DNA of 64,000 nt from Adineta vaga (Eukaryota > Animalia > Rotifera), in contig CP075497.1 of NCBI GenBank assembly GCA_021613535.1, positions 10,354,001-10,418,000 of the forward strand, read 5' to 3'. A model generated the notes under the pieces. It saw only the letters and a list, made by a program, of their open reading frames with translations, was not told the DNA's origin and searched no databases. A program made the position numbers and the translations under genes. Of this stretch, positions 1 through 64,000 are shown in pieces (the first letter of the stretch is position 1; every line of letters starts with the position of its first letter).

Positions 1-21
1 AACAACAACAACAACAACAAC
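1..21. repeat. (AAC)7 microsatellite
   Basis: Seven AAC units seen directly at the window start. Confidence 0.9.
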
Positions 22-223
22 ACCATACAGCAGTCAACAAAAACGATCGAGAAGCAAAGAGGAAAAAAAAGGGTGAAGATATGATTCGTTCTTTCTTTCT
101 TTTCTCAATAACAACGGGAACTCACCTTGGCAACATTTGAGTTATAGAATTGCCATTAGTGTAACATTATCAACAGGCAAAAAAGAAAAGAAACCATTGC
201 ACAATTAAAGAAAAATATTTACA

Positions 224-1529
224 ATGGATACAGATGAACGAAGTGATACTACACGTCAGTATGGGGCTATGTCAATGGAACAAACCTTGACCGCACCATT
301 GAATAATACGATTGATTTTCTTGTAATAATATAATCAAGGATAAGAAAATGAAATTTTCTCAACTTCTTCTCCTTTTTTTAATTTCTTTAGGGACCCGGA
401 AATGAGTACGGTCAAACAACAGTTAGTTTTGAAGAAATATTAGATGAAGCATCTCGAGAATGTAAGTGTTATTTATAATTAATATGATTAAATTTCTTGT
501 TTTGATCTCATTCGATCTGAATTAACATTCATGTAGAAGAAAATCTATCGCCACAAACCAAATAAGAAATATGTCAGTTGTAATCATTCTTAAAAATGAC
601 TTTCTAAAGGCATAGAAGACGTTATGTTATATAATATATGCAAATTTAGACAGATGTTTCAATAGCCGATTAGCTGATTGGAATATTTATAAATCTATCA
701 ATAGAATATCGAATTATCATTTGAATATTTCTTTTTCTTTTCTAGTTCTCAAATTTGGTTTTAAAAAAATCGCGAAAAAAAATGATTATATTCGAATTGA
801 GAGTATTGGTGATGCCTTTCGTCATGCTGGTCAAAATCCAAGTGAAGATACAGTTAAAGATATGATTGAGAAAGCCAAATCTTTAAAAGAAACACACCAA
901 CGTGATATCGATCCAGGTTTGTAGACATAACATTCTTAAGTCAGAAATCAAATACAAAAAAGTGAAGACGAAGAAAATCAGAATTAATTTTATTCTTTTC
1001 TTTTGTTTGGAGAACTTCAGAAGAAAAGTACTTGAAAAGATTTTTTAATTTTAATTCCATTGACAAATGTTTGTCTATATTGAATGAATAAATGAGTTCT
1101 TAGTTTTCTTTTGTCTATTTTTAAACTAGACGAAAAGGCTGATGATCGTTTAACATTTGCGGATTTTCTAACTATTGTTCATGAATTTTATGTGTCAACT
1201 GAGGACGATAAACAAAAATTACAAGAAGCATTCGATGTACTTGATCCGGAGACTAAATTAAAATTACCGGTTGATAATTTTACATATTTACTTAAAAATT
1301 GTGATTGGCCAGAAGATGATATCGATTTACTTCTTTCGCAGCTCAGTTGTGCAGATGGATTTTTTATTACTGATGGTAATCAGAAAAGCTTATTTGTACT
1401 ACGTCATTTTTTTCTTAATCTTATTTGTTTTTCTTTGTAGATTTACAAAAAATACTTAACACACCCGTTGAATTACCGAAGAAAAAAGGGAAGAAAGGTG
1501 GAAAAGGGAAAAAGAAAGGAAAAAAATGA
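224..1529 (+). CDS. Calmodulin/myosin-light-chain-like EF-hand protein with Lys/Gly-rich C-terminal tail (5 exons)
   Basis: Exons about 224-322, 392-461, 746-916, 1130-1375, 1441-1529 join in frame through GT-AG introns. Motifs DAFRHAGQNPSEDTVKDMI, RLTFADFL and LQEAFDVLD are CaM/MLC-like with degenerate Ca-binding loops. The protein ends KKKGKKGGKGKKKGKK*. Confidence 0.8.
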
Positions 1530-2129
1530 CATTTTTCTTTTATAAATAAATAATCGTCATCAAATAAGCGATGAATATAGCATTTAGTTCATTTTTCTTA
1601 ATTATGATATTACGAAGATTTTTTTTCATGGATACTAATCTATGAATTCCGTAGTTCTTCATCGATCTTCATCAATTATACTAGCAGCTTTTCCTTTCTT
1701 ATTTTTCTTCTGCTCGATTTGCTTTCTGGCCATCAGAGAGAGAGAGAGAGAGTCTTTTACCAGCCGTTTTTGGCCTTGTCGTTAGTCGCCTCCAACAAGC
1801 GTATAAACGAAGAAGTCAATCTTAATAGAAAACATCTGACAGTTCTGAGCGAACTATTCTACAAGACAGTCTTCTGTCATCTAGATATGTCGAAGAAGAA
1901 AAAACGAAGAAGGAACGTTTGCTTTTTATCCAACAAAATCATTTGTACTAAAGTAACAACGATTGGAACATCTCTCATTTCTTGCCATAAGGATATTGTT
2001 CCTTTTCTTTCTCGTTCCTTCATGTCATGTATATTTTATATATTGAGAAGAATTGTCAGCCGAATGTGGATGTCAATACTCGTATACATATATATATATA
2101 TATATTTTTCTTCTGCACCCAAAGACTTG

Positions 2130-2154
2130 ATAATAATAATAATAATAATAATAA
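2130..2154. repeat. (ATA)n microsatellite
   Basis: Seen directly; it produces the poly-Ile run of the spurious 1719..2300 ORF. Confidence 0.85.
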
Positions 2155-2919
2155 TGATACCCTGGATTCTCATTCATAAACTATACGATAGACGACTTCT
2201 TCCAAATGTAATAAATTGGACATATAATTGTGCATTGAAAAAAGGGAACACAACTGTTTATCATAAATTTTTGAAGTGTGCGTTTAGAAAGGTGAAGTGA
2301 CGCTTGAATAAAGGATAGGTGACGTGAAACACACACAGAGGAAACCTTTCTAAAAATTCAAAAACTAATAACAATCACAGCAAGGACATAATCAAATAGT
2401 TGTCTTTCTCACATAATCATTGCGTGTGTCTACGCATATGTATGTCTGTATTATAATATAAGTCCCTTGTTATTTTCTTTTTCTCGTTTTTCTTTTTGTT
2501 TCACTTTAACCCTTTTCGTTTTTCTTGTCAGATTTTCACATCTGTGTTACGCTGTCTTCATGCGTCGATATGTAGCTTGTTTTTTGTTAGTTGTGTAGCC
2601 ACAAACAGCGAATAAGCAGAAACCGAGGCGTAGAAGTAAGTGTGAAAAAAAAACGCAAAATGCACCGCGAGAAAGAAAAAGAGCGATAAAAAATAGAAAA
2701 AAGAAGAACCAAAAATGTGTTTAGTATCTGTACATTAAAAAAAAGAACCTCTTCTTTTTCTCTCACTGTCTGTCTTTCCTTCGTTCGTTCTTCGTCTTTT
2801 TTTTACGTTGCATGTTTCCGCTACGTCGACTGTTTTGCTCTGTCTCCTTTCCCTCTGTTTCTCCTCCTCCTCCTCTCTTGTGGTCGCTCTCTTTGTGGTT
2901 GTTTTCTTTTTTTTCTCTC

Positions 2920-2938
2920 CTCTCTCTCTCTCTCTCTC
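2920..2938. repeat. (CT)n microsatellite in the pyrimidine-rich leader upstream of ADAMTS
   Basis: Seen directly. Confidence 0.85.
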
Positions 2939-3145
2939 ACACTCTCTTTGCGGCCGTCTTTGTGTCCCATCTTCTTCGATTGGGAAGCACTGATGTGTTT
3001 CTAGAGTCTAATGGATGTCAACGGACTGTCGAAATCACCACAATACCCTTATTTAAATCTATTGACGTTCCGTCTTGTTCGTCACAGTCGCTACGACGAC
3101 GCATCAGAACGCTCCTACTATTCATACTGAGCCAGCGTGCTCGAA

Positions 3146-6100
3146 ATGCATTTCGACATATACATGGTTTTCACTGCCATCGTTACTACCCTCTTATGTT
3201 CGTTACCGTCATCCTTGTCAACTTTTATTGCCACTCAAGCCAGTTCAGTCATAACAACAAGTGAGCTATTATTTTTCTGATTAAATTTAATTATTTAGGT
3301 TTTATGTCTTCTCATTGTCATGAACACTTTATATTGATTTGCTAGACAACTATAAGTAAATGTATATATAGACTGAAATCGATTTCACTAGTGGTATGCC
3401 ATAAGGTGATATGATGATGTAATTTGATCTCTAATCTGTATCAATTCAGTAATAATTGAGTGTTCCTTTTCTTCGTATTTCTTTTTTCTTTATGTGCCGT
3501 TATTGCCGACTCGCGATTAAATTTGATATATAGTTATAGATACGTGTATAAATGTATATATATATATATACATATAAATATAAACGTGTATATAAATATA
3601 CATGAATTAACACGGCAGGCAACCTTGGAAGAATCTAGGGAGTTAGGTAATGATACGACACAATTCTGCCGCTCGGTTGTATTTGCTTCTGTGTTTTTTT
3701 ACACTGGTGAGAGACGTTGCGTCGCCGTGATGTTGTTTTCATGTAGGAAAACAACGTCAGCTAAATGGTGGTTAATGACACTCATTCGCGCGCAACAATA
3801 CTAATAGGCGGTAGAAGAATAGAAAAAAAACACACATACAAACACACAGAATTCGCATTACAAATTCTTGTTTTTTGTTTGATGTCAGGTAGCTTTAGTA
3901 TTGATTTTTTTTGCATAAAATAGTATGCATAATAATGATATATAAAGAGAAACGGATCCTGATTTTTTTGTTTATCTTTATATTGAATGTATATTGATCA
4001 ATCGATCGATCAGCACAACTGCTATGTGCAGATGATTGACGTACAAGCCACAGTCGTCTAACGTGTCAAAAAACCGCTATCATACGGTAGAAAAGAAAAG
4101 AAAGCTAACCACATATAGGCATATAATATACACATACATATGCATCGTTCTTCTTCTATATCATTTAATCTTAATCAAGATTATGTCACCTTGATAAGAT
4201 ATATTCACATAATATTTTGGAAGAAGTTTGATTCTCAAGAGAAAAAAATGCTTTTGACTGATTTTGATTAATTTCTTCGAGGTTAATCATAATAGTAATC
4301 TATAATAGATAATGAAAACATGTTTTCAAGACAACGATTTTAGTTTTACATATATACACATACATACAGTTCGCAAGCAGTCGAATGTCTCGACATTTAG
4401 TTTACTCATCTGTTATCTTATAAGACGATGTTTTCTCGGTATGCTTGCATACATACACACACACACTTTTTCTTTTATTGACTAAATGAGACCAGTAGCA
4501 TGAAGGCTATTGCCACATAGAGATGTTAAACTCTTATTGTTGAGAGTGACAAGCAAAAGAAAACCTTGCCATCAATGTTGTTGATGATTGTGTATAGAAG
4601 ATGATTCATATAAAAAAATCTCTTTCATGGTTTCGTTTGATGAGATAAAATCAATTATAGAAATGTTATTTTACTAGTATTATGTAATAAATGCGTGCAC
4701 AATCACTTGATAAGAGACGTGGCTAGGCGCTTACAGACGTGTACATGTCTATTTATCTATGAATTTCTATTGCTTCGTATGCTTCTTCATATGAAAGCTC
4801 ATCAAATCTGATTTCATCTTTAACAAGACTAATTCAACAAATGCATCGATCTTCTTTTGCTCATTTGAAATTAACAGTTCGACTATTCATTTCTACTTAA
4901 CATCGAACAAATATCTTTTTTTTTCGTCATATGAGATGATATTATAAGCTTATGCCGTGCCTAGAAATAAATAGTTTCGTGTCACAAAATCGTATCTTTT
5001 TCTCTACTCTCTTTCTCTCTCTCTTCTCTTACTTTGTTTTTTACACAAAGGTCAAATAAATCTACGTTGCATCTGTCTGCAAAAAAAATGCACTGCACTT
5101 GACAGCAGCCTTCATTGAAAGTGTTTACTGTTACTGTAGCAGAGATAACATATATACACATTGACAAATAGATATATGATTATGTTGTATATGAGGAAAA
5201 AAATGTGGGAAAGAGTTTGTGAGATAAATCTGACTCGAGACAAAAACGACAAGTGTGCCCTTTGTATTACATGGCACAAAATATTTGATCTCTTCACCTA
5301 TATTTTGATTGGGTTTTTTTAACTTTCCTTCGTTTTTTTTTAACGAAATAGAACACTCGCTTCAAAAGATAACAAACGAGTGATCTTTACAAATAGAAGA
5401 CAGTTATAAAATCAACATGCTCTTGCAAATGTTCGCATTATACAAATAAATAATCATTAGCAATCGATATAAGATCTTTGAGCCATCGTTATCGATAATA
5501 TTACCAAGAGTACAGACAATTGCGTGAAAATCTATCGATAGAAAAGATCGTCTTTCACGTTTTCTAATCCTTCTAATCGATAAAGAAATATATATAACGC
5601 CGAAGGACGCTATGCAAGCACACCTCTCTCTCTCTCTTTGCGTGTATATAAATTTACATATTTGCTTTTAATATAATAAGAAATAGTCTTTTTTTTCATT
5701 GATATCTTTAACTGTCTGTAAATATCTATAAGCAAATACACATCTTTGTGTATCAATACAAAGTCACTCGTTTCTTTTCTCATCAGATAAATTAATGATA
5801 AAAAAAAGCGATTTAACGCATCTCACATATGCAAGCGAAGGCAATCAGGCGGAATAAAAGAAAACATCGGATATATTACTTATAACTACGACAAAAAAAA
5901 CAAGAGAATATTCGATAAGATATATATATTCATTTATAGAGAGAACTATTTGTACTGAAGGAGGAGTCGAAGAAGAACAAGGTTATATATGATTAATGAT
6001 CATTATTGAGATTGTATATGTATGTCTATTCATCTGAAATACTAATATCCAACATTTGTTAACACATTGAAATATGTATATGTATATAAACAAATTGAAT

Positions 6101-9100
6101 GAGCATTACTGATCGATTTCTTCTTCTAATGTATAGTATCAAATGTACAATTTAGATAGAATATCTATCGATATTAGAAAAACAGAACATTTTAAATGAT
6201 TTAGAATGACAAAAAAATGTGATGTAAGAACTGATTTCTTTTTAGACACGGTCGACCAAGAACAATTTAACTATGAAATTGTCATTCCCCAATCGATACG
6301 ATCTTCACGATCATTCTCATTTGTACCTGATTGGAAAGCTCGATTAAGAGATAAAGATCATATTCGTCTTAAACGTTCTCAACAATCTCTTCCTGATCAT
6401 TCAAACACAACTTTACACTATCGTATCTATGGTTTTAATCAAACATTTGATTTAAGTTTAATTGAAGACGAAGTATTTCTCGCACCATCATTTGTTATTC
6501 AGCATTATAATGAAAATCAAACATGGTTAACAAAAGATATTGAACATTGTTTTTATAAAGGTCATATTAATCAAAATCCTTTGTCGACTGTATCAATCAG
6601 TTTATGTCACGGTTTGGTATGTATCATTCATTCAATTAATATGAAAGCCATATGTAAGACTGTCTTGTCAAGAAAAAGAAAAAAAAAGAAAGTTCGACTT
6701 CTATCAATACGAACTGACAGAACGATAGACAATCTGTTGATATAACTATGTTTGTTCTTAATTAACAAATCAACCTTGAGTTAATTAGAAAATATCAATT
6801 GAATTAACAGTAATCTCTTGTGTATAAAGGGAAAAAAAGACACTTTTGTACGAAACCTTAAAATAATCTATTTGTAAAGAGACCTCTAAAACTCTCCTTC
6901 TCAAACTTTCAAAGGTTTCGTACATACTACTTTGTTTCAATACGTACAAAAAAGGTTTCATCAATAAAAAAAGTTAATTATTCGACACTTCTTTTTAGTT
7001 AGGTACATTTGTTCATAATGATGTGGAATACTTCATTGAACCTAAACATCATGACAATGCAACAAAATGGAATTTTGAACATTTATTCTATACTCATAAA
7101 GATTCTATTGAATCAATTACAGATGATAAACAATCAGTACGATGTCCGGTCGATGGTAAAATTCTCTAAAAATATCGTTTAAATCTATTTCAAATCTTTT
7201 AGGTATTCCCTATTTTGAAAAAGTTCAATCCTATCCTCATTATCATCGAACTCGAAAACAACGATTGCGAAAATCTTCTCCAAAACTCTCCATATCTGTC
7301 GACAATGATCTGGCACATACTTATAATACAAATCATTTGAAACGTCGAGCGAAACGTCAAAGTGATCTCGATCCAACAGCTAAACATGTTGAAGTACTTG
7401 TCGCTTACGATGACTCAATAAAACAATTCCATTCAGATATTGATATCAAATCTTACATTCTTACCCTTTTTAGCTATGTAAGTTTTCCGAATATAATCTG
7501 TTGATTTGAAAGACTTTCTTTGTTCTTTTCTCTCTCTCTCTCTTTCTTTAAGGTATCACATTTATATTCGGATGCAAGCATCGGTAATAATATTAAAATA
7601 TGGCTGGTCAAATTAGTCGATCTAGATGCAGCATTCACTGTAAGATATTATTTTAAAGAAAATAAATAGTATTGTTCTATTGTTTTACTTCTATCTCAGA
7701 GATACATAACATCAAGTGATGATGCTGCAGATATATTAGGTACATTTTGTAAATGGCAGAAAGATTACAATGATGTAGATACATATGATACAGCTGTTCT
7801 TTTAACTAGGTAAAATATCACATTTTCTTAAATCGTTTTTTGTTTTCACATTTAGTCTGATATTTAGAACACCTCTATGCAATAAACGAGCCAAAAATGT
7901 TACTGATAGTAAATGTGACACATTAGGATTAACTGAATTAGGTACATTGTGTAATAAAACCTCAAAATGCGCTGTTGTACGTGATAACGGATTTGCTACT
8001 GCATTTACAATTGCTCATGAAATTGCTCATTTGTAAGAAAAATTATTTCAAATAAAAACAAACAAATCTGATTTTTTTCTCTCTTCAAATATAGATTTGG
8101 TATTCGACATGATAATGACAAAGCATGTTTAGATCATACGAAAGAACAAAATATTATGGCTACATCTCTCACATTTAATCATAATCATTACAAATGGTCG
8201 AATTGTAGTCGCCATTATTTTACTCAATATCTTGAGTATGTATCAAACATTTCCTGAAACAGTATTTTTGTATCATTTAAACTAGCCATAGTTTTTGTCA
8301 AATAGGCATAACTATATTAAATTGTACTATCTATCAGATGAGAGTATACTTGCAAGGTTAAATAGTATAGTCGAAATGGGTTATCTAAGAGCGTGACTAT
8401 AGATTGTTGAATCTGAGAAATATCAACGATTGATTTGATAACCTGCGTATTTTGTCCATCTTCTTTTGATATACGATCGACAAAATCTATTATTCAGACA
8501 ATTTCTAAGTATTCAACTAACTACATAGATCACGTATCTATCTTCTATTCTTCTCATCAGACAAAATGAAGACTTTTGGATAAATAATTCAATGTGTCTA
8601 TGCATAAAATGCTACATTAGTATGCGTACAATATTAGTCTATTAATATTCCGTTAATGATTTCTAGTAATAGCGAAAATATCGTGTGCAGAAGGAGAACG
8701 ACATGACAAGGTCAAAAACTATTTTTCTGTTTATTCGTAAAACCGAGTGCAGATTTTACACAAAGAATCGAATTGAATTACTTTTCTATTGTTTTCTTTT
8801 TTAGATCGGATCGATACCAATGTTTAAATAATATTCCTGATTACAAATCTTCATCATGGAAAGATCTGAATGCTGAACAAACAGCACGTCAACTACCCGG
8901 TCGTTTTAGTGATCTCGATGCTCAATGTCGTCGAGCATTTGGTATTAGTTTTGAATATTGTCGAGATCTTAGTCATGGAGTAAATATCTATCATTTATGA
9001 TAATTGATTTCATCTTATTCAAAACAATTTCTTCTCATTTTTAGCCAAAATGTCATCGTTTATATTGTCGTGAAAGATTCTCAAATTTATCCTCATGTAT

Positions 9101-12100
9101 AACAAATCATGCTCATTGGTCTGATGGTACACAATGTTCTGTCTCATATTCAGAAATCAAAGTAAGCAGATACAAACAACATACCTGTGTTATCATCATT
9201 GACTTTTCGCAAGCTTCTAATCGATAAGAATAAAACAGTTCGTTCGAATACGTGGTTTCGTAGACAGTTGAATAGAATGAATAATATGTGTCTATATTTT
9301 CTGTTCTGTCTGCATATGCAAGCATGCATACACGTATATACTTTTTACTTGACAAGGACGAGAACTACGCAAGAAAAAAAGATATATTATGACATATCAA
9401 GGACTTTTAATGAAACGAAGATGCATTTATTTCTTATAGAGATGTTTTCGCGGAGATTGTCGAAGTACACATGAACTTCAAGTAATCAATGGAAATTGGG
9501 GAGATTGGTCATCATGGTCACCATGTACACGTACATGTGGTAGTGCTGTACAAAAATCACAACGTTATTGTGATAATCCAAAGTCAGTCAACGTTAACTC
9601 ATAATTTTAATTCTGAATCAATTTGATCTTTTAGACCAGAGAATGGTGGAAAATATTGTTCTGGTCAATCAACTCGAATACGATCATGTGAAGATAATCC
9701 AGTAAATAATTCTGATGATGATGATTTCGATATGAATAATATGAATTTTACTTTATCTAGCCTTGCAAAGATCCAATTGATATGTTTCGTTTGCGTCAAT
9801 GTTCGGTATTTAATAATCGTACGATTGATCCTTCATTACCCTTTGGTACACGATTTGAACCGAAATATAATGGTAAATTTTGATTTAAACATTTCCTGGA
9901 ATGAATAGTTGATATTTATTTTCTAAATTTAGTTCTATCCAGTGAGAGATGTAAATTGATTTGTAAAGTATCTGATGATCGTCTTGAACGATCATTTGTT
10001 CTTGGTGATCGCGTTGAAGATGGAACACCATGTGGACGTGAAGAAGAAACGAGAGATATTTGTATTAATGGTGTTTGTATGCCCATCGGTTGCGATCAAA
10101 AATATGGATCTAATGCGACAGAAGATGTTTGTGGAGTTTGTAATGGACAAAATCGAACATGTAAATTATCTAGTGGACAAAAACGAGTCTCAGATTTTGG
10201 TTCGTTGAATAAGATTCTTTTTTCTTGCGAAGAAATATAATCTTTGATTTCATTAGGAATTACAAATATAGTCGATATTCCTATGAATACAACACGTGTC
10301 AATGTTGTACAGATATCATCAGGAAATGATCGATATTATCTAGGTAAGATATTGATATTGATCACATTCAATTCTATGCTTATTTTTATTCAGCGGTTAA
10401 ACATGCTAATGGAACCTATGTTTTAAATGGCATACATAGTCTTCAATTGTATAATGTTAAACTTCGTATAGGTACTGCTACACTTTCCTATACAGGATCA
10501 GATTCAGGAAATGAAACAGTAACCATAACGGGTCGTCTTAAAGTTCCATTAGAAATTCAAGTTATATCAATATATCAAGCGGGTGCTCCACCAACATCTG
10601 TTGTATGGGAATATTATTCACCATTTGATGAAACTGATTTATCAAGACAGTATGGTGATGAATCTTCAGATTATTATTGCGATCGACCATGTCAAGGTTT
10701 CAAACAAGTACAAAAATGTCTTATACATGGAAGAGAATATGATACAGTCTATTGTTCATCATATAAAATACCATATACATATGAAAAAGAAAGTTGTAAT
10801 AATGATTGTCTTCTCAGGTAAAATTCCTTCTGAGAAAAGAATTTTTTTCTCTTTTAATTGAAACATTTATTTTTCGTAGTTGGAATACACGTTATCAACA
10901 AGCTTGCTCAACTCGGTGCGGTGATGGATATAAACGTGTGATATATGAGTGTACAAAAACAAGTACTACTGATCGAACTATGGAATCGCTTGATGAAAAT
11001 TCTTGTCGAAGATATGTTGGAGAAAAACCTGCTGATGTAGTGTCATGTGTTGGTGATTGTACAGGAACAGGATGGGTTTATGGAAATTGGGGCGAAGTAT
11101 GTGCAGATTTTGTTAATTCTAGATTGTTATCTAAAATAATTATAGTGTCATTACGATGGTGGTTGCGTACGTAAACGTACAGCGGATTGCCGCAATGCAT
11201 CAAATGTATCTACATCGTCTCATTATTGTGTATCAGATTTCATTTATAATACAGAACGATGTGCAGAAGCATCATGTGATCAATCAAGATGGAACTATAC
11301 CTCATGGTCAAATGTTTGTATCAAACTATCTCAATTTCATTCTAGAAATTTCCTTTTCTAAATTGATTGTTTCAGTGTGATTGTATTTCAAAACGTCGTC
11401 AGCGAAGTGTAACATGTGTTCGAAATGGTAAACAAGTCAATGATCGTGAATGTCAACATGAACCAAAACCAGATGAAACTGTATCTTGTTATGATGAGTG
11501 TCCTGTATCAGCTCAATGGGAAGCACAATCATGGGAACCAGTATGTGGCTTGTTTTTTTATTCAATCAGTTTGATTCATCTTTTCTCTTTTTATATTAGT
11601 GTACAGCAACTTGTGCGTCGCAACAAGGTATTCATCGACGTCGTGTTGTATGTACACATTACGGTTCAATTGTCCAAGATGGTTATTGTGATCCAAGATT
11701 AAAACCTATTGAACAAGAATGGTGCTCAACAAATGTAACTTGTACTACATGGTTAATGAGTGAATGGTCACCTGTACGTATTGAGAATAAAATTTTGATA
11801 GTTCTCTCATCGAATAATATCTATTTTTTTTTGCTGTTTTCTTTTCTAGTGTTCAGTTACATGTGGAAAAGGTATTCAAAGACGTGCAGTAGTATGTCAT
11901 CAAGATGGTAGATCAATGGATCAATCGAAGTGTCCGCAACCTATGCCCACTGAACAACAAACCTGTCAGGCAGCTGATAGTATTCTATGTTCAACATTAC
12001 GTTGGTCAAATGGACCATGGACTGATGTAAATAAATTGAAATTTTTTGAAAGAAATCTAATTTCTATAAAACTTTCCTTTCATGTTTACTAGTGCTCAGT

Positions 12101-15100
12101 AACTTGTGGTACTGGTATTCAACAACGAAGTGTTTATTGTCATGACTCAGCGCGTCCTTCATCTCTAATACCAGATATTGAATGTTTAACCGTATTAGGA
12201 GATAAGACAAAACCAAATCATCGACAAACTTGTGTGATTAATGAGTGTCCTCAATGGCAAACAAGTTCATGGAGTAAATGTTCAGGAAAATGTGGTTCTG
12301 CCGTACATCATCGACGTGTATGGTGCTTATACAATGGCCAAGAAGTTGAAGACAGTTATTGTACACATCTTGGTGACAAGCCATTTGCAACTGAAGCATG
12401 TCATACAGGTTTATATTGTCCTGAATGGACAACTGGAATGTGGTCAGAAGTATGATAAATAAACATATGTATGCGTGAAAGTCACTCAGATTGTTTCTTC
12501 TCTCTTAGTGTTCGGCTCAAATGTGTTCAACAGGTATGCAATATCGACAAGTTGTTTGTCGACAAGATGATGAAACAATATCAAATATGAATTGTGATGA
12601 AGCATCAAGACCATCAGAACTACAAGCATGTCAGACCTATAATAGTACAATCTGTTCCGTAATTCGACCATACTCCACATTAGAAACGATGTCATCATAT
12701 ATATGGGATGTTAAACAATTCGGAGAAGTAAATAGTTAAAAAAAGATAAATATTTTGATAAAATGAATTATCTAATTTCGTTAATATCTTTAGTGCAGCG
12801 CAACATGTGGTGTTGGTCGACGTTCACGACAAGTTCATTGTATTGATAGTTTAACAAAAGTATCTTATAATGATCAATATTGTGCTCAATTACCAATAAA
12901 ACCAGTTGAATATGAAACATGTCATATGAATTCATGTCCTGCCTGGTATACTGATCCCTGGTCACCGGTAAAGTTCTTCTATTTGAACAGTCTATTGTTG
13001 ATCTAGATTCTTTTCTTCAAAATAAATAATTTTAGTGTACAGTGACATGTGGTTCAGGTACTCAACATCGCATAGTGACATGTAAAAGTGGAGATGAAAT
13101 TGTATCACCTAACAAATGTAATGGTCTGAATAGGCCTGCAGCAACAATGCAGTGTCATACTATTCCTTGTGCATTAGGTGCAAGTTATAACAATAATTTA
13201 TCGCCATCGGGAGCAACATGGATACCAAGTGAATGGGAACAGGTTTGTTGTATGTAATAAAAATTCGTATGAATAATTTCGTGTTTATAAAAGTGTGATC
13301 GTCAAACGTGTCAACAAACACGAACCGTTCGTTGTATTGACACTATGAATGCTCGAATTTTGCCACCATGGAATTGTACAAAAAATCAACCTCAACCATC
13401 ATCCAATCGAACATGCCGAATATCAGCTTGTATAGAATGGCGTGTAGCACGTTGGAATAGCGTAAATGATTTGATGTTACATCGATGATTTTATATCTGA
13501 AATCAAAATTTGATTTTAGTGTTCGGTCAAATGTGGTCGTGGTTTTCAATATGGTTTTGGTCTTAGTTGTTTCACTCGTCAGATGCCTATACGTGAAATA
13601 AATACAAGTGAATGTGAATTAGCTGAACCTCAATTATCTACACCTCTCACTAGACGAGAATGTCGTCGAAGTTGTGTAGAATGGCGAACAAGTGATTGGT
13701 CAGAGGTAAAGTTTAATGGAATTATTAGTTTCGCTTTGGAATGTGCTCATAGAATAATTAGCATGTATTTTAGTAGTTTCTCGGGAAATTTTCAAATCAT
13801 TAGTGTCAAATAGATAGATTAGAGCTTGAATATTGCATGTATATAATTAGTAAAAGAATGAAATTTTTTTTCTCTGAATATTTTTCTTGATATGCGCGCA
13901 TGTACATACATACGGGCACACACACACAGATACACACTCACGTTCAATATGGTTCGACATATCTATATATACATATTTCCTGATCATTTCATTAAATATA
14001 CATATGTATATATATATTGTTTTTATGTTCTGTATCACTATTTATCTTCATCAGATTTCGACGAGAAGAATACTAATTCTATCTGTGCTTTTCGTCATAA
14101 TCTGTTTACCTTCGATATTCATGATATGCATATATACACTATTGTCACTCTATTCAAATATATGCAGTAATACTATCTCTGTTCCTCCCAAAAATCCTAT
14201 GGTTCTATGTATATATATCTAACAGTGTGATGCCCAATGTGGTACAGGCAAAAAAGTTCGACAAGTAACCTGTCATCGAAAATTAAATAAACAACAAGTT
14301 CCTGAACAAATGTGTTTACAAAAACGACGAAATTTAATACGACCCATAGCTGAAGAAATATGTATACAACCTTCATGTTATAAATGGATTTCAACAGAAA
14401 ATTGGAGTCAAGTATGTTTTGTTTTCTCTTGATGTATCTTACGAAATATCTAATTGTTGTTTTGATAGTGTTCGGCAATATGTAATGGCGGTTTTGAAGA
14501 AAATATCTATCGTTGTGTTTTTACTGGAAATTCAACTGAACAAATAGTTGATAATCGATTATGTCATGATATTCTTCGACCACAAATACGTCGTTCATGT
14601 AATAGTCAACCATGTTTATCACAAATATATAATGTCACAAAACGACGAGGACGTCGTCGTCGATGGGAAGTTGGTCAATGGTCACCGGTAAATATTTTGT
14701 CTTCATCGAAAAAATATCTTCATTTGAAACTATTTTCAATTCTTGTATATTTAGTGTAATGTCCCATGTGGTGTTGGTGAACAATATCGAGTAGTAAGGT
14801 GTTTAGTTATATTTCGAAATCGAACAATACCAGATCGTCATTGTCGACATTTATCACAACCGAATCGTGTACAACAATGTTTTCAACTTGCTTGTACACC
14901 AATGTGGACAACACATTCTTGGTCATTGGTATGTCGACAGAAAAGCATTGAACAAGAAAAAAAATACGAGATCTTTCTTTATTCTAGTGCACATCGGCAT
15001 GTGGTGCAGGTATTGAATATCGAGGTATATCTTGTCATGAAGTCAATAATAATGGATATCTATTAAAACATAATTATTCAAATCAATGTGATCCATATCG

Positions 15101-15400
15101 AGCACCAACAACGCGAATATCGTGTAATATGGGTGATTGTCAAAGTCCATATTTATGGCATGTAGAACCGTGGTCAAAAGTATGAATAATTGATATGATT
15201 AATTGAATTTATGTAAGAAATTATTTTAGTGTTCATCGGATTGTAATCGAGGTGAACAAACTCGACGTATCTATTGTAAAAATCGACAAACATCCTTACC
15301 GGTTAATGAATTATTTTGTATTCCTCATAAACCTGTTACACGTATCGATTGTTATGGATTTTGTAAGATATCTAAAACATCATTTAGATTTTATCAATAA
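3146..15400 (+). CDS. ADAMTS metalloprotease (ADAMTS9/20/GON-1-like) with about 19 thrombospondin type-1 repeats; 3' end ambiguous (15400 if unspliced, 15851 or later if spliced)
   Basis: Signal-peptide exon 3146-3260 (MHFDIYMVFTAIVTTLLCSLPSS) joins in phase 1 across a 3 kb intron to the prodomain (HCFYKG, SISLCHGL). Then a furin site (RRAKR), Zn motif HEIAHLFGIRHD, Met-turn (NIMA), first TSR (WGDWSSWSPCTRTCG), Cys-rich and spacer domains (VEDGTPCG, EDVCGVCNG), and about 18 more WxxxxWxxCSxxCG repeats. Confidence 0.93.
6844..6951. repeat. Nested inverted repeats in an ADAMTS intron (possible MITE remnant or hairpin)
   Basis: TGTACGAAACCTT (6847-6859) is the exact reverse complement of AAGGTTTCGTACA (6912-6924). 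TTTTGTACG (6844-6852) also pairs with CGTACAAAA (6943-6951). Confidence 0.5.
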
Positions 15401-17179
15401 CTTTCTCTTTAGCATTTGAGTATGATCAAAGTATAAAGAGGTAACATTTATATCTCAAATATCTTTTTCTATTCTTGCTACATTTCACGTACATACAACT
15501 TAGAATAAATACATGCTTCATTGTATTTCTATGTTGTCTTGTACAATTGCGCGTCTAATAATGAATCTATCTGATACTCTACTTGATTTCATAAGAAACT
15601 CAACTTCCCTCTGCCCCTTTATAACGTATATATATATATGCATATCTATATCTAAAACTCGTTCTATCGAAAACAGAACGTGTTGTGTGTGTGCCGTACT
15701 TGTTTGAATTAAGCATGCTTATATTAGATTCTTGTATTAGTTAAGAATTAATAGTGTTATTCTATTTGCTTTCTTTTGTTCAATTAATTTGAATTTGAAT
15801 TTAACTTGTTATCTAATCAAATGAATTCTTTTCTTTTTTAGGCTTTGTTAAACAATATGTCATTAAAAGCTTCTTCTTCTTCTTTTTCTTGTCCATTATT
15901 CTTTTTGCTCACAATCATTCTTGTCCATATATTGTACAGGTATGATCAGTTATTTTCGTTATTTTAATCATGAATTTCTTCCTTTCTTCTTCACCAATAG
16001 ATGTTCGATGATGATTTGAAACCGAAAAACAAATCCCAGTTTAGATCAATCGATCTGAATGACAATATGTATGTCATTAATTCAGAAAGAATTCATTACA
16101 TATTTTCTATTATGTTTAAATAGATATCTCTTTGTTCTTTACTTATTTTTTTCTTCATACATCAATTGTATCTTCATTCAATAATTCTTATAAAAACTCC
16201 AGATCTATTTTCTAAATCATGGTGTTATGTATTTGTGTGCTTTTTCATCGTCTTCCAAGTCAGATGTTGTTCTACAATCATAGGTAAATATAACAATAAC
16301 AATAGATCTTTCTTTATCCGTTTTGTTTTGTTTTGTTTTGTTTTGTAGGTGATGATGTTTAGAGCACATATTTGTTTGATTGTTCGAAATATAAATTACT
16401 AATTATTATTATGTCTTGTCAATGAAAATACTTGTTTTCAACATATATATATATAATCCGAATTTCACGGGTGCTATGCATAATCAAGAAGCAACGAACA
16501 ATGCCGTAATACGGACACAATGCTTCTTCGTGTTTTTACTCTCTCTTTCTCTTTCTCCTCCTCTTTCTCCGTTTGTTTTATTTGGTTAATTTAGATTTTA
16601 GAATATTTTTAGTTATTTCTGTTGTTTTCTTGTTGTCGAGTTGGTTTGTTTTTTTTCTTTCTCATCTCATATATATATATATATAGATACATATAAATTA
16701 GAAGGTAGATGTATTTTCTTTTCCAATTTATATGTTAAGCACGCGAATATATTCGTTGTTACTTCTTGTTATAAAGATCTCTGTTAATCCTCATATGTGT
16801 CGTGCTGTTCTTTTCTTCTTCTTGTGCAATAGAAATGTCTCTATATGTTTTCTTTTTCTTGAAACTTTTCTTCTCTCTGTTCGTGTGCGTGTGTTTTATT
16901 ACTTTAGCATTAGAATATCTTTCAGTGCTATAGTTTGGTTTTGCTCAGCTAAATTCATTATGATATGCATTGAAAATGTTCGTCTTTAAATTAATATTTC
17001 ATTCTCTCAAATAACTGACTGTGCTTTTTAAAAGTGTCTTTCTATTATCATCATACATATTGAGTCAATTCATACTCATATTCTACGCATATGTATGTAT
17101 GTATAACAAAAGAAGAAAAAAAAATTACATAGAAACGATAAATAAATAATAACCTGGGTAGAGTACATTTATATAAAAA

Positions 17180-17757
17180 TCAATCAGTTTGTGATTTAAA
17201 TGGATTACTAAAACGTTTCTTTGAAGGAGTATTGGGCGTTGATGCTAGAGGAGAAACAGGTGGAGTCACTGCATGTTGAGTAATATAATTGAATAAAGTA
17301 CGAAATTCTTCGAGAGATAATTTTCCATCACCATTAGCATCAGCAGTTTTTAACATATCTCTTGCTTGTTTATCAGTTAAAGGTTCACCAAGATTTTTCA
17401 TTGTTTTTTTGATTTCCTTAGCTGTAATAAATCCATCAGCATTATGATCAAATGCACGAAATGTTTCGTGAAGATATGCATCTGGCGCATGTCGACCAAA
17501 TTCTTGCATTATTTGACGAAATTCATCAAATTTTATGCTATCACGATTACAAAATAAATCTCTCATTTTAGCTTCATTGATTGTCAATTGTAATTTTTGA
17601 CATGCACATCGAAGCTAAAGAAATCCAATGAGATTTAGAAGAGAAATTCAGTAATGAAAAATCATACTTCATTGGCACTGATACAACCATCTTTATTTTT
17701 ATCAAATAATTGAAATGTATCGAGTAATTGTGTTAAATTAATTGTTTGTTCAGACAT
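17180..17757 (-). CDS. Calmodulin-like EF-hand protein with Pro/Ser-rich C-terminal tail (2 coding exons)
   Basis: MSEQTINLTQLLDTFQLFDKNKDGCISANE splices to LRCACQKL...; EF loops DKNKDGCISANE, DHNADGFITAKE and DANGDGKLSLEE; also MKNLGEPLTD. An in-frame stop lies upstream of the ATG. Confidence 0.9.
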
Positions 17758-18844
17758 ATTTAATACCCTACAGAAGAAAAGAAAGAATCTAGGAATAAAT
17801 ATTTATCTGCTCGCTTGCTTTGTCGTATTAATTTACCTAGTGCAACACGATTGACTTGTCCACCGAGACTAAATCGTTTCTTTATCGGATATGTTTATAT
17901 AAGTCTCTCTGAAAATATCATAATTGTTTAGAAGAAGAAAATGCGCAGTCTTAGATGAAATACAATCGAATCTGACTGTTGTTCTGTCTTACTTTCTTTT
18001 GTTTTCTCACTTTACCTATTTGCGTCAACGAACTGTTGTCCTCTGGTAATTCAATTTGAAAAAAGAAAAGAATTTTAACAAAACACAAAAAGAGAAAAAA
18101 AGAACAGAATAAGGAGGATTTTCTTTCTTTTTATTTATTTTATGTTAAAATAACGCTAAATAACATGAATGTCGATGCATAAACTAAGTTAGTTAAATAA
18201 AGCTCGAAGAGTATTTATCTTGCGCAAGTTTATCTATGTCAATTTAAACTGATATTAAATAGGATTGTCTTTCGTTTTTCTTTTCTTTTCTTTTTTCATT
18301 TGCTGACGTCAATGATAATGCTTTGGGAATAGAAGACGTCAGCAAATTGATGATAAAATTTTTTGTTTCGATGATAACAAATCTATGTGAGAGTATCCAG
18401 CCATAAAAATCATCAGTCCATTCGGTAAATACCAAGATATTGTAAAATCAAAATGAATCTATTTGTATTCTATAAGGGGTAAAAATAAGATTGGTTTTGC
18501 AACATATATATATATGTAATTGAAGATTGAAAACTAATATTGTTTACGAAGGATAAAACGAGAAAGTTGATGAAAATGTGTATGAATATTGATTTGGAAA
18601 TTGAAGAATATTTTCTTTATCGATAAGTGTTTATAGTTAATTTAACATGATATGAAGTTAATGTTGCTGTGAGTAACTGAAAAACAATGTTATTTTTTTG
18701 TCGTTGCCATACTTCGAATGCATCAATTATCGGATAAATTAACCAGTCAGATAATCTAATCGAAGATTTATGTATTGCTGGAAGGAAAAAATTTTCTTCT
18801 TTTTGAGGGTATTTTATCGAACATTGATTAAAATGTATGTGAAA

Positions 18845-18860
18845 TCAGTGCCCTCTGTTG
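18845..18860 (-). promoter_or_regulatory. CTCF/YY1-like motif (CAACAGAGGGCACTGA) about 190 nt upstream of SSRP1
   Basis: One of five AGA[TG]G[GT]C[AG] instances noticed 150-220 nt upstream of housekeeping-gene ATGs; the binding factor is inferred. Confidence 0.45.
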
Positions 18861-19049
18861 TGCTATGCTATAATTGGTGTTCTTAAGTTATTTATGATCC
18901 AATGAAATGAACGATTTACGTCAAAATATTACAAAAAAACGAAGAAAGAACGTTTGGATGGTTTAGATTCATTTCACTTCTGAACTCTCTCATCGTTAGT
19001 CGACAATATTTTGTATTGTAGATACTCTATTTTTCTTTTCTAATACAAA

Positions 19050-21417
19050 ATGGCTGCAATGGAATTCGACGAAGTTTATGAAGAAATACGTGGTGTTCTT
19101 GTAAGTTGATTTTGTCTTTTTTATCTTGTTTGATAATGAATTGCTTTTGTCTAGAATCCCGGTCGTTTGAAGTTAACATCAAATTCAATTGTATTTAAAA
19201 ATTTACGAACTGGTAAAGTAGAAACAATTACGAAAGATGAAATTGATGCAATTAAATGGATGAAACGTTCGCGTGGTTACGGTTTGAAATTCATTACAAA
19301 GAATGACACATCTTTACGTTATGATGGCTTTAAAGATACTGTATGCATTGTTTATCGTTTTTGAAAGATGGAGAAAAAAACCGTTTATTTATTCAATCTT
19401 TTGTAGGATATCGAACGTTTGAAAGAATTTATAACAGGTAATTTTGGTAAAAATATTGAAACACAAAAGATGGCAGTTAATGGTTGGAATTGGGGAAAAG
19501 TTTCATTTGGAAGTAAGGATGTTATGTTTATTGGTTGAGAAAGAATCATTGAACTTCTTTTCTATAGCTGGTAATCTCGCATTTGAAGTTGATCATAAAC
19601 AAGCATTTGAAGTTCCATTAAAGAATGTTTCCAATTCGAATAAAGGAAAAAATGAAATTACACTTCAATTTCATCAACCGGAAGATGCAAAAGTATCATT
19701 AATGGAAATTCGATTCTATGTTCCACCTAGTGATGTTGATGGTGATGCAGTTGAAGTAAATTTGACATTAAAATTCTTTTCATGAGAAAGATTTCTTTCA
19801 TTTGTAATCGATAGGATTTCCATCAAAATGTTATGAAAGGTGCAGCTGTATTGACAGCAAAAGCTGGAGATGCTATTTGCAGTTTATCAGATATCAATTG
19901 TCTTGTACCACGGTATGATTGAGTCGAAAGTTTGAGATTTCATGTCAATGTTTTTGTCTTGTAGTGGTCGACATGAATTACGATTTTATCCAGGATTTTT
20001 TGATTTACATGGAAAATCTTATGATTATAAAATTCCATATAATCAAATTACACGTGGTTTTCTTCTTCCACATAAAGATAATCGACAAATGTATTTTGTG
20101 GTATGTAGAAATTCATGGATATTCTGATATAATAATACGATGGTATCTGTTTTAGCTCAGTTTGGATCCACCAGTAAAACATGGTCAAACACGTTATCAA
20201 TATATCATTTTTGGCTTTAAAAAAGAAGAAGAAACAAAAGTTGAAATATCATTAACACCGTAAATAACTTTCTTTCCTTTTTTTTTCATTCATGGAAAAT
20301 CTTGTTATTTCTAGTGAAGCTATTCAAGAAAAATATGGTAATAATCTTCAAAAAGAAATGAAAGGTCCTTATCATGATATTGTTTCACGTTTATTTCGTG
20401 CTATTACTGAACAACGTATTACTGTACCCGGTTCATTTACAAGGTAAATATTTCATGAAATTGTTAGTTTTATTTCAATAATGTTCCTCTTTCGAATAGT
20501 AAAAGTGGTGCAAAATGTGTTAGTTGCGCTTATAAAGCATCAGCTGGTTTACTTTATCCATTGGAACGTGGTTTTATTTATATAACAAAACCACCCATAT
20601 ATATTCATCATGATGATGTAGCATCATGTGGTTTCAATCGTTCAAATACAGCGACAGGTCGTACATTTGATTTTGAAATTCAATTAAAAAGTGGTGGATC
20701 ACAAGTATTTAGTAATATTGAAAAGTATGATAGAATATCGGTTTAATGATAAAGATATTTATGAAGAATTATTTTCTGTTTAGAGAAGAAGCTAAACCAA
20801 TGTCAGACTTTCTCAGTTCAAAAGATCTTCGTATTCATGCTGCTAGTAATTGGGTAAGAAAGAATAATATTGATTTGATCGCGAATAGAAAATATTTTTA
20901 TGATAATTTTTTTTCTTCCTAGGACAAAAAGGTCAACTATTCTGTGGATAAGGATCGTGATATCTACTTAGAACATGTGCAAAATGAAGGTCAAGAACGT
21001 GAAGATGATGATGTAAGTTTTAATAAATTCTATCAAAGATAATAATCGATTACGTTGAAAAATTTTCTAGGACGAAAGTGATGACGAAGAAGAAGATGAA
21101 GATTTTCAAGGTATAAAGCATAGTTTTATTCTATGGATTATTTAATATTGAATGTAATTTTAGGTGGTGAAGAAGATGATGATGCACTTGAATATGATAG
21201 TAATGCTTCAATTAATTCAACTGAAGATGAAGATGAAGATGGAAATAAAAGTCCATCATCACCGAAGAAACGCAAGAAAATAGCATCATCATCATCAACT
21301 AGTAAAAAGGAAAAATCGGATGAATCATCGAAAAAGAAATCGAAACCGAAACCGAAAGAATCACCAAAAAAGAAAGCACCAAAGAGTAAAGAAGAAGTTG
21401 AAGATGATTCAGATTAA
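19050..21417 (+). CDS. SSRP1: FACT complex subunit SSRP1, without HMG box
   Basis: NPGRLKL, VNGWNWG, QAFEVPL, SLMEIRFYVP, LHGKSYDYKIP, FLLPHKDNRQMYFV, SLDPPVKHGQTRY, YKASAGLLYPLERGFIYITKPPIYI and RTFDFEI, followed by an acidic then basic tail; about 13 exons. Confidence 0.95.
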
Positions 21418-22420
21418 TACAATCAATGTTGTGTTTGAATGTACATATTCATAGTACAAACATATACTTATTTTTTTTTCTTGTCTCAATAAAACAAAAA
21501 ATTTATCCTATCAGAGTAATATCTATCTAAATATTATCGATTTTGAATTAATTTGGACATTCACTTCGACAATGTAATTGTCATAACCTTTTGTTATTTG
21601 TTTTCATACTATTGAATTTTCATTAGTAATCATTTGTAATTTGTGATGAATGCATGACTTTGATAGAAATTATCGAAGAATTAACGTGACAAACTCGAAC
21701 ATGAAAAAAAAGAAGAGAAATTATTTTCCCCAAATAGAACATCAAGGTTATAATTTATTCATGTAAATACTTAACATTCAAATTAACTTAGTATTCTATC
21801 TAATTAGTGATGTTTTGAAACCAAGAATATTCACCATTCAAATTTCATGAACATTTGGTTCGGTTAAAATCCGATATGATCCAGATGATCAAGCTATTTT
21901 TCGTCATACAGAGGAAAAGGTCTGTGTATTGATTCATATCGAACAAAACCGATGTTTTTATAAATTAGTTTCTAATCTAACCAATCTTCGAGGAAATTAC
22001 TTTTCCAGATTAACTTAATAACAATCCCAAATATATCTACATTGTTAACCTACATTTTTTAATTGTTGCAAATAGACACCGAGATAGTATGTGTGTAAAA
22101 TATAATTAGTTTCTTGTTCCTCTCTCAATGAGATATAAATATACCTGAAGATTAGTATCGTGACTTAACTTAGTTCATTCCAAAGACCTCTTTCTCTTTT
22201 CGTGATCTAGAATAACGTGAAAGAAAGCATGTAAGATGTTTTTTGCATTAACTTCTCTTTCAATTATTCATTAATCTTTCCAACAGATAGAACAAATATC
22301 GATAGATGTAGAACAATGAATTGTTAATATCTCCATTTCTATTTATTTTTAGATTATATATATATAGACAGAGAGGAAGAGGGACTTCTTTCCACATTTA
22401 TTTAGCTGAAATTCTAAACA

Positions 22421-23137
22421 ATGGTAAGAAAGGAGAACAATTCATGTTATTATTAAATTTTTATTACTCTTTAGGCTGATCATTTGAATGAATTTTGGAG
22501 TGAGAAAATGAAACGTCTTTTCTATCTTTATGGTAAAATTCGAAATAAACTTTAAAATTTACGTCGATTTATCTTGTATATTGAAGATATTGATCGAGAT
22601 GGTTCGATAACTCCAGCTGATTTTGAAATTCTTGCCGATAAACTTTCAACACTTGTTGGTCAAGGTGATGAAAAACGTCGAGAAGAATATGCTACAGCTC
22701 GAAAAGCTCTTTGTCAAGAAATCATGCGTGCTGATGCAAATCAAGATGGAAAAGTTACATTAGGTAAATCATTTTGTTATACAAAAGACACATTTGTTGT
22801 CTTATGTTCTATAGAAGAATGGTTGGATTTTCATCGACGTCTTGCCATTGAATTACGTAAACCAGGTGCGAATCCTGAGTTATTACCACAATTAACCCAA
22901 CGAATCAATACAACATTTAATATGCTTGATCTCAATCATGATGGTCATATTGCACGTGATGAATGGGTTAAAACTTGTGAATTTTTTGGTGTTGAAAAAG
23001 ACGCAGCTAATAAATCTTTTACACAAATAGCACAAGGTGATAATCTTGAAGAGAATGTCGCGAAGAAAATGTTTTTCGATTATATTAAAACTGATGATCC
23101 TAATCATATATCCAATTGTTGTTTATGTTTTCTTTGA
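22421..23137 (+). CDS. Sarcoplasmic calcium-binding protein (SCP/calexcitin/aequorin-superfamily) EF-hand protein
   Basis: ATG-only first coding exon (22421-22423), then ADHLNEFWSEKMKRLFYLYDIDRDGSITPADF (SCP-type N-terminus), DANQDGKVTLEEW and DLNHDGHIARDEW; the fourth EF hand is degenerate. Confidence 0.85.
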
Positions 23138-23459
23138 ATATATATATATATAGAATTTCGAAAATGAATGTTGTGCGTGTTTATTTATTTATTTAATCAG
23201 AAAATATAATAAATCTAGTTTTAATCGAATATATTCTAATGGAGGTAGCAGATGTGCTAAAGCGATCTTTTTCTCATGACCTATCAATGTTCCTGAGTAT
23301 TTGTTATTGAAAAATAATAAGTATTTATATGAATAATAATATCATCATCCAAGAAAACATTTTGCTCTATTCATAGACGACCTTTATTCTTAATGAAATA
23401 ATTATTTATTCAATCATTATTCCAAATGTACAAGAAGAAAAACTTTTCTTTTGTTTACA

Positions 23460-24754
23460 TTAAAACCAATTCTTTCGTTTGAAAAATAATAACATTGTAA
23501 GTGCTAATGCCACCATACCTGAAAGCACTACATAGTATCCATATTCCCAATGAATTTCTGGCATATTATCAAAATTCATTCCATAAACTCCAGCTATAAA
23601 TGTCAATGGAATAAATATTGTTGATATGATTGTCAACGTTTTAACAACTTCATTCATTGCATTGGAATTAATCATCATATAGAAATCAATAAATGATGAA
23701 AGCGTTTCACGATATGTATCAATTGTATCATTCACTTGAACAACGTGATCAGAAAGATCTTTCAAATAGATAATAGTACTTTCTTGAATAATTTGTGTTT
23801 CCTCTTCTTTTTGCAATCGATTTATAATCTCCTTTAATGGAGATATTAAACGACGATAATCCAACATATGACGTTTAAGATCATAGATTGTTTCTAAAGT
23901 ATCACGTGATAATTTATTCATTAACTGGTGATCAATTTCTTCAATTTTAATATTGACAATATCGAGTACATCCATATATTGATCAACGATTTTATCGATT
24001 AATGAATAAAAAAGGTAATCAATTTTCGATTTTCGAATTCGACCAAGATTTTTACGAATTTTATCTATGAAAATGCAAAATAAATCGTTCGAAGAAAAGA
24101 AACGATTCGATCTAATTTACTTTTGATTTGATCAAATGTATCTTTAGGTTTTTCTTGAAATGTAATCAAAACATTTTCTTTTAGATAAAAACTGATTTGT
24201 TCAATACATGTTTGTTGAGTAATACGATCTGGATAGATTAATTTCAAAACTAAAAATAATGCATCGTCAAATATATCTAACTTTGTTCGTTGCTCATGAG
24301 TTTCAATATCTAATATCACCAATGGATGAATCTTAAACCGTCGACTAATACTTGTTAGTAATGTTGTATCATGAACCTGTAAGTTTCATTGAAATATTTC
24401 GATTGCAGAAGAAAACTTTTCACTTACACCAATCGCATCAATCCATAAACATTCATTTGATTTTATTGCTGGCATATCTTCAATAGATGGATATTGTCTT
24501 TCTTCAAATGTATCTTTATTATAGATAAATACAGTTGGCGTAATATGTGTAATAGTTTGCATTTCTTGTGCTGATTGATGAGATATCGATCCACGGGAAA
24601 CGGAGAGTGAACGATGAGCAATGGAACAAGTTCGATCTCGTATTTTATCTTCATTGACTAGGAAATCTTCGGAATAAACTTCGAAATCTGTTGGAGATAA
24701 AGAGCGAATTCCTTTCAACACAACAGCTTTCGTTTTCGATAAAGTGGATGACAT
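23460..24754 (-). CDS. corA: Bacterial-type CorA Mg2+/Co2+ channel, copy 1 (3 exons)
   Basis: WIDAIGVHD, FKIHPLVILDI..QRTKLD, DYLFYSLIDKIVDQY and MNEVVKTLTIISTIFIPLTFIAGVYGMNFDNMPE (GMN signature). Introns at 24377-24427 and 24065-24120. Confidence 0.95.
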
Positions 24755-25085
24755 GATACACGTTGTTTGTCCTTCTTTTTTAAATAACAGAATATTTCAA
24801 CAACATTGTTAAATAATAGGTTACAGAATAGAAACAAAGAAAAACAAAAGGCAGAAGAAAATATTAGCTATTATTTGTATTCATACAGGTATGAAGATAG
24901 TTGATAAGATATTAACTCATATCCTTTAAGTTTATGAAATACTATTCTGTCATGCACATTGTGTAAGTTAATCGTCACTTACAGTCATATATTACATTCA
25001 TGCCAAATTAGATATCAAAAATAAAATCTCTTTATTCATGCATCGTTTTTTTTTTTGTATACAATGAAGAAAAAAAGAATTTCAT

Positions 25086-26373
25086 TCAAAACCATTTCTT
25101 TCGTTTAAAACAGCATAACATAATAAATGTTAAAGAAACCATACATATAAGTACGACATAATATCCATATTTCCAATGAATTTCTGGCATATTATCAAAA
25201 TTCATTCCATAAACTCCTCCAATGAATGTTAATGGAATAAATATTGTTGATATAATTGTCAACGTTTTCATAACTTCATTCATTGCATTGGAATTAATCA
25301 TCATATAGAAATCAATAAATGATGAAAGCATTTCACGATATGCATCGATTGTATCGTTCACTTGAACGACATGATCATAAAGATCTTTCAAATAGATAAT
25401 AGTACTTTCTTGAATAATTTGTGTTTCTTCTTCTTTTTGCAATCGATTTATGATCTCTTTTAATGGGGAAATTGATCCACGAAAATAAAGCATTTCACGT
25501 TTAAGATCATAGATTGTTTCTAAAGTATCACGGGAAGGTTTTTGCATTAGATGATCTTCTATAGCTTCAATCTGTGTACCAACTTTATCAAAAACATCCA
25601 TATATCGTTCAACAATTGTATCACATAACAAATAGAATAAATAATCGATTCTTGATCGACGTATACGACCACGATTTTCAGAAATTTTCTCTAAACAAAA
25701 AAACCTTTTCGCTTAAGAAAGAAATGAAAAATGTTGATTTTACTTTTGATTTGATCGAATATATCTTTTGGTTGTTGTTGAAATGTAATTAAAATATTTT
25801 CTTGTAAATAAAAACATATTTGATCAATACATGTTTTGCTGGAAGATCGATCGATATAAATAACTTTAGCGACAAGAAATAACGCATCATCTAGTATATC
25901 TAATTTTGTACGTTGTGCTATTGTTTCAATATCAGCAAGAACTAATGGATGAATTTTAAATCGTTGACCAATTTTTGTTAATAAACTAAAATCTTGTGCC
26001 TATGAAGATCAAATTGTATATTTATTATTAAAATAATTAAAACGAAATTCATTACAGCAGGTATATCAATCCATAAACACTCATTATTATGAATTGTTCG
26101 AATGTCTTCCATTGATGTAGATGATAATATTTCTAAAATATCATTATTATAAATTAAAATCGTTGGATCAGCACGAATATCGGATGGTCGTTCGGAAATT
26201 TGACTATGTATAAGTGTTGGTGGAACATAAATAGTCGCCGCACGATTTTTAACTGTTTGTGTTCTTGGTCTTAATTGATCTTCATCTTTGGAATACTCAT
26301 ATAGAATGTCCTCTGATTTCCGATGTTTTCGTCGACGATGTACAATTAAATTAATAGTTGTCGGTGATGACAT
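25086..26373 (-). CDS. corA: Bacterial-type CorA Mg2+/Co2+ channel, copy 2 (3 exons)
   Basis: Same motifs (FKIHPLV, MNEVMKTLTIISTIFIPLTFIGGVYGMNFDNMPE). Introns at 26000-26055 and 25691-25743, in the same positions as copy 1. Confidence 0.95.
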
Positions 26374-26619
26374 GAGAATAGATATATAGTTTTTGTGAGT
26401 TTTTCTTTCAAAAATGAAATGATATCTTACCTTTTATGTCACAGAAAGAAAGCAAAACAAATCTACAGCTGACATTGTTGATTTAGAAGATCTGATAACT
26501 GATATCATAAAACTTGTTAGAAGTTTTTTTAACAATGACTTTTGAAAAAAGACAAAAACGTTTTATTCTCTGAACAAAATCCGTTATTTTACTAAAGAAA
26601 AAGAAAAAAAGACGAAAGA

Positions 26620-27484
26620 TTATGTCTTTGGTCGTCGTTTTGATAATTGATATTCATCCCATATTTTTGCTTTATCAACAGGTGCAATAACACATCGAAT
26701 TGAAACATCAACAAGTGGATTGATTTTCAATGTGACATGAAATTCTTCTCCTAATTTATATGTATCTTTATTAATCGCATTATCTTCTAATAAAATTGCA
26801 TCTTCATCACACATAACATTCTAAAGAAATGAATTAGAATTTTTAAAACAAAAGAAATGTGTTTAACATACAACACGTCGAAGTGCAATACGAATATTAT
26901 CTCTTGTTAATGACCAATCTTTACTTTTCATATTAATTGGTATTTGTAAAAGAATTGTTTTCAAATAATCTCGACATTTCATAACAAATGGAGAGATTTG
27001 TGGTCGATCTACAAGTAATTTCCTTTCTTCTTCAAATAATGCAACATTTTCTGATGTTGGATAAAGTGCTAATTGTGTTGGTAATAATTCCGTATAAGCC
27101 ATTTCACGTGGTACATTAACAATTTCACCTTTATATCCAACACCTACTCATCATACAAAAATCAAACAATTTCAATAATATCTGGAGTTTCTTTTTCATT
27201 CATTACCTTCAACATATTCAGTGAGAATAACATCAATATTTCCCCATTTTTCTGTATCCGTATCACGAACTACACGATACTGAAAATCTGCATATTTATA
27301 TTTATTATAATCATAAATATTTTCCCATGGACGTAATTTTGTCAATGGATTTACACGTTCAACAATGACCGTTGTCTGAAAAAGTCGATAAAAAGATTTA
27401 TATTTCAATTTCATTTCATTTTACTCGAATAGGTATTTGAACAATTCGAACAGCTTGTAATGGTCGAAGAAATGTTCGAATCAT
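26620..27484 (-). CDS. MRPL9: Mitochondrial ribosomal protein L9 (bL9m)
   Basis: Basic presequence MIRTFLRPLQAVRIVQIPIR, then TTVIVERV and IDVILTEYVEGVGYKGEIVNVPREMAYTELLPTQLALYPTSEN (L9 N-terminal domain); 4 exons. Confidence 0.88.
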
Positions 27485-27635
27485 CTGGAGAAAAAAAGAC
27501 AAACTACAGTAGAAAGACAAAATTTGGTTTTTAAAAAGAACAAAATCAAGTGTACATGAAACCATGAATTACTTGAAAAGACATGAGGAACAAAAGAAGA
27601 AAAAAAAACAAGAAAAACTTTCATGTTTAGTGAAA

Positions 27636-30600
27636 TTATTCAATTGAAAATTGTTCTAGTTGATCACTTTTACTTAACCATGAAACATTCGCATCGGTTG
27701 ATTCCGTTTGAAATGCAGTAGATAGTAAATCTTTCACTCGAAGATACGTTTTATTTAGTTGTTTAGCTTGTTGATATGTTTTATAAGATAGACCAGCATC
27801 TTGTGATAATGTTGTTTGAAAATAATTTGTGAAATCAACAAAGAAATTATATTTACTTAATGATGATATCGATCGATCAATTCTAGAAAAGAAAAGAAGG
27901 CGAATTGTAGAATGAATGTTTGTAAAGAACTGAATGATGAAAACTTACTTTAATTTTCCTGTCATTGGTTCTAATAATTCTGTTCTATCTGGTTGAGTAA
28001 TATTCCATGCAAATGCATTGGTTTGCAGTTTTGCAACTCGTCGTTCATATTGAAATGATTTCGTTTTCGGACAATCAATATCCGGTATATGAAATAGAAA
28101 TGGAGATGGTAATGAAGAAAAATGTTCATTTAAATGTTCAGATAAAGAATATTTCACATGATTACGATCAAATGTTGTGTCACAGGCTATTGTTATCGTT
28201 TCAAGATATATTGGTTTAGTGAGGAAATAAATTAAAAGACCACCTTGAATACCTAAGATACTCCATCGAGAAATTTTATCACTACAAGATTTGATTGGAT
28301 ATTTTATTGGACTTGTTGATGCAAGTATAGTACCTTCAATTTGACCTTGTTTATAACGTATAGAATTTGAAAAACTAGTTAAGGCAGCATTGCCACATGG
28401 TAATGATGATATATACATATGAAATGTTATATTTTCTTGAAGTTGATATTTATCAATGGTTGAATCATATTGAAAAATTGATGATTGATTATCTTTACAT
28501 TGTTTGATTTGTTCAAATAAAAATCGAATTAAACCACGACGTGCAAGTATTTCTGCATGACAATCATGTAAAACTTTACCATCATCCGCATAACTAAGAT
28601 TTGTTTCATCGAGACAACTATTTCCAGTTCCAATACTAATCACAGATGCTTGTTCAAATTGTCCATCGATAACCATTAACATACATGCTAACGTTTTTCG
28701 ACCGAGTAATAATTCATTAACATTTAAATCTTGAAATTTTGTTAATGATCGATGTGCAATATAATCATGTTTATTGGAAAATTCCGGTTGTGTTTGTTCT
28801 TGAGTACGCGATTCTCGGTATAGAATACGTAAAGCTTGATCACATGCAAGTTTTTGTGCTTCATTTTTTGTTGAACATGGTGATGACGATGGGAATTGCC
28901 GACTATTAATTGTAACTGTACATGTAAAGATTGATGGAGATACAGAAGAATGTTCATAATTTAATGTCAAATTATTCTGTTGAGCAAATTCATTTAATGT
29001 AGATATACAATTTGGACTTTGTAGAATGGATAAAAGTATATGACTTGCTATTGATGGAATTGCATTGGTTTGTGACGATGATGAAATGATTTGTTCTTTT
29101 TCAGATGATGTATTTGAAGGATCTTCAATAGATAAGGAGGTAGGTGGTTCTTCGGTAAGTGATATCGGAGGAAGTTCAGTGTCTGCACTTGGTTTACGAA
29201 GAATCGTGAATGGATGCGAAGGAATAGATTCAGGTGTTGATACAGTAGAAGTCTCATTGCTATCTGTTTGTTTAGGTTTTTTCCTATGTTTTGGTGTGAT
29301 ATTTCGAATAACTTTCGATGAATGTTGAGATTCACATGTCGAGCTTGATTTCGGTTTATTGGGATCATAGAGTTGTTTCTGTTGTTGGTGTTGTTGATAT
29401 GACGGTTGAACATATGATGCTTGTTGATGAGGATTATATAATCGTGGTCTAAATTCAATAGGAAATCGTTTTTTTAAAGCGCTTAAGTTATTTTATTTAT
29501 CCTATAAATCATGTATTCATTTTCTAATGATTATTATCCGTTCGATGATATTAGATTTCAAAATTCAGCGGATGAATCTACTGATCATTTCAAATATAAA
29601 ATTTATGAAGAACTGATATGTATTATTATCTTTCTACTTTTACTTGGTATTGAAATTTTTATTTCGATAATACAACTATTGAGAGATTGTTTGAGAGAAC
29701 GAAGACATCGAATGAATGATTGCTATCAACAAGATTTGGAAACGTCTTCAATTAGTACAAAAACTTCGTCTTCTATCGATCGAATAACTGGTTAAAGAAC
29801 ATCATTGCATTTACATATCTCAAGCAATATGTTCAATGAAGAAAGATCGAATCTATAAGGGGAAAACTTACGGCCATCCGTACGTTGCTGACATCATATT
29901 CATTCGACGTGAACCAGTTGCATAACGTGAATTTGTCATCATACCCGAATGGTATGGATAAAAATTATTGTAAGAATATTGTTGATTTGGATAATGATGT
30001 TGATAAAAATGATGTGTAGGCTGATATATAGGAGTTGATGGTGAGAATGGAATACTGTCTGAAGAGAGTCTTGATGATCCACTAAATAAAATGGTATGAA
30101 AATTTTAGAATTATTAATAAAAGAACAAGAAAAAAAAACTGACGTGATCGTTTCTGATTCTTGGAAAGTGACATGTTTAGCTTTTGGTTTATTACTATTG
30201 TTACTAGTGGAAGATGGTTTATCAGAAAAATTCGATGCAAAACTATCCACATAGTATTGTGGTTGAGGCACTTTTGTTTCTGATTTCTTTTTAGCAGATG
30301 AATAATATGTTTGTTCATTTGAACGATTCGACATGTGTGATCTTTGCGGATAATTATTTCGTGGATAGATCTGTGATTCTTGATTTGAAAATTGAATTGA
30401 CATTAATGGTGGAGTAAAAGCTACTAATTGTGCTTGACTATCAGGTGAAGTCATATTTGAAGGATAGTATTGTTGAAAATATTGTGATGGATGCGTTGAA
30501 TGTGGACGATATCGCATAGAATTTGGACGATTTGGTTGTGTTGTATTATTCATTGATAAATCTGACATACCATTCGTCATATCATGAAACTATACGAAAA

Positions 30601-30872
30601 TATAATCAAAAAATGAATTTATCATTGAATTCATCTATTCTACTGTTTGATCATGAATCGAAGTTTCCATTGATTCTATATCTTTATTAGATGCCGATAA
30701 AGATTCTATTTTAGGGTGAATATTCTATTGAAGATAAAACGATATGATTACTATTTTTTGTTAAAAAAAGATCGATAAAACATACATTTAATGTATTTTC
30801 ATTTGAATCTGCACTTTGCTGATTAGATAGTGTAGTGGATGCAATTTCTTGTGCAGTTTCTTTCTCATCCAT
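27636..30872 (-). CDS. ADAR: dsRNA adenosine deaminase (ADAR-like): low-complexity N-terminus, one dsRBD, deaminase domain; start at 30670 as written, or 30872 if a 1-nt gap near 30700 is an error
   Basis: dsRBD ISTLNEFAQQ...KNEAQKLACDQAL. Deaminase motifs ISIGTGN, LHDCHAEILARRGLIRFL, HMYISSLPCG and SCSDKISRWSILGIQGGLL. The last exon ends WLSKSDQLEQFSIE*. Confidence 0.9.
29511..29795 (+). CDS. Putative 94-aa single-pass membrane protein nested antisense in an ADAR intron
   Basis: ATG-started ORF with an acidic N-terminus, hydrophobic LICIIIFLLLLGIEIFISIIQLL, then basic RERRHR. It lies wholly within ADAR intron 29449-29871. Confidence 0.5.
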   Translation: MYSFSNDYYPFDDIRFQNSADESTDHFKYKIYEELICIIIFLLLLGIEIFISIIQLLRDCLRERRHRMNDCYQQDLETSSISTKTSSSIDRITG

Positions 30873-31030
30873 GGCTATCAAATAATTAAGAAATAACTTA
30901 TTTTCATATAAAATAATTAAAAAATTATTGAACTAAAACTATGTTGCTTTTTTTTGCCTATCGTCGTTTTTCTTTTCTCTAGTTATACATTGGTAAATGA
31001 TATTCAACAAATCATAATATCGAATTTATT

Positions 31031-31046
31031 CAAAAGATGGCAGTAA
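31031..31046 (+). promoter_or_regulatory. CTCF/YY1-like motif (CAAAAGATGGCAGTAA) about 160 nt upstream of the first ADAR ATG
   Basis: Recurrent motif; lies in the divergent ADAR/aminopeptidase spacer. Confidence 0.45.
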
Positions 31047-31490
31047 CTCTAACGTATTCTTCATCAAAGTATACATATACATAGTATAATATGTATGTTA
31101 GCTGGATTCGAGATATATGACTTAACGGCAGTTCTCTATTGTGTATATTTATTTGAGAAAAAAGAGCGCATGATGGAGAAGTTGTCGTAACAACTTCTAC
31201 TGAAATTGTGTCATAAAGATGGTTTTGCTTAAGATATGCGTAACATCAATGTCATGAATTCAATGGTCTTGGATATTGTTAAGCTGTATAACTTTGGATT
31301 ATCAATCATTAGATTTCTTTTTCAAATTTTATAACCATTTCTTCTCGTATAATAATGATTGGAGAACTTTCTTTTTATCAAATGTTTTCAAGTTTTATGA
31401 CATTACTAGTTTTATTAAATATCTACAGATAAAACAGCTTTTTTTCTTCAAATTTTTCATCTATTCGTATTCATCGATTTCGTTACAAGG

Positions 31491-34400
31491 ATGAAGATAA
31501 TAGGAAAACGTTCGACAAACGAAATCGAATTTACAGCCTGGCAATTTCTTGCATTAATTATTGCTGCTAGTGCTTGCGTCTTCGCTATTGCACCATTAGT
31601 TCTTCAATATCGATCAACGAAATGTGATGTGATATATATAGATAAAATTGTTAAGCCTGAAAAATCGAATATTACTGAGAAAACATCAGATTTTCATGGT
31701 AGATATGTACGTGATATTGGTCGTCAAAGTCAATGTGCAGCCATTCCACCCATGTGTAGTGCGACCACAACTGTACCAACAATACCAACAGCATCAACAG
31801 TCACGACAACACGAACTACAAGCAGTACACCAAAAGTTACTCGCCCAGTCATTACTACCTATCCAACAGTACCACCAACAACAACACCAGATCCATGGGC
31901 TAATATCTCTCGACCATATTCATCTTGGCGTTTACCTTCTTTTGCATTACCAACTGAATATAAATTGAATATCGCTTGTCCTGATTGTTTTGTACTCATT
32001 TCGAATTCATCATCAATTAAATTTAATGGAAAAGTAGAAATTTATATAAATATTGACACTTCAACAAACTTTCTCGTACTTCATTCGAAAAATTTAAATA
32101 TTACTCATGCACAAATAATTTCTGGTGGTGCTGGTAATGCGACAATTACATACTTACCAGATACTGAAATGGTCCACTTATTATTTACTTCGACAATTGC
32201 TAGGTTCAATTACTTTAGAAATTGATTATACTGGAACAGTCAATCAACGAGATCAAACAGGATTCTATCGTGAAGTATTTTGGAAATCAATTGGTGAAAT
32301 CAGCTAGTAAGAATACTTTTCTATAATACAAATGAAATCTATGTTTATATCATTCCTAGTTTATTAGCTACTAATTTCCATCCAATTCACGCTCGACAAG
32401 GTAAGAAAAGAAAAATAAACTGAAATTCTTTGGAAATGTTTTCTTTTTTTGAAAAGTTTTTCCATGTTTCGATGAACCAAGTATGCGAGCAAAATTTACA
32501 TTAACACTTGAACATCCACATAATTCATCAGTTGCATTATCGAATCTTCCTGAAGCAGTATGATTTCAATAAATAATTCAACAAATTACACATGCAGTTC
32601 TTCATCGTCTTATTTTTAGACTTCAAGTGCTTCATCAACAACATTTTCAATAACACCAACAATTAGTGTATCTTCTTTGAGTTGGGCTATTCTACCTACA
32701 GATGAATTTCCTGCTGTTTCGAAAACTTTCGGTACTACAACGGTAATTTTCTCATATCAGTAATTTTCTCAACATAAAAAAATGATTCGTTTCAGGTTAA
32801 TATCTACGTTCGACCAGAATTAACTGGTTCACTCAATGCCAATCTCGATTATACATTCGATGTCATCGATAAAACACTTCAGTTCATTCAAGATTATATG
32901 AATGTATCATCTACTAATCTACCTACTAAACTTGGTAAGTTCTATATTGGAAACCGAAAACAAAGCTTGTTCGAATCTTTCTCTTTTAGATTTAATTGGT
33001 ATACCTGATTTAGTTGTTGATGAAAAAGCATCGGCATCTTGGGGTCTATACATATTTCGTGAAGAGTTTCTTATTACTGATACAAGTTTAAATTCAGCTG
33101 AACGGAAACAAACAACAACAAAGATTCTTGTTGAACATATTTTACAACCTGTAGATTGAATAAATCATCTTCTTTCTTCGAAAAATGTTCTTTCTTTTTT
33201 TTAGTGGTTTTCAACAGTTGATTGGTGGGATAATATTTGGCTTGGTAAATCTATATCCTCATTTCTTGCTTATAAAATGATTGATCAAAACTATCCAGAA
33301 TTGAGATTAGTAAATATAAATCCTTCTAATAAAAACTGACTTCATTTTTAAATAATAAATTCTCAATTAGATGGAACAATTTCCTATTCGTGAAATGATG
33401 CCATTAATGATGGATGATTTCAAACCAAGTATATGGGCTGTATCCGAGCAAAATTTAACAAATAATGCACAAATTCTTGATTATCTATCGACACATATTT
33501 ACAGTAAAGGTGCATCACTTCTTCGTTTACTTGAATATATATGTGGCATAGAAGCATTTCAAAATGGTGTTATAAGTATTATCTCAACATCAAATGCATT
33601 GGATGTTGTACCAAGATTCTATTCGAATTTTAATCTAAGTGCATCGATAAATACTACACTTACAGCTGAAGAATTTCTTCGCTCATGGTTAGAAGAACGA
33701 AATTATCCGATATTAACAATTGATGTAGTTCCCAATAATGAAACACAAAAGAATACGACATTAGTTTTTCGTCAAGCACGTTATTTTGGTTCATCAGTTT
33801 TAGATGATAATTCATTGAATATGAATTATACATGGAAAATGTTTGTTGAATGTGATCTTGGTGGTTCCAATGAAGCAGATGTCTTTAATTTAACAGCTAA
33901 TCATGCAAAATCAAAAATACGATTTATTTTAGAATCATCAAAAGAAGTTATTCAAATATTAGATGAAGAATATCTATGGATTAAATGTAATAAAGATTTT
34001 TATTCATTTCAAGTGACAGAATATGTATTAGAAGATGATGATCCACATGGTATTTGGCAACGTTTGGAATTATTATTCAGAGATGTATGTTTACATTAAT
34101 ATTTAATTGAAAAAGAAAAATTCATTTCATTTTATTCAATAGGATACAATATTTTCTGGTAATGATCGAGCTAATTTAATTAATGATGCTTTTATTCTTC
34201 CACATGGTGGTGAAATTGTCAGTTATGATCAAACAATTAATCTAGTACGTGAACTATTTGATATTTCAGCAGAAAATTATTTACCTTGGTCAGCCTTTGT
34301 TTGGCATTGGAATTATATGATGGGTGTTGAGGAACATTCGAAATATTTTTATAATTTCAAAGTAAAGAAAAAAAACAGATCTATTTTATATCAATCAATC

Positions 34401-35461
34401 TATTTTCAATATTTTTCATTCTAGCAATTTGCAACACGACTTACTTTAGCTCCATTTGATCGTAATATAGATAATATTGTCACTGTTGGAACAACTCATG
34501 AAGAAAGGTACTCATTTCATTTCCTTTAACTTCATAATCTTTTCTGAAATCATCTTATTTAGATTAATTAAATCAATGTTCTTTGATTTACTCTGTCGTG
34601 TTCAAAATCCAGATGCATTAAATAAAGCAACTGAACTTTTCCGACGTATTCCTGAAAGTTATTTCTTGAATTCAACTGGTCCTACAAAGTTTGTTTCTTG
34701 ACAATTTTTAATGTGTTTTTTTCTTTTATCAATACTTATGGGAAATTTTCTAGTGTCGATGCGGATTATTTGTCAACAGTAATCTATTATCACATACAGA
34801 ATGCAAATGATATGGATGAATGGGATTATTTATGGCTTAACTTTACAGAGAATGAATCTATGACAGGACAACAACGAACTACTCTTCTTCGAGCTCTTGG
34901 TGCATCGAAAGAAACATGGCGTTTGAAATCGTAAGTTGTCTTTTATCAACGAAGATTTCTATTTTGATTTCGTATAGAATATTGGAACAAGCTTTCGATC
35001 TGGATGCTAATCTGATTGAAACACAAGAATTTTTTGATTTAATTATTACTATCAGTCAAAATCCAAATGGACGTGATATTATTTGGAATTTCTATCGTCA
35101 TAATTATCGAGATTTACTTGCTACGTAATTGAATATTTCTTACAAAGAGTCAAACATTTGTTTTTTATTTTAGATATGGTGAATCAAATCGTTTATTCAA
35201 TCAATTAATAACTAATATTGTTCAATCATTTGAAAATGAATATTATTACATGGAGGTAATTGATTTTCTATATGAAATTATCGTATAAATCTTCTTTTCT
35301 TGTAGATGATGAATTTCATCAATGAATTTCCAAGTTTATCAAAAAGTCAACAATTAGCTAAAGATCAAATTTTAATTAATTTCATATGGTTACTCGATGG
35401 TATGGCTGAAGGTCTTGATGCTGCCATTTCAGCTGGTGAAAGAATTGATCTACAGAAATAA
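31491..35461 (+). CDS. M1 aminopeptidase N-like type II membrane protein lacking catalytic motifs; apparent frameshift near 32197
   Basis: N-terminal TM ([20 protein letters not shown]), Thr-rich stalk, [29 protein letters not shown] and [17 protein letters not shown] is replaced by KASASWG and HExxH...NEG by EHILQP...WLGKS. The reading frame changes between TSTI and [10 protein letters not shown] with no room for an intron. Confidence 0.8.
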
Positions 35462-35896
35462 TTCAATTTCTTCATAAACATTAAATCATTTTATTGACTT
35501 TCATTTTATTACATTTTTATAGAAAGAAATAAAAGTTTTAAAAAAATCAAATCCGTTAGTTAACCGCATAGCTAGGTGCTCGTATTTGTTTTTATTCTAT
35601 ATCGAGGGTAACTCTTTTTCTTAATTGGTAAACACAGTGGTCAATCAAAGCGATGCACAACCTAGCATGAAGACCTTTTTTTTTCGATATTCTCTATTTC
35701 TCTTGCCTATGAATATATGTGTTAAAAGAATTGTTATTTCCTAAAAGGTTTTAACGATATAATAGTAATTATAAGAGCAGCTGCAAAGAATCATTATCTA
35801 TCATTTAAGTATCAATAGAACTCGTTCTTTTTTCTGTGTTATATCAATTAGGCTAAAGACAAATCTTACGAAACACATTACGATTGTAGATTATCA

Positions 35897-38800
35897 ATGA
35901 CATATATTAATCTTATTGTGATATTTTATTGTACATTGTTCATCAATGCCAATGTTGTGCTTGAACAAACACAAGAAACAGAAAGTCTTACTACATTCTC
36001 ACAAATTTCAACAGCAACAACAATAATCCCATCCAAAAAGATCAATTCATCGAAATGTATCGAAGATGAATGTAATACACGTTTATCTGCCAATATCGAA
36101 GTTCATAGTTATGAATTAGAATACATTTATAAGAATTCTACTCAAACAATCGTTCAAGGACATGTAACGATTAATTTTACATTAAAAGAACCTATTAAAC
36201 AACTTATTTATCATGCGAAAAGATTTATTGAACTCGAAGAACCTTTACTTTATGAAGATGGTATTCATCGTTTAGTTTCAATGCGAACATATCCATCCAA
36301 TGATTTCATAAGTTTACGTTTAGCAACAAGAAATTCATCATTTGCTTCGAATCATTATGTTTTAAAACAAGGATTTTTGGTTAGTTTAGTTGATGGTAAT
36401 ATTGGGTTCTATCAAAGTTTATATAAAAATATCAATGGAACGACAGGGTAAAGAAATATCTTATAAAAAACAGATGAAAATTGAGAGATGATTTATTTAG
36501 AAAGTTATTAGCTTCGAAATTTCAACCAACTGATGCTCGAAAAGCTTTTCCATGTTTCGATGAACCACAATTAAAAGCAATTTTTAGAATTACAATTATT
36601 CATCCAATTGATACAATTGCTATTGCAAATTTTCCTAGTGTATGTTGATATAGAAATGAAATTCACGAATAAATTCTTGATTGATTTCAATAGATTGAAG
36701 AAACAATTGAAAATGATCTACGTCGAACAAAATTTGCTGATACATTTCCTATGAGTACTTATCTAGCCGCTTGGGCTATTCTTCCGAATACGTATGGAAA
36801 ATTAGCTAGTACCAATAATGAACCAGAAGTATATTTGAATAGGATCTGAGAAATATTGTGATATATAAATATGTTTGTTCTAGATTATTGTATGGGCTCG
36901 TCCGGAACCGACAGAAAAAGGTCATACAGATTTAGCACTGGAAATAGCACTTAATTGTGTTTCATATTTTACGGATTATTTTAATACATCAGAACCTGTT
37001 ACTCCTAAAATAGGTAAGTAGATTCTATTTAGAATTTTATATTATGTTAGAATTACCTTTCTCATAGATCTTTTGGCTGTTCCTGATTTTGCATCAGGTG
37101 CGATGGAAAATTGGGGTTTAGTCTCATTTCGTGAAGATCGTATTATGTTCGATGAAAAAACTACATCTATCCTTCAAAAACAACAATTAGGTGAAACAAT
37201 GGCACATGAAATTGCTCATTTTTGTAAGTTTATTTTCGATATATAAACAATGAATTCAGCAAAATCTATATAGGGTTTGGTAATTATGTAACTTGTAAAT
37301 GGTGGGATGATTTATGGTTAAATGAAGCAATGGCTACATGGCTTTCTTACAAACCATTCACTGCTAAATATCCAGATTGGGATATGGTAACGTCATTCGA
37401 GAGAACTCCTGATTGATAAAATATCTCTTTTCTTCGTCAAGGAATTACAAGTATTAACTGAAGAAATCATACCTGTTATGTGGGATGATGCTAAACCATC
37501 ATCACATGCAATCGTTGTTCGAAATGTTACGAGTTCTTCTGAAATAACAAGTTTATTCGATTCGATAACTTATTCGAAAGGTGCAAGTGTTCTACGTATG
37601 TTAGAGAAAATCGTTGGTTCAGATACATTTCGTGATGGTTTACGTGATTATTTGAATTCAAATGCATTTAATGTTGGTGATCCAACAATATTTTATAATA
37701 AATTATTTAAGAATATCAGTGGAGAAGAATTTATGAAGAATTGGCTTGAAGAATCGAATTTTCCAATTTTAAATGTACATTTACATGTTAATGATAGTGG
37801 AACATATGTTACATTTAATCAATCACGATTTATTATTTCGAATGCATTAGATTCATCGAATTTAACAAGTGATTATCGATGGAAAATTAATATTCAATGT
37901 ATTTTAGATGATAATAATACGATTGAATTTATTCTTGAAACAGAAGAACAAATTCAATATTTACCTGGAAGATATCATACTTGGATTAAATGTAATCGTG
38001 ATTTTCAAGGTTTTTATGTCACAAATTATTTATCCGATAATGTAACATCATCGATTTGGCAGCGTTTGTCTCAGGTCATCATATCTGAACCAACTGTAAA
38101 TAATCCTATAAGAAAATTCTCTTGAATTGTTGTTCATTTTGATTTGCTTTATTTTTAGTTCTTTTCTGATGAAGATAAAGTGAATCTAATTCAAGATACA
38201 TTTCTACTTGCTTATAAAGGTGTAATTGATTATATCGAACCATTACGTATTATTCAATCATTAGTTAAAATCAATAGTAAACAATTTGTTATTTGGCGTA
38301 CATTACAATGGCATTGGGAAGTTTTGACTGATTTAATTGAACATCTACCAAATCTTTGGTCAAAATTTAAAGTTCGATTTAAAAAATAGAACTGGTTTTT
38401 TTCTCCTAATCTCAATCTTTTCTTTTTCTCTTTGTTCAAATAGAATTTTGCAATTCAACAAATTCTATCAACTGAATCAACAATTGATGATATGTTCGAA
38501 ACAAATTCAACTGATGATCACAATCTAAGGTATTTCGAAGAAGTCGAAATTCATTTTGAATGAAAAAATATGAATTCTTTGAATAGATTACTGCGAGGTG
38601 TAAGATTTTCATTTCTCTGTCGAATGGATTATAAAAATGCGATTAAACGTTCAAATGAATTATTTAAATCTATTCCAATCGAATATTTTAATGGTAGTCA
38701 AATTGAAACTAAGTAAAATCGATTATCTCATTCGATTTTTTTTCATAAACTTTTCTTTTATTTCAGTATTAGTGCAGATTTCTTATCAACAGTTTATATT

Positions 38801-39419
38801 TGTCATTTGAGTAATGATGAAAATGAAAGTGATTGGGAAATGATGTATAATTATTATAAAATTGCAATATCACCACAAGAACAAACACGTGCTTTAGTAG
38901 CAATTAGTTCAACAGAAAATCGAGATCGATTGAATCGTTTATTGGAAGATGGAATGAAAACTGGTCCGAATGCAATTAAACGACAAGATTTCTTTTCTAT
39001 GATTGCATACATGAGTCGTAATCCAACGGGAAGAGATGTCGCATGGACATTTTATAAGAAAAATTATCAAAAACTTGTTAATATGTAGGTTATATTAAAC
39101 TGAATGAAATTTCTATCTACCTTGTTTTATTTAGTTTCACACTTGAAAGTCGTCGATTAGGTACAGTCATTGGTTCGATTGCACGTTCATTCGAAAAAGA
39201 ATCATATCTGAATGAAGTGAGATTTTTTAGTTGAATAAATATTTAGTTTTCGAAGATTTGTTTTTCTAGATGAATGAACTATTTGCTTTGTATCCAAATG
39301 CTGGTGCGGGTACAACATCACGTAAACAAGCAGTTGATCAAGTAAATATGAATATTGAATGGATAAAATCACGAGAAGAAAATCTAATTCATGCATTTGA
39401 AACCATTTTACAAGAATAA
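35897..39419 (+). CDS. M1 family aminopeptidase N-like, catalytic motifs intact, signal peptide or anchor
   Basis: [60 protein letters not shown] and [16 protein letters not shown]; ERAP1-like C-terminal domain ends at 39419. Confidence 0.93.
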
Positions 39420-39538
39420 TTATTTAGTTTCATTTTCTATTTCATAATTTTCATGATGTAGCGTTCATTTTTATCTTTTGTTTTAATAATTATTAGAGAA
39501 TAAATAACAAACGAGGAAATGTTTTTCGTAATATTCTA

Positions 39539-40378
39539 TTAAAATTTCATACATAAAAGATGAAATGGTATGAAAATCAACAATCTATATGATAAAACTG
39601 CGATCGACGAAGCAGATGGTGTTGACGAAGAACAAGTTTTGTTTGTATCTAAACCCGAGATATTGAATGATGAAATCATTGAACTATTTTGCATTTTGTT
39701 GTAGACAGTCTCCGTGAAGCTATCGTTATCGCAATGCTCAGTATTGCATCGAAAAGTCAATTTTCTAGTTGTACCATTTTTATTCGACGAATAAAATTCT
39801 TGGATATTTAATAAATAATCAAATTTTGTTTCGTTGATACATGAGGGCTTTGTCGAGTTATCAATCAGAAGTCGAGTAGAATTATCTTCAATGAAAAACT
39901 TTTCACAAAATTGATTACTTGCACAAGTTAAATTAGGCGCGCAATTGAAAGTAGAATTAACTGCATTGTTAAAAATACTGTCAATTGTATAATTCGCAGT
40001 CGATTCATCGAGTATGAATAATTTATTTGGAAATAATCGATTAAGAAAATTAGTATCGCATCCATTTTTCGCACATGAATATCGAAGTATTGAAGATACG
40101 GTTGCATTGATCGTAAGAACAGTTTCAGTACGAAGAAAATCACTGTCGGTACATTTTTCTATTCCGAGACGTCCTGTAGCAATGTTTTCATTCTGATCTA
40201 TTCTCATGAATACCGAACATTGCGAAGAAGTTGTATTGATCTTTGGACATCCATTCCATGATCTACTTTGGTTCATTGGAATTCCAATGAAAGCACATGA
40301 TTGTGTACAAAGGAATGATTCCGTTAGAGTTACTGTCTCTAGTAGAAATAATAAACAACAAATTTGACCAAAATTCAT
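39539..40378 (-). CDS. Intronless secreted Cys-rich glycoprotein with putative GPI signal; function unknown
   Basis: 279-aa ORF with a signal peptide, two Cys-rich modules ending YSCAKNGCD and FRCNTEHCD, many NxS/T sites, a Ser-rich region and a hydrophobic C-terminus. Confidence 0.8.
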   Translation of the reverse strand: MNFGQICCLLFLLETVTLTESFLCTQSCAFIGIPMNQSRSWNGCPKINTTSSQCSVFMRIDQNENIATGRLGIEKCTDSDFLRTETVLTINATVSSILRYSCAKNGCDTNFLNRLFPNKLFILDESTANYTIDSIFNNAVNSTFNCAPNLTCASNQFCEKFFIEDNSTRLLIDNSTKPSCINETKFDYLLNIQEFYSSNKNGTTRKLTFRCNTEHCDNDSFTETVYNKMQNSSMISSFNISGLDTNKTCSSSTPSASSIAVLSYRLLIFIPFHLLCMKF

Positions 40379-41080
40379 ATTATTGCCTTCTTTTCTGTTG
40401 TGTTCTTTGCTCTCGCGTAAATATTACTTAGAAAGTGAAGATAACGAAATCGATAAGAAACTTTTGATCGTATACGAAGATAATATTATAAAATTTCTTT
40501 CATTGACATCATGTCTCCGTAGTGACATTTTATTTGAAAAGCTTTATTTATTACTAGAATGAAGTTATTATATTACAATAGCTAAATTGATAAAAAGAAT
40601 ACGTTGATTCACTAGTGGTGAATCACTATCAACATATCCTATCCTTTTCGAATGTATTTTTGTTATCTTGTTAAAAATAAACAGAAAGCCAATCAAGTCA
40701 CTATATTTGTATTATTGTATATAAAGAGTAAGAGAAAAAAATAATATCTTGTAGAAAGCAAGTTAATCATTTGTTCGTCGGCGTTTTTTTTCTTCAGTTT
40801 TATTATTTCTGTGGACAATTTGATTCAACTTAATGGAGAAAATCTCGTACGATTTTCATTTATTATCGATGAGTTTGATGGTATCACTTAATTCAATTAA
40901 TTATCATATACTAATCTTATTTTAATGACTTCACTTCATATCGATAGTAAATAAAATAAAACTCCTTCGAATTCGAAAAACAAAACACAAGGACAAGATA
41001 TAGATGAAATGAATGCATCGTATCATATAGTTTAACATCCAATAACTATTCAGCAGTTGATCTCATTAGAAATTCCATTT

Positions 41081-41096
41081 TACACGCCATCTATTC
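41081..41096 (-). promoter_or_regulatory. CTCF/YY1-like motif (GAATAGATGGCGTGTA) about 190 nt upstream of IDE
   Basis: Recurrent motif at the head of the IDE-PSMB1-MCMBP-WDR5 run. Confidence 0.45.
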
Positions 41097-41280
41097 GTTT
41101 TGCTATTGAGTGTAGCGCTGAATTCTGATTCGGACAATTTCGATAAAACGGTCATTTACAGTAAAGATTGTTCATTGGATATTGATATTTTTTTTTGTTG
41201 TTGTCACTTATTCATTTTCTTTTTCTACATCTTTCCCGCCGACATAAGTTGTCTATTCATTTGAAAGTATTTCTTTTATC

Positions 41281-44200
41281 ATGGCTATCGAATCTGAAAA
41301 ACAAGTTTCACCATCAGACTCCATAATTGTTCGTACTGTTGATAATATTAAAAAAAGTGATAGTGACTCATGGAATTACCGTGGGCTGGAACTTTCAAAT
41401 GAGATGCTTGTTGTACTAATAAGTCATCCAAAGATTGATAAAGCTGCTGCTGCACTTGATGTTTCAATTGGTAGTTTAGCAGATCCAAGAGATGTTCCTG
41501 GCATTGCTCATTTCCTTGAACATATGTTATTCATGGGTAGTTCAAAAGTAAATCGAGTTTTACTTGTATTTGTTCGTATATAAAACTTTATACGCTTTTA
41601 GTATCCAGGTGAAAATGAATATTCTAAATTAGTCGAAGGTAATGGTGGTTATTCTAATGCTTTCACAAGTGGTGATCATACAAATTATTATTTTGATATT
41701 AATCCAAGTTTATTACCCGATGCCCTTGATGTGTATGTTGAATTAGGATTTTTTTTGTTGTGCCTTTGTAAATTTATTGATTGATTTTAGTTTTGCTCAA
41801 TTTTTCATTTCACCATTATTTGCTGCATCATCAACAGATCGCGAATTAGAAGCAGTTAATTCTGAATATGAAGGAAATCTATCTAAAGATGTCTGGCGTA
41901 TATCTCAATTAGAAAAATCGACATCAGATCCTGCCCATCCTTATTCAGGTTTTGCGATTGGTAATACTGAATCATTAAGAACTACGCCTAAACAACGTGG
42001 TATTGATATTCGACAAGTTCTTTTGGATTTTCATAACGCTCAATATTCTTCCAATCGAATGAGTTTAGCTGTAGTTAGCAATCGTATGAACTTCATTTTT
42101 GTCTTTTATGAAAATTGAAAATTATTTTATAATTTAGAATCCTTGGATGAACTTCAATCACTTGTGATTAAAAGTTTTAAAGATGTACCAAATAAGAAAT
42201 TAGAAAAACCCAAATATGCGGCTGATCCATACGGAGAAACGAAACGAAAAGTTTGTCAAAGAAGTTTTTCTTTATAAATCATTTTCTGTCTTTCCTTTCG
42301 CAGACAATTCTCTATGTTGTTCCGGTCAAAGAACATCGTCATTTAACAATCAATTGGGTTATACCAGATCATAAAGATTTATATTATTGTAATGTAAGTA
42401 TCGAACAGTTCATCAATCTTCTTTTTAGTTTCATCTCTTGAAGTATATTTTGATTTTTTTCAGCCTGAATCATATCTATCGCATTTAATTGGACATGAAG
42501 GTGATGGATCATTATTATCCTATTTAAAAAAATTGGGTTTGGCTATTGAATTAGTTTCTGGCGAAAAAAATTCAGCGCCAGGATTTAATTTCTTTACTGT
42601 TGATATAGAATTAACCATTGAAGGATTAAGTAAATCATATTTGATGATTGTGAAATGAGAAAATCTGTTCTATTTTTCTAAAACAAAAATAGATCACTGG
42701 GAAAAAGTCATTTATATTGTTTATCAATATATAGCTATGTTACGAAAAGAAAGTCCAAAAGAATGGATTTTTGAGGAATGCAAAGTAAGATAATGATGAT
42801 GAATTGAATTGATCGAATTCATAGAACATTTTTGTTGATATTTAGAATTTAAATGCCATGCATTTTCAATTTCGTGAAAAGGAACGACCGGATGATTTTG
42901 TTTCAAACTTAGCTGGTCGCATGCGGGTAATCTTATATGATAATATCCTTTCGGTTTATCATATGATCAAAGATACTTTATTGTTCTTTTAGGATTATCC
43001 ATTAACTGAATGTCTTTCTGGAGATTATGAAATGCGTGAATTTCGTCCGGATTTGATCATTGAAGCTTTAAATGAATATTTAATTCCAAGTAAAATGAGG
43101 TAATATTGATTTTACATCTTTTTTTTCTATTCTTCATTCAAATTCAAAAAAATACTTTTTTCGGTAGAGTTTTTCTTGCAAGTAAAGAATTTGTATCCAT
43201 TGCTACGGAAAAAGAAAAATGGTTTGGTACACAATATAAACAAGAATATCTACCTGAAGAATTGATCAAAGCTTGTGAAACATGTGAACTTCTTCCTGAA
43301 CTTCATTTACCAACACCAAACGAATTCATTCCAACAGATTTTCATATATTTTCCAAAGAAGCTCATACAACACGACCGCAACTACCAACGAAAATTAAAG
43401 TAGAAAAACAAGAATATTTACTTGATAACATCAAACATTGCTTTCATTGTTCAAGGAAAATGAATTCTATCGACTTTACTATGCAGCAGATACATTTTAT
43501 AAACTACCAAAAGCTTACGTTTATTTCGAATTTCGAAAGTAATTATTTATTTATTTCTGATCTATACAAAAAAATCTTTTTTCTTTTGAAATTTAGTCCA
43601 TTGGGAAGTGTTGATCCATTACATTCCAATATGAATGCACTTTATGTCGAATTAGTTGAAGATTCTTTAACAGAATTTGTTTATCCAGCTCAACTTGGTG
43701 GATTACAATATGAATTATCTGCTTTAAACTATGGAATTCAAGTAAATCAACTTTTTCTTTTCTTGTTAATTGAGATAGATTTAATTAATTCTTTGTTTTA
43801 GTTAACTCTTCATGGATTTAATCATAAAATTAAACAATTATTAGAAACAATTATCGATCGAATGGTCAATCTTGTAGTTAAACCTCAACGATTTGAAATA
43901 ATGAAAGAAAAAGTAAATTAAATGATTTCGTCTATTGAATATAAACGAATGTTCTACTCGATAGATTAAACGATCTTTACAAAACTTTCGTCGTGATGTT
44001 CCATATCAAATGGCACATTATGGTGTAACTTATTTAACAGCTGAACATCAATGGAATAAAGATGAATTACTTAGTTGTATCGATGGTAAATCTTTAAATA
44101 CATTCTATTCATCGTAAAATATTCATTCGTTCATTCTTTTACAGGTATTACAGTACAAGATATAGAAGCGTTTATACCACGAGTATTAACAAGATTTTTC

Positions 44201-45530
44201 ATCGATTCATTAATGTATGGAAATCTAACTAAAGAGGTAAGAAGCATATTGTAAAGAATACGAATGTCGAAGACAATTTTGTAATTTTTAGCATGCATTC
44301 GAATATATAACAATAATTGAAGATAAGTTTCATGCAAAACATTTCTATCAACCTTTATTTCCAAGCATGTGGTTTAATCAACGTGAATTAACATTACCGG
44401 ACGGTTTGTTTTCTATTTACTTCTCGTTTTTCTAACAACTTGTTTTCGTCATTAGGTTGCAATTATGCATATACAATGTTAAATGATGCTCATAAGTTAC
44501 ATGCAATTGAAATCTATCTTCAATGTTTCCAACAAACATTGGAAAATAATGCTTTATTAGAATTATTTTGTCATTTAGTTGATGAACGTTGTTTTGATCA
44601 ATTACGAACAAAAGAGCAATTAGGTTATATAGTTAGTTCAGGTGCACGTCGCTCACGTGGTGTACAAGGTTTTCGAGTTATTGTACAATCAGCAAGGAAA
44701 TTGGATCATGTTAATCAACGTATTGAATTATTTATTGATTCATTAAGAGTATGTGAATAATTTCATAAGATATTTCATTATATATATATAAACTTATTTG
44801 AAATAGGATTATATTGCACAAATACCAGATGAACTGTTTATAAAACAACGAGAAGGTTATATGGTTAAAAAAGTTGAAATTCCAAAAAAAATGCATAGTC
44901 AAGCAAATAAATTCTGGAGTGAAATAACTAATCATCAATTTTGTTTCGATCGACGTAATTTCAATTATTATAAATCTCTTATGATTTTCAATATTTTCTT
45001 CTCTTTTCTAGCTCAACTTGAAGTTGGAATAATTAAATCTATCGAACAGAATGATTTACTTCGTTTCTATGATCATTATATTTCAGCATGTTCTACTCAT
45101 CGTCGAAAATTATCTGTTCATGTTAATCCATCGCCACTAGCACTTCATGTTCCCAATGATCAAACAGCTAAAGAAAAACATCAAGATGAATTAACTGCGG
45201 CTACCGATGAAGATTTACCTTCAACAACTGAACAAGAAAATACGGAAAAAGTGACGACAGAAATCGTTAATGAATCAGTTAAATTAACAGAACAACCATC
45301 GATTGTTGATACAGTAACTCATACAGATTCAAAGGAACAAGTTATACCGGAAAAAGAACTCAAATTAACACCAGTAAATTTCGTTTTCTTCTTTGTTTCT
45401 AACTTTGTTTTTCGAATTTTTCTAGACGGATTGGATTGATAATGTTCATATATGGAAAAGTAAACTGCCATGTTATCCGCTTGCCCAATTCTACGAAAAA
45501 ATTGATGTACCTGTTCTGTGTAAATTATAA
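41281..45530 (+). CDS. IDE: Insulin-degrading enzyme (insulysin, M16A)
   Basis: GIAHFLEHMLFMGS (HxxEH), DRELEAVNSE, SHLIGHEGDGSLLS and FDQLRTKEQLGYIV; ends VLCKL* (PTS1-like). Confidence 0.95.
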
Positions 45531-45667
45531 ACAGAAATCTTTCATTTATATCATTTTTCTTTTTAATAACTTGCATTGTCCTTCAATATTCATTTAATCG
45601 AAAAAAAACGACTTTTTTTCAGATAAACAGGCTTTCTTTCTTTCTTTTCTATCTTATCTAAAAAAAA

Positions 45668-46548
45668 ATGGTTAAAGAACACGGTTGGTATCCATATGAA
45701 TTTCAATCTGGGTAAGTACAGTAACTTTGAATTCTATTTTAAATGAGTTTATTTCGATGTTTTTAGTACAACAGTTGCAGTTGCAGGTGACGATTATGTT
45801 GTTGTTGCAAGTGATACTCGTTTAACGGAAAACTATGCTATTTTATCTCGTACACATAGTAATGTGTATAAAATGTAAAGATTCAATGATAGAAAATCAT
45901 TCTTTTCCATGTTATGTATTCTTTTCTTTTCTAGGCATAACAATTCTTTACTTTTATCAACAGGTTTTCTTGGTGATGTTCTTACCTTGAAGAAAACACT
46001 TGAAGGTCGTATTAAAGTAAGTTTATTATAGAGAATTTACGATAAAATAAATGAATGACACTGTTTTAGACATATGAATATACACATAATAAACCAATAT
46101 CAACACCTGCTTTAGCTCAGATGATTTCAATTATGATGTATGGTCGTCGATTTTTTCCTTACTATACAAATACTGTTATCACTGGCTTGGATACTACTGG
46201 TAAAGGATGTATTTTTGCCTTTGATCCCGTTGGTTCAATGACTCAACAACTGTATGCCTGTGAAGGTAGTGCTATGCCACTTATTTTACCCATTCTTGAT
46301 GCTCATGTAAGTAATACAATTGATTATTTTTATTGAATTTTTCAATAATTTATTTATAGATTCTTGGTAAGAATACGACGCATCCAGGTCCAGTTAAACG
46401 AACGAAGGAAGAAACCGTTAAAATGATTAAAGATATTTATATGGCTGCTTGTGAACGTAATGTTGAACTTGGTGATGGTGTTGTTATTCATACATTAACA
46501 AAAGATAAAGGAATTGAAACTGATGTTCATTCATTACGTAAAGATTAG
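45668..46548 (+). CDS. PSMB1: Proteasome subunit beta type-1 (beta6)
   Basis: YPYEFQSGTTVAVAGDDYVVVASDTRL, YGRRFFPYY, FDPVGS, AACERNVELGDG; ends LRKD*; 5 exons. Confidence 0.93.
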
Positions 46549-46696
46549 AAGATTAACAAATGAACTAGACTTTATTTACGTTTATTGTTAAACAAAAGCG
46601 AATTTTCTTTTTTTTTCAGTTTCTTAAACAAGAACTTTAAACTATTAAAATCATCTTCTTCTTCTTCTGTTCTTCATTGATCGCTTTTTTTTAGAT

Positions 46697-48977
46697 ATGC
46701 CTTTTATTGAAGATTGGATTACGCATCCGATGACAATCATCAATCGGTTGCATGGTAAAACTTCTCCAATCCCTTCGTTTTTCTTTACATAGAGCATTTT
46801 CTTTTAGAAAAATCACCTGAAACTTTCGAACAAAATGTACGAACTTATTTTCAAACAAATATTGATAATCCCGAATTCTATAAAGAAATTCCATCATTGA
46901 ATGATCGTGATGATGAACATCCGTTACCTTCTGGTTGTCTTGTACGTTATCGAGCAATGATTCAAGATATGGCTGATGATGAAATCTATTGTAGTAAGTG
47001 ATCAACGATGATTTTAGTTTTTATTTATTCTTTCATTCTAGCTCATTATAAAGTTCGTTCGAATGATCATCAACAAATTGAAATGGAAAAATCGGCGAAA
47101 TATACGGATTTATTTGTTTGTCCAGTAAAGAAAAACGTCTTACTTGATTTAATAGATTGTATATTAATATTCGTTTAGCCGGGTTATACTGTTATTGATC
47201 AAGAACCACCACGAGAAAAATTTAGTTCACGTCAATGTTTTTCATGTATCCCTGTTCCAAATGAAACAGAATGGGTAAAAGAAGCTTATCGAGCTCATTT
47301 TGGCGAAGAATTTACAATGCAAAAAAGGTATAAATTTATTGCAAATTGCTTTACTTTTGAAGAGAAGTTTTTGATCATTAGATCGATTGATAATTATGAT
47401 GATATTCAACAATTATTAGCACCACTTAAACGTTTGAAAACTACATCTATGGAAACAACTAATGAAACTAACGAAGCAACAGTGAAAACAGAAGCAGTAA
47501 AACCAATTTTAAAACCTGGATATATTGTTAAAGTAATAGAAATGGTTAAAAAATATGTTTTATATAGAAATCTTTCTCTTTCAAATAGGTATATGATACT
47601 ACAGATGATATTTTATTGAATACAATGGTTGAATTTATTGGAATTTATTATGATCATGGTGTAGTTAAAGCTGATAGTTTACAATCAGCGTAAGTTATCA
47701 CTCTAGAAGACAATATTTCCAAATGATTTGATGGTATGAACAAATTTTTAGTATTTTGCATTTTTTTATAGTAATGAAATGGATCAAGATCAATCTTTAC
47801 CTAGAAAAACGATTCATTGTATTCAATACAAGAAATTATCTCATATCAATCCACTTCTTCATCGTCAACCAACTTTCGAAAAAAATCAAAGTAATTTCAT
47901 TCGAATCTATCTCTCCTCTTATAATCTCAATTCTATTTTCATTGCAGTTACAATGGCTCGACAATCTATTCTTTCTTTATTCGAATCGATTTTTCCTAAT
48001 GATAAACTTCTTTGTGAATATTTATTATTACATCTCATTTCACGTACCTATGTTCGTCAACCATCATCAGCTTATGGTAAATTATCATTAAATATATCTC
48101 ATATATCAACTGAACAAATGAATACACTCCAACAATTACTTCAAACGATTTTATCACTTCATTCAATTCTTTCACTTACAGTTCAAACATTGAATACAAT
48201 GCAATTAATGCCAAATAAAAATGTCGGCAAAGACGATGACAATGACAATTTTTTAATGCAAACATCACTTCAATTACCATTTAATTCACATTTACTAATT
48301 GATGAAACTAAAATGGAATGTGGACAATTAACAACACTTGGTAAGTAATTAATAAACCATATTCGTTTTCGTAAAGAAATAAGTGTACATTAACTAGTCT
48401 TGAATCTTCATTCTTATGTAACGCTTTTCCTATTTTCAAAGGTCTTAACAATATCAAACTTCTTCAAGATATTATTCGTCAACAAACATTAAAATATGAA
48501 TTTCATGTCTATCAACTTGATTATGATTGTGATATTCGATGTTTAGTCATTTCATCAACGAAATCCATCTTACCATGTGATGTTTATGTTCGTTATCAAT
48601 CTCAAGAAGAAATCAATCAAATTACATTTCCAGATATATCCAAAGAAGAAATTAATAATATACGTCGATATTTTACTTATATTGGACAACAACTTGAACT
48701 TGATCAAACAATTAATGATATTTCGTCAGATATTAATACATATATTCAAGAAGATTTCGTTAATATGCGTAAACAAAAATTATTAACAAATCTCGATGAT
48801 TTTCATCTTTTACTTGTATTGGCTAGGTAAGAAATAATTGATAATTTGATTCATTCTCATTTTGTAATTGATTTTAGATTAGAAACTTTATCTCATGGTG
48901 AAAATATTTTAACAGAAACTCATTGGAATCAAGCAAAAAATCTTGAATTTACACGACGACAACGTATGAATGTCTAG
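46697..48977 (+). CDS. MCMBP: MCM complex-binding protein
   Basis: MPFIEDWITHP, LVRYRAMIQDM, CIPVPNETEWVKEAY, DKLLCEYLLLHLIS, LQLPFNSHLLIDETKMECGQL, IQEDFVNMR and LLLVLARL. Confidence 0.9.
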
Positions 48978-49181
48978 TTCGTTCTTTCGTTATTATAATA
49001 GTATTATTTTTCTTTCGTTTGTAAATATATTAAAAAAAAAGAAGCTACTGTTGAATGATAGAATCAATCCATTTCTTCTTTTAATCATAAGATTCTTCTC
49101 AATGATGCATATTTATATCTGCTAATTAAAAACTACTCAGGAAATGAACATTTCGATATTTATTTTTCAGATATTCTTTAA

Positions 49182-50258
<1,077 letters not shown>

Positions 50259-50429
50259 ATGAAATTTCTTTTATTGTCTCTATATGTAGATATCTATACT
50301 TTCTGTTTTGTATTAATTAAGAGTTTGTTCTTTATCATATTGTCATTGTCGTTTATTGAATATAAACAAACAAAGAAAGAAAAACGAAATTGAATGAATA
50401 ACATTATTGAATTCCTTGATATATTTCTA

Positions 50430-50445
50430 CTCAGATGTCGCTGAG
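50430..50445 (+). promoter_or_regulatory. CTCF-like motif (CTCAGATGTCGCTGAG) about 155 nt upstream of TTC14
   Basis: Shares the 10-mer AGATGTCGCT with the motif upstream of ATP5IF1. Confidence 0.45.
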
Positions 50446-50597
50446 TATTGTTCGTATGTACTAAAATAGTTGAATGTATCTTATTGGATGTGTTTGTTAA
50501 CCCTATGAAAGAAAGTCAATCATACATACATTTCTATTCTATCTATTGTATTGTTATTCTCGATCGATGTATTTTTCTACTAAATTTATTTGATATA

Positions 50598-53440
50598 ATG
50601 AAATCACTCAACAATTGTGTACAAGAATTCATAAATCAACATTCATCAACGCTATTCCCATCAGACAATACCAATGATACACAGCGTCATCGACTAAGTC
50701 GATTTTCTTCATCACATACTGATAATGAAGATGAAGATCCAAGTTTGTTCATTAAAATTTTTTCTTATCTTTGATAAAATAAATGTTGTTGATGTATAGA
50801 TCTTTTTGTTATCACTCCACCCATTGAATATTTTCTTAATGTATCATCTCGACTTTGTCGAGAGCAGTTTTTCAAGGTAACCATTTCGTTAGCTATTGTT
50901 TTGTATTCTGAGAAAAAAATCCTTTTCTACTTAGTTAATTCGTCCTGGTCATCTTCTAATTTGTAATGTTCTTACTGCCAATTCACGTGATATGCTCTTA
51001 CGAATTCTTTGTTTTGATGATGGACATCGACGAGCATTGCATGATCTTAAATTGACTGTATGTTGAATTTTTGATTTTCATAACTATGCTGAATACTATT
51101 GAATTCTAGGCAACTTGTTTACTAAATACTACAAGTAGTAAAAGTCATAATCATTACGGAAAATATCGATGTAATCGAGATAAAGATGATCTTAGTGATG
51201 AAGATAACGATGATGGAGAATATCAAAGTGGTGATTTTGTACGCGGTAAAGTATTTCTTAGTTGTATATGGATATTTTCATATTTGTATTTAGTATGTGT
51301 GAGTAATATTGATGTGCAAAAAGAAGAAGTTCAAGTTACAATTGATTCATCTACAAATCGTATGTTAAAATTATGATGTATACATTTTTCTAATTCAATT
51401 TTCTTTCGTTTTATTAGAACGTTATCAATCTTCGAAAAAATTGGTATAGATTTTAAACCGAATTTCATTTTTTCAAATAAGGTTTAATTTTTTGTTTCTT
51501 TAGGGTCTTATTAATGAAGATGATTTACCTGCGCATTATATGTAAATAAGAGGAAAAAAAATCTATTCTACAATCCATTTCTTTTGTTATGATCTTTAGA
51601 TTATTGCGTCGACAAGAAGAACAATCTCAATCTTATGAAGATATTATGCAAACATCAAAAGCATTGAATAATCGTGCATGTGTTCAAACACTTTATCAAC
51701 AATTAAAAAAACGATTTGAATACTTTCCTGAAGAGCCGACCAATACAGAATCATCGAATGATATATTATATATGACTTTGATTGATTCATTCAAACGGTA
51801 TATGACGTTCTCTTCTTGAAAGTAGTTTTGAAAAACAAATTTCTTGTATGTATAGAAAACGAATCCCATCCGAGGAATATTTTGATAAATTACGTCAGAA
51901 ACAAGATCATGAATGGGCAATCGAAAGGTAAATAAAAAGACTTGAAACAATGTCATAGTTTATGAATAATATAATGTATGAATTAAAATTTATTCCTACA
52001 TTTTCAGTGTTGCCGTAGGTGTACGATTGATGAAAGAAAATGATTCAACATCGGCCGTACTTCATTTCAATAAAGCTTTAGCAACAGATCCAAAATGTGT
52101 CGATGCACTTGTAGCCCGTGGTGCATTATCAGCCAATCAAGGACATTATAAACGTGCTATGCAAGATTTTGAAGATGCTTTAAAAATTGATCATAAACAT
52201 ATCAACGCATTGAAATATCTACATGATGTATTGAATAATATTGCTGATGCGTAAGTATTAATCAATCAATTCTATAATAAGCATGTTCATTTATTTTCAG
52301 TGCAAATGATTATGATGACGCAATATATTATCTTGAAAAGGCACTACGATATAAACCAGATGATAATGAAACAAAACAAAAATTAGAAATATTACGTACA
52401 AAAGTAATGTTCTGATTTGAATATTGAGTAAGATAGTTGATTTCGTTATCATTAGAAAAAAGAAGCAATACGAAAAATGGAATATGGACCACGTCTACCA
52501 TCGAATTTACAATCGTATGTTTGTTTGTTTGCTTCTTAAATATAAATATCTTCTATGCTTATTTTCTGAATAGATCGTCCAAAGAGATTCGATTGTCAAG
52601 ATCGCCAAAAAGACGAAGATCATCTTTGAAAGGGTGAGAACCTTGGCAATAAATTTTTTTCTTTCCGGCATCCCATCGACATTCTTTTGAGTTCATCGTC
52701 CTTCGACAATGGATCGAAACGAAAACGATCAAGCTCTAGTACAAGCACTAGCAGCAGTAGTAGTCGAACAAGTACATCATCATCATCATCATCGTCATCG
52801 AGTAATTCAACGACGAGTCATTCGATTTCAACGATTTCATCAACATCTGATACGATTGAAAAGAAGAAATCAAAATCAATACCAGTCATTGATATTACAG
52901 AAAAGTATAGATTTAAAATGTCAAGGTTTAATAAATCGAATTTTTGTTTCATCTTAGAGATTCATCAATTACCATTGGAACAAAGTGTGTTTTCAAACGA
53001 GAAATGAAATATACTTATTTCCCCTCTTTGTATTTTTTTTCTGTTCTGAAGTACGACATCGAAATCCTCCGAACACATTCATTCATCAAGCAAAAAATCC
53101 ACTACAGAGGAAACGAATAAGAATGGAAATAGGTCAGTATATTATGAATCATTTTCTTTTCATAACTAAAGTCAATCTTATTTATTAAAGCATGAATTTC
53201 AAATGGAACCAATCACATTCCACTAATCATTCATCAGAAAAGAATCAATCATTTCCACAGCGAAAAACTTTACCATCTACGATTGAATATGCTTCATCGG
53301 TCAAACCACCACAACAACAAAGATCATCATCAGCTACAAAGAAAAACACATCGATGGCAGTCGATCGAGAAGCTGAAGATATTGAAAAACTATATATGGA
53401 ATTGAAAGCAAAACAGTCTATAGAAAAACGGAAAAAATGA
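50598..53440 (+). CDS. TTC14: Tetratricopeptide repeat protein 14-like (S1-like domain, TPRs, Ser/Arg/Lys-rich tail)
   Basis: ITPPIEYFL..REQFF, LGLINEDDLP, LRQKQDHEWA and FNKALATDPKCVDALVARGAL...AMQDFEDALKIDHKHINALKYL. Many small exons; the 3' exon structure is less certain. Confidence 0.8.
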
Positions 53441-53764
53441 GAAAGTACTTCATATCTTTTTTGTTTGTTCGATTGGATATTATTCATCATACGGAAAACA
53501 GGAAAATATAAATAAACTGTTGTTCAGAACAATTCAACAAAATCTTCAAAAGGACAAATGAAAATAATATTGATGTAGATATGGTTGAATATGACGAGAA
53601 TACTTTTAGAGCAAAAATTTCTATTTAGTCTACTTTTCATGATATATTTTTAATGAGTTTAGTGATATTGAATGAGGTAAAAGTTTCATGCTAGGAGTAA
53701 TGTTGAACATATTCACGTAAGGAAACATACTTTCAGATCTCTTTTATACTGGAAACTTTTGTAA

Positions 53765-54530
53765 TACAATTGTGTCGCTAACTGTTAGTTTAACTCTGTT
53801 TAACGATCATTATTCTTGTTATTACACATCGAAACTATCGTTCCATAGTAGATGTTGCATTGTATTTTGTTTTTTTCGTTCAATTGATTGTAATTATGGT
53901 CCGTGTCAAGAATATCCGTTCTACCAACCAACATGTGCTTTTCGTGTCTGTTTTTGTTATTCATATTTCATTCGAGCAATTAGTGATCTGTATTTTGTTG
54001 CTATATACAAGCATCGATTTCTTCTTGCATGGCATACTCATTGAATCTTGATCATAATCAATTGAATGATCAGTTTTTACTTCTAATGGTTTTGAACTCG
54101 AATTTGCAATCCACTTGTGTGTTGTCGCGACTAATGCTATGTCAATCTCATTTTTTTATTATATTTTTATTCCGTTAAATGCTGTATTTATAGTGTATAA
54201 TATTATTTTTTATCATGTTTATCGATCATCTCGTTGAGTAGATGTTGTTCAATGTAATGTAAATTCAAGTACAATTCAACATCAACTATAGGTACCAAAT
54301 GCGAAACACGAGTTAATACCCATGCGACATATGTTAATTGAATTAAATATTATTTCCTTCTGTGGAATACTATACTTGCTTGTTATCATATGGTGTACGA
54401 CACAAGAAAATCCTCCATCCTCATCATTATTACTATTATCGGTAATTTAATATTAGTTTTTAGAACATTGATGATCATCGCTATCCTTTTTATAAATAAA
54501 TCATTGAAAACTATTGTCATCAAAATACAA
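53765..54530 (+). pseudogene. Decayed rhodopsin-like 7TM (GPCR) pseudogene
   Basis: Hydrophobic segments in TM order across shifting frames: CLTIIILVITHRNYRS; CYSYFIRAISDLYFVAIYKHRFLLAWHTH*ILIIIN*MISF; IFIPLNAVFIVYNIIFYHVYRSSR*V; KHELIPMRHMLIELNIISFCGILYLLVIIW. TGA stops at 54042, 54063 and 54235 fall where W or R would be expected. Confidence 0.65.
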
Positions 54531-55088
54531 AATATGATTTATGCACAGTAGAGTTCCTTTTCAAACGAATACTAACCGATGATTGATGTAAATAAGCTAT
54601 CAGTTTTATTTTATCATATGAATTAAATCTTTAGAAAAAGAAAAAATGAGTGGATCTTTTCAGACTTGTGATTTGTTATTTCATAATTGTGACCATTCCG
54701 ACCTCAAGACATCTTCTATGTTTTTCGTTATATTTCTTGAAAACACAGTAAATTACTATATCCTGAAGATGTCGTACAATTCTTATTTACCTCTGCATTT
54801 TGACGCAATTGTACTGGTCTATTATTTAACCTAGTTTCCAACTTTCGATCAATCCATTCACCCATCCACGGTAGGAATAAAGAAAGGAAGAATTTATTTG
54901 TGGATAATCCAATATAATATGTATCACGCAATAGGTTTGAGTGAAGTGAATTGATGATGATGCAAGACAAATTATGATTCAAAAATACTTACATCATCAA
55001 TAGAAAAATGTTACTATAAATAACTAAAAATAGGAATATTTTTATTTAGATCTCTATTAACACAAAAAATATCTTAAAATCCAACAAT

Positions 55089-57805
55089 ATGGATCAACTT
55101 CTTGCACGATTAAAGCAACAGGTTATTATTCTTTGATTTAGCTAATATAACATTGTAGAAATATTGTTGATCTTGTTTTATTCTATAGGAGGATGAAGTG
55201 AAGGAATTGGAAGCACAATTATTTAGTCGATCAGAATTTAAAGATAATCACAAACTTGAAGAATTACGAGCAGAAAATGAGAAATTAAACTATCGAGCCA
55301 ATATTCTTGTTCGAGTAAATCATAATAAAAAAGACATATTGTTAATCTATTTACATAAAACATGATCTATTATTTCAGAGTATTGAAGAATTAAAAAAAC
55401 AACCTGTACAAATTAAGGCAACAGGAACAAATAAAGGAAAATCAAGCGAAACTAAATCACATGATCATAAGGAGAAAAAGTCTGAAACACAAAAGAAATC
55501 ATCAGAATCAAATCAATCCAATCCAAAGGCAAAAACTCCATCGGCATCAACAGCAGCACCAACAAATAAAACCTATTTTACTGCAGGTGCTCAAGGTGAC
55601 AATGAACATTCTTATCGAACATTGGATACATTAGTTGGTCTCTTCGAACAAGCTATTCGAAAAGCTTTTCCTGAAGATCAAACGTACCCAGTTCTTGTTG
55701 TACCTGGACGACAAACGGATTATCAATGTAATTCAGCTATGCCTATTGCTCAGAAATTATCTGCAACTGGAAAAAAGATAGCACCAACAGAAGTCGCTAA
55801 AATTATTGCTGATAATCTTCTTCAACATGATATGATTGAAAAAATTGAATATTCGGGACCTGGTTTCATTAATATAACAATTTCTCCTGCATTTGTTTCT
55901 GGACAAATTCGAAATATTCTCACGAAAGGTGTTTTACCACCTAATGTTCTAAGTCTCGTGGGTAATATGGGTACCAGTGGAAAAGATCAAAAACCGAAAG
56001 TTGTTATTGATTTTTCATCGCCAAATATTGCCAAAGAAATGCATGTTGGACATTTACGATCAACTATTATCGGTGATAGTCTTGCTCGTCTACTTGAATA
56101 TTCCGGTTTTGATGTTCTTCGATTGAATCATATCGGCGATTGGGGTACACAATTTGGTATGTTAATTGCTCATTTACAAGATATTTTTCCCGACTACAAA
56201 ACTAAATCACCACCAATTGGTGATCTACTTACGTTCTATAAAAAGTCAAAACTACGATTCGATAGTGATGAAGATTTTAAAAAACGAGCCTATGATTGTG
56301 TTGTTAAACTTCAAGCTTTCGATCCAGATATTATTCATGCTTGGAAAATGATTTGTGAAGTATCTCGACAAGGTAAGATATGGAAAATATGGAAAATAGA
56401 ATCTTTTCTTGTTTTATTATTGAAATTTATTTAGATTTTGAATATATTTACAAAGAACTTGATATTAAAATAAATGATCGAGGTGAATCGTTTTATCAAA
56501 GTCGAATGATTGAAGTGGTTAAAGAACTTGAATCGAAAAGTAAATGAATGAACTATTTAATTTTTGAAGATAAGAAAAAGAATTCTCATTTTTTATCTTG
56601 CAATAGATCTCTTGAAGTTAGAAGATGGTCGAAAAGTCATGTTTTTACCTGATATTGAAGTTCCAATGACAATTGTCAAGACTGATGGAAGTTATACATA
56701 TGATACAAGTGATATGGCAACAATTAAACAACGTTTAGATGAAGAAAAAGCTGATTGGATTATTTACGTGATTGATTCAGGACAAGTAAGAAATTGAACT
56801 GAAAAACTATGATCAGGTTCGATCTTATCATTAGGCACTTCATATGCAATCAATATTTGCTGGAGCTAAATTGGCTGGATGGGTTCAAGGTAAAAATACT
56901 CGAATTGATCATGTGGGATTTGGTGGTTCTCGGCGAAGATGGGTATGAATGTTTTATTAAGATTTATTGATGCATCATTCTCTATGGTTTATTTCTAGAA
57001 AAAAATTAAAAACACGATCTGGTGAAAGTATTCGTCTCCGAGATTTACTTAGTGAAGGTATTGAACGATCAATGTCTAAATTGAAAGAAAAAGGTCGAGA
57101 TCAAGTAAGAATATCTTTGGTTCTCTGTTTTCATATATACTCATACTATTCATGAATTTCTTAGGCATTAACACCTGAAGAACTTGAGAAAGCTCAAAAA
57201 TCAGTTGCTTATGGTTGTATTAAATATGCGGATTTATCTCATAATCGAAATTCGGATTATATATTTTCGTTTGATCGAGTAAGAATACATTCGATAAGCT
57301 CTGTCCATTTTCATTCAACTTAAATTTAGATGCTCGATGATCGAGGAAATACTGCCGCTTATTTACTCTATGCTTATACTCGAATTCGGTATGTAAAATC
57401 GTTTGAATTCATTTGACAAAAAACAAAACTTGATTTATTTATAATAGATCAATTGCTCGAACTGCTGGTGTCGATCACGCAACACTGAAAGCAATGACAC
57501 GAGATATTGAACTTAATTTTGAAGTTGAAGAACGTGAATTAAAATTAGCTAAGTGTATTATTAAATATCCGGATGTATTCACTCGTGTAATTGATGAATT
57601 ATTAATGCATGGTTTATGTGAATATATGTATCAATTAGCCACGGCATTTACTGACTTCTATGATCGATGTTATTGTGTCGAAAAAGATAAAACAACCGGT
57701 GAAGTTCGAATTAATTATCGACGAATCTTGCTTTGTGAAGCAACGGCTAATGTTTTGAAACAGTGTTTTGACATTTTAGGTATCCAACCGTTGGAACGAA
57801 TGTAA
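55089..57805 (+). CDS. RARS1: Cytoplasmic arginyl-tRNA synthetase; apparent 2-nt frameshift near 56925
   Basis: N-terminal leucine-zipper extension, [23 protein letters not shown] (HIGH motif), [44 protein letters not shown] and [14 protein letters not shown]. Confidence 0.95.
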
Positions 57806-58111
57806 TTCTCATGATCGATTTCTTTTATTTTTGTTTTACATGAGAATTTCATTGGTTTTTTTTCTTTATCAAAAGAAATAAAAGAAAACAAGAAAGATGT
57901 TATTAAAATGAATTTTTCTATCTGATTGCGAGTAGAAGAGTGATTGTTATTCAATTGTGATGTTCGTGATTACGTTAAGAGACAAATTGAGAAGGAGTCA
58001 TTAATCTTTATTGATGTAAATTTGAAAAGAGAGGAAAATCCTATTATAACTAATTACATGACAAAAAATGAAGTGGGAAAATGTCTGTTCGGAGAGAATA
58101 AAATTCATGAT

Positions 58112-58623
58112 TTAACGATTTTGACGTTTAAGTTCAGCAATTTCTTGGTCAATTCGTCGTTTTTCAGCTTCAAGTTCGGCAAGACGTGGATTAGCACCAC
58201 TGGCAGAACTTTGTCGACCTGGTTGTTTTTGACCAGTGCCTTGAGTAGTTTTCTGACGATATTTTTCAGCTTGTTCAGCTTCCTAAATGTAAATATTGAG
58301 ATAAAATGGAATGACCTTTCGAATTTCATATTTTTCTTACATAACGACGAGCCCATCGTGTTTCTTCAGCTTTTTCCTTTTTGCCAAAAGCGTCTTTACC
58401 ACCACTAGTATGAAAAAAAAGACGTGAAATATTTTCTTCATGAAACTGTCCGGTACATACCCGACAGATCCAGCTTCTGGATCAGTACTTGACAGACTAC
58501 AAAATATGAAACTAAAGCAAAAGGGATGAACTCTAATTATCTTTTTTACCGAGTAACAGTCAATGTCGAACGAATAGCACGTTGGGCAAGTGTTCGACTT
58601 GATGAAGTGAGTGCACGATACAT
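58112..58623 (-). CDS. ATP5IF1: Mitochondrial ATPase inhibitor IF1
   Basis: Presequence MYRALTSSSRTLAQRAIR, then DAFGKKEKAEETRWARR (IF1 AFGKREQAEEERY-like) and a C-terminal coiled coil LAELEAEKRRIDQEIAELK; 4 exons. Confidence 0.8.
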
Positions 58624-58842
58624 TGTTTCAAAAAATCTAAAATACACAATTATGAAAACAGTTCTGCCCAAAATAATCAAATAGCTGATGTAATGAAAAA
58701 TTATCCAATTTAACTACGAAAAACAAGAGATGAGATGATTTTTTCTACATACATAGTTAGTTAGTTTACTATAAGCAATACTATTAGTGTTATTTCGGCG
58801 AATCCATATATTATTTGTAACGTTAGAAAAAACATTCGCATT

Positions 58843-58858
58843 ATAGCGACATCTACAA
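58843..58858 (-). promoter_or_regulatory. CTCF-like motif (TTGTAGATGTCGCTAT) about 220 nt upstream of ATP5IF1
   Basis: Recurrent motif; same AGATGTCGCT core as upstream of TTC14. Confidence 0.45.
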
Positions 58859-60361
58859 CAACGTAAGTCTTGCCTTCAAACATCCATAAAAGTATAACGT
58901 TTTGGATTTTGGATGATATTGAATCATCTTTCTTATCATATTATTACCTTTGATTCCAATAGAAAATAATATCCTTCGAATAGACATACAGGACAAGATA
59001 TTACATAGATATTTGCGAAATCCATCAAACAATTTTATGGTGAAGTGTCAGATTGTTTTTTTTATTGATCTAGTCGAACTTATCTGGAGAAATTGTTTCA
59101 AACAATGCTAGTATGATTTAGAAACAAATAAAGAAGCACATGAATTTAGAATCCTCATATCTATGGTATTTGATGGTTGAAATATTTAGGCTCTATACTT
59201 TTTCCTGATTCCTTGCGAATTTCACACAATACTGGGTTAAATACATCTACGGGAACAAAACTTTTTATGCACTATAGATAAACCAATCATTGTGTTTAGA
59301 ATCTTTGATATTTATTTGAATTAGGAAAATCAAGCAACCTATGTCAATCATGATGATGATGAAATGGAATGAAAAAACACTCCATCTTAACCAATTATTA
59401 CATATGAGAAGAAAGAAGAATTAGTCGACTTGAATTTCTATTAAGAAAGTCTGTCTATTCTCAATCGCATCCGCACTAATACGATTTTTGAATCTATTCC
59501 TAGCTATAATATTAGTTCGCTCTTCATTATGGTTCCGTATTTTACTTAGGTGAATGTTTACTATCGAATTCCTTAGGTTCTTCCAATCGATTATAAGTTA
59601 CTTAGTTATGAAACAACGAACAGATTTATCAAAGTTTATCAGTTCTATAAGATGAGCCCTGCACATTTGATGACATAACGATTGGGAAACTTTTCAAGTA
59701 GTCCCATTTTTCAGCAAAGATCTTCATCATGTTTTTAAATGAGGAGCCAAGTTTATTGATCTTTCCTGTTCAAGTATTTATTTTCTTACATCTGGATCCG
59801 TTGAAGATCTCTTTTCCATAAATATTTGAGTAAATTGTGTTAGTTTTTGTTTTTTCTCAATACACTAATTTGAAAGACACAAATTGAGTCTGTAGGCAAT
59901 CATTTACATCAATTTAGACGCTGTCATCCAAATTTCTCACATGACATGAAAGAAAAAATATCTTAGAATTCTGGAAATGTTTGTAAAGACTTCTTTAGTT
60001 TTATAAAAAGTAATTCCCAAAATCGAATGAAGATATATTCCAATCAAAATTATAGGCAACTAAATCCTTTTATCAGGAATAAATATTATTGAAACTATTA
60101 TTGATATTGATAATTTTTTCATTTGGTAAAACTTTCAACTAGAGAAATTCAACAGATTTTTAATTACTTCATTGTAGTTGATTCATTTTCTACTAAAAAC
60201 TGTGAAAAGAATTCAGTAATAAGAAAAATTTAGCTCTAATTATTCCATCGAAAAAAGAATTGTTTCTTTTTACTAGAGAGAAACTCGTGTCTAAAAGTTA
60301 GAATATTTGATATTGCTGTTCAAATGATAAATAAGCGCCTAACAAGACTCATAGTAATATA

Positions 60362-62027
60362 ATGTCAAAATCAATTTATAAAAATCAATTAAAGTTTCTC
60401 TATAGATTAAATAAAGCATTATATCAAGATTCGGATGAATCAATTCGTCTTAATTTTGATATTCTTGGTCATCATTATGAAATTCCTCTATCAATTTTAA
60501 ACAATTATCCAAATACATTACTTGGTGAACCTAAACTTCGTGCAGTTTATTACAATTATACAAAAGATGAGTTTGTTATTGATCGTCAACCACAAGCATT
60601 CGAATCGATTCTTACATTTTACGTATCCGATGGTAAATCACTATCAAAGCCTAATGGAATGCCATCAGAAATATTTTATGAAGAATTGAAATTTTTTCGT
60701 ATTCATTCTTCTATACTAAGATCATTTTATGATCAAGAAATAGCACCACTAATTGAAATACAGATTATTCCAAGAAACAAATATAAACGCTATCTATGGT
60801 TGTTATTAAATTATTCAACACATGATCGGAAGAGTCAAGTGATACGAAGTATTGATTTTCTACTGAATTTAATTGCTTTATGGACTTATACAAAAGATTA
60901 TATTAATGATCAACATATGTCACAAATCATGTTTTGGATAGAAGAAACTAATGGACAAGTTCTGCGACCTATTTACAAGCTATTCCATTTACAGATATCA
61001 ACTGTACGTACATATATGTAATTAATCTTTCATTTCCTTTTCATTCAGATAGTCTGACCATAATAGAATATGAGATTGTTGGAAAAATCTACGCAGAAGC
61101 TTTATTTAATCTTAATTAATTGTAAATACGTCAGGAGTCAGTAACACGTCGAGATGAACTTTGAAAATTAATTTCCTTCCAAACCGGATTCACAGCTTGA
61201 GCGCAAGTCTTTTCTTATCACCGTGTCAATTTACTATAATGACAAACAAAAGAAAGTCATATTATTTACCAAATGACACGGACATTGCATTGAAAAGATC
61301 GTTAATATTGTCTTTAGATAATTATTGAAGGATTTTGTACATTCATATTCGTCATGCAATTATGCATACGTTTATACTTATCACCAACATTCGAGCAGAT
61401 CTATTCTGATACATGTTTTTGGTTAGAATTTGTCTCAATTGTACCAAATATTTTCATGTATATACTGCTCGGTATTCAACACTATCAAAAGACTGCATTT
61501 CATTCATGTTTGACATTCATTGCTATTCTACGATCATGTCGAATATTTCGATTTTCAAGACAAATAATTGGTTTAAAAGTATTTCTCTCTTCATTTACAT
61601 CTAGTGTCCGAGAATTATTTCATTTATTCATTATTCTAATTCCAATGATACTATTTTTCGGAGAACTAATTTATCTAATAGAAGAATGGACGAATGACTC
61701 ATCAATTCAATCAGTAACTGGTATTCATATGAAATCTAATGATAAAAAGAAATGAAATATCTTGTTGTTGTTGTTGTTTTTTTTCTTCTTTAAGATGCTT
61801 ACTGGTTAACTTCATTGACAATTACAAGTCTCGGCTATGGAGATGTTTATCCCACACAAATTTATTCTCGAATACTAATGTCTATATGTTCCATTATTGG
61901 TCTTGTTGTAATTGCATTACCAATACCTGAAATTTATCATCATTTTAATCGAGTATATCAAAAGGAAACGAAAAAACGACATATGATTCGATATATATAT
62001 TCTGATCAGAAAGCAAGAAGAATATGA
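60362..62027 (+). CDS. Divergent voltage-gated K+ channel subunit (Shaker superfamily, T1 domain)
   Basis: T1 domain (YPNTLLG, FVIDRQPQAFESIL, FYEELKFF), S4 ILRSCRIFRFSR, pore TITSLGYGDVYP and S6 IALPIPEI. Exons about 60362-61003, 61318-61720 and 61795-62027; start codon uncertain. Confidence 0.88.
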
Positions 62028-62279
62028 TTTTTGATCGAAGAGTTCGTTTTGGTATTATTTTCCTTTTATTTGATTCAATGAAAAATCTAAACTAAAATTT
62101 GTTTTATCAGTTGAAATTTGAGATGATTAAATTCTGTTATTCATTAGAAATGAAACGATTGATCATTATCAGTCATTCATTTGTTTTAATTCAAGGTTAA
62201 CAAGAAGAGAAAAGAAAACGAACTTGATAACCAAACTTGTATTTATTCATTTGATTTGATTTTGTTTTACATACAAACA

Positions 62280-63209
62280 ATGAAATCTCGACCTGTTACA
62301 ATTATTTCGACAAATGCAACGTCAACACCAACAAAACGAACATTATTTCGTATTGCATTAACAGTTGCTTTATCTGGTACAATTGCTGTTAGTACAATAT
62401 TAATTCTTCATGGTGGATTAGCACTTGGTCGACTTCGATATTTTGTTGATGTTGGCCAATATCCTCTTCATATAACAGCAGTATTCCTAATTATTCTTGG
62501 TCTTCTTTCATTAACTACGTTCATTATCTTAACTATTGGAATAGTGAAAGTGAACAAAACACTCACCGTTCTAGCTGCTGTTCTATTAGGAATTTGCTCA
62601 CTTTGTCTTATTGCATTCAGTGCTTGGTCATTTATAACAATTACCACTGGACACATACCAGTATCAGTTAATAATACAATCGTCAAAGAATTAGAGCAAA
62701 CTCAATTCAGTTATGGAATTGGAAATAATATTATTGTAGACAATACAAATACAATGGCAAGATTAGAGAAACAACATCGTTGTTGTGGACTCACAGATCC
62801 AACTGAAGAGTATCGAAGTCGACAACAAGCATCATTTGGTTCATTGAATCCTTCACCATCATCCGGTGGAAGTGGAAATAGTCGAAGTCGACCAATATCT
62901 ACACAACGAAACTCGGGAACATCAGGTCTTTCTATTGTACTACCAATCAGTTGTTGTAATCAAAAATATCTTTCAACTGATAATCTATGTGTTGATATGT
63001 TTGCAAATAATACTAATCCAATCAATCGCTATAATATAAATGGTTGCTATTCAACTGTTACTAATTATAAATTTGAACGTATTCAACGGCAAGGTTTTAC
63101 AACAATTGTTGCTGCATGTTTAGCAGTAATTAGTTGCGTTGCACTTGCAGCTGTAATTCGACTTTTAGGCGAAGGTTATCAAGTAATTCCATTACGTACT
63201 GCGACATGA
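62280..63209 (+). CDS. Tetraspanin-family protein (coding region intronless)
   Basis: Three N-terminal TM segments and one C-terminal, with a large loop containing CCG, PISCC and a terminal GC. First ATG at 62280 (the ORF track starts at an upstream TTG). Confidence 0.85.
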   Translation: MKSRPVTIISTNATSTPTKRTLFRIALTVALSGTIAVSTILILHGGLALGRLRYFVDVGQYPLHITAVFLIILGLLSLTTFIILTIGIVKVNKTLTVLAAVLLGICSLCLIAFSAWSFITITTGHIPVSVNNTIVKELEQTQFSYGIGNNIIVDNTNTMARLEKQHRCCGLTDPTEEYRSRQQASFGSLNPSPSSGGSGNSRSRPISTQRNSGTSGLSIVLPISCCNQKYLSTDNLCVDMFANNTNPINRYNINGCYSTVTNYKFERIQRQGFTTIVAACLAVISCVALAAVIRLLGEGYQVIPLRTAT

Positions 63210-64000
63210 ACATTAGTGTTTACTAATAAACTGAAGTTTCTCTTTCTCTCACTCTTCTTCTTCTTCTTCTTCTTCGCTGTTAAGATCGATGTGTTTAACA
63301 AATAAAACTCAACGTAGACTTTGTTTATTTGATATAACTGATAAACAAAACTTGTTTATTTATAAGAATGATCCAAAGAGATCAAAATCGTGTCTAATAT
63401 AAAAGCAATAAGCCATAAATGAAGCCTATTTTATTGTATATAACAAAAATCTTAATTAATTTTTCTACCCATCATAAATAATTGACTAAAGTTTGTCATG
63501 CTATTTACTCAATCTTTGTTTTACGTGACTAAAATTTCATTGATATCTATAGGCTTTTCATTTTACAATAAATCTACATATTTGATCTAATTCCCATCAA
63601 AGAAATTGTAGAGCTTTTTATGATCTTTGTTATTCCAACTAAGAAAGGATAGATTTCTAACTATCAATATTTATTTTGCGTTCTGCTATATTTCTTTCAC
63701 ATCAGATCGTTGTCTATCCATTGGTACACATAAATCATTTCCTTATTTCTTACAAAAGGTATATTCATAAATCTTTTCTTTTCATTCAAAGAATAACGAA
63801 CAAATATTGTTCTGTTAATTTTCTCTATAATAAGTCATTCGGGAAAACTAAGAGCAGAAAAATTCAATGAAGACAAATGATCAATTCAATCCTTTCGTTC
63901 TCTATACAAAGATCTACACATAATAGATTTCTAATAGAATATCTAATAATTAGAAATGTCAATAAAGCGAGAGAGAGAGAGAAAAAGAAGATTGGATTTT

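What the first reader, a model, noticed from the sequence alone, without database searches (positions are those of the whole stretch)
23460..26373. Two tandem bacterial-type corA genes with spliceosomal introns in an animal genome
Seen: both proteins follow prokaryotic CorA closely (IHPLV..DI...QR.K, DYL.Y.L.D..VD.Y, MNEVMKTLTIISTIFIPLTFIAG.YGMNF..MPE..W.YGY). Each has two 51-56 nt GT-AG introns at identical positions and lies between clearly metazoan genes. Known: the animal member of the CorA/GMN superfamily is normally only the divergent mitochondrial Mrs2, and bdelloids carry many horizontally acquired genes. Inference: an old horizontal transfer, then intron gain, then tandem duplication, giving a non-Mrs2 Mg2+ transport route.
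Basis: partly seen in the sequence, partly recalled or inferred. Interest (0 to 1): 0.78.

Follow-up and report, generated by a model that had tools for sequence, protein, structure and literature searches.

The report
Bacterial magnesium channels domesticated in rotifers
A microscopic animal (a bdelloid rotifer) carries two spliced, side-by-side copies of a bacterial-type CorA gene, likely taken from a bacterium long ago and since expanded into a gene family, which would likely give it magnesium (and cobalt) channels of a kind animals are thought to lack.

Summary
Observation confirmed. Two intact minus-strand corA genes (395 and 392 aa) each have two GT-AG introns of 51-56 nt at identical codons. 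All four introns are skipped in transcript-like contigs of 2-3 studies and in none of 3 DNA runs. Gene A is identical to an Adineta vaga protein. Both are Thermotoga-type CorA (E 1e-78, against 7e-4 for Mrs2), keeping GMN and the M1 magnesium sensor. Homologues occur in Adineta, Rotaria and Didymodactylos. All bdelloid copies form one clade (100/100) nested with a small bacterial clade (100/100; one member named Bacteroidia) that shares two rare residues. So: an old transfer, introns gained before the duplications, a tandem pair older than the A. vaga/A. ricciae split. The pair is part of at least six A. vaga paralogues; three divergent clades elsewhere read SMN instead of GMN. Not wholly new: a 2015 supplement lists Rotaria 'magnesium and cobalt transport' transcripts as foreign, without discussion. 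Transport and location are untested; no Mrs2, Alr1, protist or monogonont sequence was in the trees. An earlier scan note reports a different CorA transfer in a springtail-like genome (unchecked).

The parts
23460..24754 (-). corA gene A, 395 aa, three exons (24428-24754, 24121-24376, 23460-24064); identical to A. vaga I4U23_030507 (P0018)
24377..24427 (-). gene A intron 1, 51 nt, GT-AG, phase 0
   Evidence: skipped in X11, X15, X16
24065..24120 (-). gene A intron 2, 56 nt, GT-AG, phase 1
   Evidence: skipped in X11, X15, X17
23574..23582 (-). gene A GMN selectivity motif (aa 356-358)
   Evidence: sequence
25086..26373 (-). corA gene B, 392 aa, three exons (26056-26373, 25744-25999, 25086-25690); nearest relatives about 71-72% identical (A. 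ricciae P0001, A. steineri P0002)
   Evidence: one spliced contig of X16 covers 25047-26405
26000..26055 (-). gene B intron 1, 56 nt, GT-AG, phase 0
   Evidence: skipped in X11, X15, X16, X20
25691..25743 (-). gene B intron 2, 53 nt, GT-AG, phase 1
   Evidence: skipped in X11, X15, X16, X17
25200..25208 (-). gene B GMN selectivity motif (aa 353-355)
   Evidence: sequence
23613..23927 (-). stalk/TM1-coding tract of gene A (aa 241-345; partner tract in B about 25239-25553) with low synonymous divergence between A and B, likely gene conversion
   Evidence: pS 0.25 against 0.56 upstream; Fisher p 1e-4, region chosen after seeing the data

Best explanation
These are two spliced CorA genes of a bdelloid rotifer, likely descended from one ancient transfer out of a bacterium (probably Bacteroidota), whose products are predicted to form pentameric, magnesium-gated Mg2+/Co2+ uptake channels, likely in the plasma or an endomembrane rather than in mitochondria. 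Shown: gene structure, splicing, family membership, bdelloid-wide distribution, bacterial sister clade, purifying selection, conserved pore and sensor residues. Inferred from Thermotoga CorA: hydrated Mg2+ is caught at the GMN ring, passes the TM1 pore, and high cytosolic Mg2+ bound at the M1 site (D89/D253 equivalents) closes the channel. The M2-site glutamate (E88) is absent in both genes and gene A has valine at the narrowest gate position (M291); both states are shared with the bacterial sister clade, so they were likely inherited, and gene B's methionine is likely a reversion that would change gating. History (inferred): transfer before Didymodactylos, Adineta and Rotaria split; gain of a fast-evolving, poorly structured N-terminal tail of about 65 residues and of introns; repeated duplication; tandem A/B duplication before A. 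vaga and A. ricciae split, with later partial gene conversion.
For: Family: TIGR00383 295 bits against cut-off 200.75 for gene A; PDB by sequence, T. maritima CorA E 2e-78, Mrs2 7e-4; AlphaFold model (mean pLDDT 83, residues 1-65 under 50) matches TmCorA at Z 30.4 (323 aligned, rmsd 5.7, 37% identity) and Mrs2 at Z 15 (about 10% identity). Distribution: named hits in 3 Adineta, 5 Rotaria and 1 Didymodactylos taxa; no other named eukaryote among the 120 rows listed in each. Trees: bdelloid clade 100/100, bdelloids plus sister clade 100/100 (34 rows, LG+C20+F+G4); 99 and 99 SH-aLRT with 57 rows. Sister: one member named Bacteroidia bacterium, one on a 4.43 Mb contig, one an intronless ORF at 43% GC. 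Rare shared states: E88 kept in 293 of 297 other rows, lost in 7 of 7 sister rows; M291 in 272 of 297, V in 6 of 7 sister rows, 24 of 24 in clades C and D, 14 of 19 in A/B. D89, D253, H257, N288, T295, T299, T305, GMN, MPE kept in A and B. dN 0.18, dS 0.65 over aa 71-395. GC3 0.19/0.16 like neighbours (0.13-0.16), unlike the sister gene (0.53). TmCorA conducts when expressed in Xenopus oocytes (PMC12933068 passage). N-termini lack a conserved presequence-like charge pattern; Rotaria has separate Mrs2-annotated transcripts (5 of 33 rows).
Against: No transport assay, localisation or pentamer was tested. No Mrs2, Alr1/Mnr2, protist or monogonont sequence was in any tree. The donor rests on one named MAG; none of 401 sampled Bacteroidota genomes held a sister-clade gene (best 47%) and none of 80 GTDB loci kept (best 50%; 14 of 64 parts scanned). 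A two-transfer tree is not rejected (AU p 0.112) and FastTree gave bdelloid monophyly only 0.53. The threonines and H257 mark subgroup A, which PMC3629940 calls Co2+-selective, so Mg2+ may not be the main cargo. RNA status of the spliced runs is a guess of the tool.
Confidence: 0.72

Rival explanations
1. The channels serve mainly trace-metal uptake (Co2+, Ni2+ or similar) rather than bulk Mg2+.
For: T295, T299, T305, H257 and D89 are kept; PMC3629940 ties these to Co2+-selective subgroup A. Animals have other Mg2+ routes.
Against: PMC12933068 treats the same TmCorA as the Mg2+ influx channel, with Mg2+ block and gating; GMN is intact; the same residues are the majority state among 297 other rows.
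Confidence: 0.14
2. The proteins go to mitochondria and stand in for Mrs2.
For: PMC13022745 says MRS2 is absent from most non-vertebrate animal lineages; CorA partly rescues yeast mrs2 (PMC9276622); the N-tails are new and Ser/Thr-rich.
Against: First 30 residues hold 2-5 acidic residues in all 12 copies counted and 0-9 basic ones, with no conserved pattern; Rotaria has Mrs2-annotated transcripts.
Confidence: 0.08
3. The gene reached bdelloids through a eukaryotic intermediate, or is older than bdelloids and shared with unsampled rotifers or relatives; or there were two transfers (GMN clades and SMN clades separately).
For: Searches list only the best 120-150 rows; no eukaryote outgroup was in the trees; SMN clades keep E/D88 and M/I291, unlike the GMN clades and the sister; AU p 0.112 for the split.
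Against: No named non-bdelloid eukaryote; best tree has one bdelloid clade at 100/100; in the 2015 table a full-length Rotaria transcript scores 300 bits to bacteria, 140 protists, 102 fungi, 1 metazoa.
Confidence: 0.15
4. Contamination or chimeric assembly: bacterial DNA joined to animal DNA.
For: High similarity to bacteria (57% to the nearest non-bdelloid). No listed contig bridges 23327-23389 on the left flank (tables were cut).
Against: Spliceosomal introns removed in transcripts; DNA contigs run from gene B into the spliced L9 gene (X1 25503-27600; X3 26063-27221) and across the A-B gap (X1, X2 24435-25202); host-like GC3; orthologues in three genera.
Confidence: 0.01

Closest known systems
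Thermotoga maritima CorA (subgroup A CorA, TIGR00383; PDB 2iub, 4i0u, 8tmb)
   Same: Whole fold (Z 30), about 37% identity in the structural alignment, GMN, MPE loop, M1 site D89/D253, H257, T295/T299/T305, basic C-terminus.
   Different: E88 of the M2 site lost (L, A); M291 is V in gene A; M302 is I; extra unstructured N-tail; the PPGTL start motif is shortened in B and lost in A; introns; animal host.
Uncultured bacterial CorA clade P0038-41, P0044, P0093, P0147 (one named Bacteroidia bacterium, MBX7182742.1)
   Same: 50-57% identity to A and B; shares non-acidic residue 88, V291, S298; sister to all bdelloid copies.
   Different: 353 aa, no tail, no introns, GC3 0.53 in the one gene read.
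Mrs2 (human, yeast, Chaetomium)
   Same: Same superfamily, two TM helices, GMN.
   Different: About 10% identity, Z 14-15, E 7e-4; mitochondrial.
Fungal Alr1/Alr2/Mnr2 (from PMC13022745 passages)
   Same: Eukaryotic non-mitochondrial CorA-family channels with GMN; the nearest functional analogy.
   Different: Not compared by sequence here; the 2015 table gives fungi about 100 bits against about 300 for bacteria.
Ancient intron-bearing foreign genes of bdelloids (Eyres et al. 2015, PMC4632278)
   Same: Its Tab 9 lists 26 'magnesium_and_cobalt_transport_protein' transcripts as foreign, 21 of them in one cluster classed Rotaria + Adineta.
   Different: List entry only: 'magnesium' occurs 0 times in the main text; no tree, donor, residues or paralogue classes seen in what was read.

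Membership tests
CorA (TIGR00383, subgroup A) | Profile score above curated cut-off | tested here: met
   295.2 bits for A full length; exon 3 of A and B 220.5 and 230.3; cut-off 200.75
CorA (TIGR00383, subgroup A) | GMN motif after TM1, two C-terminal TM helices, large alpha/beta N-domain with stalk helix | tested here: met
   (model of gene A only)
CorA (TIGR00383, subgroup A) | M1 sensor D89/D253, H257, T295/T299 | tested here: met
   numbering counted from alignments
CorA (TIGR00383, subgroup A) | M2 site E88/D175/D179 as in TmCorA | tested here: not met
   88 is L in A and A in B; D175 kept; 179 is D in A, E in B; the bacterial sister clade also lacks E88. A TmCorA feature, not a family cut-off.
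CorA (TIGR00383, subgroup A) | Pentamer conducting Mg2+/Co2+, closed by cytosolic Mg2+ | not testable with these tools
   needs expression and assay
Mrs2 | Closer to Mrs2 than to prokaryotic CorA | tested here: not met
   E 7e-4 against 2e-78; Z 15 against 30
Mrs2 | Mitochondrial presequence and location | tested here: inconclusive
   only a residue count of N-termini; no predictor or experiment
ZntB | Profile cut-off | tested here: not met
   75.7 bits against 292
Domesticated horizontal transfer | Nests with prokaryotes in a tree | tested here: met
   no eukaryote outgroup included
Domesticated horizontal transfer | Physically linked to host genes, spliced, host-like composition | tested here: met
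Domesticated horizontal transfer | Absent from non-bdelloid relatives | tested here: inconclusive
   none among listed rows; lists are cut at 120 and no monogonont genome could be searched

The most novel reading that the evidence does not exclude
Bdelloids turned one bacterial magnesium channel into an animal-style multi-subunit channel family: canonical GMN subunits (these two genes and clades C, D) plus three divergent clades that read SMN at the otherwise invariant filter, one of which has arginine at the D253 sensor (a lysine there stops TmCorA from closing). Mixed pentamers, or SMN homopentamers with new selectivity or no Mg2+ feedback, would set ion balance in dilute water or through drying and rehydration.
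Probability: 0.2. Interest if true: 0.8.

Novelty: new member of a known kind. Interest (0 to 1): 0.55.

Why it matters
Two reviews read in part say animals hold only Mrs2 from this family (PMC9276622) and that most invertebrate lineages lack even that (PMC13022745). A whole animal class keeping at least six bacterial-type CorA genes is a clear exception. It shows a multimeric membrane channel, not just an enzyme, being domesticated after transfer, with a traceable donor clade and ordered steps. The natural variants (V/M291 between the tandem twins, lost E88, SMN filter, R253) are ready-made tests of CorA gating and of why GMN is invariant. It is tempered by the fact that foreign genes with introns are common in bdelloids and that these transcripts were already flagged in a bulk list.

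Tried and rejected
First model run used a wrong start and stop by three bases and was redone. Alternative intron-1 choices (GTTT donors; 2 of 3 models per gene) rejected by the joints. One X1 joint 23951-24830 (AT..AT, 20 letters on the short side, one contig) treated as noise. No holder is on record as RNA; spliced contigs were used instead, and depth was not used to rank expression. No relative in viral contigs (0 of 29 candidates). Looking for the donor's genome: not found in 80 GTDB loci, 401 Bacteroidota genomes; only 1 of 80 metagenome loci was a sister member, 1477 bases, its two flanking partial ORFs without Pfam hits. The 57-row careful tree did not finish (quick tree quoted); a 34-row subset did, chosen by hand from the clades. 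Rows under 300 aa or 240 aa and non-bdelloid rows over 70% identical to a kept row (232 to 123) were dropped; P0457 was left out of the residue groups. An all-Adineta A+B clade is not rejected (AU p 0.228), so dating the tandem event before the Adineta/Rotaria split is favoured (97/95, 84/84) but not shown. ESM Atlas gave only generic CorA clusters. No complex prediction was sent, as a pass would reflect likeness to solved pentamers. No whole genome could be searched, so Mrs2 in A. vaga and the full paralogue count stay open. Literature: searches listed no paper on bdelloid or animal bacterial-type CorA or on an SMN motif (listings and abstract starts only). Supplements with no hit: PMC11258130 (13 of 16 files searched, some cut; one more too large), PMC3499245 (8 of 9), PMC8494291; unseen files may list these genes.

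Full report
Observation. The two genes are there as described. Gene A runs 24754..23460 and gene B 26373..25086 on the minus strand, each with a phase-0 and a phase-1 GT-AG intron of 51-56 nt in the same alignment columns, with exons 2 and 3 of 256 and 605 nt in both. The proteins are 395 and 392 aa, 252 of 396 columns identical. Gene A is 100% identical to Adineta vaga I4U23_030507, so the window is from a bdelloid rotifer. Gene B's own record did not appear among the 120 rows listed when its third exon was the query (348-2000 aa searched); it may be missed or cut short in the public annotation.

Real and spliced. Eight public runs were laid, all as contigs. The five transcript-like runs skip the introns exactly: A1 in X11, X15, X16 (2 studies); A2 in X11, X15, X17; B1 in X11, X15, X16, X20; B2 in X11, X15, X16, X17 (3 studies each). 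None of the 3 DNA runs shows these joints. One X16 contig holds the whole spliced gene B. DNA contigs join gene B to the spliced L9 gene on the right and gene A to gene B; no listed piece bridges 23327-23389 on the left, in tables that were cut. The tool's RNA label is a guess, but these runs also skip the neighbours' introns. GC3 is 0.19 and 0.16, like three window ORFs (0.13-0.16) and unlike the nearest bacterial gene read (0.53). Over aa 71-395, dN is 0.18 and dS 0.65.

Family. Gene A scores 295 bits on TIGR00383 (cut-off 200.75) and 76 on ZntB (cut-off 292). Against the PDB it matches T. maritima CorA at E 2e-78, M. jannaschii CorA at 4e-24 and Mrs2 at 7e-4. The model aligns to TmCorA at Z 30.4 (323 residues, rmsd 5.7) and to Mrs2 at Z 14-15. 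Residues 1-65 are unstructured in the model.

Distribution and origin. Named hits come from three Adineta, five Rotaria and Didymodactylos carnosus; no other named eukaryote is among the 120 rows. The nearest non-bdelloid proteins (50-57% identical to A and B) form a small clade of 7 clusters; one member is named Bacteroidia bacterium and one lies on a 4.43 Mb contig; one locus shows an intronless ORF. In a 34-row LG+C20 tree all 19 bdelloid rows form one clade (100/100) and join the 5 sister rows at 100/100; a 57-row quick tree agrees; FastTree on 396 rows gives 0.997 for bdelloids plus sister but only 0.53 for bdelloids alone. Two rare states back the sister link: E88 (TmCorA numbering) is kept in 293 of 297 other rows but in 0 of 7 sister rows and 2 of 43 rows of clades A-D; M291 is V in 6 of 7 sister rows and 38 of 43 A-D rows against 5 of 297 others. 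Against a single clean story: a tree that splits the divergent clades from A-D plus sister is not rejected (p 0.112), the donor's genome was not found, and no Mrs2, Alr1, protist or monogonont sequence was in the trees.

Order of events. Unspliced gene calls from metagenomes carry insertions or read-through exactly at intron 2 in clade C (P0441), next to clade B (P0448) and in clade D (P0259), and a partial clade C protein of R. magnacalcarata starts at the first residue of exon 2. Two R. magnacalcarata transcripts in the 2015 table map with a 256-nt middle exon. So the introns likely predate the A/B duplication. A groups with A. ricciae and Rotaria copies, B with A. ricciae and A. steineri copies; A+B as one clade is rejected (p 5e-7), an Adineta-only origin is not (p 0.228). 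Synonymous divergence falls from 0.56 (aa 71-240) to 0.25 (aa 241-345), with a 58-nt identical run (p 1e-4 post hoc), which suggests partial gene conversion.

Mechanism. Both proteins keep GMN, MPE, the M1 pair D89/D253, H257, N288, T295, T299, T305, L294 and a basic C-terminus. From passages of PMC12933068: Mg2+ binds at GMN, M291 is the narrowest gate, D253K disrupts closure by internal Mg2+, and TmCorA conducts in Xenopus oocytes. I therefore infer Mg2+-gated uptake channels. Passages of PMC3629940 tie T295/T299/H257 to Co2+-selective subgroup A, so cobalt is a live alternative; PMC8865849 passages note that M1 mutants can still close in crystals, so the gating inference is not absolute. 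Location is inferred only: no conserved presequence pattern, and Rotaria has separate Mrs2-annotated transcripts.

The wider family. A long-branch hit led to three more bdelloid clades, giving at least six A. vaga genes. At the GMN glycine they have serine in 29 of 30 (E), 10 of 13 (F) and 4 of 5 (G) rows, against glycine in 297 of 297 other rows; clade F has arginine at D253 in 13 of 13. Most rows in these clades are unnamed and are counted as bdelloid by their place in the tree. A search for CorA with SMN found 0 papers.

What is known. PMC9276622 (passages) lists only Mrs2 for Metazoa; PMC13022745 (passages) finds MRS2 missing from most invertebrate lineages and does not mention rotifers. 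Eyres et al. 2015 (PMC4632278; main-text passages and supplementary Tab 9 rows) list 26 of 33 'magnesium' rows as foreign magnesium and cobalt transport proteins, 21 in one cluster classed Rotaria + Adineta, with no mention in the main text. Searches listed no paper devoted to it. An earlier scan note reports a microsporidian-type CorA in a springtail-like genome; I did not test it.

Verdict. A real, old, domesticated bacterial CorA pair: a new member of a known kind (bdelloid foreign genes; CorA), already flagged in a bulk list but, in what I could search, never described. Interest 0.55, raised by the family expansion and the SMN clades.

Noticed in passing
outside the window: P0391 (A. vaga I4U23_026977), P0425 (I4U23_007745), P0417, P0433, P0457: Three or four divergent bdelloid CorA clades with SMN (P0391 and P0457: STN) in place of GMN; clade F has R at the D253 sensor and N at D175; clade E has a long basic insert in the stalk region.
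   Followed up: partly
PMC4632278 Tab 9 rows 5407-5412: Rotaria Mrs2-annotated transcripts are themselves flagged foreign (fungi 125-142 bits against metazoa 43-53), class Rotaria + Adineta; MgtE-family transcripts with protist best hits are listed too. Bdelloids may have several borrowed magnesium transporters.
   Followed up: no
P0014/P0132-P0134: A clade C protein called full length (387 aa) on metagenome contigs up to 53 kb, which suggests an intronless copy in some bdelloid; many clade E and F rows are likewise full length on metagenome contigs.
   Followed up: no
P0019-P0022, P0002, P0013 (A. steineri): Pairs share contig lengths (332023; 1942416), suggesting the tandem pair is kept; P0019 shares a stalk segment with P0002, hinting at conversion there too.
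   Followed up: partly
window 25086-26373: Gene B had no own record among the proteins listed although it is spliced and intact; possibly unannotated.
   Followed up: partly
window about 22400-23137 (+): Spliced EF-hand gene with weak likeness to sarcoplasmic Ca-binding protein and juvenile hormone diol kinase (E 6e-7); a Ca/Mg buffer next to the channels may be chance.
   Followed up: partly
window 27945-29492 (-): dsrm + adenosine deaminase (ADAR/ADAD-like) gene with a long low-complexity N-part.
   Followed up: no
window 31419-39088 (+): By eye, two tandem M1-aminopeptidase-like genes; 41248-45439 looks like insulin-degrading enzyme; 49182-50258 WDR5-like; 55346-57805 arginyl-tRNA ligase; 60335-61755 a Kv channel (labels recalled, not tested).
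   Followed up: no
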